Positions 1 through 64,000 of a stretch of 64,000 nucleotides of DNA are shown here, piece by piece. A model generated the notes under the pieces. That model saw nothing but the letters and a program-made list of their open reading frames with translations, did not search any database and was not told where the DNA came from. The DNA comes from Sphagnum compactum (lineage: Eukaryota): assembly GCA_965153455.1 (NCBI GenBank), contig OZ234493.1, positions 10,654,213-10,718,212 on the forward strand. Direction: 5' to 3'. Within the stretch, counting starts at the first letter, position 1. Every line of letters begins with the position of its first letter. The position numbers were made by a program, and so were the translations under genes.

Positions 1-99
1 CAACTTGTGAAGTGAGTTTCATAATCCAATGTGTGAAGTCCTACTTGGAAACTAGAGCTATCAAAAAAATGCCCTCATGAGACATGACCATTTCACCCA

Positions 100-103
<4 letters not shown>

Positions 104-139
<36 letters not shown>
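104..139. repeat. (TA)n microsatellite
   Basis: Uninterrupted AT dinucleotide run. Confidence 0.95.
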
Positions 140-142
<3 letters not shown>

Positions 143-1035
143 GACATCATTGCAAGGTTATAGCCTTTTGGAAGTTGAAAGGCACTGATAGATGCCACCA
201 CCCAAATCATAGAGTTGTAGCACCAAAGTGATTTGCAATTGAAGATCCAACACTAGTGGCATGTGATTGGAGAGATAGAAGGCTACTTGAAGTGCAATAG
301 TCAAACTCACAACTAGAAACAACCAAACTCCTTCATGACATAGACCTATAGTGCCAATGGAAGCATCAACCTAGATTTCCTTACCAATACACGAAGTTCT
401 TGCTACACTAGTTATTTCACACATATATGTACCCTTTCCAATGATCTCCATGAAACATAGCAAGATACCATAGAACACTTTTTATGGTCATAGTATCCAG
501 GTTCTCCCTTTCACAAAAGACAAATTATTTTCACTTATGACATTTGACATCATTCCTAGTAGGCATATCTATTACTATCAATATCTGGAATGCACCTATT
601 TTTTATCATTTTTTATCATGATTTTCACCTTGGATAACTTACATTAATTTAAGGCTTTTATAAATGTTCCCCCAGCTGGATATGTAAAGTAGTTGGAAAA
701 AATGCCTAGTGCATTTGGAGGGCACCTTATATCCATGAAGATCCCTCCTAGAAAAGAGTATGGATCTTTAGTCCTAATATTTAGGAGTGAGAGGGACCTT
801 ATACTTGTCTACTTACCTTCCCAGACCAAAATAGTAGGCATAAGATCCATCCTACTCCTACCACCACATGTATGTATGTTTAGGCTTATTATAAGGTTCT
901 CCTCCTAATTTACATTGGATAAAAAGGGTTGGGGGGGGGGGTCCCCAAAATGCAGACTCAGAGTTGAAGACTGCCTTGTCCTAGGGCCTTTATTTTGGTA
1001 ATGCCCCTACCCAAGGCATTACAAATTACCCTACA
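140..1035 (-). mobile_element. Possible decayed LTR-retroelement fragment
   Basis: Bounded by TG...CA. The right end (ttttggtaatgccc...ttaccctaca) resembles ~47510-47549 (ttttggtaatgccc...ttaccttaca). No TSD or protein motif found. Confidence 0.3.
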
Positions 1036-1210
1036 CTTAATCCACATTCGTATAAAAAAATTAACATTTAATTGTCTATGTTTAAAATGAGATTTGTTAG
1101 GATCTCCATTGCACTTATTATTACATCTAGCATCCCTAAGACTAAGTCACCTACTTAATGCCAAAAAAAAAAAAAAGGATTTAATAAGGGTTTCGCAAAT
1201 CTGGTGCTTC

Positions 1211-1655
1211 ATAGAATATAGTGTGGCCTGTGCCATTGGCTCAAGTGTTACCATGTCCTCAACTGATTTTTCCTTCCAAAACCTGGTTTTTGGAAATTTA
1301 TTAGAATTTTCAGCGGCAGAAATCACTTAAAAATCAATATCTCCCACATTCTGAATCCAAAATCTTACAAAATAAATTCCATTATATCCTGCTCATCAAG
1401 ATCTTTCCAAGAACACCAAAGGCACATTCCAATTCCTCTGAAATTTTCAGCTCCAATTTAATTTCATTTTCAGTGAAGAAATCATTCAATATTCAAGAAC
1501 TTTTGCACTGCAAGTCCAAACATCATGGAACCAAACCCATGCACCCCTCCTCATCGCATCGAGAGCTTTCGAAAGACACCAAGAACACAATCTGAAGCAT
1601 CCCAGTTTGGTGGATCTCATAACTACAAAACAAACTACCTTCCTTCATAGATAGA
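1211..1655 (-). mobile_element. Non-autonomous Helitron-like element
   Basis: The minus strand begins A|TCTATCTATGAAGG, a Helitron-type TC start. The 3' end has a GC-rich TGGC/GCCA remnant, then CTAT (degenerate CTAG). Confidence 0.5.
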
Positions 1656-4600
1656 TTAGCTCTCCCTACCCTTCCTCCCCCTAACTCTCTTCATGGGTCA
1701 TGCTCTTCTACATGTGCTAATGTTGCAGATCAAAAGGAGGAAAGTGTAGGGGTAAAACAGCTGAGGATGATGCATTCCCAAAATAAGCACCTGCCCCAAG
1801 GTGGAGCCAAGAGGCAGCTTATTTTGAGAACACCCCCCAATCCTCGGTTGTTACCCAGCATAAAGACCTATGAGAAATCTTTTGTTTAAAAACTCTCACA
1901 ATACCCACCAAGTATCATGGAAAAAAGAGGGCACAAAAATGCACTTTAGAACATATCCTCCAAATGCACTATTGAATTCTTGCTATGTCTTTAGGGATGA
2001 GGGTGGTTGCGAGGCAAGTTGTATGGGAATGGCAAATGTATAATGAATTGGGGTAAAGGACAAACAAGAAAGAGAAGAGTACACTGGAGATGGAAGCCAG
2101 GCTTGGTGAGGGGGGGGGGGGGGGGGGGGTTAGGCTAGCTTAAGAATGAAAGAAAGAAAAAGTGGGAAGCTTGGTTGTGTTAGTGGGCCCTTGTTGCCGC
2201 CGACTATTATCATCCATGTTGTGGACCTGGAAGCAGCAGCCCTGACAAGTGTGTGTCAGAATAGTAAGTAACCTCAGGTTAAAAGGCCTTCTTGCTCTTG
2301 GCTTTTTCTCTCTTTCACTCACCAAAGGTCATATATCTGGAAGCAATCCATACACCAAAAATATTATTATACATTTGTGGTTCCTATTGGGAAAGAGATG
2401 GATCTTTGCCTTGATGTGTCTTTGTTTGTTTGCCCTCCATTTTGTTTGTTAACCCCCCCTTCCCCTCCCCCACCTCCCCCCCCCAAAAAAACATGAATGG
2501 GTCCCATTACCTACTTGTTGTATGGGAACTGTGGAAGCCTTTTGCTAAGCTGGAAAGCTTAAACACATGTTGTTGTTGGATCAGAAGTACGAGCATTTTG
2601 TCTCTTGGGAGTGGTATCTATCAAGCAAGCCTCATCTGGACCTTGCCTTCCCCCTCCCTCACCCCCCTCCTCCCTACCCATTATTATTCTCATTTAGCTA
2701 GAGAGAGAGTTTCCATGGAAAACCATAAAGCTTTGTATTAAGCAAGGCCATGAAGAATCAATCAGATGTGTCTGTCTGCTCATGATAGTCAGTTGCTGCA
2801 TCTTGGTTATAGTGAGACATATATTTATTAATTAATAATGTTATAAATTAATATAATATAATATAATATATATCCTATGACACCAGCCAGCTTTGGCTGG
2901 CATGGCTGAAAGAGTCCCCAATGTGGAAAATAGACAGTGAAACAGAAAATATGTCCACATTGCATGCATGCTTTGTGGCCTTCATTTATACTCTTCCCAA
3001 ATATCAGCCAATCTAGGTATTCTGTACCAAGACCCCCAAGTACAAAGTGACCCCCCAACTCTCCTCCCCAAATTGGCCTTCAAAAACTGGCCCAAGTGAA
3101 TTTTGTTGGACCCAATCGTTACAGCCCCTCTACAAGGTACTGGCATGAAGAAGTTTCGAAGGCCGTAGACTATAAAGTATCCCAAACTGCAGGTACTTGG
3201 CCCCCAGTTTTGTCAAAATTGGGGACAAAATGAGAAGTCGCAATGAAAACTGTACACTGCGGGAAAAGAAAAGAAAAGAAAAGGGGACCAAAACTCTCAC
3301 TTAGATTGCTCCTCAGGGGAATTTCACCCCCAGTTTTGGATTTGCCTTACCTCCTCCGTCTTGAACTGTTAAGTCAAGCCTTAACAGAACAAGACGCTGT
3401 AAATCTTCTGAACTGATACCCAGTTTTGTGAAACAGTACCCAGTTTCACTCACTTTACTGATACTCAAATTATGGATTGAAACAGGGTTTGGAGGGTTAA
3501 ACTAGGGCCCAAAGACACAGTGAGTTTACCAATGAAACTAATGTAAACTTTTTGATAAATTCCAAGATGAGAGAGACTTAAGTTAGGTTTACATGCGGGT
3601 ATCCGGAATCTCAGAATGTTACAGTTAACAGTTCCACTTCATGCAAAACAACAAACCTCAAATGAACTATCTTATCGCTTTAAAGAAACTTCAACTTCAA
3701 GAAAGCTTGGAAGATGCAGAAACCAATACAGATGTAATCCACAAGTACAACACCAGTACTTAGAATTCTTCACACTATGTACAGTACTTATGATCTGCTT
3801 CCTTCACACGTCCAGGGCCGCATATATACTTTTGTTGTACTTATTCATTTCATGAGGTCATCCTGTAAACAACTCTCATTGATAGTAAACTACATTAGAC
3901 CCATTTGACAACTTCCGAGAGTTTCATGTAGCAAAGAATTTGCATGAGAGAAGATCAGTGCTCAGAATAAAGCTGATATGAAAGCTGCTGATAAGAAAGT
4001 GACAGGCTATTTGCATTAACCCCCAAGTTAGTTAGTTAGTTAGGACTGATTCCTTTGGTGAAAATGTTCTTGCAAAAATTTCCACCTTAAAATTTTCTGT
4101 CACAGATTCTCTTTTTTAAACAACATTCTCACCAACTTTTTGAGGGCAAAACAAAAATGCTTGAGAGAATTTCATCACATTTTGACACAGTTTCTAATTT
4201 TTGGGCAGTTCTTTTCACCATTTTTCTACAGCTTGGATAGTTTTCTACAAACATGTTTGCCAATTAATGTTAAACCTTTTTTGGGAGGATTGCTAATGAT
4301 GTTACATCAGAAGACTGGAAAACAAATTTAAAACCGTGCATGTTAGGCAATACTGAATTTAGTACAATACATTTCAGATGGGAAAAGTGTCGGATATTGT
4401 GACAAGCATAAAAATTGTCAGATTGGGAAAGTTTCAGATTCTGTGACTAAGAATAATGTCATTGTTTGCATTGACCTTTTGGATTTGAAGTTTATGCATA
4501 AAAGTCTTCATTTTGCAGTGAAGAAGTAAGTGGTAGAAACTTGTTTTTCTCTCTCATATCACAGGCAGATGATGAGATGGGAGCCTAGTGTGCAAAAGAG

Positions 4601-5464
4601 TTACAATTCGCACTGACACTGCTTCTTCAAACTGAGACTTGGTACCCAACACTGCACACTGCTGCTGGGATCTAGTGGGACTTGTGGGTCTGTAACAAAC
4701 ATACACCCTGGCCCCTCCCAGACAGCAAGCTATCCAACAGCAAGATTCCTGGTACAAGACCAGATCCATATGGTGTCTGTCAACTTCTGATGCAGGGAAG
4801 TCAAAAAATTTTGTTACAGGAGACAGGCTAGAGCCAATTATATATCTCACACACTCTGCCACTTTGTCTTCAAGGCTTTCGACTTTCACCTATGTTAGTT
4901 AGCCAATCATAGGTGATAAACAAGCAAGGCTGTGCAAAAAACACGTGCCCTTTGTTTCACGTCATCATCTGCTGGATGATCTCAATACATTTCACCAATC
5001 TCTAATTCCTCCTTCAGTTTTCATAGTCCAGATTGTCTTGAGGCTTCCGATTTCTTTCTCCAAAGTTGACCCATCAAAGGTCATCATACATCAAAGATGC
5101 ACGCCATTTGTTTTGGGGGTGACAAGAGACTATCGTTTCACACACATGCTGGCAGACACTTTCGGTGGTGAGTTCAGGAATACATTTCTTACATCACGTC
5201 ACACAAAAAGTCTGGAGTACTTTGATTCTCTGCAGTGTAAATCCTAACCGTACTCATGTGCTAGTTTAGTCATCTGGACTCATTCAGTGACCAACTTTCA
5301 GACGGCAAACCCATCAGGGTGTTGCAATAAAAATACAAACCCTCTGACACAACAAAATTATAGAGCATGAGCTTAGTGAGGTGCCTAGGAAAATTTCCAA
5401 GTACCAGGCATATAGACAGCTGTGAAAGATCATCAATTATGCACTGGCAAGACTCTCATTTACC

Positions 5465-5593
5465 TTAATCAGAATGGCATTACAGTCCCAGTTCATCTCA
5501 GTTTTCTTTGCCTACTCTCAATCAGAGTATAGGGTTACAACCCCAGTTCATCTCAGCTTTTTTCTGCCTCCTCTTAATCAGAGTATAGGGTTG
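5465..5593. repeat. Tandem duplication, ~56-bp unit, ~2.3 copies
   Basis: aatcaga...ttaca..cccagttcatctcag...gcct.ctc occurs twice, followed by a third start aatcagagtatagggtt. Confidence 0.8.
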
Positions 5594-5905
5594 TGTTCCA
5601 TGTGAAATGGATGGTCAACACAGAGGACTCCATGTTCTGTACACCCAAAAAAAACCTAGATAGGTTCATGAGTCCCTTTGTACAAATTTCTATGCAACCT
5701 GATGGCACCAGACAGCAAATATGAGGTTGCACAGTGTGACTATCCTTGGATATCTGTGTTTCATTTCTACCCATTTCAGATTTTTGCCTTCCTTAGCTAC
5801 TATCTTTACTCTTACTTTGGTTCTTCCAACTCCTTGTCATGTACTTTGAGATTCAGGAACTATCTCTCTTCTACCTGACCCTTCCCAGAGATCACAAGAA
5901 AATGC

Positions 5906-6053
5906 TTACTGAAAACTGAAATTGGGATCTTGCAACGGCAGTCCTATCTTGCACTGCAATACCTCTCTCTTATATTTGATACGTCCCAGAGATGTTGAGA
6001 AAATCTTACTGAAAACTGAGAAATTGGACTCTTGCAACTGCATTCTGCAATAC
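5906..6053. repeat. Diverged direct repeat, ~100-bp period
   Basis: cttactgaaaactga..attgg..tcttgcaac.gca...ctgcaatac occurs at ~5906 and ~6005. Confidence 0.7.
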
Positions 6054-6120
6054 AGGGTTGTATGCTGGATGAAATGCCACACCTGCAGAACATCTTTCAC
6101 CTTACGTTCTCAAGTAATCT

Positions 6121-7452
6121 TCAAACGTTATACCTTTGACTGCTACTGGTTCCTTGTCCAGAGTCTTGCTGCACATACACTGCCTTGAAAAGATGCTCAT
6201 CTAGGTCATAATTCCACTGCCCATTTGAAACAAGAAGTGCCCCCATGCGGCCAATCTCATAGGCTGATTTTGCTGCAGCACCACATCCTCCTGTGGCAAC
6301 ATACAGCTGAGAATCTTCCCCATGCGGTTTCAGATCCACTGCTTGAATGTAGGGATAGTTGTGGGAGGTGTATGTCACCATGCATGGTTTCCTATGGAAG
6401 GATTTGAATGAGATTTGTGGGAGCAGAGTTTGTAGAGTGTCATGCAATGCATCTGTCTCCACTTGGCGACCATTTTCATCATGGAACCAGTCTGTGATTT
6501 CCTTAGTGCTAGAAGCAACCACTGGCTCCCATTCTGTACCCCCTATCTTGATGTACAACTTTCCATCAGGATACCGAATCGGAGGACATAAGTAAACAGA
6601 ATGCAAATAGGGATGTGATTCCAACCTCCAGATGATAGAAGGCATGCCTTGCAACCTCATCTCTTCCTCATCTCCAATTTCTGCAAGCAGCACTGACACA
6701 AGGTACGTGTGCAGGACCAATTCTTGGCCAGGCAACAGCAGATTTGTATATGCATCGGCACAGATCAAAACCTTGGAAGCAGATAACACTTTGCCTGCAT
6801 CAGTGGTGATGTTCACACCATCTGCAGTCATGTCAATTGCTACAACAGTCTCTGGCACAATACAAGCGCCATGTTTTGCAGCAACTGCCAATTGAGCTCT
6901 GGTCATTGCCCGGGGATTCACATAGCCTGCTCCACCATGCTCCATAATGCCTGCATCCTTCTCCTGGAAGTGCAGGTAAGGAAACCTCTTCATGAGTGCA
7001 TCCCCATCCTCCAGAAGCTCTACAGCTGCTCCATTCTCTTTCCCAACTGCGAAAGCCTCCAGCAAGGAGTCGGTGTGTTGCTTGTAAAAAGGGGTGACTC
7101 TCAAAGACCCAACAGAGGAATGGAACTGAATTCCACTTTCTTGCTCACTCTCTCCATAACTTGCAATAGATCGAGCTGCAAGCATCGACCATACAGGGTT
7201 CTTGTCGACAATTCGAGTGAGACGTCCCTCATCGTAATGGGAACCGAAAACCCCTAAATGGGTTGTCAGATCCGCAGGCTCTGGAGCTCCGATTGCAACA
7301 ACAGAAGAAGACTGCCCCTCCCCACGAGCAGTAATAGAATAGTGGGCAGAGAGATGGAGGCATGCTGCTGATCCTATGGGCCCTAACCCTATCACAGCTA
7401 CAGAATACAAAGCGTCGGCTTTCTTCTTTATACCGGGAGCTGCTTCCGCCAT
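6121..7452 (-). CDS. FAD-dependent oxidoreductase, sarcosine oxidase/DAO (MSOX-like) family, 443 aa, intronless
   Basis: Single long ORF. Rossmann motif VIGLGPIGSAA. AGYVNPRAM motif. C-terminal KPCMVTYT (aligns with the MSOX flavinylation Cys region) and ATGGCGAAAKSAYEIG. Confidence 0.92.
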   Translation of the reverse strand: MAEAAPGIKKKADALYSVAVIGLGPIGSAACLHLSAHYSITARGEGQSSSVVAIGAPEPADLTTHLGVFGSHYDEGRLTRIVDKNPVWSMLAARSIASYGESEQESGIQFHSSVGSLRVTPFYKQHTDSLLEAFAVGKENGAAVELLEDGDALMKRFPYLHFQEKDAGIMEHGGAGYVNPRAMTRAQLAVAAKHGACIVPETVVAIDMTADGVNITTDAGKVLSASKVLICADAYTNLLLPGQELVLHTYLVSVLLAEIGDEEEMRLQGMPSIIWRLESHPYLHSVYLCPPIRYPDGKLYIKIGGTEWEPVVASSTKEITDWFHDENGRQVETDALHDTLQTLLPQISFKSFHRKPCMVTYTSHNYPYIQAVDLKPHGEDSQLYVATGGCGAAAKSAYEIGRMGALLVSNGQWNYDLDEHLFKAVYVQQDSGQGTSSSQRYNV

Positions 7453-8706
7453 ATTTTTCTCTTACAAGCCCCCCGAGTGAAACAGCGATACCGAAAACAA
7501 ACGGAACACATCTAGATATGTGGAACCAAAAAACCCATTTCGTGCTCTGAGCGGAGGACCTCTTCAGACCCTTGAACCACCCACAACGGCGGAGAAGATG
7601 TTTTTCCGACAACAGTGGGACCCATTGCAATTAAGATCATCAAAAGAGACAAGTGCGGTATGCAGATCTCCTGCTGCTCCTTGGACATCAGATGCTAGAT
7701 TCAACTGTGGGTACAATAGACTGCGCATTTTCTTTTGTTCAGTGATCTGAATCAGCTATTACAAACCCATCTTACAGCTACAATCACGAAGCAAGCAAGC
7801 ACTATTTGCAGAGCAATCAAGGTCAGGGTTCAGAGTGGAGGAGCATGCCTGCAGTAGTATTTACCTATACCTGCAATATTCACCTGAATCCAACAAAAAG
7901 GTTGATGGTTCTGAAGCTCATAACAAGATCCACAAATGGCTTTCTTTCCACAAAATGCAACCTGTGATCTAAATAAATGCAACCAGAATTTTGACAGACA
8001 GGTTGTTGGTTCAGAAGTTCATAGTAAGTAAGAAAATGGCTTCCACAAAATTACTGTGTTGCTTGCTTGTCCAACACAACACTGCTCTGGCCTGCACATT
8101 CATAGCTGTGACATACATTGGTGACATACTCGTGGGTGAAATAGACATACATTGGTGAAAAGATGCATGTCACAGTTACATACTCACAGTTATTGCAGAA
8201 TGCTGTCTGCTTTCAGCTTAACTAGTAACACAGACTTTTCTACTGACTAAAACAAACATCCTTCAACCTGGCACACTTCCAGAAACATAATTAATATTGC
8301 AAAACTGAGATGATGATTTGAACAGTGAGTAAGGCAAATGAATGAAAATCCCATAAAGGATTATTGTCTTAATTACCAACTAATTTCCCTTATACACCTG
8401 CATCAGGATGACATAAACCACTGCTGTTAGGTTACTTGGTCATTTTAAATGTGACTAGTGGTGTGGATCCTCTAAATCTGCCAAACTCTACTGGTTTTGA
8501 TAGAAGAAAATCTTTGAATAGGATTACTGAATTCCATATGGTTCACCAGGCAGCCTATTTGCCTACAAAACTCTGGACCTGAGTGGAACTCCAAGAGTAG
8601 TTAACAACCCAAAATTGTGTGCTCATGAATACAATTTTCAGAATCAAAATAGGCTCTGAATCCTCTTGCACATTACTATATGCTTCTCTACATGAACAAT
8701 GGTTTC

Positions 8707-9933
8707 TCAATGGCTCTTAACATACTCCTGAATTACATTCAGTCCTTCAGTCTCCTCCCCATAGTCCTGAAAACCCAGCAACAAGGGAATTGCCCCATTC
8801 CACATTTTAGTAACCAACCACAGAATCTGATCAATCAATTCTCCAACTTTGTCACAGTTGGTTCTATAAACTGAATCAAAAGCCAAAAACAGGAAAAACT
8901 TGAACCCAGATGAACACCCCCAAAACTATGTCAAAGAAATTCATACCTTCACAACCACACAAGAACAGCCCACCACCTTGCGAGCCTTGCCCTCTGAATC
9001 AATCTTGCAAAGCTGCACATTACCAACAGAACATAAAGGCTCCTAACAGATGCCTTAAAACAAAAAAGTCGGAGGACTCAACCAGTGGACTATCAATGGG
9101 CTCCCCAGTGCTCAATGCCTTCTTCATTTTAAGACAGTCATCCTCCAATTCTACCCCAAGAGCACAAGTTGATTTGACAACCCTATCTCTCTCACTGGAG
9201 TTCTTCTCATTTCAAGATGCATCAATGACCATGGCTAGTTGAAGTCTGTTTCTCAGTAAAAAAAAGTGGACATTTCCATATATTGCAGTGCAATGAAATG
9301 TGAAGACACAATCCTTAAGTGTACCGGTGATGAGATGGCTTACCCCAACCCATTCACCCAGCTTCTTGGCACTAGGCACAGAGATGAGGTTAACATTGTG
9401 CTCTGAGCAGAGAGCTTGGACCAGCTTAGAATAATCAGGCTGGTTGCAGTCCTCAGCCAAAACACATAGCTGGGCAGCATGCTTCTCAATTGCCTTTGCA
9501 GCCTCATGAAGGCCGCGTGCAAGACCATCATGGGCCAGGGACTTCTTCAACACAAGCTGCAGACCAGTCAGGATATCCATGGGCTCCCCCAATACAGGCT
9601 CAGCTGCGACCACTGGCTTCTCAGCCACTGCATCTGCAACTGGCTCCTCCCTATATATTGCAAACCATTATGGACTTCTTCAATAATAGTATTCTAGAGA
9701 TTTTGAGTTTTTGTGCTCCTAACTAGTACACTGCATATCTATTCATGGTACCATATATTGCATGTCTACTGGCACTGCTCCATATCTGATGAGAACAAAC
9801 TCTCATCTCATGCCTTAGACGTCAGAGAGTTCTTCAACATACAACCCTAAAATCCATTGCTAGAAAAGGTCTGTCCCTAAAGTGGTAAAAAGAGAAAGAA
9901 ACACAAGGAACAAGAACCTTACCCGTCTGACAT
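8707..9933 (-). CDS. RPS12: 40S ribosomal protein S12 (eS12), 147 aa; exons 9933-9923, 9650-9344, 9012-8947, 8766-8707
   Basis: All introns are GT-AG and in phase (11+307+66+60=444 nt). Protein [12 protein letters not shown]...[17 protein letters not shown]...[49 protein letters not shown] 5'UTR intron is probable, with donor CAG|GTCCGT near 10358. Confidence 0.97.
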
Positions 9934-10672
9934 GGTTATCCAATGTGTGAAAAAGACTTATATATCTGCCTGCACGCTCAGAACGCCATACCAAGTCAGA
10001 AACAACAGAGAGGATCTGCAAACAAAGAGACAAGAAAGCATTCCCGATTTTGAACCCAGAAAACCGGCTAGCAGGGGTTTCTATCCAGGACTAGAGACCA
10101 GACCAAAACGTGAACAAACAGGAGCAGATTCGCAACAGGGAGACTATTGAAGAACACAGGAAACAAGTTATGAACAAAGAAAACTCAACAACATCCAACA
10201 ACAAGGGCAGAATTTGACCTGCAAAGCTCCGGAAAGAGGAGGAGCCGGTTGGGGCGAACAACAAGAAGTTCCCCAAAAAAAAAGCGAAGGAGGAAGATGA
10301 TAATCCAAGAGAGAAGCTGCCACAGAACGAAATAACAACCAGGTGTGCTGAGACGGACCTGATGGAAGTTGGAGAACGTCGGAGGAGGCCGAGCGAGCGA
10401 CAGAGGAGCGCGCGTCTGCTGCACGACACTAAGCCAGCAAGAGAACGACGACCTTTTGGCCAAAGCGCAAGCTTTTATGGTTCCGAACCTACTAATTACT
10501 TACTAATTTTCTCACTAGTTTTTAGAGTTCCTTAAAACCCACTCATTCAGTGTTGTTTTTTTTTGGCGAATTTTGGCCACGTTAAAAAGGGCCTGCTGAT
10601 TGGCCGGAAGGATTTTGAGCCGCAGGACCTTAAAAAACCGTCATTGCAATTTTTGGCATGCAATTTGTCTTA

Positions 10673-10896
10673 TGGTGCATTCACACTTGATGTTAAATCA
10701 ATGTTAAATGAAAATCTAGGTGGCATCCTACGTGACACCTAATGTTAAATGGGCGATAGCTTTAACATAGTTAATTGTTAAATGAATCTTAGTTTAAGAT
10801 AAAATATTCACAATAAGTAAGTTTAAGTCTTAAATGACTAGTATGATGTTAAGGGACTTAGCACTAGAGACCCTGACACAAAATGTGAATGCACCT
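10673..10896. mobile_element. PIF/Harbinger (Tourist-like) MITE
   Basis: TIR GGTGCATTCACA/TGTGAATGCACC. TTA on both flanks (10670-10672, 10897-10899). 224 bp. Confidence 0.8.
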
Positions 10897-13800
10897 TTAT
10901 GTAACTAAGGTAAAAATTAGTTGCATGTGTCGTGTGTAACTAAAATTTAGTTGCAAACAACAATTGTGAAAGACAGATTTTCTACTAAAGTATGTTAATG
11001 TAATTAATTTTTAAAGCCCTTTAATGAATTGGGTTAGTGAAATAAATTCACCTTTTGTAGTAGTGCATGCATTGAACTTTGGAGTTTGAAAAGCAATTTT
11101 TTTTTTGCTTCTACTTCTTTTTGAACTTGAAGTTTGGAGCTAGGAGTTCCAAACCATGGTTAAAGCAAAAAACATTTTCTCTTGACCTCCAAAATTCAGT
11201 GCCAAAGTTTGAGTTAGGAACTTCAAACTTCAAACCACAATTGACAAACAAAAAATTTGGAGGCCAAACTTTGCTCCTAACGCCAAACTTTGGAGGTAGG
11301 GAGCAAATAATTTAATTGCATGTTTGAAACATTACTATGTTTGTGAATTCTTAAATATCGACATATTAGAGACTAGAATGTTGCAAGTTGCAACAATATT
11401 AATTTCTAAAGTGCAACTTGACATAACACTCATTGTCAAGGTTTTTCACTAATCTCAATGTTCACTATTTTTTCTTGTTTACATATTTTAGTTTCCTTTT
11501 AAAGTTTGATCCCACTTGTCTACAAATGTTGAATGTTGGGAATGTTATGCATGTTATTTAAAACCTAAATCTTTAATTTTAATGTTGTGTGAATCCTATG
11601 TGTTTGCAACCTTGAGTTTTATGTGAAGTGCATGTGCGATGTGTTGAAATCTAAACATTTATGTTTATTGTGCATACCTAAGTCATTTTAAGGTTTTGTT
11701 TCTTGATTACAATAGCCTTCAAATTCCAACAATTTTAAGTTATGTCTTTTTTTTAGGTCCTTTGTAGTCACCAATCCTTTTCATAACAATGCAAACCTCA
11801 ATTCTTCAAGCATTTGTTGTGGACAACTATGAATAGTCTTGTTGAATTTTACATTGAACGAATATTGTTGTAGTTTTTTGTTTGTTGTAGTAAATGGCAA
11901 TTCCAACCTTAGGTTTATCTCTCTCTATTTTCAACATTTGTGAACAACCGCAAAAACCCTTGTTAGTCACCAACCATAGTTAATGGATAGTTTGCCAGAT
12001 GAAGAAGAATTACATCATTTACTTATGGACAACTAACCATCAACAAAGTTTGTAATATGTCAATGGAGGAAGAACAATGGATATGAACCATAAGACTAAA
12101 CAATGTAATTGTTTGGAAGGTGATGATAAATTGGGATTCCTTAATGATCTTGCAAAAGCACATTTGAAGATGGTTTGTGCATGAGTGTAAAGCTTGAACT
12201 TGGAGTTTTAAGCTTGGAACTTAAAACTTAATGTGATTTTAATCCACCTACATGGATGAATATGTTCATAGATGAATGATTTCATATGGATGAATTTCAC
12301 TTATGATTTGGATTAAATAAATAAATTATTGATGAAATTCATCCATGATTAAAAGATAAATAAATTGAAATTTATTTATATCCATCCTCATTTGTTGTCC
12401 AACTATTAATATCAAATTTGAATGTCATTTAATAATGATGGATAACTTCGTTAATGGTTCTTAAAATTTTCAAATAACTAGTTTTGATATATAATTGTGG
12501 TTCTCAAAAATTATATACAAAATAAAATAACCACCAAATGACTACCCGTTCTTTGCCAATTTTTTCATGGAAATTATTGGTAGTTTTTAAGGTTTTTGAA
12601 ATAACCAGAATTGGTGATTCTTTGATTTTGAAATAACCTGAACTAGTGATTCAATGATTCTAAAATATTCAAAGAACCAAAATCAGTAGTTCTTTAAAAC
12701 AATCACACAACACTAGTTTGAACTTCTATTTTATGTGGAAAATTTTGGGGTTCTTCTTCTTTTGTTTATGTTATTCCTTCCTTCAATTATGTGTGGAACA
12801 TAAAACATCAACCATTTTTTTTCGTTATATCTTTTGGGCCTTCATTAAGCAAAGATGGAACGAATTACAACACAATGCATTATAGTAATTTTCGGCCGAA
12901 AGAACGTACCCGCCAATTTGGCAACCTAACTTCCACTAGTCGGAAGTTACTCTATAAGTTTTTTTTATAAAATTATCATTCTTTTTTTTTTTAAAATTTC
13001 CTCCTCTTTTTCATTTTTCATTTTTTTATTAGGCCTTGATTTTTTTTAACAACAAATTTAGTCAAAATTGTGACAATGCATTCATTGGGTTTACAAGAAT
13101 GAAAGTCATAAAAAATAATTTAAATGGAATAATTAAATAATTAAATAAAACCCAAGATCAACAAATAAAAAATGAATCTTACTATTTTTCGAAATACTAT
13201 GCTACTTGGATAAAAATGATTAATAGAAAGACTATGGATTAGAACACTTAAAGTGTTCTCTATTTGGATTCCATTCCACCAATCCCCAAAACCCAAGGCA
13301 ATATTCCTAGAAACCATCCTAGAAAACCCAAGGCAACACTCTCAAAAAAATCCAAAAAACCTCCTAGCAATCATAACCCAAAACAATGTTCCAAAAAACA
13401 TTTCAAAAAACCATCACTCAATGCAATGTTCCTAGAAATCCTCCCAATAATAAACCATCACTAGACAATATTGTAAAGAACCCAACATTGATCTCTCAAC
13501 AACCCAAACCCTCAACATTTTCATGAAATCCAGAATTTTATCTTAAACAATCATCCTATCCACATTCTCCCCTAAACCTTTATTATGCAGGTATTACAAA
13601 TACATTCTTACATAACAAAAAACTTCGGAATAATTAAATGATTATAAAAACTATCCAAAAAATTCAAAAAAATTCTATTGAAATAAAAAAAATTCTACTT
13701 ATCAACTATGTCTAGTGGCATTAAACTAAGGATAGATTTTGGATCTACAACATAATTGATGGTAGTAGGTCAGTTTTGAAAATGTTTGAACATGTGGCTA

Positions 13801-14356
13801 GTTTCTTCGTTGGCATTGATAGCCTCAAATGGAGGACGAAAATACATGGCTTGTAATCTGTCATTGTATTTTGGCAAATCCTTTTCAAACAAGTCAATCC
13901 AAAAAATATTTTCAAGGTCAACATTAAATTCACCTTATTCTAATTTTGGTACCTATATGATGGCCTACCCTCGATTTGTGGAAGTAATAGCAAAACAAAA
14001 TATGGTCTTGATTTTTTTTAGATCAATGAAAATAATAGCAATATAAGTGGCAACAAAAGTGACAACAATAGAAATAATAGCACAAGAAGAAACTATATGA
14101 AAGGAGCATTGCAATTGAAGTCACCAATCACATTAATAAGTTGAGAAGTCAACATAACACTAGCAAAACCATCATGGCCAACGTCAATAAAAACTCCCAC
14201 ACAACTAGAAACCATTGTAGATAGAAAAAATCACATCCCCAACATCATCTTCTCAAACATGAAAATTTTAAAGCATAAACCTTGAATCATTTAAAGAAAA
14301 ACAAACAAACTTGCAAATTTTGAAAGTCAAATAAATAACAATGTAAATGAAGTTAC

Positions 14357-16409
14357 CTTGGTTTTTTCAAATGTAGCTTTATCTTCGCTAAATGCTTCTT
14401 CATATCTCAACAAATGGCCATCTTTTAATTCACCATTTATGATTTGTTACATTGCCTTATCACTTAAATGCTTATCAATCTAGTCATATTTACACATAGA
14501 ACAAAAAAAACAACTCAGGCACATCAACAAATGGGGGAAAAAATCAAACAAAACACAAAGCAAATCAAAATAAAAAACAAATATTGAAACAAAACAAACA
14601 ATAGATCAAAAAAAAAGTTAGTACATTAAGTTCCCATATGAAATTGGGTCCATGTGACCCATAACCTCCATACTCTACTCTCAAGGAACCAAAACCTCCT
14701 CCATACAAGTAATGTCAATACCTTTGCCCATTTTGTTAAACAAGAAATTTTCTTTCAATTCAAAAAAGTTAGCAATAAGAATATCCATAATAAGTTGTAG
14801 TTGATTGTGACCAATTGTAGATGTTGTAAACCATACTTGATTTGATGCCTTCCACTTAGGAGTAATGTGTAAGAAAAGTGGATGCAGCCCAAGTTTGTCA
14901 TCACAACACTTGGTAAGATAACACCAAATTAACTCTTTGTAAGTAGAAATGGCATCATCAACATGACAATCAATTGCAAGACGATGGCAATGTGTAAAAC
15001 ATCTAGTGATATCGATGCACTAGTTTTTGAAACTCCTTGACAAAACTTAAGAACAACACCATTAGGTAACGACCATAAAGCAAACTTGTCAAAATCAACA
15101 TTGTGAAGTTCAAAACACCCTTTGATGAAAAAAATGTGAATGTAGAAATATTTGAATATAATATTCAAACCAAATGGATATTTAGGTTAACATATTACTT
15201 GTGCTAACATTCATCATTCCTTTTTGATGGACGACATTTCAAATTTTTTGATAACCTTCCCAAATCCACTCGATAATGATAGATAGTTGCTTCATCCTTT
15301 GGCAACCTTAACCCAATGGTACCTTGATCAAAGAAGATTTTAAACGAAATTCAAATGCCTACCAAATTCAACCACATGTTGCTCTTGCCTTTTCCATATC
15401 ATTTGTCCAATACTTGTTATCAAAGACTGGATGCTACAAAAATAACACAAAGAAAAAATAACAACAAAACACAAATGTTGCAAACAACAGACACCCTAAA
15501 CCCCGCACTAATAACAAAAATAACAAAAACCATAAACCATAGAACCTCTTTCTAAACAAAAGAAAGATTAAGCCTTAAACCCTATTTGCAAACAATAAAA
15601 ACAAAAGGCAAAAACAAGAGCTCAAAATTTTGAAAAAAAAAAAACCTTGTTGGAGGGTATAAGTTAATGGTTTTTTAAAAAAATTGCAGCACAAATGAAA
15701 ATAACATGTCCTCCAAATCTAAAATAAATTATTCATTTTCAAACAAATCTACAATTGATATTTGTAAATCAAAACATTAAAACATTCACCATTCATCAAA
15801 TGCATTATTTGCCCAAAGTTCAACATGTTTACTTGTTCTCTAACCTCCTCAGTTCACATTTGCCATCTTTTTTTTTTATCAATATCCAAAAAACAAGACT
15901 TCGATAATGGCTTCTTAACATGAGGTTCACATTTAGCCCCCTCAATAATGTCAGATCCAAAAATAGCAGGTTCATAGAGCTGCTATGATCAATGTGATCA
16001 AAAGTAAGAACAACCTCATAAACATTTTAAAAATCAAATGTAAAAGCAGAATCATTGGCATCAAAATCTTCAAGACTCGAAAGAATAGAAAGGTCAAAAG
16101 AAAGCACAAACATACCCACATCTCCTTCATGATTCAACTTGGGAGAATTAATAGGAAATTCTATAGGAGATTCATGCAAGTAATTAACATATTACATATA
16201 AATCTCACTTTCATCATTAGACCACAAAAATTCATCACCAAAATTAGTGGTGATTATTGGTGTAAGTAATCCAACAAGAGAGGATCCAAAAGCCTTTAGG
16301 TTTAGCAACTAACTAGGAGGAGTACTTGCAATAGGTAAAGTATCTTTCAAAATTTCAAAACAAGATTTGCAGAACCTTCATTATAAACCTTTTTCATAAT
16401 AGTAGACAT
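14357..16409 (-). pseudogene. Decayed Crypton-like tyrosine recombinase (DUF3504-type) gene with introns
   Basis: Manual translation gives RTSKHVELWANNAFDEW...LEDMLFSFVLQ..KTINLYPPT. A GT-AG intron (15645-15434) follows in frame, then SIQSLITSIGQMI...PKYPFGLNIIFKYFYIHIFFIKGCFELHN...YLTKCC..HPLFLH..VWFTTSTIGHNQL...NKMGKGIDITCMEEVLVP*E*SMEVMGHMDPISYG. An inferred intron (14630-14490) then leads to KYD. Many stops and frameshifts. Confidence 0.8.
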
Positions 16410-16970
16410 TGTTAAAAAAAAAACAAAACAAAAAATGAAAGGAAAAAAAAGAAAAAAATCATTAAAACAAAAAAATAATATAAAATCCAAATGAATTGCA
16501 TCTACACAACATATCAAACAAAAAAACTTTGAAACATGTGAAACCAAAACTAGAACACAACAACTTGCACAAATTAAACAAAGAATTAATGAAACAACCA
16601 AATAATTTCAATAACATAGCAAGACACAAAAAAAACAAAACAATGCAAAAAGAAAGGAAGATGAGAGTAGAATCATAAGAGTGGTGCAAGCAAAATGCGA
16701 AAACAAATGCCATGTCAATGTGATGTAGTTACAACGAACATGAGATGCAAAAACAATCATCATGTCAACACAATGTAAACAAGAAATGTAGAGGTGGATG
16801 GAAATGGCATGATTCAAGTAGACAGACATAGATGTGAACAAAAACGAACACGAAGATACCACATAGATCAAAATAATAATTTGCCAACTCGAAAAATTGA
16901 AAACCCTCACAACGTAATTAACAAAAACAGAAAGGCAAAGCAAAACAAAACCAAAAAATAAAGAGAAAAC

Positions 16971-17790
16971 CCCCTAAAAATTACAAAGAAGCTAACAACG
17001 AACATTGTTGGTGATGATCACTAGTCTAGAAGTCATAACACCAAGTGCAACAACAATGTACCAAACAAAGAACAAGAGAAAGCCAACATTACAATGCAAT
17101 AAAAAAAAAGAACAAAATTAAAACATAACCAAAAATATAAAGAACAAGCTCCCTGAAAATTGCGAAGAAATAAATAGTGAACATTTTTAGTGATAATCAT
17201 CGACACAAAAATCACAACACCAAGCATAACAACAATGCACCAAGTAAAGAAAAAAACAATGCTAACATCACAAAGAGCGAAAGCACAAGAACAAAGTTAA
17301 AAACAAAAACAAAAAAATGAAGGAGTGCCCTAAAAACTAGGAAGAAATAGACAACACCAAGCGTAGTAACATGTCAAAAAAATAAAAATAAATAAACTAC
17401 CATCATGACACAACAAAATCAAAAGAATGAACCTAAAATAAAACAAAAAAAAATGAAGAAGGACCGCGCTAAAGACTAGGAAAAATAAACAACACCAAGC
17501 ACAATAACAACATACCAAGCAAAGAAAAAAAAGAGCTACCCTCACAACACAACAAAAACAAAAAAACAAACCTATAACAAAACAAAACCAAAAGTGAGGA
17601 AAGACTGTTCTAAAAGCTATGAAAAAATAGACAACACCGTGCACAATCGCAACATGCCAAGCAAAGAAAAAAAAAAAGAGATACCATCATGACACAACAA
17701 AAGCAAAAGAACAAACCTAAAACAAAACCCAAAAAAATGAGGAAGAAACACCCCTAAAATTGTGAAGAAGCAGGCAGTGAGCAATGATCT
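16971..17790. repeat. A-rich degenerate tandem repeat, 140-180-bp units, ~6 starts
   Basis: Unit starts (ccctaaaa...gaagaaa...acaacaccaagc) near 16971, 17151, 17328, 17467, 17608 and 17751. Confidence 0.7.
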
Positions 17791-18654
17791 CCAACGCCGA
17801 AAGGAGCCAAGCCTCTTACTCTATTCGGTAGGTAAGATGATTGAAAGATGCGACAAAAAGCAGAAAGGTGTGAAAGAAAAAAAAACACCGACACATTATG
17901 CAAGTGAAGGGCCTTTTCCTAGACCCTTGTTGTGGACATAGTTGATTCCACATTCTAAACTCCACATTTGTAAAATATTAATTTGGTTTCATTAGTCACC
18001 CAATGATGTCAATTGGTGATTAGGCCTCTCTTTTTTCCCTAGTTAATTTCTAACTAATCATTTATTAATGACATATTAAGAGCTGAGTTGTTTGCAATTG
18101 CAGGGAGAGGAAATTTAAGGAGAGAATTTATACACACAAAGTTGTTGCAATTGACAGGAAGAAGCCCTCTTTTTTTTATGCACACAAAAGTTGTGGGGAT
18201 GTTGAGCACCAGGCTTTCATTGCTGCAGTTGATTTCTGTACATTGCACTTTGCTGAAACTGCTCAACAAATGATGCCAGTTCTTGCAAAAAGATTTTGGC
18301 AAGGATTTCAATGTTGCACCATGACAACCTAGCTCACCTTCTATTACCAACAACTTTCAACTTATCAACTTTTTATCTTTCTTCTAATTTGCCAGCTTCT
18401 ACTTTCCCTGAAACCAAACAAAATCCCTTGCGAGCTATTGAAAGTGCCTAATGGGTAATGCTGATTTTAATGGCCTTTAACAACACCTGTAGAATTGAGC
18501 AACAATTGTCCCAAACACCTAACATTTACATGCTACTCACAAGCTTTTGCCTCCTGGCATCCTCCAGTCTTTTAGCAACACAGAAAAACAGAAACTGTTG
18601 TGGAGGTTTTGATAGTAAGAATCGTCCCAGAGTAGCACATTTGTTATTTTGCCT

Positions 18655-20979
18655 TCACACCTCTTCCTGATGGCTGTTGTTGCCATGAATGATGTTATGT
18701 TTGCACAGAGGACATGTGGCATTGATGCGCAGCCACTTATCAACGCAGCTTGCATGAAAGTGATGACCACATGGAATCTCCCGCACCTCCACTTCATCTT
18801 CATACTGAGAGAGGCAGATGCAACATTCCTGCACATCTAACAACTGCAATTCAGAGGTGCTGTCCATTTGGTTGCAGTAAGACAACATCTTAAAAGCACC
18901 AAAACATGATTAGTCCCTCCTAATGTGCAAGTGTGAGGAAAATGCGTTCATCAATACATCACCTCCTTCATCACCAGTAGGTCACTGGACCTGTTATGAG
19001 ATGAGATGTGCAATCAACAAACATATATCTTGACCTAACTACATACCGCATCCTCGCCAGCTATGGCACGCTCAGTCACCCTGTCTGAAGATCCCATCAA
19101 ACTCATCACCCCTGTGAAAGCTCCTGTCTTCACCACAATAGAGTTGTTGCTGCCAGTGCGCCGGAATTTGTACTTATCCAGTGCATTGATCTCTTCCTCT
19201 GATGCACCCTCCTGAGTAAGGGCCAAAACTGGAATGAGTTGGAGAGATAGTCATCTATAGAAAATCCTCAGTGCTTCTACCACATATGAAGATATCTGAG
19301 GCATGCTTCAACATCTCTCCTGGCGTAAACTGCTTTGCAAACTCTGCAAGACATGTTCCAGCATATGCAGACACTGTACCATGCTGCTTCTAGCATCATC
19401 CAAATTTTGAACCAGCAACAAAGTTGCAAGTGATAACAGAGTCTTCATTCAAGCATATGAACTCTTGGGACAGGCATTCGATAAGCTCTCTGAAACTCCA
19501 GAAAGGACAGCACTGCTAGATAGGTGGAATTAGTGACCATGGCCTCATCTCCTTCTATGAAGGAGAAAATCACTGCATCACAGGGAAGACCTAAATCTAT
19601 TACTGGCTATTAAATGTGGAAAAAAATAGAGACATGAATAATTCACCTCTTCAGCAACTGCATAGAGGATGGCAATGATACAGGGGAGGCAACAGCAGAC
19701 AGCAATGCCAATGACAAATGCCAATGCAACGCAGAACACCACAAAGAGCACATCAAATGCCAAAAACACCAAACACAGCCTGCAGATCCAATAAGCAACA
19801 GATCATAAATCACAACAAGAGCAGCCCCCAAATCTATTCTCAGTGCATGTCTAAGGAAATTTCTGAAATAGCTGAAAAATAATTTAACTGCCCCATTAGT
19901 CTATCATCTCCTATTGAAATATTTACTACAGAAGTACTCATCAGAGCTAGGTTGTCAATGGAAGTGAACTCCAACAGAGATGTGGAGGTGTTTGCAGGTT
20001 TCCTCACCAGTAAAGGTATGGAGCCTCATTGATAAGCTCTTCACCTCCAGAAATGATCAAATAGGACCCAAACATCCACCATACAAACGAGAACATGGTG
20101 TTGCCAGACTCCAACCGCTTCACTAAGCTGCATGCCAAAGGTTTCAAAAATGAGAATACAGATCAGAAACTTTCTATAAGTGTGTACCGATTGCCATTCT
20201 AGCTTTTCCACCATTTGCAACTGAGACAGGTGCAATAGGTGCAGCTTGAAAGCATCCCTAGTCCCAAATGGTGAAAATCACCACTGCCAGCTAAATTTGC
20301 TGCATTTGACCAGTATCTGAAATTTTCCAGTAGAGTTAGAAGCAAATTGCGATGAGCATTTGTAAAGAGCACAAGTTTCTCGCATAAATTGGCAAGAGTT
20401 AAAACACCTGGTGTCAGCATTTTCACCACCGGCTGAATCCACAGCCTGCATAGAGTCATGTGATAGGGATGTCTCCACTGGTGTATCAGAAGGTGTAGCA
20501 GCACGCCGCCGACGCCGCCGCCTATACTCCAAGGAGACACAAAGCATGTGCACAATGCATTGCAAAGCATAACCTACAATCCACAAGCGCAATGGCACCT
20601 CGGGTCTCTCATCCCTGCTCAAAATCACCACTGCTGTGGCCACCAGAAGAAATGCTAAATTCCACAGCAGATCCAACAGTACGACTGGCCTGGAGTAAGC
20701 CCAATCATTCTGCCGCTCCTCAAGATGTGCTGCAGCTGATTCACGTACTTGCCTGGATGGCGCCCTGTTGAGCCCCCTGCTCCCTGCCCTCCTCAGGTAC
20801 CTGACAGCTCCTTGAACTCCACTTCCACTACCACCGCTGCTTCCAGTGCCTCTGGTTCTCCCACCCACAAGACTTGAGCTACCAATGTTGGAGATTCCAG
20901 TGCCATCGTTGTCAGTCACTAGGGGTGTTGTGATGAGATCCTCTGAGGAAGAATCAAAGATTACTCTTTCTCTGTCCAT
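18655..20979 (-). CDS. Transmembrane RING-H2 E3 ubiquitin ligase (At1g12760/At1g63170-like), 387 aa; exons 20979-20408, 20127-20008, 19779-19647, 19211-19047, 18828-18655
   Basis: All introns are GT-AG and in phase (572+120+133+165+174=1164 nt). Motifs [66 protein letters not shown], and RING-H2 ECCICLSQY...[25 protein letters not shown]. Confidence 0.96.
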
Positions 20980-20994
20980 ATTTTGGCTGTACTC

Positions 20995-21036
20995 TCACCA
21001 CCTGGCCATTATCACACAAGGGTTTTTCTTTACCAT
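20995..21036 (-). promoter_or_regulatory. Putative uORF (MVKKNPCVIMARW*) in the RING gene leader
   Basis: ATG at 21036, TGA at 20997-20995. In frame with the main ORF and ending 15 nt before its ATG. Lies downstream of both candidate 5'UTR intron acceptors. Confidence 0.5.
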
Positions 21037-21471
21037 GATGGATGTCAAACCCTAATTCTACAACGGATGGAGACTTGAAGAGTCTGGCTGCTCTGTAATT
21101 CTACAAATGACGGGCAACGCGAAGAGTCTGGCTGTTATGCTGAATGTGTTTTGCAAGAAAACAGATGCTAATGTCAACAACGCTCTCATTCAAAACTTCG
21201 CTTTGTGAGTAGAGTTCGTAACACTTACCTTTTCTTTTGTGAAGCAACTGAAGAGGCAAGTGCCCCCCGAACCCAAAGGATTCAAGAACCCGGTACAGCC
21301 TCCTTTGCAGCCGAAAAGAATTGACTCTCAGAGGCCCCGGGGGGGCGGGGGGGGAGGGGGGGAGACAAACACTTCCAGCAACTGTTCCTTGGCCAAAACA
21401 GAAACTTGGAAAAGAAAGAAAAGTGGAAAACCCGATTTCACCGCGACACTATCTGATAACGAGCGATTTGT

Positions 21472-21484
21472 TGTTGTTGTTGTT

Positions 21485-21521
<37 letters not shown>
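21472..21521. repeat. (TTG)n + (CT)n microsatellite upstream of the RING gene
   Basis: Directly visible. Confidence 0.9.
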
Positions 21522-21522
<1 letters not shown>

Positions 21523-22429
21523 GAGAGACCAGCAGACTGGTAGCCGCAGCAAGTCCCTGCTCCGGAAAAAGTCCAAAATGCTGTAAAACCTATACTCTCA
21601 ATTTGACGTTTGTGTCTGGCCTTGGGAGTTCTGCGCTTAGAAATCGCAATTGAAACGGACATTCTACAAAGAATTGTAAAGCGAAGGAAACTAGAGTAAA
21701 GAAGAGAGGAGGCAAAGAGTCGTCCTCGCCCTCGTCCTCGTCCTCTTCCACCCCACTAAACCCAAGAAGAAACAAGAAACCTCCCACACAATTAATTACT
21801 TGCAACGGGAGAGAAATGTTTCTCCCCCCAAAACAACAGCACTAAAAAAGAACAAAAAAACGAAAGGGAGGACAAACAGAGAAGAGTAGCAACAGATATA
21901 CAGAAACCACAACAACAACGACAACAATAGCTTCCCCGCCCGCCCAGAGCTTCCTTCCTTCCTTCCTTCCTTCCTTCCTTGCCGGGGTTTTGATGAGATT
22001 TTGATGCCTAAGATTTTAGGATTCAATAGCACCGCAATTTTCCTTTTGGTATTTTGTGTGTGGCAAGCATGCAATTTGTCAATGGAAAGGCGAGCTATCC
22101 ATGACGAACAGCACAAGGGAGGGACGCCACGGGGGCCCCACGCACAACAGACATGAAGCGACGAGGAACGGGAAGGAGGGGAGGGAGGGAGGGAAGGCGG
22201 AGGCAGAAGGAGAGAGTGGCAAGTGCACTGCGGGAATTCCCAGAGCGCTTTTTTAGGCTAAAACTTTAATTAAGTCGGTCATTAATGAATCAAATGACGT
22301 CATTAGTGATTACGTGCCCCCCTGCTGTGTCTCTCCTAATTATCATTCTACCGACCACTAGGTAATATCTCAGACAGTTCAGCATTTTTATTTTATTATT
22401 TATTATTTATTTATATTTTAAAAAAATTC

Positions 22430-22712
22430 CTGTGGCGAATTGTTTTCCAAAACAATAATATTTCGTCGAATATTCACTTTCTCAATAACAAAATCGCCAA
22501 AAACAGAAAAATAATAAAATAATAAAATTCTAAATAATCGCCATGTTTCTATCCATTTTTCAACCAAGTAGATAGCCAGGATATAAAACGATTTTAATCA
22601 ATTTCTACTTTCATAGCTGATCTATAGCCAAACGTGGCTAAATCTCCTTCTGGATGACTGCCAATGTGGCAACATCACAAAATTGGAAAAAAAAAAAAAA
22701 AAAAAAACACTG
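22430..22712 (+). mobile_element. Copy of a dispersed MITE-like repeat family (core tagccaaa..tggctaaat...ggatga..gcca)
   Basis: The same core recurs at ~24153, ~58138 and ~62920. This copy ends aaaaaacactg. Confidence 0.65.
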
Positions 22713-23483
22713 ATTTGAGTAGGTAATATATTTTATTATTTATTATCGTTTTACCCTCAGTTTATTAATTAGTGAAGAGTGCGCCCACAGTAGTTATGTT
22801 TTTTTTTTTTTTTTTCTTGGGGAGAAGAAGTTATTTGATTGGCCCATCACCAATATTTTTGGAACATGGACCACTCCCCCAACACAGGAGCCTAAAATAT
22901 GCTTCCCCAAAATAGAAGAATGCTTTCTCAGGCTTCCCTTGGGGCCCCCTTTACAACATATTGAGTATCATTGAGTGATTTTTTTATTATGCTGAAAGTG
23001 ATTAAATGCCTATTTGACAAGATTTCCAAAAAAAAAAAAAAAAAGGAAACTAGTAAATGAGATTTCCAATTCCAAGCTTCATTGCAAATTTGCAAAGGAA
23101 AAAGAATGTTTTTTTTAATCCAATTAAAAATTAAGAAATTTTTTCCATTAAGTTGATTTTAATAGCTATTTACTATTTCCATGTTTGGGTTGTGAAGGTG
23201 CTCAAATGCCAAAATAAAAATTTAAATTTAATGGGAGACATTTTTAAAATTGCGAATTAAACATGATTGAATGATAGGAGTGATTCAATAAAACATTATA
23301 TTATTGGCTAAAGGCTTCCATTTTTGGACCATTACAAAAATAGCCAATATATTTTTGCCAAATCTTCCTCAATATTTTTGACCCACCCTAAGGGGGGGTG
23401 TCCTCACATGGTTTATGTTGATTGTGTGGCCAACCCTTCCGCATGTGAGGTTTGACCCATTGGACTTGCAAAGTTTATTTTAC

Positions 23484-24231
23484 TGCCGAATTTTTGTCAA
23501 ATTTTGAGCTGAAAAATATGATTTTAATCTATATAAAGGATTTTTCATGCTAAAAAAATGGTGGAAATTAGCAAGATTTTGAATTTAAATACCACTTTTT
23601 TGCACCCGGTTACATCTTGATGTTGTTTCATCATCATTTCATTCCATTCTCGTGCTTCCCTAAAACACTTGCGTTACATGTACATGGAAAGCCACGCACT
23701 TAGTGAAGCTTCAGCATTCATGCTTACCTCACATGGAATGCCACGCACTTAGTGAAGCTTGAGCATTCATGCTTACCTCACATGGAAAGCCACGCACTTA
23801 GTGAAGCTTTAGCATTCATGGCTTACCTCACGACCTTGGGCTAACCCCAATCTCTAGACAGGTGGGACTAATACTTGCTACAAACTTCCCCAAGTGGTCG
23901 GTCTAGATTACCATCTCTCTCGTTTGACATACTCACAAAGCCTCGTAGGTGCCAGCGAGTGAAGGTTTGTGAAGAAAGGGGCCTCCTGCAGTGTTGGCCT
24001 CAGCACGCTAAGTCCTTGAACTAGACTTTGAGTCTTATGATAACTTCCAGAAGGTAGCCCAAGAATATACAAGGGTTCTGTTTTTTATTTTTATTTATTT
24101 TAAATTTTATTTTAAATTTTTAAATAATTTTTTTACCTTCATATGTATTATTGTAGCCAAATGTGGCTAAATTATTTTCTGGATGATTTGTCACTTTGGC
24201 TACATCCAAAAATCTTTAAAAGAAAACCCTT
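23484..24231 (+). mobile_element. Copy of the same dispersed repeat family, interrupted by a ~450-bp insertion
   Basis: 23484-23588 and 24037-24231 match consecutive parts of the copy at 62750-62995. Confidence 0.65.
23682..23831. repeat. 49-bp tandem repeat, 3 near-identical copies
   Basis: acatggaaagccacgcacttagtgaagcttcagcattcatgcttacctc starts at 23682, 23731 and 23780. Confidence 0.97.
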
Positions 24232-25229
24232 GCTTTGGAGGTCACATTGTTCTTATGATAATTGGTCAACTTTTATGTCACCTTCCCAGAGTACAAGGGG
24301 AAGGCTTTCAACACGTGTCTCTTGAATAATTAATTAATTAATTAATTTTGAAAATTCAAAAACATTTTATATTCTAAAATATACTTTACTTCCCATAAAA
24401 AGATCTTTTTTTTTTCTTTGGAAAAAAATCTTTTTTTTTTTGAGAATTTCAACATTTCTACAAATAATATAATTAATATCCAAGTTGCCAAGGTGCTACA
24501 GCCTACAGGATTCTAATTTTGGCTGCAATGAGTTGAGCAATGCAATTAAATAAATAAAATAAATAATGCAATTTCTGTTGCAAAATGTCATAAGTTAAGG
24601 TAGTGGTGCTGGTGGGGCCTAACAAGAATGTAATCTTCTTTATTATTTTATTATTTTATTCTTAAGTATGCCTGAAAATAGAATTTTTTATTGAAGTATA
24701 TATGCTCGGTTGTCGGTTTAGATTGACCACTTGGACTAGTTGCATAGTGGATGAAAATCTGAAAAAAAGTTGATCCCATACAAATGGATGAAATTTTGAG
24801 AAAGTGTTGTGAAATTTTTGGGAAGTTGATACTTTGAAAAGGAACACATTTTTTTGGCAAAAGTTGGATGATGGATTGAAAAGTCCTAGAGAATTGGCCC
24901 AAGTGTTCTTGCAGAAAAGTGGACAATGGCTGAGCTTGAAAATGTGAAGAAATGGGGCCAACTTCCCCCAAGAAAGTGGGACAATGGATGAACACCCAAC
25001 AAAAGTTGTTCCAACTTCTTTAAGAAATTGACATTGTGTATCAACCCCCCAATTCTCCTGCTATCCCAAGTTCAATTTTGCCAATTTCATCCAATGTTCA
25101 ACTTTCTAAAGTTACAACCATTTTTTTCATCCACTACCAAACTCTAGCAAAGTTTTAAAACATTTTACACACAAGTTGGCATTTGAAAGTTTGATTGTTA
25201 GGAGAATGGATAAGTAGTCAAGACAATAC

Positions 25230-26714
25230 TAGTGTCGAGCGGGTATTAGAAATTGCATTGAACCCGTGTTGAGTATGGAGGTAATTCTTAAGGTTGATAA
25301 CCATAGTTCTGAAACAATCAAATACCAATTCTATTATAGAATATCACTTAATGTTGATTCGCGCTTAGGGTTAGGTTGTCACAATGATAGGCCCTAGTTC
25401 AAAAGTATCCCATAGGATTATGGCCATTAGCTCTAATTCAACATTATCTATTTTATGATCATTAATTTTATTTTATCTTTGTTCACACATGGGATTAAAG
25501 TTGGGTCTCTTAATTACAGTTTGCTTAGGGTATCTCTTTTTTGTTAATGGCAAAAAGTGGTAAAATGCAATCATCATAGTTCCTTGGAAGGTTGTTTCAT
25601 GTTCATTTCACAACTCAAGTTAGCTCAACTTTCATTTTTTTTCATTTTGCTTTGCAGCTTTGTAACATCATCAATTCTTACTTTGCTATGGGGTTTTGCA
25701 ACGTTGTCATTTTTGCAACATTTTCAATTGACTCCCTAGTGTTCTTATAGTTTTTGGAGTGTCATTTCTACGTTCTCGTGTCATTGTTAAAAAATCACAC
25801 CTTGTTTTCTTGATCTGCCACCATCGTGACCTCATCCATAACATGTGGGTGACTTCTCTCCAAAATTTGTCTATGAATTCGCACCTCCTTGTGCACTTGT
25901 GCTTATATGTGAATGTGCATTTGCTTACACATTTGCATTCAAATTTGAAGCTATTTTCAAAACTTCTGATGTTGTTTTTATTTCAAAATGTCCTTTTGTG
26001 ATGGAGCACCATTTTTCTTGGGGGCAAAATGTCTCATGTTGTTCCTATTTAAATGCTTCCTTCCACGATGGAGCACTAATGTTCTTACTTGAAAACCTCC
26101 TTCCATGATGGAGAAGTAGAGCTTCCCTTCACAATGGAGCACTTTTATTGTTGTTTCGGAACTTCAATTGTAGTTAGTTTTATCATATTAGTTTTGAACT
26201 CATTAGTTTACCATTGTGAAAACATGTTGTAAAATGCATGAATCTACATTTTTTTATCATTTTCAATTATGTTATCAATAAATTATCACTTAGTGGTAAG
26301 TGCATTATTAGTGTGCCACATCATATGTACACGTCAACTACAAATTGTTAAACTTGAACAAACATGAACAAAGTTATTGGAACAAAGGTTTAACAAAATG
26401 ATAACCGCAAATGTGAACGTATTATTATTTTAAAAAATCATTTTTTTATTTTGATACATAACTATTGTTTTCAATTTATTGAAAAAATCAAATAACCACC
26501 TAAAAAACTAGTTGTTTCTTCATGTAACTTGTGGTTTTTTGAGGTTCTTGAAATACCCAAAATCCATGGTTCCTAGATTTTGATTTTTTTCAAATACTTA
26601 AAACCAATGGTTGTTTTGATTCTAAATACCCAAAACTAGCAATTCTTTGATTATTTTTCCAAAAAAAATTAATTGGTAGTAATTATAATAATAATAATAA
26701 ATGCCCCCACACTA
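25230..26714. mobile_element. Non-autonomous hAT-type element (1485 bp)
   Basis: Exact 8-bp TSD GACAATAC at 25222-25229 and 26715-26722. Termini TAGTGT...ACACTA with a further imperfect match. Confidence 0.85.
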
Positions 26715-28799
26715 GACAATACTTTAATCCTTGCTTTTGAAGGATTGATCATAGACTAATGTACATGTTTTTCATTGAAAAACATTTAACTTAGTTATAA
26801 TTAAAAAGTTTGTCATAAGATGGGATACATTCCAAAATTTGAAGAAGATTGTTCATGTTGTGCAAGTATTATGTAACATTTGAGCTTGATATGTCATGCC
26901 CAACTACACTTGTGTGTATGTTTTATTTGCGTGGATTTGTTGAGTTTGATAGCATCGTGCACCAATTTGTTGAGAACAAAATCATGTTTTTACTTTGCAT
27001 GTATGTTTGATTCATAAGTAACATGCACATAAATAATTTTAAAATTGTCAACTATTGATGTATTGTCTTCAAACATAAATTGAAAACTAGGATTAGAAGA
27101 AAAAAATTAATATGCACATGGATTTGTTTAAATTCACTTCACAATGTATTTAATACATACAATAAATTAAGGCATGAATGTAAATTTTATTTTGTTGTAG
27201 CAAGAGATATGAAAAATGTTTTGAGTTTTTTTTAAGCTTGCTTGGTTTTATGCATTCATGCATTGTGTTTGTTATTCCACCTTTTAAATGTTGAAGGAAA
27301 AGGTTTGAATTTGTGAAAGAAAGCCAAAATTGGTTTTAAAAATAGGTTTATTAAAAAAGGAACATGCACATGATAGATAGCTTGATAGCTATATGGTAAA
27401 TAAACAACTCAAGAGAAAAAAAAATAGCATGCCGCATAAGTGGCCTAGTATTGGGAAAAGGCATGGAGGTGCAAAGCAATCACATAAGTGGTCTACTATT
27501 AGATTTAATTAGGGAGGATTCCAAATATTAAATACAAAGTGTTTTTTATTATAAATTATCCTCTCTCCTCTTTCTTTTTATTCTTTTGAGAACTTAAAAT
27601 TGTAATAAGTAGCCTTGGTGTAATTTTTTGATTTTAGTTTTTGATTTCATTCTTCTCATGTTGCACTTCAATATTTATCCATTGACTTGTTATGTTGTGT
27701 GTTTTTTCATTCTTTCATTTGGGAACATGCAGGGGAACAAAACCCCTAAATCCAAAAAAAATCAAGATCCTCTATCCCTACCCCTAAATAGGAGAAAAAC
27801 TAAACATGTAAACACATATTGGTTCATTTCATTGGAGTTCAAAAAACATTTTCCTCATGGTCTTTGGTCTAGGTAATTAAAACTAAACTTGCAATTCAAC
27901 CCAAAACCAACAAATCTTATAAAGCCTTGCATAGTTTACCCAAGGAAGGGACAATTAGGCTAAAACTTGGACTTGACTCCAAAAGTGACAATTACTTTTA
28001 GTTGTTTTTAGTATTTCTTAGACCTAAAACAAAAAGGTCTTCCATTTTACAAAAGATTTTACACCTAGGTCTAATGGTTTTTTTTAAACCACAAGAACTA
28101 GCCAATATTGGTTCAAGCATCAATTTGGACATGTCAAAATGAACTTGTAATTACCAATTAACAAAAAAAAAAATCAATTCTCAAATTTTGTCATTATGCA
28201 AATATGAACTAATGTAATGAATGTAGTTTTTTTACTTTATTGTTTAGGAATCTTGTTATTCCCAATGGATTTTCATAGGGCGCTAAGGTTAAATTAACAT
28301 GGTTAAATATATGTGTGATGTTTAATATAATGCATACCATGAATTAAGATTGTAAGCAAAAATGTTTCATTAGCAAGTTAAGTTGTAAGATTGAAACTTT
28401 TGGATTAAAATATATGTTTGAATTGGTGTATAATTTTGCAGTATGTGGAGGATGATTCAAACAAATATGGACATCAAATTTTTGAATAAAATTCCATCAA
28501 TTTTCATCACAAGCATTTAATGTGTTCAATTAATTGTTTCAATATTTTGGTTTTTAAAATCATAAATCAATAAAATTTGTCTTTATGATGTCCTTATGAA
28601 CTATGAAAATGTTTCTTCTATAGAAATTGTAAAACACATTACACCAAAACATAGCATCCATGACTAGGGCATATTGTGACTAATGTCCAAACTTAGTCGT
28701 GGAGCGATATGACCCAATCATATATGATTTTAGTCATGATTATAAAACTTTTAGTCTCATATGACTATAATATTACAACTACATGACTAATAATCATGA

Positions 28800-29770
28800 A
28801 AGGTTAGGTTAAGCAAGCTAGGTTAAGTTAAAAGGTTAAAAAAATAAAGTAAACCTTAAGTAAATTTAGATAGACATATTAGGTCCCAATTAACCCCTAA
28901 ATATAGGCTTAGGTGGATTCAATTTTTCCTAATATGTAGCCTTTAAATAGGACTAGGTATATATCATAATATGAATTAATTTAAACCTAGTTTAATTTAA
29001 TTTAGTTTAATCCAATCCTAGTTTAACCTAATTTAACCAACTTAAAGCTCATTTACCCAAGTAGCCTAGTTTATTTTAAATAACTTTATTTATTATAATT
29101 AATCTTATTTAACTCATCCTAATTTATGTAACATACTTTAACATATGTAACTTAATTTAATTTGATTTAACCAAGTATACGAACTTTAGCAACCTTTAGA
29201 TGTCATCAAGTTTAGCTAAACTTAGATTAATTAGTTCAAACAAAATACCTTTTAAAACTTCATTTAAGCCCAATTTATTCAAATTTAACCAAGTTTAACC
29301 AAGTTTAACTTAAATGGTTTAATGTAACTTGATTTCACCAATTTTAACCAAATTTAACTTAAGTATACAAGTTTAGCCTAGTTTATTCAAATTTAGCAAA
29401 ATAGATAATCAATTTTAACTAAAAACTTTATAGGTTTAGCCAAATGTATTCAATTTCAGTAATAATTCACCAAAATCAAATTTAAAAATTATAGGTTTAA
29501 CCAAATTTAGCCAAAATCATTTAGTTTAGCTAAATTTATAATTTTTTAACCAAGTTCTTAAAAGTTCACCCAAATTTATCAAAATATTAAAAAAATTATC
29601 CTAGTTTAACTTATTTTAGCCTCATTTATTTTCACCAAAATTAACCAAATTTAGCTTTAATAATCAAAATATTCTAATTTAATTTTTAGAAAAATTATTT
29701 GATCAAAATAACATAATTCAGCAAATTTATGTTATTTTAACCAAAATTAGCAAAGTTTTACCAGATTTAT
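28800..29770. repeat. Low-complexity ~10-bp periodic array (tttaaccaag/tttagctaaa variants)
   Basis: Dozens of degenerate TTTAACCAAG-like units. Confidence 0.75.
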
Positions 29771-30197
29771 CCATGGGTTTAGGCTTCATAAACTTATAAC
29801 ATATTAAATTTATAAAATGAACCTATAAAAATATTGATTAAATATAATTTACACAATTCATTATAATATCACTATGTAAACATCATGTTTCATTGTTAAT
29901 TGACATAATTCATTATTATAATTTACTATGATAAATAGGTTTTTTTTATTATGTTGTTTTAAATACCCTATGTTACTTTATGATATACCCTCTATTATTT
30001 TAGGACATTTTAGTTATTCTAACTTATACCCTAAATTATTATAATTTATTTTATCCTAAGTATAAAATTTTAAAGTAATCTAAAATAAAATATAATGACC
30101 TAAGGTAAAATAACATAGAATAGCCAATAATAGCTAATGAAAAATAATTTAAATTAACCTAAAATAAAATAACTACCAATAGCTTATGATAATATAA

Positions 30198-32034
30198 CAC
30201 TACACCAAAATACGTCTGTGTTCACTATAGGTTTCACTAGATTTTGAATGAATTTGAACATTTTTACCATGCTGAAACTGGTCAACCCCCTAGTGTACCG
30301 GGATTAGTTGCTACGGACAATGAATTGGTCCACTAATACTTAGTGAAATACAAATTTATCAAACCATTTCACTTGCTAATTAATTAACTATAATTTATCC
30401 AACAATAACTTACAATATAATAGCCACCAATAAGATAACCACTAATGGTTTAGAATAGAATAACCACCAATAGGCACCAATAGCTTATGGTAATTTAGCC
30501 ACCAATAGCCATTAATAAAATAACCACCAATAGCCACTAATATCCACCAAAAAATAACCACCAATATAATAAATACTAATAGCCATTAATAAAATAACCA
30601 CTAATAGCCACCAATAAATTAGCTATTAATATCCACCAATAGCCAATAAAATAACCATTAATAACCACCAATATAATAATTACCAATAACCATTAATAAA
30701 ATATATAAACACCAATAGAAAAATAACCAATAGCCACCAATAAAATATATAAGCACTAATAGAATAGGCACCAATAGCCATCAATAGAATAACCAACAAT
30801 AGTCACCAATAGAATAACCACAAAAAACCTATGGTAATCTAACCCAAAATATCTAATAATAACATAAGGTGAAATAGCCTTCAATAGCCAAAAATAACCA
30901 GCAATAGCCTCACATAATCGAAAGTAGTCTAAGATGAAATAATTTAAAATATCCAAAAATAACTTATAATAATTGTAGTAAACCTAAAGTGAAATAGCTT
31001 ACAATAGCCAAAAATAATATAGAATAACCAAAAATAACTTACAATAGTTGGAAATAACCTAAGGTGAAATAATCTAAAATAGCCAAAAGTAACATAAAGT
31101 AACTAAAAGTAACTTAGAATAACCGAAAGTAACTTAGGGTGAAATAATATAAAATAACCAAAAAATTTGAAAATATTCGTAAATAATGTAGGTTGAAATC
31201 ACTTAGAATAATGAAAAATAGCCCTATAATAATTGAAAATAGTTTAACATAGGTAGTAGTATTATATTAGCAAAAACAAAATCCATTTACTAAACATTTT
31301 TTTTTCAAAAAAATTGTTAATGAAATGTTATTGAACAGTGATATTCACAAAAAAAATAGTTCAAATGATTTTACACTTTCAAAAGGAAATAAATTTAATT
31401 ATTTACAATATTGAAAAAAAATTAAATTAAACTTTAATCATTTCATTTGGACAAAATTTCAATAAAATATGAATTTTCAAATTTTATATTTTTGTAATGT
31501 TTAAAATGAAATATTTGATAATAGAATGTAATGTAACACATTATCACAACAAGTGTGATGGCTTGATGGTAAAGGTGTTTATTTCTATCTTAGAGGTCAA
31601 AGGATTAAACCTCACTAATGGTGTGTTTGTGGTCAACAATGGTAAATTAATCGAATATTTTCCTATGTAGTTCCCTAGAGTAGGTGCCTACTTAGGTTGA
31701 TTACATGGCCTATGTACTTAAACTAGGTTTTAAACCCAACATAAGTAGTGACACTTGTCAATAATTCATAGGCTAGAATCATGTAATTATCAATGATATT
31801 AAATAATAAATAATTTAAATTTAATCAATTTCCACGTTGCTTAACTAATTTACTAGCAAGTGAAATGGCTTGGTAAATTTGTATTTCATTAGAAACTAGT
31901 GGACCAATTCATTGTCTGTAACAATTGGTCCCTGTTCATTAGGGGGTTGACCAGTTTCACCATGGTAAAAATGTCCAAATTCACTCAAAATCTAATGAAA
32001 CCCAGAGTGAACTAGGATGCATTTTGGTGTAATG
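30198..32034. mobile_element. Non-autonomous CACTA-like element with ~190-bp terminal inverted repeats
   Basis: Starts CACTACACCAAAA and ends TTTTGGTGTAATG. 30198-30388 is an imperfect reverse complement of 31841-32034. The interior holds ataaccaccaatagcc-type short repeats. Only AA is shared by the flanks. Confidence 0.85.
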
Positions 32035-35000
32035 AATGGACAAATTTGATCCCAAATCCATCATGGTCAACATCAATAAGTTGAAACCCTACACATTTTT
32101 TGATTTGATTCCCAAAGGGTCGGAAGTTCAAATACAAGGGAGAAAGGATGGCATAATTGAGACATCACATTAAACATTTTCCAACTTATCATTACAAGAA
32201 GATTCAACCAATTTTTACATATTGGAAAAGGTATGCACATAAGTTATGGAAAATAGTTTGGTAGAACCAAAAGTTTTTATCAATTTGACAACATTAAAAT
32301 TAACTGCTACCAATTTTATAGAATAAAAAACACTAAGTACAGAATCTTGTATCAATTCAACTGAATCATGTAGTTGTATTACACCAATTCCAGATGATTA
32401 TAATTAACAGTTGCCCATTTTCCAACTTTTTAAATTTTTGAATTTGGTAAGATTTCATCCATCACCAAGTTTTTAAATGGGCATTTCAGGGTATTCAATG
32501 GAATCCATTTCAATCCAAAGGAATCCAATAAGATTTTGGTTGGATGCTTCCAAAATTTGAATCCAACATTTAAAACCCAAAATGCATAGAAACAATGCCT
32601 ACTCATAATCACAAAATATCAACTATCTTGGTGTGATTGTTTGGTATCCAAGGGTGAACCCACCAACATTAGGCCATTTTTGATTTGTGGACTCTACCCT
32701 TACCAACTCCTCTAAAAAAGGAACTATCCCACTCATTTTCTCTTCTTGCTAATTTTTTATGTTTGTCTTTGCATTCTAAATTTTTGTTGTTTTTTTCTAG
32801 TTTGTGTGGGAACACCATTAGGGGGAGTGTGAGCAAGGAGTAGGCATAGAAGATAGGTAAAAATTCGGCAAAAAAACTAAAGGAGACTGAAGAAGGATAA
32901 ATAGTATTGAAATTGGAAAGATGACCACCAAAACTGGAAATGGAGAGGTAGAAGAGGGTAAATATGGTAGTGAGCCTCTTCGAGAAGGCAAAGTTGGTTT
33001 TCATTGAAATGGACAATTTTAGAAGTGGATAGTCAGTAAAGATGTTAAGTGGACCAAACAAATTGGTATTTTTGGTTTCATTAGTGTGTAGTTGGGGCCT
33101 ATATGCCCATTAGTGAAGGTCTACAATTGATAGTTCGGTGCAATCCATAATTGATAGAATCAATATATGGTGTTATATATGGTACTCATTACCAAAAACA
33201 TCATGTGCAAAATGGTGTGTTTGCCATAGGCCAAAATCAACAAACCACCACTAATTAAATAAGTAGTTAAATGTAGCAAAAATGTGCATTGGGATGGTGC
33301 CCATGGATGCAATAATGCAAATGGAAAGTTGGAAAGTTTCCCAATTGAAGATGAAATACATGGTGTAGATGTTGGGATTCATTCAAACAATTTGGTTGAA
33401 AGGGAGTTGCAACACATATGTGAGCAAGAACTTCATGCTTCTTGTCGCCTTGGTAGAACAAAGGAAGTAGATTGATTGGTTTATTGTTGTTTTCAATAAC
33501 TTGTACACAAGTTATGAATTTGGCAACACCCATGAAATTGAAGTGAGACAAACCCAATAAGGAGCCAAATTTTGATTTAGCCCAAGTACTCTAAACTCGC
33601 TACCAACTTTGAAGACTTGGAACTTGGGTAGATTAAGGTTACGCAACCCTAAAGGCTAAACATAGTCATTTGGGAAATGAATGTTGACATATACCATCCA
33701 ATTCGAAAAATAAGACAAGGATGAAGAGCCCAAGTTTAGTAAGGCCTCCTCGATTTTCAATACTCTTAAAGCAACATGATTAAATCCGCATGTAAAGGAA
33801 GGTGCACCAAAACTTGTCCCTTCCAACCTTTTTTAGACTTTGCATGATAGGTTGCAAGGAGAAGCAATTCTGATACAACACATTAAATTTTGATATGCCA
33901 TTAAAGTTAATGATATATCAACAAAATGTTTAAAAAGGTAGGTTGGAGTAATGGGACTTATACAAGGACAATATTCAATGAAGCTTTTACTTATTATCAA
34001 TAAGACAAACAACTTTATTAAGTAGGACTTGATTTTTACCAAAATGTCTTCCTTCATTACGGGAATTTAATTTGGTGATTCCCCAAAACACATGAAGACT
34101 AAAAAGGATAATTAGTTCTATAGTCACCAAAGTGAGGAAGAGGATATCATAACCAACATGGAAGTGTATTTTAAGCTTGGAGTCACTACAAAGTCGATTA
34201 ATGATACTACAAAGCTTACTAAAAATGTTGTAGGGTATTTTGAATCTACTATAAAGCCTTTTACCATGATAGAATTTTTTTTGTTTTGTAATCTAAAATA
34301 ATTTTGTTGCTTTGTTTAGGCACATGATCATGAGGACGTAATCACAGGTAGGAGGGATGATGATGTTAAAGGTTAGAAAAGACTATTAGGACTTTTTGTA
34401 CATGATTAACTTTGACTACTAGATTTTACCAAGTATTGATTTTACTATTGAAAATTGATTACCAATTTTTCATTACCAAAATAGATTACTAAATTTATGT
34501 TACCAACCATTGTTATTTATTTTAAGCACCAAAAAAAAAAGTTTAAATGCAACTATTACATTTAGGATTGTCTAAATTGTTGATAAAATTAACTTCTACT
34601 TGTTTTAAATACATTTTAAGAAATTTATTATTTTTAGTAGGATCACCATTTTGGATTTAAATTTGCACCATTTTGGACTTAGAGGTCATATTTCTTGTAA
34701 GCCCAATAAAGTTTTTAAATTATATTTTGATGTTGTTGTAATTCAACTTTTCGCATTCTTAAAGTTGTTTTTTGTACTATAGATTTTTGTTATTACATTT
34801 CAAAGTTGAATTTGCTTCATAATTTTAATTGTTATCACTTTTCCTACTTATGATTGTTATTTTGAATATTTGTAAGAGTTTGATAGTCTATTTGTACTAT
34901 TGTTTTAAGAAATTTTGTGATTATTTTGTCATTTTAAAGTTGTAGAAGTGTATTTTCACTTCTTGATCCTATTGCTTTTATTTTCCAAACCCAATATATT

Positions 35001-38000
35001 GTCGGATGACCTTAGTAAATGCATAGAGCTCAAGGTGAACCATCACCTACATTGGTACCTTCACCTTTGTGTGGGAGGCTTTTTAAAGCTTATATTTAAT
35101 CTAGGAAAGGGTAAATTTGGACTCAAAAATCTTGATTTAATCTAAGGATGGGATATTTATAATGGTCAGAAGTAGCCCAAATGTTCTTGGGGTTTTTACC
35201 AATGTTGTGAGGTTATTTGAAGTTTCTAATCAACAATAATTTCAAATTTTCAAAAAATGAAATCAAAGAAATGTTATTTTTGCTTGTTTCAAAATTGGAA
35301 AAACATTGATTTTAACTATTTCAAAATCAAAGAACCACAAGTTCCAATTATTTCAAAAACATAAAAGAATTGATAGCTTTCATGAAATAATCAATTTTTG
35401 TATAAGATTGATTTTTGAAATTTCCAAAAAAATTGGAAACCATAGTCACATTGTGAAACCAATTATTTTATTAGGTTATATACCAAAACATTTTTTTTTG
35501 TTTGATAAGTAATTTCAAGTTTGATTGCTTATCAAACTAGTTCTTGATTGAAGTTGGAAACTTTGGACACTTTGATGTGAATGTCATTATGTTTATAGTG
35601 TGGCACCACATGGAAAATTAAAAATCATTAGTTTGGATTAATTGTAAAAAGTTCAAACTTTTCCTTGTTTTTGTTTGTTTCATATCCTTTGATATTCATA
35701 TTATTGTGTGAAAGGCCAAAATTTTGTCAACCCATCATGTGAAATGCATTTGTTAAAACTACTTGTCACACTGAAATGAAAAATGAAAACTAACGTGTCA
35801 CAAAAAAATAGGTAAACACATAAAATAGTCCACTAATTACATTTTCCAATGTCATCACTCCTTGAATTTAAAGAGGCGTCTACCTTCCTACCCCAATTTT
35901 ATTTTTCTTCTAATCTACAATTAAAATTTCTCATGGTTGCAAAACATGCATGGTACCCTCATTTTTAAATTATATATATGTGCATGTGGTTCTCATTTTT
36001 CAATTTCACTTAAATGATGCCCTTAAACAAATTATATGGTCAACTTTCTTCTAATTAATGTAGATTATCAAAGTTGAAAACTAATCAAAATAAAATTCAA
36101 GAGGGGGGACTTTATCATGTAATCATATTGCATCCATAGTCCTATAGTAAAACCATGACCAAAGGTAGGCAATTGTAATGTACCATAGTTATAATCAAGA
36201 CTAATTAAGTTGGACATTAAGTTTGGTTCACATGATTAGTGATATAAAAATTTGTAAGATTTTTACTTTTTCTCACTTTTGGTGATTGAAATTCTCCAAA
36301 ATCAATTAAAATCAAATAATTTTTGAAATTTGAAATTTTTTATTTAATGAAATTTCACCAATAAAAAGACGTTGACATGATTACATTATTGATTTTACAA
36401 CATAGTCACAAAGTGTCTTAATCATGGAATTTGGGTTTTGGTGTAATTTGCTTTCATATTAATAAATCTAAAAAAATCAATGAACGAATTACTTGCAAAT
36501 GTTTTGGTTGAATTGTAGTAGAATTGTCACTTTTATAGGATACTGAAACTATTAACAAAATAAGGATTAGGAAGGAAAAGTGAGTGAGGAAGGAATAATT
36601 CAAGTTTATCATAAAATCCAATAGATTGCAAACAAGAACCCTATGTTTGGCTGATATATGGGGTAGAATGTGAAATAATTTACAAATCCTGGCCAAAGGC
36701 AAATAAAAAATTCAAAAAATGTGTCGAAATTAATTGTCCCCATAAATTGCTTTTATCTTTTGGGGTTCAATGCAATGGATTTTCTTTCAAACGCATTATT
36801 AGTCGAAGAACAAATGTTAATCAGAAAGGACATAACATTGACATCTTTCTACAATGTTAAACCCATGTTTGGTTTGAGTAAGGAGCTTTCAAAAGTTAAA
36901 CCAAACTAACATCTTAATTGTAGAAGTTCATTTTTTAATAAACTCAATTTGGGTTTAACAATTCATAAGTTAATGTTATGTTCGTTCCAATTAGTATTTG
37001 CCAATAGTGTTATACCCATGCTTCTGAATTGACACACTACAACACATATGTGATTAACAACTTATGAGTTGTTTAACCCATATTGTAGTGTCTTCTTGAG
37101 AGCACCTAGATTCATTCAATATAACCACATACCTAATGTGATAATTGCAAAAGTTGAAAAACTATCATGTTTTATGAAGTTTTTTAAATCACTTTGTTTC
37201 AAGCAATTTCATATGTTTTCTAGCACCACAATAGGTTTTTTTTTGTTGTCATCTTCACACATCATGCCCTATCCCATAATGTGTTGCTTCTTTGACCATT
37301 GATTATGAATGGATCTTTGGTGATGTGAAGGAAGTTGCAACATTGAACAAAATACGTGTTCTTCAATGATCAATTTTTTATTGCCCCAAGTTAATGGACA
37401 TGCATGTGTAGATTTTGGGTGCACCCATCCAATTGATGGGTTGTTTTGAAGTCTACCCATCTACTTGTTGGGTTTCTTCTCAAAATATGAATGTTGGGTA
37501 ACTGATTTAATCATGCCTCTATATGAAATGTAAAAAAAATTTCATATGAATAAAATTTTAAATAATTTTTTTTGATAAACATACAAATAATTAGCTTCAA
37601 TTCCTTTGAATCTTATTAAAATGATATTTTAAAAAAATGATTTGAAAAATTATGCAAGAATTGATTAAAATAAAACACATCAATTTTGAAATAAATAAAG
37701 TTTTAATATAAATTTCTTTTTTGAAATATGAATTTCTTTAATTAATTTGATGTTATTTGAAAAACTTCAATAACACTTTGATGAAGATTTAATAACAAAA
37801 ATCATACAAAAATTATATTTTAATTGATTAATTTGTTTGTATTGTTGTTGCCTTTTATGTTTTAAAATTTTGTTATTGCCCTAAAATAGTTGACATGCAT
37901 TGATGATTTTAGGTTTTACCAAACATGCATGGGGCAAAACACAACTAGTTTTCATTGGGATCCATTATTATTGCACCATTGAAGTTGTTGGTAATGCCAT

Positions 38001-38376
38001 CAATGTTTCTACAAGGGGGACATGATGTCATGAAAATTGGATGTGAAGGCCACAATGGTGGTCTTGTATCAAAAGTCAATTTGTAGGGTGACGAAAGATT
38101 TTTATCCATGCCAACTTGGATTTTAAAGGTTGCAAATGGTGGTGTAAATGAAATGGTCATTAACCCTCAAGTTACCATTATCATAGCCTTAGGTTAGGTT
38201 TGGCAAATTAAAAACAAATGATTAATTATTTTCAAAAAAATGCATTCATTTCTAAGAAAATATGAATTAAAATGAAAAAAATTAATGAAATTCGTTTGAT
38301 GTATGAATGCATGTACTTGAAATGCATGGATGAATGGTTGGTGTACATATTCTATCAAGATCAAGATCCATTTCAA

Positions 38377-38826
38377 CTAGTGTGAACCCGGTGCATAATG
38401 CACCCGTCGCCCGTGCTGGCCTCCCCCTGTGCTGGCCCGGCGAAATTTCACAACTTGTTGAATTTTTTTTCAGGAATGAAACAAACATGAATTTTTTGGT
38501 GATTTAAACATATTTTCGCCATTTTTGAAATAAAACTAATTAATTTAACCAAATCTAGACCCAGGCACATCCTAGGTCGCCACTTGTAGCAGCAATTTTG
38601 TAAAAATGCCCAGCAGCTTTGGGAACCACTCCAGTGGACCCATTTGAGGAATTTGAAAAAAACAACTCCGCTTGGTTCTCCCGTTATCTGGCCCCCCCCC
38701 CCGCCCGTGTTGCCCCCCCTGCTGGCCCCCCCCCGCCCGTGCTGGCGGACAGAATACAGAGGTCGGTTCTGCAGCAAAATTGTCGTGTCAGACAGACGCA
38801 CAGACTAACTGAATTAATATATAAGA
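38377..38826 (-). mobile_element. Non-autonomous Helitron (450 bp), apparently young
   Basis: Minus strand reads A|TCTTATATATTAA...GGGTGCATTATGCACCGGG (hairpin) TTCACA CTAG|T. Inserted between A and T with no TSD. CpG-rich relative to its flanks. Confidence 0.92.
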
Positions 38827-38929
38827 TAAGTAGAGTTGCAAATTCAATTTTTTTTTCTTTCTAAACATTGCAATTTTTTCAATGTAGAGCAGAACTTGTT
38901 ATATTGTTGAGGAATAATGGTTCATCAAA

Positions 38930-40620
38930 CCATGATCTTTGATATGTTCCAATAGATAGGAAAAGCAGAGCAAAAGGAGGCATTGCAACATGAAGCAAAG
39001 CAATTAACTGTGAAGAATCAAAATTTTTTTTGTAGACAACAGTGGAAAGAAGCAAGCATCCAGTTGGATGACCAAAATTACAACCTCACATGACATTGCA
39101 ATCACTTGGCAAACGCATCAAGCAAAAGAGTGAAGAAGGGACAAGCAACCAAGAATCCAAGAAACATCAAAGAGGTACTTACATTCAATGGTTCGCACCA
39201 CACCTTTGGCTTCGCATTCAGATTGCAGTGGAAAGGCATAGGAGTTCAACAAATGTTTTACATTATCTTCATGCATTCCATAGAAAGCCAGGGGAACATT
39301 CAAGCCCATTTGAGAAGCTTTTCAAATGTTTCTTAGGAGAATGGTTTACCTCATATGGAAAGCACAAACCATGGGTTGAAAAGTCAATAAAAAGAGGGAG
39401 AGCTTTTACAATCATAGAATAACACATTCCAATACTAGATCGTAGGCTAGAAGTGAGAGATGAGCTCATGTTTTTGTTACAAAATATTAAAGCTTATGGA
39501 CAAACCCTTTCTGGACCCATAGTCCAACCCATTATCCAAGGTTTTCTTGAATTCAAAACTCCTGAACTTCTAAGTGGTTCATTCAAAGTTTCATTGGAAT
39601 GGTCTAGAAAGTTCATGAAAGCCAAGTTGGGTTGGTCCTTTAGAGCAATTCCTATAGTTGCATCAAAATTACCACCAAATTAGGAAGATCAAGGAACAAA
39701 GATGGCACATAGGGTGGAATACCTTGTAAAAACATACAATGTCCTTGCATCACTTATCAGAAACATGAATTAGACAAAGATTCACCTTGTATCTACAAGT
39801 GGGGAGAGAACATGGGAAAAGAAGGGATCAAAAGACATACATGTTTCTGGAGTTGAAGATAAGAGGCAAATTACTGTTGTAATATCCTTTACAGTTGATG
39901 GAATTTGTTTGCCTCTACAAATCATGTTTACAAGATCAACAACAAGATGTCTTCCTCGAAACAGTCCAGGGAAGGCATCTTGTTTGGGAGCAAGGTTTCA
40001 TTTTGACATGCTTTGCTAATCATTGGTCTACCTTAGATACCTGCCAACAATTTGTGGAAATGATTTTAATTCCTTATCACAAAAATGAGGTACAAGAATT
40101 AAACTTGCCATAAAACCAAAAGATGGTATGGCTAATAAACTACTGGTCAATTCATAAGAGCACGAAGTTCATACAACGGATCAAGTCACAACATCCACAA
40201 GTCTATTTAGTGTTTATACCTACAAATTGTACCTCTAAGCTTCAGCTTGTAGATGTGATCATCCAACACCCATTCAAGCATGTGTTTAAGAAGCGATTTC
40301 ACATGTGGACATCTTGCACCATCAAAGATCAATTCCTAAAAGAAAAAGATCCAGAAATTAATTTTCGCATGTCAACAATTAAACTTAAAATCTATGATTA
40401 GTTGTTTCATGCATGGACACAAATTTCCAAGAGGAAAGAAATGATTCACAAAGGGTGGGGATAGACAAGTTTACTTCGAAGCTTCATTCTAAATTTTCAG
40501 ATGGAGACACTAGGAATAATTGTTACAAAATCCTTGTTCTCATCAGATTTGACAAAGGAGGGAGAGATTGAAGATCCAAATGGCCAAGAGGATAGTGATT
40601 TGGATCGGGATCTTGAAGAG
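38930..40620 (+). pseudogene. Decayed pogo-like (DDE_1) transposase
   Basis: Fragments FKVSLEWSRKFMKAKLGWSFR..ASKLP, IRNMN*TKIHLV, RTWEKKGSK..GVEDKRQITVV, DGICLPLQIMF, NHWST, WLINYWSIH and FIPTNCTSKLQLVDVIIQHPFK. Stops and frameshifts throughout. Confidence 0.88.
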
Positions 40621-43600
40621 GGTACATGAATTATAATGCAACAATGTTTGCAGCCACATCCAAATCATTTTGGACCTAAACCAAGTGGTACCAAAAACAT
40701 TTTCAAGCTCAAAAATATTGCTAGAAATAAATGTGAGCACATCCATGTTATAGGCAGTAAACACTTATTGCAAACACTTATAGGCATCATAACACTTATT
40801 GCAATGAAATCAAGATGTCATTTACCTTAATGGATGTTACTTAGCGCATTTCTTTCACTTTATTTTTAATTTTTTTATTGTGATGTCGATCCACTTCACT
40901 CATGATGTATGCCCATTTTATCTTCTCTTATATGGTCAACAACAAATTGCCAAAATTACCCAACCTGCCAATCATGGAAGGTCAATTCTAATAAGTAAAA
41001 GTTATGCATTGGACCCCAAAAATTGCCCGAGCCATTACTCTTACTTGAGATTTCATGGTGTGGGGTTGGTTGCCATCAAGTAAACCATGGTGAGGTCTTC
41101 AAGTGAAAAAAATACAAGGATATTAAAGAGAAGATGAAATCGATATCACCATGTGGCCAAGGTCTGGATCATGTTGTCAAGTTGATTAGGTCTGAAGTCC
41201 TTGCCAACTGCAAAATGGACCTGTTTCCAATAGTGCAAATGTTTAAATCTTGCAATGATTTGGGTTTCAAAAATAGTTTCTCTGGATCAAAAACCAACTT
41301 AAATACATGTTTGAATGCTAATAATATTCAAGGATTGATTTGAGTACCATTTAGCACATGATTTGAATGGAAGCTAATTCAACCCCTTCACAAAGTTTTT
41401 AGAACCAAGGTTAGCATTTGAATTGTGCATACCATTATGACCATCTCCAAAATAAGACAGGGGTAAGCTGCATAGTTGTAAAACATACCTTGAAGCATTC
41501 TTCATCTTGAGAAACAATAGTTGGACCTTGTCCTTTCCTACCTTCAAGCGTCACAAGCACAATTTCAGCCTTGTTGATCCCTAGTGCTTGTGCTTATGTT
41601 GCGTGCTCATAGCTTGCAATGGCATGATCATCTTAGTAGTTTGACAAGTAGGAGCTTGGCCCAAGCCTGCATTTAAAACATTCCCCATATGCACCTCTTG
41701 CACTTAATTTGCTTACATCTAGATAGATTCCAATGTCGCTGCCCTAGAACCATGCAACAATCCCAAAATCTTAAGCATTTATTGACAATTTAACAATATC
41801 TTCTCCTTGTAAAAACAAGCACAAGCCTAGACACTACAACATGCTACATCTTCCTCTTCCAAATTTGGCACAATACTACTCTCAACATCACTATATACAT
41901 GCCAAAAAACAATCATGTTTTATCCTTGTGGCAAAGGAAAAGAAAGGAACTAAACACACGTGAAAATAACAAGTTGCACAAGTAAATTTATCCACCTGCA
42001 ATAGCGAGGGATCCAAGACAACTGGTAGGAGCAATGCCAAAGAGATGTGGAAGGAACTGATAGGAGTGTGTTTGGTAGCCATGATGACGACACCACAAAA
42101 CGAGCTTGCAGAAAAATTGGAAGATGCAGACCTTGAAAAACGTCGCCATGCCACACCTTGCCTAGCCATGGTTGTGGCTGCGACGATGTAAAAAGTTTTG
42201 CACAACAACAAAAATGGCAAAAAACTAGACTTGAACAAGCTTCAAATTGCCACATGACATACAAGAATGTGTATTCCAACGTAGAGTTGGATTCAACATC
42301 AAAATACTACAATAAAAAAAAGCAATCTTAAAGCAAAAGAAGACAAATCCATGAACAACGATTTGCAAGGAAACACTTATTTCTTCTTTATACCAAATTG
42401 TTTTTTGGAGAAGTCGACAAGTGCATTGTAATCTAATCCAAAATCCCACTCTGATCACTCTATAGTTGCAGAAATAATTTCATAGATTAAGCGGAATCAA
42501 AGTCTCCTTGCAAAAGTAAAGAACCAACAACTGAAAGAGAAACTAGGAAGAAGATGGATTACTACCGGTGATGTGGTGACTATTACTATTTGCGGTACTT
42601 TGCAGTAGAGTTTTGAAAAGCTTATTGATTAGCTAGTTGATGAAGTTTTAATGAGCTATGAAGTGGGAGTTGAGCTGCAACAACTTCAATGGCATTGCAC
42701 ATCATCATGCAGATCATGCAGTTACTCATGAACTGCAGGAAGAGGTGAACTTGTTAGTTGCCAAGTTTGGGCTTGTCATGTTGTAGAAATAACACATGAA
42801 AAAAACTTTGAAAAAAACTACCTTTAGAAGAAAAGCTAGTTGGTGCAACATAGAGGACAATAAAAACTTGAAAGAGAAGTTGGGTAAAGATAGACATGTT
42901 GTGTATGTAAGAAGACAAGAGGTCCACAACTTGGAAAGGCTTTCTTCAAAACTGTAGTTCAACAACAACAACATGAGCTTGTTTCCAAATCTTTGAGCTC
43001 AAGAAGCAGCTCCATGAAAGAGTTGCAACCACCAAACTCAAGGTGTTTTACTTGAACAAAAGCTCTAAGCAAGTGGGGAAATTGCAACTAAAGTTTTATC
43101 AAGTGATTAAACACAAAGATGACATGCACTTGTGGAAGCAAACAACAAGAGAGTGGATTCGAACCCAAAAGTGGAAGAAGGCACAATTGCAACGCAAAAA
43201 TATAGTAGCAAGCAAGCAACATGGTTTAGGGTTGCCCACGCAAGGTTTCTCTTACAAGTTTCTTCAAATTTTCAAAATTTTCGTCACTTCCCCAAGCATT
43301 TATCATAGTTTTCCTTAGTTCCAAAGAAAATTATCACATTTTTCGACGCTTCAACGTTTATTTTTCTAAAAAATTCATTTAAAGCTTTTAATAATTATTT
43401 AATGTTGAACTTGACCCAAGGCTACGGTAGCATGAGATTAATGTACCACAATGGAAATGATTTTAGCTTAGTTTGGTTACTTGTTCATCAACAAAGTCTT
43501 TAACATAGGTAGGACATAAGTATATAATATAGCTTATTTTAAAATGTTAATATGCAATTGAAATGAATTAGATATTTTAGAAATTGCTTGTAATTTTTGT

Positions 43601-46382
43601 TAATCTTAAAAGTGAATACACCAACTTGAATACTCAACCCACCATTGTAAAAGTACAAACTAAAAGTCTTATCTTACAATGAAACTTTTTAAAAATTATA
43701 TATGTATGCATGTTTACATGGGTGTCTAGACACATGCATTTGTTTTTCTTCACCTTTCCCCACCTTATAATGATGTTATTGTTATGGAGTTTCGTTTAGT
43801 ATGTAAACTTTGTAGCCTACTATAGGTCTACCTTTTGCATCTTGAAATACTTAATCATTTGAGGTGTCATATTTATGTGTGCTTGCATAGGGGTTTCTTG
43901 CCATCACTAACACTTGGCCACATTTAAGGCTTGGGTTACACCCAAAAGGTCAAAAAATATCCTACTAAGTATATGAGTACTTTGAGTATCATCATACGCA
44001 TTCATATTTATAAATTTGAAAAAAAGAAACTCAGCCATAACATTTTGAATGAGATTGTTAAACCAAATCAAAACAAAAATTATAAAAATAAGTATAGTCA
44101 TAAGTTGTAACCTTGTGAATTTTGCTTGCATGGTATTAGACCCATCATTCTCCTCCTAAATAACAATAACTAGTTTCCATTACTCCCTTGTGACTTCATG
44201 AATGTTTTGATAGTGAGTGTAGATGCAAGTATATTAAGTTGTTTATATAATGGCTTACATTGAATAAACATAGAATGTAGTGTTTGAGGCCTCAAACACC
44301 TTAAAGATATCCTTAAGCAGGCCAATTGTGAATATTGGGATTTTGGGTATGTGATAGAAAACTTGGAGCACTTGGGACTGTTTTTCTGAGAAGTAAATGA
44401 AATAATTAGGAAATGGGAATAGAAGTTCTGAGGACAAATGCTGCAACAAACGACAACAGAATGTTAAAATTTAATGTGCAATATCAGCTTATATCACATT
44501 GTTGGTAAGGCCAATTATTGCAACATTCAAAGTTTGAAAAAATCTAGTTGAACAACAAGACTTCTCAATACCATGATTCTCACCACAAGTTTCAAACAAT
44601 CGAGGGAAGGAGCAAGTTACACTAGTGTTATCATCTCTCTAAGATTATATATATTACCACATTCTTAATGCAATGAGTTTGAGAGATACAAGTTGAATCA
44701 AATTCAGCAACACATCCACTGCAAACCAGTACTTGCAAAGAGAAAACTGGCACCCAATTGGGACAAATTTGGCAACAATCGTCAATAGCCCTCTCAGAAT
44801 CTATTCTTCAGAAGACACCATCTTCAACTGCAAGGAGAAGTCTTCTAAATGGCAAAAGAAGCTGGATCACTACTATGGTCAGATATCCCATACTTGCATG
44901 TTGTATCGAGAAATTCTTGGGGTGCACCACATGGCTTTGTTTGGCAAGGAAAATACATGGTGATAGAGAATTGAAATTATATGTCAAGCACTGGTTTGAA
45001 GAATTTCTCATGAATGCAAGAGTTTGCTGAGGTTGTGATAGATTACTGATCACCTGCAAATAAACATGAAAAAAGTTCTTTAGCTCATTGATGATGTTTA
45101 GTTTTCAACATCTGCAGAATTCTACAGAGTAGATTCTGAGTGTGCTCCATTTGGGATCAAGACTTTCTTCGTTCGTCAGCTGAGTTTTTCCAAGTTTGGA
45201 AGAGGATTTGAATCCTATAATTTTTGTCTTGTGGATTCTTACACTCTAAAGTTTTTGTATTTCAACTCAACCTTGAAACATTTCATGCCTGAACTCATTT
45301 CAAACCATTTTGTCAACCTTAAACTGAAATTTTGACTGTGGAATGTTAAAAACAATTAATCTCTATGAAAAATCGAGCAGTGTTATGTGGGTTTGTTGTA
45401 TAAATCTTTTTTTTGTCAAATTATTGTTTTGCCTTTTGAAAAATCCAATAAGAGCAGAAATGGAACTCTTGCTTTGAGGAAGCACCTCTGTTTGATTTAC
45501 AAAAGAGTTAAGCTTCAAAACTGCTTGTTGTAAGTCTACCACTATTTTGTTTCTCAATGCTTTGGTTTTTGCAGACAAACAGATCCAAGATCCCACTCGG
45601 AACTATGGGGTGGGCAATGTGTGGGACTGAGAAAAGAAGTAACTTAGGTGCTGTGCTGCAATTGAGAAGATTTGGAGATCACCCAATCACACAAACGACC
45701 CAGCCAGTTCTTTCATTGCCTCAGTCTTGTTCTGAAATGGGTCATGCGGGATGATGACTGAGTTGCAGTTGGAGACATCGCAATTGATTACCTCCCACCC
45801 TCCCTCTGATAAGGAGTACGAACCTCCCAAAAAAAAAAGACAGAAAAGCTTTTCAAGCTCATCCTGTCAGCATAACAGAGTTGGTAGAAGAACTGGTGAG
45901 GATTCAGGAAGTAGTTTTTGCAGATGGATCAAACCATCAAACCTCCTACAATAATTCCCCTCTCAGACAAGATCCAGCACAAGAACCCATGATAACTCTA
46001 TCTGGCACACCCCCAATTTGACCTGGCCAACATCAAGCTATCAAATAAAAATTTGTTGTAAGTATTGAAAATAGTTTTCCTTCTTTTTCTTCTTTTTTTT
46101 GGGTTGGAAACTTTTGGACTCAGAATTTTTGCTTTTTTAAAAGCTGGAATTTTCTGTTGCAAGGTGTGTGGTAATTTTGTTTTTTAAAGCTACCGAAAAG
46201 AGGGAAATTGTGGTTTTTGAAGAAATGTTTGGCAGTTTTCAACCACCCTTAAAAAGTGTGTGGCCACTTTGTTGCTGTTTGAAAAAAACTTTGCACAGTT
46301 TTCTAAAAAATCATCATCAACATAATGCCAAATCTACCTTGGGATCAGATTTTTTTTTTTCGTTTTGGTGCAAAAAATTTCA

Positions 46383-46454
46383 CTGAAAAATGAGAATATT
46401 GCAACTGAAAGTAAAAGGGAATATTTCTTCTGTTGCAATATTCTCATTTTTCAG
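46383..46454. repeat. Perfect 23-bp inverted repeat with a 26-nt spacer
   Basis: ctgaaaaatgagaatattgcaac (46383-46405) and gttgcaatattctcatttttcag (46432-46454). Confidence 0.95.
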
Positions 46455-47775
46455 AAATTGTTTTCCAAGTTGCAGGGGAATTTTTTTAAAAAAAATAATA
46501 TATTAAGAAAAGCAACTGATTCAAAATAGCAGATTTTTATTATCCTCACCAATTTTTTTTGATCCTTGACTGCTGCTGGCCAACAGGCAACTGATCAAAC
46601 CAAACCCACAGTGACAAAATGTTAACTGCTTCAAGGACACAACAACAACTTCCAGATCAGTCAAGACTGTTTGTCCACCAGACTTGGAAGTTGGAAGAGT
46701 TGTTTGTGATTAAATACTTGTTGGAACTGACATTATTTTGTCCAATATTTGATGCAAACTCTGCTCTGTTCTGGCAACCCACAAAGCAAGAAAGCAAGTA
46801 AGTAAGTAAGTTTGTCAGTGGCAGATGGCCACATGTCTGTGTAGGTATACAGTTAGTTGCCTTACACTATTTGTCAAGCAGTCAACTCCACATTCTACCT
46901 TATTATTAGAGTCCCAAATTGGTCCCAAATGACCCAAAAAAACTCCCCTGACATACTCCCCCCCCCCCCCCCCCCCCACCAACAAGCTCCTTACCTTTTT
47001 GCACATTCAACACACTAAAGGGCCTGACAAACACCTCCCAATATAGAAGACAGAACTCTCCCAATATATGACCTGATGAGTCTTATAACAGCCCTAATTA
47101 ATATATAATTAATTAGGTGGACTAGGGTAAGGCCCCAATGTTAAGCATGGTTCCCCAGATAAGGGAAATAAATGGCCCTTTAATTTGGGGAATGTCCCCT
47201 TACAAATAGGAACATTGGAGTGTGAGTTTACTGGACTTATATGACCCAAATCTTGTTTTCAATCTGTCAACCCCATTTTTATTGGATTTTTTATTTTATT
47301 TTTTGCATTCTTGGGACAGATTTAGAGTTAGTCAAAATGATATTGGACAAGTGGTAGGTTTTCACACCTTTTCTCTTCCTCACACAAAATGGGTTGTTAT
47401 CTATAAACTTTTTTTCACTTTGGTGCTTAGGTAAAACCTTAGGGTTGGGGGCTTCTCAACAACTGCCAGAAAATTTGGAGTGTATCTGGAGGTAACCTTG
47501 TAAAGCACATTTTGGTAATGCCCTTCAAGGCCTAGGGCTTTACCTTACACATACCTAGGTCACAAGGTTGAGGAGGGGGAGTGTTTTTATGCATCTTGGC
47601 CCTACCTACCAACTATGAACCAACTCCCCCCCTTTCCACCTACCTACCTACTAGATCCACACCCCCTTTCCCCACTTAAACTTGTCACACCATTCTTACC
47701 TACTTACCCTCCCTCCTACCTACCTACCCAACACCTACATAACGTCAACGACAACCAATAAAAATAATTCAAAAG

Positions 47776-47900
47776 TAGGTATTGCATTCAATCAGTTAGC
47801 AATAAATTAAACATGTTTAGGCTTCCTTTGCGAGTATTGCATTCAGTCGGTTAGCAATAAATTAAACATATTTAGGCTTGCTGTGCGGGTAGGTATTGCA
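47776..47900. repeat. Tandem duplication, ~55-59-bp unit
   Basis: gtattgcattca.tc.gttagcaataaattaaacat.tttaggctt occurs twice, followed by a third gtattgca. Confidence 0.85.
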
Positions 47901-47902
47901 CT

Positions 47903-50900
47903 TGTGACAACATCATAATATGGCACATGGAGGTTTGCTTAACATGTGCACCTATTTCCATGCGATGCTATTATTATTGTACTTACATGCCATAATGTAA
48001 AACTACAACCAAATTAGAACTAATGCCTCCAAAAAACTTCAATATGCATATCCCATCTTATGGATTATTCTACTAAATAATTATGCACATCCAATATTGG
48101 GCATTGTATTCAATCATAATGGCCTATTACCAACATCCATGAGTAATTATGGGCTTGGTGATGATAGAATGTGCCAAGCTTGATGAATGTAGTGATTGGC
48201 CAATGCATGTAATTCTAACAATGTGCTCAATGGTGGCATAAGATTTAGCACCAACTCCTAAATGAATAGCATCCCACCTACCATTGACATCACAAATTAA
48301 CCACTAGGGGGTTCATCTTGATTATGAATGTTATCTTCCATCAATTCAAAACCATGGGGAAGGTTTGAAAATCCAATTATCATAATTGATTTTTTGGATT
48401 TTCCTAGATGCCCCCTGACAAACTTCATTGGCAACAAACCCCTACAATTGTCACCTATCTACCATCTTGGTTGGTAGGATGATGTTTTTTCCCAAAGATT
48501 TAAAGTAACCCCTAAAGGGTATAAAATCACTCCTCAAAAAAATATGTCATAAGATGTAACATACATAACCATTGTTTAAGTCCACACTATGGTATAAATT
48601 GTTGGTTTGTTGGGGTTAACTTAAATCACAACCTCATGTTTGGTTAATCCCCGAGCTTTTTTTGACCCATTGGTTGATGTCAAGATTTGGTATGGGCATG
48701 ATTTGAAATTGGCATTGATCAACTCAAGACCTTTCATTGTTGTTTTGTGAAACATTAGGGTTTGAACATTTGAATCCAACATAATCCTCTAAGGTCAATA
48801 CCATTGTCTAATGTTCCTTTCAACTAAAAAACTCCCTTTTCATTACACACCACAACCACACTAGGGACAACACATGCCATATTTATGGTTTGACATGCTA
48901 AGAATTGTTGAAGTTTGGTAACATTTGCATGCCAAAAGGGAGATTTTGAAATTTTCATTTGAGTTGTCCTTGAAAGTACTATGGGGGATCATGGTTGAAA
49001 TTGGATTGTTATTCAACATAATCACCATCCTTGGTGTTCCCCCACCTTTAGATAATGTGGCCATCAAACAATAAATTATGTTGGTTGAATATTAAAAATA
49101 ACTCATGTTTCAACAAAAAAAATAGTGCCCAATACATTATCATTACTGCCATTACCAAATTGCTTAATGCTTTTGTTTTGAAAGTGGAACCAAATGTGCT
49201 CTTTGACTTCATTGGTGCAGTTTTGGATATTGACACCCCTATAAGGTTAGAAATCGTATCCATTAACACAAATGATTATGGTAAGTGAATTTTGAATTGA
49301 AACTCCCCACATTAAGGATTTAATCTTTTCATTAGCACTTCATGGTTTCACAAATCAAACATTCGTTATTGTCACTAATGCAATTGTCAAAATATTTTGA
49401 TTAAACTTGAAACCTTAACGCAACTCCATTAATTGCTTGAAACACATGGTTTTTCAAAATAATCAACATCACCACATATGGGACCAATGGGCCTAAAAAT
49501 CTCACTTCACAAAAAGATCTTGGGTTGGCATTCAAGGTTCAAGTTAAAAAACAAGGAATCTTCTCTTCCCTTAACTTTGCTCGAAATAAGTGTATTAAAT
49601 TTCACATGTGCCATCACGTTCATCACTAAAGCCTCCACGCATGTGAATCTCACCTCCATGGTGTTTGGTTGACTTGGAACTAGCTTGATGGTTGACCTTT
49701 TATTGGTTGCACCTTTCCCATTTTAGCCTTTCTAGAATCTTAATTTTTCCCACCATTGGTTGTTTATGATTAACCTTGTTTAAGTTTTGGGTGAAGGGTA
49801 AAACAATGATCCGCATCATGCCCATCAATTTTACAATGGGAATACGAATGGCTAGGGTTAAGGCTTGAAGTGGATTAGGGAAAACCATTTTCTAATTAAA
49901 CCCACCACATCTCCAACATTTTTCCTCTCTCAACAAAATATGATGAACACACACCACCTCATTCCAATTTGGTCTTTTTGGTCTTATGTGGTGTAACTTT
50001 ATTTGGCTAACCACATGCTTGTTGAATTGATGGTGCTAAAAGGTTCTTCAGGTTGTCTTCATTAAACTCAAAAATCACCACATGTTCGTCCACCATGTTT
50101 AATTTAATGTGTTTTGAAAATTTAAACACACTTACAAATGTGGGTTGTGTGAATTGAAGTATTATAACATCCTACACCTATCACCTGAGCTTTTTGTCCA
50201 AAATCCCATACCAAAATTGGATAACTTGTGTTTTTGTGACTCCTTGTGTCACAATCATCTTGACCTTATCATTTGCTTATATAAACCTTTTACAAACTTT
50301 CATGTGGTTTATATTGAAACTCCTACAAACCCCATAACTTTGTGTCCAAACTTTTTGGTAATTTTTTTAATGCAATTATCACAACAATTCCACAATAGGA
50401 TTAAATGCCATCAAAGGCCATTAATGGAAGGGCCAACACCACCACTTTTGGCAATTGTACCATTAACATTATTGTTTCGACTAATCAAAATGTTATTGGG
50501 AATTACCATAGTTGTAACAACATTTGAGGTCATAATGCCTTTAGTGATGGAAACATAATTGGGCAACCCATACATTTGTTATTATGCATTTTGAGCTTCA
50601 TGGCCATGCCTAAATTTGTGGAAATTGTCCATCAACAACCTTTCCAAATGTTAAAACAATCCTTTCCATGCCATGAAAGGCGTGAAACAATTATGGATTA
50701 CATATTAGTTGCATATCACATTAGCTATCAATTTATTAAATAAAGTCATTTAACTTGATGTTACCAACCACCTTCAAATATTGAATGAGCCCTAGTGGGT
50801 CCATAAAGTTTGTCCACAACAATGGTGGAACACTTTATAACCACCCTGTACCAAAATTTGAATTTGAATCCAAATATGAATATTCTCTTTTTGATGACGG

Positions 50901-52944
50901 TGGTTAAAACCAAACCCCCCACCTTGTAAACTCACTAGGATCATTAGTTGTACCCAAAGTATTTTTTGTTTCAAAATCCCATGGCATTTTTATGGTGACC
51001 TTTGTCTTTTGTCCCTAAACCTTGGGTTCGAAACCTTAATTATTAACAAATGTTGAACATGTAGGTTTAACCTAGCTTTAATTCCAGATACTTACACCCA
51101 CTAAAAAGATATTGAAGGTTAAATAAATGTGGGGTTCACTATAACACAATGATTATAGTATACTAGTCATCAACTTGGTCTCACCACCACAACCAAAAAT
51201 TGAAGTTGTTTCAATCATCACCTTGGGATGCAACTTGCAACAATGCCAACCCTTTAACAACATAACCCTATTAAACTTTAATCACTATGTTTAGGCGTAT
51301 CAAAAGTCAATTAAAACTTACACAATGGTTATAATTAGTGGGCAACTTTGTCCCATGCTTGACCATTAATCCATAAATTACACCCCTAAAGTTCACCATG
51401 AAAGTTAACATGTGTGGGACAGTTTGTAGCCTTTCACCTTCAGTTTCCCACTATGAAATACACTTAAGTTTTCAAGAAATCAACCTATGAACATGTCTTT
51501 TTTCTTTATGTTGTAAACCAATGGCCCACAATTCAACAAACCTTTTTACCTTTTGAAATCAAATGATAGCCCAATCAACATTATGACATGAAACAAGTGC
51601 ATAACTCAAAATAAAGTGTGAATAAACTTTTTCATAGAACATGAATTCCCATTTTTGCAATTCTTGTTCAAAACTTATGATAGAAATTCAAAACTTGATG
51701 ACATGGCATTCCTTGTCCACTGGTGGCATAACACTCCACCATCTATGGGTTATAGGAATGGTTGTTTGTTGAAATAAACATCAAGATGTTGAAAATTCAA
51801 TGAAAATTGGGTCTATGCACACCCTTCTCTATGCTTATGAAAAACCATCCAATTTTCTTGGGCTCCAAATGCATTGAATTTCCCATGTATGCAAACCTCT
51901 TTTCCAAAAGTCCGATAATGTAAAAGTCATTGCAATTTTAACAATATATGTGGGAGATATGAATTTCTAGAAAAACAATACCCACCAAAAAAATCTTAAT
52001 TTTTTCTCACATCCCAACATGAAATGATGAATTTTGTTTTAAAAAGAATTCTTGTTGAATTACTAACCTACTATTTGACTATTGACTAAAATGAAAATCA
52101 AATGGATGAAAAATCTTACATCCAAATTATGGACGAAAAGTGGCCCACTTGGATGAAATTTTTGAAGGGGTAAAAATCCAAGATTTTTTATAAAAACACG
52201 TGGCAAGTTGGGATTGGATTCAAACTTGCTTCTAGGTTTTAAAAACTTGAAAAATAAAATTAAAAAAAAGGGAGATTCATATTGGACCCCCTAATCTTTT
52301 AATCCTAGTTAATATCCAAAGCTCACGAAGATCCAAACATGTTGAACCTCCTAGCTTTGGAGAGGTTTAAAAAACTCCAAAACACTTGGCATTGGCATTG
52401 CCAAGCTTGAATTTGCAACAACAACTCATCCCTTTTTTTTTTTCTTTTTTTTCACACCTTGCCTCCTTTACTTTGTTGTAGCACCAAATGTTGTAGCTAT
52501 CATTCCTAGACTTAATGCGCAAAAATGAAAACCACAAGGAGGGGGAAAAGATTCCCCCACCTTACTTGGCTACTAGTGACAAACATCATTTGAGTTCCTA
52601 ACTCAACTATGTTGGTGGTGGTGATGCCAATTGTTGTCACTATCGTTATTTTTCCTAGCATGCCTGCCTACCAACAAATAAAAAGAGAAAGAGGGAGAGA
52701 GAGAATAAGAGAGAGAGGGGGAAAGGAAAGAAGAACAAGATATAAAATGAAGGGGAGGGATTTTTGTAACATAAGCAACCTTTTTGTTTGTGTTTTGCAA
52801 GTTTTTTTTCTTCTCCTTCCAACTCTAATGTACCCATGCCCTATTTGGGTCCAACTCCCAAAGGAGTTTTTGAACCAAATTTAATGTTGAAAACACAAAC
52901 TTTGTCGGGCCAAAAAGCAAACCAAGAAACACCCCCCGGTTACA
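47903..52944 (-). mobile_element. Decayed retroelement with gag zinc knuckle and aspartic protease relics (boundaries approximate)
   Basis: YSHCKIDGHDADHCFTLHP (CCHC knuckle, first Cys now Tyr) at ~49790-49845. RIMLDSNVQTLM...CPYQILTS..ARGLTK...VTSYDIF (DSG-type protease) at ~48500-48795. TG...CA limits, but no convincing TSD. Confidence 0.65.
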
Positions 52945-55900
52945 ACACCTATTTAGTTTTAAAATTCTCTAGTGCTTGCACAAAAATGAACTCAAAACTA
53001 TACACACATTAAAGCAAAATGAAACCTTGATGACAATTACTGCATAAAATTTCATGCAAAACACTCAACCCAACACAAAAACTATTGAATCTAGTTGCAT
53101 CACAACACAACTAAATCGAACTTTTGATGATTCTAAAGGTTATTACTTATAATATATGAATCCAAGACCAAAACACACGATAGAATCCACACAACAATGT
53201 GTACAAACAAAATTACATAAAAATGCAAAAAACCTATAACAACAAACTTGTATGTTTTAAAATTTCAAATCATCAAAAATGATTTGAGAACACACAACTT
53301 GAGATTATATCTAAAACATGAAATAACTTGAGCCTTCTTCACATTTGAACCAGTTTCAAGCTAAAACACAACTAACATACATTAGACCAATTTAACATTA
53401 ACCCAATTAGGACTTAATAGGGTAGTTAACTACCATTCTTCACATGTAATTTCCCTCTCACTCTTAAGGAACATGCATAAAACCCCACCAATATATGTTG
53501 GAAACATATTGATGGACATAAGTTGCCCTCCAAATTTACAATAGGAATTTTTTCTAAATGCTTTACAAGTTGAGATTTATAAATATGTGTACATTCTAAA
53601 ATATCCTTACTTGCCCAATGTCAACCTTTGACATTTATAGGAGGTTTAGATTGTATAATCATGAAAAATACAATAAATCAAGTAGCTTTTTCAATTAGAG
53701 TTGAAGCTAGATCATTAGGTTCAAGCATGAGTAAAGTGTTGATAATTAAATATAGTTGGTCTCTTATGCTAAAAGTGTACAAGTGTGGTGCTTGAAAAAA
53801 AAGAAAAGTTTTTCATAGTTTTTTACCTTTATCATCAAATTATAATTATATTTACATTTCAATAAAAGAAAGAAACATGTTGTATTGGTTTAACATTGAT
53901 ATTTGCAAAAGAAGGATAATTTTTAAATCTAGGTTTGAAACACAACAAAAAAAAATTAACATAAATTTAGGTACTTGTATCTAAATTTTTTAAAAGAATT
54001 TTTTTTTGTTGGCTTAGTGTCATTTAAAACAACTTTGAGTTTGGTTGGCTTATTGAAAGTTCCTTTGCAATTATTTATGTTTGTGAATCCTTAGCACTTT
54101 AAAAGCTTTTATGCAAGTATGCCACATGATACTAAAATTTTTGGTAAAAATTAATGTATCAAATAATATATTTTTATTGAACAAAAATTTGCATTAATGT
54201 GACCTCAAATTTGGGCTATTGAATATAAAAGGCTTTTTAGAAAAACAATTCCCTTACATCACAAAAAAATAATGAAGAAACTTTTGGCATCACCATAATG
54301 AGGACAATGGGAAGACACATGTCACTTCCCCATTGTTGAGGAAAATCCCTCATTTCACAAAGGACACCCCTTGCTTTAAACTTGGATTGTTAAATCTTTG
54401 CCATAATGGTTGTTGATTTTGCAACCTTAACCACTTCCTTCAAAGTTGTTTTTGCTAGTTCATTGAGTCCCTCTAACCCATTTTCATTAAGAATAGTGCA
54501 CTATAATTGACCATCGACTACGTACACTCATAGGGAAAATGAACACTCAACTTGAAAGCTTTGCAACCTTGTAGCCTCAAAGTTGTAGCTTGTGTGCCCT
54601 TTGATCTTTGTTACAAATTATGAAGGTGTTTAAATTCATGGTCCATGGACTTTGCAATCTATTTGTTTGGGTATATGCATTTTTATAGTGGTTCAAAAAC
54701 AACATATACAATATTCCATACAAGTCCATATTAGGTTTTTTTCCCAAATGGACAAGGCTATTGCTTTCAAAGATTTTGTTATTTTAATCTTTGACTACTA
54801 GATGTTCATCTACCTATGAAACCTTTTAAAATTTAGGTCAAAACTTAAATGAATGTTAAATGTTGATGTCATCCACTATGGTGGATGCAACTTGGAAATC
54901 CTAAAAGGAAAATCCATAAAGTCCACATAAATGAAAGCTCAACTAGAGATTTTTAAAACATGTTCATTAGCCAAATGTTTTTGGAAAACCAACAAAAATT
55001 ATGTTTTGAGAAAACACTTGAAAATAAGGTCCATATTTGATACTTTAAAAGTTTATAATTACCATTTGGTTAAGGTTTTCAAAGAAAATTTTTCTTACTT
55101 TACTTTGTTTTTTCATTTTTCAACACATATTTAATCATTATAAGCAATTTGAAGTGACATTCTACATGAATTCTTAAATTTATTAACAATCCAGTTACCC
55201 AACTAGTCCACATTTTAAAACTTCAAAAGTCCATTATTGACAATGAATGCATTATTCTAAAAAATTAGTTGTACAAATGTGTTGTTCATAATCAAGTTGT
55301 TAGTCTAGAATCAATTTTTGATTGATAAATTCAACATTATGTTATTGAGCACAAACATTTAAACATTATGCACCTTCCAAAACTTGCCATTGTGATTCCA
55401 AAAGTGAACCACTTTAGCTTCCAATCAACCATTGACCCTTTTTGCATGTGCATTGTGCATTTTGCAACATTTGGTGCTCATTTTTTAATGCACGTTATTT
55501 TATCGATTTGGCCAATCAATTGGAAAGTTGTTGAAATTAAGCTATTGCTTATCAATGATGAAGTGGTGCTTCAATGTTCAATGTTCAAGTTTCAAGAACC
55601 TTCAAAGGTCGAAGAAGTTTTTAACCCTTGATGATTGTTCATTTCATGGTCTAGAATCTTCATTTTTAAAATGTGCTTAATGACTTGCCTTTATTCATCT
55701 TGTTCATTTGCTTGTTTATGTACACACTTGTAATGTTGATTCACATGTCATAGTAACATAGTTTGGTGGAACTTGGAACTTTAATCTGAAGCTTAGTTTT
55801 TGTGAGGTTTTTGGTGTAACTCAAACCTCCCAATGCCTAAGGTTGTTTTCCTAACTATATAATAGTGTGTTTTGAAATGTGTAGTTGAACTCGATGTTTA

Positions 55901-56129
55901 TTGTTTGCATGTACATTTTGTGTGTGCAAATTGTCAATATTTATAACTATTGTAACTTGTTGAAACTTGATGTGCTTATGTGAGGTCTAGGGAACATGCA
56001 TGCTACTAAATACACTTGAGCCTTGTTGCACATTTACATTTAAGGTGGGCTATTCAAATTTTTTGTTGAACCTCCAAAGTCCAAAGTCAAGTCTATTGCT
56101 TGTGATTAGGGATTCAAGCTTGGGAATTA

Positions 56130-57660
56130 TTCTAAACTTCTTGCATGCATGGTTATACTATGCAAGATCATTGGCGTCACATACCTTTCTTGTTGAATGT
56201 GCAACATGTGTTTTTCAGATCTACAGTTGACAATATGACTTTATTGATCATGAACACAAGGGGGGTATGAAGGAAGAGGAACTTGTTTCAAGGTTGGTTT
56301 GTTTTGGTGCTAATGGGATCAATATCTTTCAAGGTTTTAAATCTACAGTTATAGTTTAGATCTAACATCAATATGTTTCATTCATCACCAATGTGCATTG
56401 TATGGTTCATTGGACAAATTTGGTAACACAAGCCCTCTTAAACCTATTTTTAGTGTCTTGCATTGAGAGTTGTTTGCAAATTTTGTGTGTTATTTTAATC
56501 ATAACATCAAAAGACACTTGGAGTTTACCAAAATGGTAAAAAACATGGATACTAAAAATAACAATATATTGTGGAACATCAAAACTATGCAAATATCCAT
56601 GATTAATCATGTCAAACATGTGTTGTTTAAATATTAACCTCTCCTCATGAAGATGACATTGGATGCACCCACCATAGCCTCCCCCACATCTAACTTGTGT
56701 TTCCTAATTTATGTAAAGATATTGTTGGGGTTGAATGCCATTATGGCACTCGTGGAGGCAATTAATTCTTTGATCAAATTTGCTCAAGGTTGCTTGATGT
56801 GTTTGTGATTTCATGGTAATATTCAAAATTTGTGAAAGGGATGTATATTGGATGTATTGTGACAACCATTCTTTTTTTCGAAATTGTTTTCATACCTTGA
56901 TCAATTTTGTTCATGCGAGTATGTGTCTTCAATTGGATTACAAATCTAAATTAAAGAACAAATCACCTAGCATTTGAATTTGTAAGGCGACATATTTGAA
57001 CCACATTTGTACAGTAGATGGGGGCATCTTGTTTTGTTACAATACCTATGTATGAAGAAGTTATGGCATTTGTGCATCGATAATGTGCAAAAGTCATTAA
57101 TAAGTTTATTATAGAGTTGCAAGGTTGATTCCTAGCTTAAGATTTGATGGATGAATTTCAAGTTGTGTACCTCCCATACTAGTTGCAACCAAAACCCAAA
57201 TTGAGGTTTGTTGTTCATTTGACAATTTTCAAACTTTGCGAACCTAAGAAGGTGGGGGCCCAATGAAATATGGGTTCCTAGACTATTTTCAGCCATTGCC
57301 CTTGACTTATAAAGATTTTTGTTTGTCCTTACCCTGAAGAACAATGCTAAATTGGTGATGTAAAAACCATTTGAACTTGACTGACTTACCAAGTTATGCA
57401 AAACCCTTTTCTCGTCACAAATTCTTGAATAGAAAATCCTTGAATACATCAAGTTGGTTGAACTTGTTGTGCAAGTTATATGTTTAATAAAAGATGAGCA
57501 ATGTTTTCCTATGGTCACTTTTATGAAAACTAAACTAAGAAATTGATCGACCATGCATTTAGAACTAGTCATTCAAATGTTTAGCTGGAAAATTTTCAGT
57601 ATGCAAAATTTCCCTTTTGGAGTAGCAATTCAAAATTGAAAAGATAATATAACTTGACAT
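56130..57660 (+). pseudogene. Decayed hAT transposase (ZNF862-like type)
   Basis: LVCFGANGINIFQG, VHCMVHWTNL (CxxH), YFNHNIKRHLEF, LWNIKT and the dimerisation-domain relic KDEQCFPMVTFMKTKLRN*STMHLELVIQMF. Confidence 0.88.
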
Positions 57661-58101
57661 GGTGTGGAAGCTTGAAGGTGAAAGTGGATTTTGAAGTTGT
57701 CCTTTATTTCCATGATCCATATATTTTTTTGGAATATGATGATTCATGAACCTTCAACCAAACCCCTTTATGTCCTTTAGGAATTAAGATTTGTTTTTCA
57801 CAATAAGGATGTAGAACTAATGTTTTATTTTAGTAAGTTAGGCTTTGTGCTGCAATGGGTAGAGCCTGTAGGGGTTAGGGTTCGATTCCGCATATAATTT
57901 TGCTGCCAAAATTTGGAAACAAAAAGGTAGTTATTCGCAAATGACTTGAAAAAAAAATGAGAGTTGTAGCTGCAAAACTTACTAAGAAAACTCTCCTGAA
58001 AAAAATCACATCCAACAATAATTTTTTCCCCTAATTGCTAAAGGACACATACTCCCCTGCCATGTAGGTGGGCAATTCAACACAGAATATGCCCATATCA
58101 G

Positions 58102-58245
58102 TGTATATTGGGTTTATACATACATCATATCTGGTTTACAGCCAGATTTGGCTAAATCTCCCTAAGGATGATTGCCATTTGTTCTACATCTTCCTATGAC
58201 CGATTGCCACTTAAGCAACATAAGAAAAACCCTTAGAAAAAACAC
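58102..58245 (+). mobile_element. Short copy of the dispersed tagccaaa..tggctaaat repeat family
   Basis: cagtgt start, core cagccagatttggctaaatctc..ggatgattgcca, end aaaaaacac. Confidence 0.55.
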
Positions 58246-59048
58246 CCATCCACAGATCAAAATTATTATTCAACAGATCAAAAACATACCTCTAAAAATC
58301 TGCAAAAGCATTATGAATGCAAAGCTGATGGATCCCTTGTAATCTTAGTATGGTCCCCCATGCCCCTTAGTTTGATTGGTCAAGTGTCAAATGGGTTTGG
58401 GTCAAATTTTTAATTTTATTTTCAATTTGTGACATCGAAAGAATTGGGGAGTGTTTTTTTTCCAAAAAATTAGCACAATTAGCCAAATTAAAAAGTAGAA
58501 AAACAAAAAAAAATTCAAAATTAATAACAAAATTTGTTGGAAAGAAAACACCAATTTGGGATATATGCACAAAGACTTATGTGGATTAGAACTGAGACAG
58601 CTCTCCTTCCTTATGTACTACATTGAAGCTTTTTCTGGGGAGTGGGTGGGGAGTTTTTAGCATGGAGAAAATTTGCAGCCAACATTAACAGTTGTTTTAA
58701 TTTTCATCATCTTCACAAGTCTTTTGTACACTTGCTCACAAACAAGCCACCCATCTACCCCAATCCTAACTAAGAAAAGTTTCAAAGAAAATTTCACTGT
58801 GAAGCAAGCCCTTGGGAGATTAAACTATTGTAAGCTAAACCCTAAATGCTTCATCTGATTTTCATGAATTTGGGGGAGGTGCAAGCTTCAGACATAGCTT
58901 GTGATTTCCCCTAAATCAGAAGCTAATTAATGTACAATTCTCTTCAATTCAGGATTCACAAATTGTGCTGTTCTCAAGAGGTTTGCAGCATGTGGAAGGG
59001 AGAGTGAATCTACATTTTTAAGGTAGCCTCCTCCCAATACACTACTAA

Positions 59049-59451
59049 GGCCGGGTTTACACTAGGAGTGAGGGCCAAAAAAACTTGGGGCCAACTTTGA
59101 GCATTTTTGGCCTTGTTGTTTGAGGAGCAACGAGTTACTAATAAATGCTAGAACATTGACGGTCATGATATTAATAAATGCTAAAACATTGGCCCCAAGG
59201 ATTGCAAATTGGCCTCCCAAATTCGATGGTATCCTTTTTTTTTCCGCCTTGGGGGCCAATATAAGGCCATAAAGTTCAGCATTTGTTAGTAACTTTGGGC
59301 AGATTGAAAAGATTTTTTTTTTTTCTAGTTCAGCCTTGACTCCTAGTGTAAAGAAAGGCCCTTGGGGGCTGATTTCAACTTTTGCACCAATAGGAATGCT
59401 TGATTGATTTGGGTTGAACATTGGGCCTGACTCCTAGTGTAAAGGGGGGCC
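59049..59451. mobile_element. PIF/Harbinger MITE (403 bp)
   Basis: TAA TSD at 59046-59048 and 59452-59454. TIR GGCC..TTTACACTAGGAGT / ACTCCTAGTGTAAA..GGCC. Confidence 0.9.
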
Positions 59452-59685
59452 TAAGAAATTGCTAGCCATGATGCTTTAGTGACGAAACAATAAACAAGTA
59501 GTAAATTAATTATAAGAAAACCCAAAAACATGCCAAGCAAGTTCAAGTTGCCATGGGTGGGGGGGGGGGAACATGCTCCTGTTGAAAACTTCAATCAAAT
59601 CATTGCCAATCAATGATTTGGTTTAATTGGGTTTCTTGGGAGGATGGCCATTACAACTTCATGACTTCAAAACACAAACAAGGTA

Positions 59686-59970
59686 GGAAATTTTTTAATT
59701 CACACCTTTTTTGGTTAAATTCACACCCTTTCTTCGCGCGTCCGATTATATGCAGATTAGGGTTTAAGCACGACCAGAGACAAGTCTCACTTTGAATACG
59801 TGGAAGGACGCAAGTGTGGGGTCTGTGGTCAATCAGGGCACAACTCGAGAACTTGCCCCCAGAAGTAATTGAACTGATAAAGGAACATACTCTTAAAGTT
59901 TAATCTGCATAAAATCGGACGCGCGAAGGGTGTGAATTTAACCAAAAAAGGTGTGAATTAAAATTTTTCT
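59686..59970 (+). mobile_element. Mutator-like (MULE) deletion derivative, 285 bp
   Basis: ~75-bp TIRs and 8-bp TSD ACAAGGTA (59678-59685, 59971-59978). The interior 59761-59868 encodes GLSTTRDKSHFEYVEGRKCGVCGQSGHNSRTCPQK*, a CX2CX4HX4C knuckle typical of MULE transposase C-termini. Confidence 0.92.
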
Positions 59971-60239
59971 ACAAGGTATTACAACTACTTGAAATTATAG
60001 GTAGTTTTTTTTCCTCTGGTTACAAACACTCGCTGCATGAATGAAGAGTGAGTGGTGGCCATGGTGATCAATGGTGATTGCAAGAAATAGCCCAGCATCA
60101 TCAAAATAGGAGGGGGAGTAAACCAGTCCCAATTGCTTTTTACTACCTATTGTAAGAAGAGCAATAGTGTGATCAATATTAATTAGTTGGGGGTGGATCA
60201 CAAGTCCACCCTTTTTTTTTTTTTTTTTTTTTTTTTTTG

Positions 60240-60500
60240 CAATGAGTTTTTTTGATTGGCCCATTGGAAAAAAAAAAAAAAGTTGAAACTATGGAAACTC
60301 CCCCAAATTAGAAGATTCTATTGAAAGATGGAGTGCCTCCCCCTTTGGCCCACCTACATAGGTGAGAAGTAGAGGACTTTGGGCAAAACATATAGGATTA
60401 ATGTGAGGTGCTATTGGGAACTCCCTTGGGGAACACATTGGGAACCCATTGGGAACTTGAAATAAACATAGCAGGAACATGTTGGGAACAAAGGACATTA
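60240..60500 (+). repeat. Dispersed repeat with internal (ca)ttgggaac units; partial relative at ~22835-22920
   Basis: Shared tgattggcccat...atgg..actccccca...tagaag. Several ttgggaac repeats. Confidence 0.55.
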
Positions 60501-61347
60501 TTTTAAAATCCCCCCCCCCCCCCCCCAAAAACCCCCCCCCTATGGGTGATTTTTGTTGGGTATTTATTATAGAATATTAGTAGTTTTTGTCGTTGTTTCT
60601 TTGTTATTGAAACTCAGTTTAACATGAAGGGGATTCTGACTTTGTTGGGGGTTATTTGTGTGCATTATGCTTGTATGTGTGTGATTTTGATAGTTTTGAT
60701 AGTGTTTGTTGCTGGTATGCAAGACATGCATTTGTCATAGTGAAAGCATGACCCATGAACAAAGACAAGAGGTTTGACATAGGTGTCATGAAGCATAAGG
60801 ACTACTCATACGTACTCTTGAAAATGATAGAGCACAAATTTGTCTATGTTCAACATATTTATGAAAGCTTTTTCAAAGTGTGCGATTAATCTTACACATG
60901 TCTCAAATTATACTAGGGAAGTTTGCAAAACAAGCACACATCATATTCCAACTCTTGTGAATGTGACCCTCATAAGTAATTGGTCTAAATGATAGGAAAA
61001 ACAACATTTTCAAAAAAACTAAAATGAAGACTACTAGGAATTCACTCAAATTGAATTCATCATATGATAATGACAAAAAATGGTTGCCACTAAATCTTGT
61101 GTGAGCTTCAAATTTAGGCAGTCCAATTACAATATCCAAATGGTTTGAAATAACTCAATATGATCATAAAGAGTCACAAATTCAACTCCTTTGAGAAGTG
61201 CATCTGGATATGATATCCCAACGGTTTGTGATACTTTGATGAAGGGACTTTTGAACATTTTGAGCTTAATGTTTGCATACCATTGGATACTTATTACATT
61301 GTATTGTGGTTGGAGTACAACCATTTGATGTACCAAAGTGATATGAA

Positions 61348-61695
61348 CAAGGGGTGTGTCACACTGTGGCGTTGCCATTACATTAAAAGGTATCTTAAGG
61401 CAAAAGAAGAATTATGAAAACTCAAATCTTTCACCATGCAAAAATATAATCTTCAAAAAATCCTCTAAAAGAAGCCAAAATCTTTCAACATATTATTATA
61501 ACTCTATAACTAATAATCTCAAGTTTCAACACAAGCCAAAATATCATATTTCAAAAATCCTCATATAAAAATAGACCTAATAACCTAGGGGCCAAAATTC
61601 ATTAAGCTACTATAAACTCTATAATGAATCTAAACACCAATATCCTTGCCTTGGTGGGCAAGGCCAACAAAATTAAAACTCTTTATATATATAGA
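61348..61695 (-). mobile_element. Helitron-like non-autonomous element, copy 1
   Basis: Minus strand starts TCTATATATATAAAG and ends with a GCCAC/GTGAC hairpin then CTTG|T. Closely similar to 63492-63820. Confidence 0.75.
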
Positions 61696-62749
61696 GGACT
61701 AAGTTTCATGTGGATTTTTTAATTTTTATTTTTTCACTTTGGGTTTTGATTGATATAAATATTACTTTGAAATTAGTAAAGTCTCAAGAACTCTCTGATT
61801 ACCATGTAAGTTAAGCTATGGCTTGGGTGTGGTGAGTGTGTAGAGAATTGGGGGTGCAAGCTGTATCCCTTTTTGCTGACTGACAATGTGCCCCCAATAA
61901 TGTCCTCCTGGGTGGCTAGGAAATGTGAAGAATTGGGGAAGAGAATGATGAGAAGAACCTACACTTATTTTTTGCTTGCAGAAGGGTGTGTCTCTCTGGC
62001 AGGCTGGCTTAGGGTCCCACTGAAGACAAAACCATGATGTGGGGTTCAAGAGCACAGTAGGTAGTTCAGGTCCCTACCATTTGTTTTTGCTTAAAAAGCT
62101 GCAATTTAGCCCTTGGATGGATGGATGGATGGATTTTCAGTGCTTTGGTGGATGACACCAAACATGATCTTTACAACCTGACTTCACTAAGTGTTAACCT
62201 TGATTGAATATATTGTAACATGAGTTTTTGGGGGTGGTGGGTTATAATAATAAAATATTCTTAATTTTTTTTGGCACTTCTAATAGTATATATATGCATG
62301 GCCAAAATGCAACCAGCCTGGGAGTTTGGGGGAGTACATGTTCTTTGCATTTTGTCCATTTCAGACCGATTCACATTTTATTTTATTTATATATTGAAAG
62401 CCTCATAATTCACCGCATTTTTTGCACTATAATGGAACCTGATGGATTTTTTTTTGCAGCTATGAAATGTAAAGGTGCTAATGGGATCTCTTTATACCCT
62501 TTCTGGAGCTCAAATTATAATCGGCCCTACACAACACAAGTAGAATGGGAGAGAGCGGTTAAGGGAGGGTGGCGGTGGGCAAGTCTAACAAGTAAGACGG
62601 TAGGAATTGTAAGTGGTTAGTATGTAGGTGCGTAAGTACGTAACCCACTTGGTGGCGACTAGGTAGTTAGATTTGTGTAGATGGTTGGTACATAGCTAAC
62701 CATGGTGACTAGCCGTGGAACAGAAATATAACCAAAAAAATCCAAAATA

Positions 62750-62995
62750 TCTTTTGGGGAATTTTCACTAGATTTTGTCCTGAAAAATTATGATTTCAAC
62801 CTATACAAGGGACTTTTCATGAAAAAAATGGCCCAAATTTGCCAGATTTGTATGATAAGTTCCAGTAGGTAACCAAGAATAAAGAAGGATCTTTTTTTGA
62901 AAAAAATGTGTACCTGATATAAAGCCAAATTTGGCTAAATTATTTTCTGGATAATTGCCACTTTGGCTACGTCGCAAAATCCTTTGAAAAACCTG
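62750..62995 (+). mobile_element. Uninterrupted copy of the dispersed tagccaaa..tggctaaat repeat family
   Basis: Matches both halves of 23484-24231. Confidence 0.65.
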
Positions 62996-63491
62996 GCAAG
63001 GAAGTCATTATTCCTGTTGACAGTTCACACACACTGGATCTATCTTGCAGGGTATGCTAGTGGGTGCTGGTTCACTCTGGCCAAATGTAAGTAAGGTGCA
63101 TATGGGCAGAAAATGATATGGAAATTTGCCCTTTAGGCTAAATACTAAACACCTCAAACTCTTTTCTAAGGTGGAGAATTTTCTTGCAACAAAAGAGTGT
63201 GCCAAGAAAAAAATAAAATAAACCTTCATTGCTGAGAATTGAGAAGTTAATTAGCACTGATGACAAAATTTTGATATTCTCACAATTTTTATTTTTATTT
63301 TTATTTTTATTTTTGGCTTCAAAAAGAAGAAACCCAGGAGCATTCATGTGTGCAAGCACCTTTGCATCATTCTTCTTGTAATTGAAAACTGGCAGTGTCA
63401 TACTTTGTCACTAGTCTCTAAAGGACTTTCAAAGCCATATATGCAAAGTTCTCAACAAATGGTTAATGTTGCTCAGTAATTCTCATACTAA

Positions 63492-63820
63492 CAAGGGGTG
63501 CGTCACGCTGTGGCCTTGCCATTATTTACATTAAAAAAGTTATCTTAAGGCAAAAGAAGAAGAATTATGGAAACTCAAATATTTCACCATGCGAAAATAT
63601 ATTAATCTTCAAAAAAGAAACCAAAATCCTTCAAGATATTATAACTCTATAATCAATCTCAAGTTTCAAAACAAGCCAAAATATCAGCTTTCAAAACTCC
63701 TCATATAAAATAAAACCTATTACCTTAGTAGGGGCCTATAAAAAATCCCTTAAGCTACTATACTCTATAAGGTATCTAAACACAATATCCTTCTTGCCTT
63801 GGTAGGCAAGGCCAATTAAA
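63492..63820 (-). mobile_element. Helitron-like non-autonomous element, copy 2 (5'-truncated)
   Basis: Colinear similarity to 61348-61675 over ~330 bp, with the same CTTG end. Confidence 0.75.
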
Positions 63821-63916
63821 TATTTCTGCTAACTGAATGAACCTTCATATATGCCTGCTTCTTCTGATCCAGCTTTAGAGCCTTGTTTGGGTCCCTTGTT
63901 ATATTATTATTACTTG

Positions 63917-63972
63917 TGAAGGGAAGGGAAGGGAAGGGAAGGGAAGGGAAGGGAAGGAGAGAGAGAGAGAGA
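63917..63972. repeat. (GGGAA)n + (GA)n microsatellite
   Basis: Directly visible. Confidence 0.95.
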
Positions 63973-64000
63973 GTGTTTTCAGAGTATTAGAGAGTACTTC

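What the first reader, a model, noticed from the sequence alone, without database searches (positions are those of the whole stretch)
6121..7452. Intronless sarcosine-oxidase-like gene with non-plant motifs: horizontal transfer candidate
Seen: an intact 443-codon ORF without introns, beside intron-rich host genes. Known: plant and animal SOX/PIPOX and Bacillus MSOX carry a GSSHG-type motif after the Rossmann fold. This protein instead has IGAPEP...GVFGSHYDEGRLTR, PPIRYPDGKLYIKIGG and GGCGAAAKSAYEIGRMG. From memory these typify a poorly characterised family in bacteria and some invertebrates. There is no SKL-type PTS1 (the protein ends RYNV). Inference: an acquired amine/amino-acid oxidase of unknown substrate, integrated in the plant chromosome and therefore not contamination.
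Basis: partly seen in the sequence, partly recalled or inferred. Interest (0 to 1): 0.7.

Follow-up and report, generated by a model that had tools for sequence, protein, structure and literature searches.

The report
Ancient bacterial-type amine oxidase in moss
A peat-moss gene for a sarcosine-oxidase-like flavoenzyme is real, intronless and expressed, but it is an old gene shared with other mosses, liverworts, lycophytes, a fern and a sister alga, whose nearest relatives are Chloroflexota bacteria.

Summary
An intact 443-codon ORF (6121-7452, minus strand) is transcribed as an unspliced polyA mRNA of about 2.1 kb, next to a spliced ribosomal protein eS12 gene. The protein is a DAO-fold, MSOX/MTOX-like flavoprotein. 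It keeps the covalent-FAD cysteine, the O2-activating lysine and the carboxylate-binding Arg/Lys pair. It falls far below the curated cut-offs for MTOX and MSOX/PIPOX.

It is not a recent acquisition. Orthologues occur in Sphagnum, Ceratodon, Physcomitrium, Calypogeia, Diphasiastrum, Selaginella, Psilotum and the zygnematophyte Spirogloea. They form one clade (100/99) whose branching follows the species tree. The nearest relatives are Litorilinea-type Caldilineae (94/96).

A clade of all named eukaryotes in the family is rejected (p-AU 0.0013). Outgroup rooting, however, cannot exclude a root on the streptophyte stem (p-AU 0.39 and 0.69). Only clock-like rooting puts the root inside bacteria.

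Best reading: one ancient bacterium-to-streptophyte transfer, vertical descent, and no seed-plant copy seen. The substrate is unknown. Interest is modest.

The parts
6121..7452 (-). Coding sequence of the 443-aa DAO-fold, MSOX/MTOX-like flavoprotein amine oxidase (stop codon included)
   Evidence: ORF. Pfam DAO PF01266, E 1.4e-26. AF2 model pLDDT 88.7. Foldseek best hits are MSOX, MTOX and NikD.
7453..7551 (-). 5' untranslated leader (approximate). In related Sphagnum sequences a 2-bp insertion at 7457 puts an upstream ORF in frame, giving predicted products of 496-497 aa.
   Evidence: RNA coverage and the end of the metatranscriptome contig at 7551, and the TC insertion behind 7457 in two contigs. 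P0002 and cluster members of 496-497 aa.
5444..6120 (-). 3' untranslated region (approximate, about 680 nt)
   Evidence: Continuous polyA RNA-seq depth down to the 5402-5602 bin. Contigs end at 5444 and 5447.
7372..7395 (-). Rossmann dinucleotide-binding motif VIGLGPIG (residues 20-27)
   Evidence: Translation. Aligned to VVGAGSMG of MSOX.
7213..7254 (-). GVFGSHYDEGRLTR (residues 67-80). R77 and R80 align with MSOX Arg49 and Arg52. Y73 replaces MSOX His45.
   Evidence: Alignment A1, invariant columns. Profile alignment to 1el5.
6538..6585 (-). PPIRYPDGKLYIKIGG (residues 290-305). K302 aligns with MSOX Lys265. The following T306 replaces MSOX His269.
6367..6390 (-). KPCMVTYT (residues 355-362). 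C357 aligns with MSOX Cys315, the covalent 8-alpha-S-cysteinyl-FAD site.
   Evidence: C357 is invariant in 20 of 20 aligned sequences. Aligned to C315 of 1el5.
6241..6291 (-). GGCGAAAKSAYEIGRMG (residues 388-404). K395 aligns with MSOX Lys348 (carboxylate binding).
8216..10426 (-). Neighbouring host gene for ribosomal protein eS12, with introns at about 8766-8945, 9013-9343, 9650-9921 and 9969-10217 (alternatively to 10357)
   Evidence: Joints with CT..AC ends on the + strand, supported by 20-128 reads. Pfam Ribosomal_L7Ae. PDB eS12, E 4.8e-45.

Best explanation
The gene encodes a functional, probably cytosolic, covalently flavinylated amine oxidase of the MSOX/MTOX structural class. It belongs to a distinct, uncharacterised subfamily.

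By analogy with MSOX, it would bind an N-substituted (secondary-amine) alpha-amino acid through its carboxylate (R80/K395). It would then oxidise the C-N bond with FAD attached to C357, and reoxidise the flavin with O2 (K302) to give H2O2. The substrate is not known and is probably not sarcosine itself, because His269 and His45 of MSOX are replaced.

Evolutionarily it is not a Sphagnum novelty. [quoted passage not shown] No seed-plant copy was seen, and the Physcomitrium copies look as if they are decaying.

Its origin is most likely a single ancient horizontal transfer from a Caldilineae-like (Chloroflexota) bacterium.

- **Shown:** the ORF, expression, absence of introns, fold, conserved catalytic residues, the streptophyte clade and its bacterial neighbours.
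- **Inferred:** enzymatic activity, covalent flavinylation, cytosolic location and the direction of transfer.
For: **Gene and expression**
- Intact ORF.
- Unspliced polyA transcript of the minus strand.
- Five related Sphagnum-type loci hold intact, uninterrupted ORFs. They are collinear over window 10428..3229 at 94-96% nucleotide identity.
- dN/dS is 0.14-0.40.
- The protein keeps 70 of the 72 columns that are at least 90% conserved among 85 relatives.

**Fold and family**
- Pfam DAO, E 1.4e-26.
- AF2 model pLDDT 88.7, pTM 0.89.
- Foldseek: MSOX, MTOX and NikD at E about 1e-27, target-normalised TM 0.80-0.87.
- Profile against PDB: MSOX 1e-21 over the full length. C315, K265, R49, R52, K348 and Y254 of MSOX align with invariant C357, K302, R77, R80, K395 and Y287.

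**Distribution**
- Named orthologues come from Sphagnum spp., Ceratodon, Physcomitrium, Calypogeia, Diphasiastrum, Selaginella, Psilotum and Spirogloea.

**Trees**
- FastTree of 342 rows: the plant clade has support 99, its sister is 7 Litorilinea-type Caldilineaceae (95), and both lie inside a 54-tip Caldilineaceae group (90).
- Careful IQ-TREE of 87 rows: streptophyte clade 100/99, joined with the Litorilinea group 94/96, embryophytes 100/99, mosses 100/98 with Sphagnum sister to the other mosses.
- With 7 outgroups the streptophytes lie inside Chloroflexota behind branches of 97, 95 and 96.
- The AU test rejects a clade of all named eukaryotes (lnL 90.18 lower, p 0.0013).
- Clock-like (MinVar) rooting ranks the streptophyte stem 136th of 169 and 143rd of 145 candidate root branches.

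**Breadth in bacteria**
- 342 representative clusters score E <= 1e-30.
Against: **Rooting**
- Outgroup rooting does not establish that the plant clade is nested in bacteria.
- With all 63 bacterial rows held together, so that the outgroup attaches to the streptophyte stem, the tree is only 2.56 lnL worse (p-AU 0.386).
- With 7 outgroups, the tree holding the 62 non-streptophyte family rows together was 7.81 lnL better than the quick free tree (p-AU 0.691).
- The direction of transfer therefore rests on clock-like rooting, breadth of distribution and absence of introns.

**Sampling and labels**
- Only 8 of the 23 streptophyte-clade rows in the careful tree carry an organism name. The rest are unnamed transcript-sized contigs.
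- The tracheophyte (92/52) and bryophyte (80/48) branches are weakly supported.
- The eukaryote group in the AU test was named after a tree had been seen.

**Function**
- No activity is known for any member of the subfamily.
- Gene neighbourhoods in 8 bacterial loci are not conserved and give no clue to the substrate.
- MSOX His269 and His45 are not conserved.
- The Sphagnum protein differs at two near-invariant positions (R32L, P56A) and carries an insert of about 10 residues after the first helix.
- The dN/dS values rest on only 9-19 differences per class.

**Distribution**
- Absence from seed plants and chlorophytes is inferred only from their absence among the 120 best hits.
Confidence: 0.7

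Rival explanations
1. Recent, Sphagnum-specific horizontal acquisition from bacteria. This is the reading implied by the first-stage note.
For: The gene is intronless and lies beside an intron-bearing host gene. Its family is mainly bacterial.
Against: - The best bacterial identity is only 47-51%. Other mosses are 60-64% identical, and a liverwort, a lycophyte and a fern are 55-56%.
- The protein sits inside a streptophyte clade with 100/99 support that branches like the species tree.
- GC3 of 44% and CDS GC of 48% are not bacterial-like and are close to the flanks at 41-43%.
Confidence: 0.02
2. An ancient eukaryotic gene, inherited vertically from an early eukaryote and lost in most lineages. 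Bacteria, animals, Amoebozoa and streptophytes would each keep descendants, with no transfer into plants.
For: - Other eukaryotes carry family members: Balamuthia, Owenia and Branchiostoma, and a mollusc-rich cluster in the ESM Atlas (a lead only).
- Outgroup rooting cannot exclude a root on the streptophyte stem.
Against: - The AU test rejects a single clade of the named eukaryotes (p 0.0013).
- The animal clade sits next to a gammaproteobacterium, while streptophytes sit next to Caldilineae.
- Streptophytes are much closer to Litorilinea-type sequences (about 50% identity) than to other bacterial groups (35-41%). Accordingly, the streptophyte stem is among the worst clock-like root positions.
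- No chlorophyte or seed plant appears among the 120 best hits.
Confidence: 0.1
3. Transfer in the opposite direction: from an early streptophyte to a Caldilineae-like bacterium, followed by spread among bacteria.
For: The trees with the root on the streptophyte stem are not rejected (p-AU 0.386 and 0.691).
Against: - It would require the whole bacterial diversity of the family to be younger than the streptophyte stem. That diversity comprises at least 568 loci in species genomes of Chloroflexota, Actinomycetota and Pseudomonadota and 342 clusters at E <= 1e-30.
- Bacterial branches are deeper than the streptophyte stem, which measures 0.27 against 0.5-1.0.
- MinVar rooting disfavours it.
- The plant gene is intronless.
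- From general knowledge, eukaryote-to-bacterium transfers that spread this widely are rare.
Confidence: 0.05
4. Bacterial contamination or an assembly artefact.
For: None beyond the bacterial affinity of the family.
Against: - The gene is covered by polyA RNA-seq from the organism.
- It lies about 760 bp from a spliced eS12 gene on the same contig.
- DNA runs of three studies with the same organism label hold 70-100% of the words of 5400-8400; four of the rows may be the source sample.
- The same protein lies on 18-20 Mb contigs of three named Sphagnum species.
- Five independent metagenome contigs are collinear with the window across the gene and both flanks.
Confidence: 0.01

Closest known systems
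Monomeric sarcosine oxidase (MSOX, Bacillus; PDB 1el5, 2gb0)
   Same: - Same two-domain DAO fold: Foldseek E about 1e-27, target-normalised TM 0.82.
- The profile alignment covers the full length at 1e-21.
- The following MSOX residues align with conserved residues here: the Rossmann motif, Cys315 (covalent FAD), Lys265, Arg49, Arg52, Lys348 and Tyr254.
- The roles of these residues are recalled from the MSOX literature. PDB entry titles (R49K, Lys265Met, His269, Y254 mutants, 'covalently flavinylated') confirm only that they were studied.
   Different: - Only 20-22% identity.
- His269 is replaced by Thr306 and His45 by Tyr73.
- TIGR01377 scores 61 bits against a cut-off of 479.65.
- The subfamily has its own invariant motifs: SHYDxGRxTR, PPxxYPDGK..K.GG and GGCGAAAKS.
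N-methyl-L-tryptophan oxidase (MTOX, SolA of E. coli; PDB 2uzz)
   Same: It is the best-scoring NCBIfam model (NF008425, 101.5 bits, residues 16-419). It has the same fold, with target-normalised TM 0.87.
   Different: The score is far below the equivalog cut-off of 257. Identity is 20%. SolA lies on a very long branch as the outgroup.
Plant and animal peroxisomal sarcosine/pipecolate oxidase (PIPOX; At2g24580-type)
   Same: Same Pfam family (DAO), and presumably the same general chemistry. This is recalled from memory; no At2g24580 sequence was available from the tools.
   Different: - No PTS1: the protein ends RYNV.
- It fails the soxA_mon subfamily model.
- The nearest relatives are bacterial Caldilineae, not other eukaryotic oxidases.
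- A direct tree with At2g24580 was not made.
Catalogued ancient bacterial-to-streptophyte HGT families (e.g. Yue et al. 2012; Ma et al. 2022; Dong et al. 2025)
   Same: The pattern matches: a gene shared by streptophyte algae and land plants, with bacterial nearest relatives and patchy later loss.
   Different: - A term search of the main text of Yue 2012 (PMC3493653; terms oxidase, FAD, oxidoreductase, Chloroflexi) returned only an unrelated 'FAD-linked oxidase' assigned to CFB bacteria.
- Ma 2022 is not held.
- Supplementary Data 8-11 of Dong 2025 are not held.
- I therefore could not tell whether this family is already listed.

Membership tests
MSOX/MTOX-class covalent flavoprotein amine oxidases (Pfam DAO, PF01266) | Two-domain DAO/GR2 fold with an N-terminal GxGxxG FAD-binding motif | tested here: met
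   Pfam DAO 94.3 bits against a cut-off of 27.9. AF2 pLDDT 88.7. Foldseek E 1e-27 to MSOX and MTOX. GLGPIG at residues 22-27.
MSOX/MTOX-class covalent flavoprotein amine oxidases (Pfam DAO, PF01266) | Cysteine that forms the 8-alpha-S-cysteinyl-FAD link (MSOX Cys315) | tested here: met
   C357 aligns with C315 of 1el5 and is invariant in 20 of 20 sequences. The covalent bond itself cannot be tested with these tools.
MSOX/MTOX-class covalent flavoprotein amine oxidases (Pfam DAO, PF01266) | Oxygen-activating lysine (MSOX Lys265) and the carboxylate-binding Arg52/Lys348 pair, plus Arg49 | tested here: met
   K302, R80, K395 and R77 align with these residues and are invariant. Their roles are recalled from the literature.
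MSOX/MTOX-class covalent flavoprotein amine oxidases (Pfam DAO, PF01266) | Active-site histidines of MSOX (His269, His45) | tested here: not met
   They align with T306 and Y73.
N-methyl-L-tryptophan oxidase equivalog (NCBIfam NF008425) | Score at or above the curated cut-off of 257 bits | tested here: not met
   101.5 bits
soxA_mon subfamily: MSOX/PIPOX (NCBIfam TIGR01377), to which At2g24580 is recalled to belong | Score at or above the curated cut-off of 479.65 bits | tested here: not met
   61.1 bits. MSOX-like paralogues in Caldilineaceae genomes score 158-299 bits and fall in the outgroup.
soxA_mon subfamily: MSOX/PIPOX (NCBIfam TIGR01377), to which At2g24580 is recalled to belong | C-terminal PTS1 of the peroxisomal plant and animal enzymes | tested here: not met
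   The C-terminus is ...SQRYNV. Orthologues end in HV, ET and EET. Only Psilotum ends in AKL.
soxA_mon subfamily: MSOX/PIPOX (NCBIfam TIGR01377), to which At2g24580 is recalled to belong | Groups with At2g24580 in a tree | not tested
Gene of horizontal (bacterial) origin in streptophytes | Integrated in the host chromosome and expressed | tested here: met
Gene of horizontal (bacterial) origin in streptophytes | Nearest relatives outside the recipient clade are bacteria of one lineage, with support | tested here: met
   Litorilinea-type Caldilineae: 95, 94/96, 93.
Gene of horizontal (bacterial) origin in streptophytes | Recipient clade nested within donor diversity in a rooted tree | tested here: inconclusive
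   It is nested with outgroup roots. The AU tests do not reject a root on the streptophyte stem (p 0.386; p 0.691). MinVar rooting places the root far from it.
Gene of horizontal (bacterial) origin in streptophytes | Eukaryotic members are not one clade, so the gene is not simply an ancestral eukaryotic gene | tested here: met
   AU test: holding the named eukaryotes together costs 90.18 lnL, p 0.0013.

The most novel reading that the evidence does not exclude
[quoted passage not shown] It would have been kept under selection for over 500 million years in bryophytes, lycophytes and ferns, and lost in seed plants. It would encode a new plant enzyme activity: a covalent-flavin oxidase for an N-alkylated amino acid that canonical SOX/PIPOX does not handle, perhaps a compound of microbial or soil origin.
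Probability: 0.25. Interest if true: 0.5.

Novelty: new member of a known kind. Interest (0 to 1): 0.35.

Why it matters
If the ancient-transfer reading holds, this adds one more bacterial enzyme to the set of genes acquired around the time plants moved onto land. It would have a clear donor lineage (Caldilineae). Its retention pattern is striking: kept in non-seed plants, not seen in seed plants, and apparently decaying in Physcomitrium.

The subfamily is large. It has at least 568 loci in bacterial species genomes and is also found in marine invertebrates. No member has a known substrate, so a biochemical assignment would annotate thousands of genes.

For the scan itself, the main lesson is a caution. 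An intronless, bacterial-looking gene in a moss need not be a recent acquisition. The polarity of such transfers can also rest on weak rooting.

Tried and rejected
- **Whole-genome search of the window's assembly.** No genome is held, so paralogues such as the moss's own canonical SOX could not be sought.
- **Bacterial gene neighbourhoods as a clue to substrate.** I scanned 58 ORFs around 8 loci (8 of the 80 loci kept) against Pfam.
  - There is no conserved operon.
  - Two Caldilineaceae loci share GNAT plus LPG_synthase_TM upstream.
  - Two Rhizobiaceae loci lie beside the mraW-ftsI cluster.
- **Rooting with a single outgroup (E. coli SolA).** The branch is very long (6.18) and the AU test was indecisive.
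- **Rooting with six added MSOX-like paralogues from Caldilineaceae genomes.** This was still indecisive. Two of eight candidate outgroup ORFs (L087, L095) were dropped because my ORF picker took the wrong frame.
- **Literature.**
  - Six full-text searches found no paper that names this family as a transferred gene.
  - The one 'sarcosine oxidase' HGT hit (PMC9667741, passages read) concerns a Chlorella SoxA and Sphaerobacter, which is a different case.
  - The Plant Cell 2025 review PMC12448838 has none of the four terms searched.
  - A search for the MSOX residue literature found nothing.
- **Earlier findings of this scan.** Nothing by place or by sequence.
- **ESM Atlas.** It gave only family-level look-alikes, with a mollusc-rich eukaryotic cluster first. 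I used this as a lead only.
- **NCBIfam.** No curated model covers this subfamily.
Full report
**1. The observation**

The window holds an ATG-initiated ORF of 443 codons at 6121..7452 on the minus strand. It is the longest of the 31 stop-to-stop frames of 90 aa or more in the first 24 kb; the next longest has 238 aa. The protein ends RYNV, so it has no PTS1.

**2. It is a real, expressed, intronless nuclear gene**

- DNA runs with one organism label, from three studies, hold 70-100% of the sampled words of 5400-8400. Four of these rows may be the source sample.
- I laid a polyA RNA-seq run of that organism on 5000-11000. About 12% of the run was read and 821 reads were laid.
  - It covers 5402-7612 without a gap at depth 10-16.
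  - Every first mate lies on the + strand, which for the usual stranded libraries means a minus-strand RNA.
  - No joint lies inside this stretch.
- Metatranscriptome contigs from moss and plant metagenomes cover the same span. One contig of 2132 nt spans 5444-7551 with 50 differences.
- The mRNA is therefore about 2.1 kb and unspliced, with a 5' leader of about 100 nt and a 3' UTR of about 680 nt.
- Immediately upstream on the same strand, at about 8216-10426, lies a gene with four introns.
  - The joints are 8765/8946, 9012/9344, 9649/9922 and 9968/10218, with 9968/10358 as an alternative.
  - All have CT..AC ends on the + strand, supported by 20 to 128 reads, plus 5 reads for the alternative.
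  - Its main exon matches ribosomal protein eS12 (PDB 8r57_M, E 4.8e-45; Pfam Ribosomal_L7Ae).
- I scanned 119 open frames of 75 aa or more from the whole window. Besides the oxidase, only three hit Pfam: eS12, a RING finger at 18658-18909 and a DDE_1 fragment at 40114-40398.
- The 90% cluster of the closest database protein holds 443-aa proteins of Sphagnum jensenii, S. troendelagicum and S. balticum on contigs of 18-20 Mb. The window is therefore from a peat moss.
- Five metagenome contigs are collinear with the window from 10428 to 3229 at 94-96% nucleotide identity. This span includes the eS12 gene.
- Contamination is excluded.

**3. What the protein is**

- Pfam assigns DAO (PF01266, E 1.4e-26, residues 18-403).
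- NCBIfam gives only sub-threshold matches: MTOX 101.5 bits (cut-off 257), soxA_mon 61.1 bits (cut-off 479.65) and L-pipecolate oxidase 23.2 bits (cut-off 600).
- A profile of 20 family members matches MSOX (1el5) over its full length at 1e-21, MTOX at 3e-15 and NikD at 5e-13.
- An AlphaFold2 model built from that alignment has mean pLDDT 88.7 and pTM 0.89.
- Foldseek finds MSOX, MTOX and NikD first: E about 1e-27, target-normalised TM 0.80-0.87, 18-22% identity.
- In the profile alignment, several MSOX residues align with residues of this protein.
  - Cys315 aligns with C357, Lys265 with K302, Arg49 with R77, Arg52 with R80, Lys348 with K395 and Tyr254 with Y287.
  - All six are among the 45 invariant columns of the 20-sequence alignment.
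  - MSOX His269 and His45 align with T306 and Y73.
- The roles of these residues are recalled from the MSOX literature: covalent FAD link, oxygen activation, carboxylate binding. PDB titles confirm only that they were studied. A full-text search for that literature found nothing.
The motifs are subfamily signatures, not a different architecture.
- There is no N-terminal extension before the Rossmann motif relative to the bacterial members, and no PTS1. A cytosolic location is therefore inferred.

**4. Is it under constraint?**

- The protein keeps 70 of the 72 columns that are at least 90% conserved among 85 relatives. It differs at R32L and P56A.
- It carries a Sphagnum-specific insert of about 10 residues after the first helix, where model confidence is lower.
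- All five related loci have intact ORFs.
- Against the window, dN/dS (Nei-Gojobori) is 0.14-0.40, from 9-17 nonsynonymous and 12-19 synonymous differences. This indicates purifying selection, but the counts are small.
- The CDS differs from these loci at 28-30 of 1332 sites, about 2%. The collinear loci as a whole, CDS included, differ by 4-6%.

**5. Relatives**

- The word-index search found 770 proteins at E <= 0.001 among 8000 scored candidates, of which 120 were listed.
  - After the 96% Sphagnum cluster comes a set at 60-64% identity, including Ceratodon purpureus.
  - Next come Psilotum nudum (56%), Calypogeia fissa (56%), Diphasiastrum complanatum (55%) and Selaginella moellendorffii (48%).
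  - Then comes Litorilinea aerophila (50%), followed by many Caldilineaceae and metagenome proteins at 39-50%.
- No seed plant or chlorophyte name appears among the 120.
- The exhaustive representative search found 1332 clusters at E <= 0.001 and 342 at E <= 1e-30.
  - Its second hit is a 1763-aa Spirogloea muscicola (Zygnematophyceae) gene model. This model fuses a CID-domain protein with the oxidase domain.
- The cluster of P0083 holds Physcomitrium patens A9RIJ1 / PHYPA_014992.
  - The best are Caldilineales and Caldilineaceae at 44-49% identity.
  - Other Chloroflexota, Acidimicrobiia (Poriferisodalis), Rhizobiaceae and Paracoccaceae follow at 33-44%.
- Three further eukaryotes turned up among the representatives: Balamuthia, the annelid Owenia and Branchiostoma.

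**6. Trees**

*FastTree.*
- The input had 342 rows: all fetched proteins of 330 aa or more, the 80 translated bacterial loci and E. coli SolA as outgroup. The cluster members P0122-P0157 were left out.
- The seven named plant rows have a most recent common ancestor of 25 tips (support 99).
- That group joins Spirogloea and P0018 (99), then 7 Litorilinea-type rows (95), then a 54-tip Caldilineaceae group (90). Beyond that lie further Chloroflexota grades.

*Careful IQ-TREE.*
- It used 87 rows and 400 columns under LG+C20+F+G4 (PMSF). P0002 and the three rows P0034, P0083 and P0063 (331-341 aa, two of them frameshifted-looking Physcomitrium-type copies) were left out.
- Supports, given as ultrafast bootstrap / SH-aLRT, were:

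| Branch | Support |
|---|---|
| Streptophyte clade (23 rows) | 100/99 |
| Streptophytes plus Litorilinea group | 94/96 |
| Embryophytes | 100/99 |
| Tracheophytes | 92/52 |
| Bryophytes | 80/48 |
| Mosses, with Sphagnum sister to the rest | 100/98 |

- Only 8 of the 23 rows carry organism names. The others are unnamed transcript-sized contigs.

**7. Polarity: what is and is not shown**

- Holding the 63 bacterial rows together, so that the outgroup attaches to the streptophyte stem, costs only 2.56 lnL (p-AU 0.386).
- I then added six MSOX-like paralogues from two Caldilineaceae genomes as further outgroups, together with the animal and Balamuthia rows.
  - The quick tree (81 rows) roots among Actinomycetota, Pseudomonadota and unnamed rows.
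  - It places the streptophytes inside Chloroflexota behind branches of 97, 95, 96 and 93.
  - An 11-row clade that includes the two named animal rows (Owenia, Branchiostoma) sits next to a gammaproteobacterium.
- Even so, the tree that holds the 62 non-streptophyte family rows together was 7.81 lnL better than the quick free tree (p-AU 0.691).
- Outgroup rooting therefore cannot exclude a root on the streptophyte stem.
- Clock-like (MinVar) rooting of the ingroup puts that branch 136th of 169 and 143rd of 145 candidates. Its root-to-tip CV is 0.40 and 0.49, against 0.16 and 0.17 for the best branches, which lie inside bacteria.
- Holding all 15 named eukaryote rows together against the 43 named bacterial and outgroup rows costs 90.18 lnL (p-AU 0.0013). 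The streptophyte gene therefore has a different history from the animal and amoebozoan ones.
- Direction from bacterium to plant is thus the most parsimonious reading, not a demonstrated one. It rests on four points:
  - the breadth and depth of the family in bacteria;
  - the proximity to one bacterial lineage;
  - the absence of introns;
  - the polyphyly of the eukaryotes.

**8. Function**

- Bacterial gene neighbourhoods are not conserved across 8 loci and 58 ORFs.
- No curated family or solved structure covers the subfamily.
- I commit to an H2O2-producing, covalently flavinylated oxidase of an N-substituted alpha-amino acid.
- It keeps the MSOX catalytic frame, but its substrate pocket is altered (His269 to Thr, His45 to Tyr). 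Sarcosine is therefore not assumed to be the substrate.

**9. Comparison with what is known, and novelty**

- Ancient bacterial genes in streptophytes are a known kind.
- The gene is already annotated, without a name, in Sphagnum, Ceratodon, Physcomitrium, Selaginella and others.
- A term search of the main text of Yue et al. 2012 returned only an unrelated FAD-linked oxidase.
- The two largest catalogues could not be inspected: Ma et al. 2022 is not held, and Supplementary Data 8-11 of Dong et al. 2025 are not held. Cheng et al. 2019 is not held either.
- Six full-text searches found no paper on this family as a transferred gene.

**10. Verdict**

- It is wrong in its implied recency.
- This is a new member of a known kind, of modest interest.

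Noticed in passing
Alignment A2: P0312, P0083 and P0309 against P0001 residues about 306-350: The Physcomitrium patens-type copies (A9RIJ1 and relatives) go out of register directly after the KIGG motif. They lose the invariant W322/F323 block, and two of them never regain the frame. This looks like a frameshifted, decaying gene in that lineage. It may explain why P. patens-based HGT screens missed the family.
   Followed up: partly
window 7453-7630 (minus strand); insertion behind 7457: In related Sphagnum sequences a 2-bp (TC) insertion just upstream of the ATG puts a leader ORF in frame. Databases therefore hold 496-497-aa 'long' forms (P0002, P0124, P0132). In the window the leader is out of frame, which argues that it is a 5' UTR and not coding sequence.
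   Followed up: partly
window 9968-10358 (minus strand): The eS12 gene has two alternative joints in its 5' UTR. The joint 9968 to 10358 has 20 reads and the joint 9968 to 10218 has 5 reads in the polyA run.
   Followed up: no
P0158 (Spirogloea muscicola, 1763 aa): This gene model fuses a CID/CTK3-domain protein (residues about 660-790) with the oxidase domain (1334-1717). It is probably a merger of two neighbouring genes in the annotation.
   Followed up: partly
P0278 (Owenia), P0231 (Branchiostoma) and 9 unnamed rows; tree: An 11-row clade (99) that includes the two named animal rows and 9 unnamed rows sits next to a gammaproteobacterial sequence (L059), far from the streptophytes. This may be a second, independent transfer into marine invertebrates. 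The ESM Atlas also shows a mollusc-rich cluster.
   Followed up: partly
L002:6226-7945 and L004:6248-7992: In two Caldilineaceae genomes a GNAT acetyltransferase and an LPG_synthase_TM protein lie directly upstream of the oxidase on the same strand. This arrangement was not seen in the other six loci examined.
   Followed up: no
L018 and L062 (Rhizobiaceae), about 9850-13700: The oxidase lies beside the mraW-ftsI end of the cell-division (dcw) cluster in two Rhizobiaceae genomes.
   Followed up: no
window 40114-40398 (+) and 18658-18909 (-): There is a fragment of a DDE_1 transposase (a pogo/Tc1-like remnant) and a RING-H2 finger exon. These were the only other Pfam hits in the window.
   Followed up: no
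window 26001-38000 and 16001-18000: There is a very AT-rich stretch (GC 24-29%) without long ORFs. The 16-18 kb block has a strong AT skew of 0.47.
   Followed up: no
window 4865/4866: All five related metagenome loci carry about 100 extra bases at this point relative to the window. This is an indel downstream of the oxidase 3' UTR.
   Followed up: no
window 7613-8215: One contig of 3682 nt from a library labelled RNA spans the intergenic region, where the polyA run has zero depth. Either DNA is carried over in that library or there is read-through.
   Followed up: no

What the first reader, a model, noticed from the sequence alone, without database searches (positions are those of the whole stretch)
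14357..16409. Intron-containing Crypton-like tyrosine recombinase relic in a land-plant genome
Seen: minus-strand fragments join across a T-rich GT-AG intron (15645-15434, in frame at YPPT|SIQSL) into a colinear domain. The blocks are ELWANNAFDEW, LFSFVLQ..K...LYPPTS, PFGLN..F.YF...FFIKG..ELHN, YLTK..PLFL, WFTTSTIGHNQL and NKMGK..IT.MEE.LVP...MEVMGH. Known: this order matches the Crypton/DUF3504 (ZMYM/KCTD1/QRICH1-related) recombinase pattern WA..F..W, RK.DG..YPP.T, P.GL...F.LRG..EH, WY...P.G.N.L, NHS.R, TGHRS..SL..Y. Cryptons are described mainly from fungi, stramenopiles and animals, and to my knowledge are not a standard land-plant TE class; fungal ones carry introns. Inference: a dead copy of a bryophyte Crypton-like DNA transposon family.
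Basis: partly seen in the sequence, partly recalled or inferred. Interest (0 to 1): 0.85.

Follow-up and report, generated by a model that had tools for sequence, protein, structure and literature searches.

The report
Dead Crypton-type recombinase relic in moss
A moss chromosome carries the decayed remains of a gene for a DNA cut-and-rejoin enzyme of the Crypton/DUF3504 kind, described so far from animals and fungi; it is one of many old copies in mosses and liverworts, which extends this jumping-gene family to land plants.

Summary
On the minus strand, about 15893-13719, lies a colinear but dead tyrosine-recombinase (YR) gene. It has at least 17 in-frame stops and one frameshift. The GT-AG intron at 15645-15434 is real in form: 212 nt, 57% T, and it joins AG|C into a Ser codon. 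The same site is used in diverged relatives. I found two further intron positions and a conserved downstream exon.

The relic matches 120 database proteins (best E 1e-21). A profile of that family aligns with a canonical DUF3504 + Phage_integrase protein (hhalign 98.6%, E 1e-15). Intact relatives from Riccia liverworts pass Pfam's DUF3504 threshold.

The host is a bryophyte; the best named match of a neighbouring gene is the moss Ceratodon, at 62%. The family is multi-copy and dispersed. About 10 copies per genome were laid in three related species. Eighteen of 18 moss-type metagenome loci are decayed and sit beside different host genes. No RT or RNase H was found.

Termini, target sites and mobility were not shown, so "transposon" remains an inference. 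Physcomitrium patens has an annotated copy that lacks the catalytic tail and may be domesticated. My searches found no paper describing DUF3504 or Crypton elements in land plants.

Verdict: a new member of a known kind. The relic itself has no function.

The parts
15646..15893 (-). Exon A relic: N-terminal block with ELWANNAFDEW and LFSFVLQ..LYPPT. It ends in phase 2 (ACA AG|).
   Evidence: tblastn with P0123 residues 164-235, E 4e-10, and with P0279, E 1e-8. There are 6 in-frame stops in the homologous part and 8 in the whole stretch. tblastx matches to 6 locus groups.
15434..15645 (-). Intron 1: GT...AG, 212 nt, 57% T, phase 2 inside a Ser codon.
   Evidence: The same site and phase carry a gtaagt or gtaact donor in L010 and L017, while L001 reads through without an intron. 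The P0123 ORF is uninterrupted here, whereas its 74-91% relatives P0278, P0279 and P0281 carry an inserted stretch ending ..LYC|SLQG.
15029..15433 (-). Exon B, first part: SIQSL...PFGLN...FFIKGCFELHN...QGVSK. This holds the box I region, with the Arg replaced by Lys.
   Evidence: tblastn with P0032 residues 85-170. 6 in-frame stops.
14631..15028 (-). Exon B, second part, reached by a 1-base frameshift near 15025: CIDITRC...HPLFL...VWFTTSTIGHNQL...NKMGKGIDITCMEE...MEVMGHMDPISYG. It holds the KxxR motif (here KxxK) and the conserved His.
   Evidence: The 112-aa ORF 14681-15019. Pfam DUF3504 E 0.0023. phmmer found 120 hits. tblastn E 3e-25 with P0004. 3 in-frame stops.
14490..14630 (-). Intron 2 relic: 141 nt, about 62% T. 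It sits between the first two bases of the Lys codon and the codon of the catalytic Tyr. Both splice sites are mutated in this copy.
   Evidence: Intact form in relatives: the donor TAT GGN AA|gtaagt in L005, L006 and L017, and the acceptor tttttgtag|G TAT AAT in L017. The window reads GGGAACTTAATGTAC ... tgtgtAAATATGAC. tblastn shows a 47-residue gap in one frame.
14357..14489 (-). Exon C relic: (K)YD*IDKHLSDKAM*QIINGELKDGHLLRYEEAFSEDKATFEKTK. It contains the catalytic-Tyr codon and the C-terminal helix.
   Evidence: Colinear with P0032 and P0075. There are 12 residues between KY and Q.II, as in intact relatives. 2 in-frame stops.
13935..14356 (-). Probable intron 3. The donor AAG|GTAACT lies at 14357/14356. 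The acceptor was not located.
   Evidence: ORFs of intact relatives run out a few residues after the equivalent K|V. This part is inferred.
13719..13934 (-). Conserved downstream block (probable last exon): ..FEKDLPKYNDRLQAMYF...SHMFKHFQN*PTTINYVVD. It belongs to no known family.
   Evidence: tblastx with L017 (49% over 67 aa), L013/L014, L003/L004 and L005/L006. Translations. No Pfam family in 3 of 3 copies scanned.
15894..16409 (-). It may hold the acidic N-terminal region or promoter, but this is unverified.
   Evidence: No significant protein homology; the best colinear hit has E 15. Contig depth of several copies reaches about 16335 and then drops.

Best explanation
This is a dead, non-functional copy of an intron-bearing gene for a DUF3504-type (CryptonA-like) tyrosine recombinase. 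It lies in an AT-rich intergenic stretch of a moss chromosome and belongs to an old, dispersed, multi-copy family found in mosses and liverworts. The most likely origin is a Crypton-type DNA transposon. By analogy with Cryptons (a model inferred for these elements, not shown here), the living element would have used its recombinase to excise as a DNA circle and re-insert by site-specific recombination, without reverse transcription. That would explain why the spliceosomal introns were copied along with the gene. Shown here: homology, gene structure, decay, copy number and dispersal, absence of RT, and a bryophyte host. Inferred: transposition as the copying mechanism. The active-site set of the family is R..K..K-x-x-R..H..Y, with Lys where recombinases usually carry the first His. 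The window copy has lost both Arg residues (IKG, NKMGK), has at least 17 stops, one frameshift and two damaged splice sites, so it does nothing now.
For: Homology. phmmer with the relic found 120 hits at E<=1e-3, the best at 1.4e-21. The family profile A1 aligns with P0298 at hhalign probability 98.6%, E 1.3e-15, over 243 columns covering YxPRSL, LRGGQE, SKN, W(Y/F)..PVG.N.L, N(H/K)..R..I(S/T)RM and GH..Y. P0298 itself scores 130 bits on DUF3504 and 31 bits on Phage_integrase. P0278 against P0298 gives BLASTP E 6e-14. On Pfam DUF3504, 7 of 10 relatives hit at E<=0.01 and 2 of those 10 exceed the gathering score; P0278 also exceeds it. In the Atlas, P0032 scores 0.97 by features and TM 0.71 by structure against DUF3504/Phage_integrase/QRICH1 clusters of Cnidaria and Mollusca.

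Decay. Stops and a frameshift are documented.

Introns. Intron sites are shared by copies that are only 65-78% identical in DNA.

Multi-copy and dispersed. In three species-labelled runs, 97, 118 and 152 contig pieces were laid, most under 90% identical. Depth over the WA..F..W island was about 10 times the single-copy level. Eighteen of 18 metagenome loci are decayed. They form about 7 paralog groups with different neighbours, including a kinase and an F-box gene.

Tree. The window falls in a clade with 100/100 support together with decayed moss loci.

No RT, RNase H or other TE domain was found.

Host. The neighbouring FAD-oxidoreductase ORF has its best named match in Ceratodon purpureus (62%), followed by liverworts and lycophytes.
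Against: No element termini, terminal repeats, target-site signature, empty site or insertion polymorphism was found. The only flanking inverted repeat, in L003, turned out to be two copies of an unrelated repeat of about 0.8 kb. Every copy for which I hold DNA is dead, and copies appear orthologous between species at 91-97% identity, so recent mobility is not shown. Physcomitrium patens has an annotated gene of this family (LOC112277641) that lacks the catalytic C-terminal part. This shows the family can also exist as a host gene. The relic alone is below Pfam's DUF3504 threshold. My own AlphaFold model was poor (pLDDT 63) and gave no Foldseek match at E<=0.001.
Confidence: 0.7

Rival explanations
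1. The relic is a pseudogene of a host (domesticated) DUF3504-type gene family. In this reading the copies arose by ordinary gene, segmental or whole-genome duplication in early mosses and then decayed, and no transposition occurred in land plants.
For: P. patens LOC112277641 is an annotated multi-isoform gene of this family without the K-x-x-R, H and Y part. Some models fuse it to a Coilin_N domain. Several conserved spliceosomal introns give it a host-gene look. Copies are old and shared between species. No termini were found.
Against: At least 8 dispersed paralog lineages, all decayed, sit beside unrelated neighbours. About 10 or more copies per genome were laid. Intact relatives such as Riccia P0032, P0278 and a clade of 14 intact ORFs keep the full catalytic set, as expected for a working recombinase and not for a regulatory domain. 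Riccia copies lie on several chromosome-size contigs.
Confidence: 0.2
2. The relic is a fragment of a DIRS/Ngaro-type tyrosine-recombinase retroelement that has lost its RT part.
For: DIRS-like elements also carry a YR. An inverted repeat flanks the copy in L003.
Against: No RT or RNase H was found by Pfam on either strand of window 11-20 kb or on L017. No long ORFs of that kind occur in the loci. The protein is of DUF3504 type. Introns are retained at the same sites in diverged copies. The L003 repeat is an unrelated 0.8-kb repeat that is also polymorphic between L013 and L018.
Confidence: 0.03
3. The relic is foreign DNA: contamination, or a very recent transfer from an animal or a Glomeromycota fungus living on the moss.
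For: DUF3504 recombinases are described from animals and Glomeromycota, and the latter colonise bryophytes (PMC13465315, section 5).
Against: The relic lies between plant genes on one contig. It is present at 91-100% identity in runs of three species labels. It has T-rich plant-type introns and is heavily decayed. An ancient transfer into bryophytes is not excluded.
Confidence: 0.02

Closest known systems
CryptonA elements and DUF3504-type tyrosine recombinases of animals (Kojima and Jurka 2011, PMC3212892; I saw the search listing and passages only)
   Same: The domain order and motifs are the same: WA..F..W, Y.P(R)SL, LRGG.E, SKN, W(Y/F)..PVG.N.L, N.x.R..I(S/T)RM, GH...Y with Tyr at His+9. 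It is a single recombinase gene with no RT.
   Different: The host is a land plant. Lys replaces the first His of HxxR in 22 of 22 aligned family members. There are up to three plant-type introns and an extra conserved downstream exon of no known family. Element ends are unknown.
Glomhoppers: DUF3504-encoding CryptonA elements of Glomeromycota (PMC13465315; I read the abstract, sections 5 and 6, and passages)
   Same: Both are DUF3504 recombinases outside animals. Both have many truncated or intron-containing copies, sit in repeat-rich DNA, and are multi-copy.
   Different: Glomhoppers keep the His and Tyr and about 25% of copies are intact. Here every copy with DNA in hand is dead. No phylogeny against Glomhoppers could be made because no sequences were at hand.
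Domesticated DUF3504 genes of animals (ZMYM2/3/4, QRICH1, KCTD1, KIAA1958; PMC3212892 abstract)
   Same: The fold and family are the same: the best PDB sequence match of the family profile is QRICH1 (9hjt) at E 0.17, and the Atlas structure matches ZMYM2-like/QRICH1 and KCTD1 clusters. The P. patens member lacks catalytic residues and is joined to another domain (Coilin_N) in some models.
   Different: The window copy is not a conserved intact gene. It is a pseudogene with at least 17 stops.
DIRS1/Ngaro tyrosine-recombinase retrotransposons
   Same: They encode a tyrosine recombinase.
   Different: They carry RT and RNase H and characteristic terminal repeats. None was found here.
Fungal Cryptons (CryptonF; Goodwin and colleagues 2003, recalled, not read here)
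   Same: These are intron-containing YR genes in a DNA transposon without long terminal inverted repeats (recalled).
   Different: They belong to a different YR lineage (not DUF3504) and have a GCR1_C-type DNA-binding domain (recalled).

Membership tests
DUF3504-type (CryptonA-like) tyrosine recombinase, protein family | Significant sequence homology to DUF3504 recombinases across the catalytic domain | tested here: met
   The relic links to its family at E 1.4e-21 to 6e-19. The family profile links to P0298 (DUF3504 130 bits, Phage_integrase 31 bits) at hhalign 98.6%, E 1.3e-15. P0032, P0054 and P0278 are above the Pfam gathering score. The relic alone scores 18.4 bits against the cut-off of 29.7.
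DUF3504-type (CryptonA-like) tyrosine recombinase, protein family | Catalytic set R-K-H-R-H/W-Y | tested here: inconclusive
   The family has R, K, K-x-x-R, H and Y (at His+9). Lys stands in place of the first His in 22 of 22 rows (A1) and 21 of 21 rows (A2). Whether this set is active is untested. The window copy has both Arg residues changed to Lys and many stops, so it is inactive.
Crypton DNA transposon (element level) | The recombinase is the only enzyme; no RT or RNase H | tested here: met
   Pfam read-through scans of window 11-20 kb on both strands and of L017 on the sense strand found no such domain. These scans are weak on decayed sequence: they also missed DUF3504 itself.
Crypton DNA transposon (element level) | Several dispersed copies in one genome | tested here: met
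   (97 to 152 contig pieces per run; about 10-fold depth over the conserved island). (about 7 paralog groups with different neighbouring genes).
Crypton DNA transposon (element level) | Defined element ends, recombination site, and empty or filled sites | tested here: inconclusive
   Only low-complexity repeats were found around the relic. No shared boundaries were found between paralog groups. Whole genomes were not available.
DIRS/Ngaro retroelements | RT and RNase H linked to the YR | tested here: not met
Domesticated DUF3504 host gene (ZMYM/QRICH1/KCTD1-like) | An intact, conserved open reading frame at a syntenic locus | tested here: not met
   The window copy has at least 17 in-frame stops and a frameshift. 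Its divergence between species, 7-9%, is similar to that of the flank, 12%. The P. patens member may meet this feature, but that was not tested.

The most novel reading that the evidence does not exclude
Bryophytes harbour their own lineage of CryptonA/DUF3504 recombinase elements, with a Lys-for-His active site and plant-type introns, and three things may be true of it. First, it may still be alive in some species: intact copies with a full catalytic set exist in Riccia and in unnamed assemblies, and one ORF looks like the precisely spliced form of its intron-bearing relatives. Second, it may have reached land plants by horizontal transfer involving animals or the Glomeromycota fungi that colonise bryophytes. 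Third, it may have been domesticated independently in Physcomitrium as a catalytically truncated gene linked to coilin, which would be a plant parallel to ZMYM, QRICH1 and KCTD1.
Probability: 0.2. Interest if true: 0.8.

Novelty: new member of a known kind. Interest (0 to 1): 0.55.

Why it matters
In the passages I read, Kojima and Jurka 2011 list only Chlamydomonas under plants, and the Glomhopper paper calls DUF3504 proteins widespread in Opisthokonta, with fungal ones mostly in Glomeromycota. Neither mentions a land plant.

A bryophyte family therefore widens the host range of this transposon class. It offers a test of cross-kingdom transfer between bryophytes and their fungal partners. It also supplies a natural active-site variant (KxxR) for enzymology. 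Finally, it points to a possible plant case of recombinase domestication in Physcomitrium.

For genome annotation, it explains a class of unclassified repeats in moss genomes. The single relic in this window has no function of its own.

Tried and rejected
Whole genome of the window: none is held, so copy counts and element ends could not be taken from an assembly.

RNA: no RNA holder was listed. In the one RNA run laid (X22, about 12% of it read), only 20 reads touched the 4-kb stretch, all partly, and 19 of 20 were under 90% alike. That gives no support for transcription or splicing of this copy, and no evidence against it either.

Structure: the AlphaFold2 model of P0032 with the 22-row alignment was poor (pLDDT 63, pTM 0.28). 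Foldseek against the PDB gave 0 matches at E<=0.001. Eleven of the first 14 listed were tyrosine recombinases, but at TM of about 0.2, which is not usable.

Word-indexed protein searches: the one with the family alignment gave only 9 hits, and the one with P0123 gave 5. They are therefore poor guides to the family's range.

Loci searches: the search for related loci with the broad alignment A2 failed for lack of a conserved stretch; the narrower A3 worked. The genome search cannot reach metagenome loci.

Terminal repeats: only low-complexity matches were found. The inverted repeat around the L003 copy is an unrelated repeat of about 0.8 kb.

Other checks: the downstream conserved block has no Pfam family. 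N-terminal homology upstream of 15893 is not significant. Earlier findings of the scan held nothing on this genome or this protein.

Literature: 'Crypton' with 'tyrosine recombinase' and 'plant' gave 69 papers, 20 listed. 'Crypton' with 'moss' gave 89 papers, 25 listed, mostly word-start matches such as Cryptoniscidae. 'DUF3504' gave 19 papers, all listed. A badly designed six-term search was useless. Judged by titles and abstract starts, none describes these elements in land plants.

Not seen: the supplementary files of PMC3212892 and PMC13465315 could not be read and may list plant hits.
Full report
**What is there.** The minus strand between about 15893 and 13719 carries a colinear series of coding remnants in three frames (three-frame translation).

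tblastn with relatives found later maps the remnants as follows:
- 15872-15651 aligns with residues 164-235 of P0123.
- 15279-15022 aligns with residues 85-170 of P0032.
- 15028-14636 and 14480-14348 align with residues 169-348 of P0032.

The remnants hold 6 in-frame stops in the homologous part of the first block, 6 in the second, 3 in the third and 2 in the fourth. There is also one frameshift near 15025. The gene is dead.

**The intron.** The stretch 15645-15434 begins GT and ends AG, is 212 nt long and 57% T. It joins AG to C to make a Ser codon. The joined product LYPPT-S-IQSLITSIG is colinear without gaps with LYPPRSLQGLLRALG of P0123 and LYPPVSLQGLFRGIG of the Riccia fluitans protein P0075.

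The same site and phase carry a canonical donor in diverged copies: ACT AA|gtaagt in L010 and ATT AA|gtaact in L017. The L001 copy reads straight through.

P0123 is an uninterrupted ORF at this point. Its 74-91% identical relatives P0278, P0279 and P0281 have an inserted stretch there that ends ..LYC|SLQG. The simplest reading is that P0123 is the precisely spliced or intron-less form of an intron-bearing gene. This is an inference from protein sequences; I did not see the DNA.

**Two further introns.** A second T-rich spacer, about 14630-14490 (141 nt), separates ..ISYG + AA from A + TAT. That places it inside the Lys codon just before the catalytic Tyr codon.
- In L005, L006 and L017 the donor is TAT GGN AA|gtaagt.
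- In L017 the acceptor is tttttgtag|G TAT AAT.
- Splicing would therefore give SYGKYN.., colinear with SYAKYIQ.. of intact relatives.
- In the window both splice sites are mutated.

A third donor, AAG|GTAACT, follows ..EKTK at 14357/14356. The ORFs of intact relatives all run out a few residues after the equivalent K|V.

About 430 bp further on, a block at 13934-13719 (..FEKDLPKYNDRLQAMYF..SHMFKHFQN..INYVVD) is conserved in four other paralog groups. It matches no Pfam family.

**What family it is.**
- The 112-aa ORF alone hits Pfam DUF3504 at E 0.0023, below the gathering score; 6 of 7 pieces hit nothing.
- A 131-residue read-through found 120 proteins at E<=1e-3 and 27 at E<=1e-10 among 1.84 billion representatives.
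- Of 10 relatives scanned, 7 hit DUF3504 at E<=0.01 and 2 exceed the gathering score. P0278 does too.
- The profile of 22 family members aligns with P0298 at hhalign probability 98.6%, E 1.3e-15, over 243 columns. P0298 is an unnamed eukaryotic protein scoring 130 bits on DUF3504 and 31 bits on Phage_integrase.
- The ESM Atlas places the Riccia sorocarpa member P0032 with DUF3504/Phage_integrase/QRICH1 clusters of Cnidaria and Mollusca, at feature score 0.97 and structural TM 0.71.
- The best PDB sequence match of the profile is QRICH1, but only at E 0.17.
- My own structure model was too poor to use.

**Active site.** Against P0298 (LRGGQE, SKN, NHSLR, SGH, Y at His+9) the bryophyte family shows IRGGQE, NKN, NKTGR, TGH and KY at His+9. 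The only systematic change is Lys for the first His of HxxR, in 22 of 22 and 21 of 21 aligned rows.

I recall that type IB topoisomerases carry Lys at the equivalent place. That is memory, not a test. The window copy has IKG and NKMGK, so both Arg residues are replaced.

**Host.** The intronless ORF 6124-7449 (minus strand), a FAD-dependent oxidoreductase, has its best named matches in these species:
- Ceratodon purpureus, 62%.
- The liverworts Riccia, Calypogeia and Marchantia, 56%.
- The lycophyte Diphasiastrum, 55%.

A RING-H2 domain lies at about 18700-18831 on the minus strand. A run labelled moss metagenome holds a small share of the stretch. The window therefore comes from a bryophyte, most likely a moss distant from Ceratodon.

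**Copy number and dispersal.** Three species-labelled DNA runs were laid at 80% likeness or more and gave 97, 118 and 152 contig pieces on the 4-kb stretch; 72, 75 and 116 of these were under 90% alike. Over the WA..F..W island (15792-15927) the summed depth is about 10 times that of single-copy contigs.

One contig of organism B covers 13828-16261 with 79 differences. Contigs of organism C cover 13716-15055 and 15030-16842 with 7-12% differences, and one continues beyond the stretch. The simplest reading is that these are orthologous copies, so the relic predates these species.

A pattern scan of JGI metagenome contigs gave 18 confirmed loci out of 468 pattern matches. All 18 carry stops or frameshifts in the homologous region.
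- They fall into about 7 groups.
- Groups are 65-78% identical to each other and to the window.
- Within groups identity is 90-99.9%, flanks included.
- Neighbouring genes differ: a 1038-aa kinase-like ORF in L006 and an F-box ORF in L010.

In a maximum-likelihood tree of 37 domain sequences, the window sits in a 9-row clade with 100/100 support, together with L003, L005, L017, L018 and four unnamed fragments. Intact ORFs form another group of 14 rows, and the Riccia proteins are scattered. I dropped four near-duplicate loci, L004, L006, L008 and L015. L013 and L014 were also left out, because their domain pieces fell under the 90-residue cut-off.

**Named relatives.** I looked up names for 25 proteins.
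- Species names came only for Riccia sorocarpa, Riccia fluitans and Physcomitrium patens.
- Further R. sorocarpa members lie on other chromosome-size contigs.
- The P. patens gene LOC112277641 (41% identity to P0123) ends after ..PVGKNKF..LPDR and so lacks K-x-x-R, His and Tyr.
- UniProt models join it to a Coilin_N domain.
- In L010 and L011 a Coilin_N ORF lies about 3 kb downstream of the relic. I did not follow this up.

**Transposon or not.** Several observations favour a Crypton-type DNA transposon over a retroelement or a chance pseudogene:
- No RT, RNase H or other TE domain was found by Pfam on either strand of 11-20 kb or on L017.
- The loci contain no long TE ORFs.
- Retention of introns at identical sites in dispersed, diverged copies fits copying as DNA.
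- The family is multi-copy and dispersed.
- Intact relatives keep a full catalytic set.

However, I found no termini, target-site signature or empty sites. The inverted repeat around the L003 copy is an unrelated repeat of about 0.8 kb. It is present in five of the locus groups and is polymorphic between L013 and L018. The host-gene-family alternative therefore keeps about one chance in five.

**Literature.** Kojima and Jurka 2011 list Chlamydomonas as the only plant in the passages I saw. The 2026 Glomhopper paper states that DUF3504 proteins are widespread in Opisthokonta and that fungal ones are mostly in Glomeromycota (sections 5 and 6). Searches for Crypton with plant, Crypton with moss, and DUF3504 alone listed no paper on land plants. 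I could not read the supplementary files.

**Verdict.** The relic itself is inert. The value lies in the family: a DUF3504/CryptonA-type recombinase lineage in bryophytes, which is a new member of a known kind.

Noticed in passing
window 6121-7461 (-): An intronless 446-codon ORF for a FAD-dependent oxidoreductase (Pfam PF01266, sarcosine-oxidase-like). After bryophyte and lycophyte homologues (48-64% identity), the next matches are Caldilineaceae and other bacteria at about 50%. It is a candidate old bacterial gene in early land plants.
   Followed up: no
window 16920-17745: An A-rich tandem array (T-rich on the relic's strand), period 139/284 bp, about 4 copies at 73-77% identity. It lies about 1 kb upstream of the relic.
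   Followed up: no
L003:2292-3239; L006:6642-7300 and 8707-9576; L010:2198-3094; L011:1438-2316; L018:2055-2876: A repeat of about 0.8 kb is shared by five of the locus groups at 68-77% identity. In L018 it is an insertion that is absent from the otherwise 92-94% identical L013. It looks like a separate small mobile element of these mosses.
   Followed up: partly
L013:2324-8032 versus L018:4646-10322: The 5.7-kb segment that contains the recombinase relic is inverted relative to its flank between two contigs that are 91-94% identical. This may be a real inversion or an assembly artefact.
   Followed up: no
Physcomitrium patens LOC112277641 (P0280, P0286, P0289); L010:13449-13925 and L011: The annotated P. 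patens family member lacks the catalytic C-terminal part and is fused to a Coilin_N domain in some gene models. In another moss contig a Coilin_N ORF lies about 3 kb from a decayed family copy. This may reflect a conserved neighbourhood or a domestication.
   Followed up: partly
window 13719-13934 (-); L017:6125-6325; L013:6553-6714: A conserved downstream coding block of the family (..LPKY(K/N)DRL..IN.N..SH.F.H.QNCP..INYVVD) matches no Pfam family. Its role is unknown.
   Followed up: partly
window 13286-13444: Four direct copies of a unit of about 34 nt, spaced 35-50 nt apart, at 65-79% identity to the reference copy. They lie downstream of the relic.
   Followed up: no
window 9212-9667 (-) and 18700-20994 (-): Flanking host genes. 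One is an ORF that I recall as resembling ribosomal protein S12e; this was not tested. The other is a RING-H2 protein gene (Pfam zf-RING_2, E 2e-14) with a probable membrane-spanning N-terminal ORF at 20278-20994.
   Followed up: no
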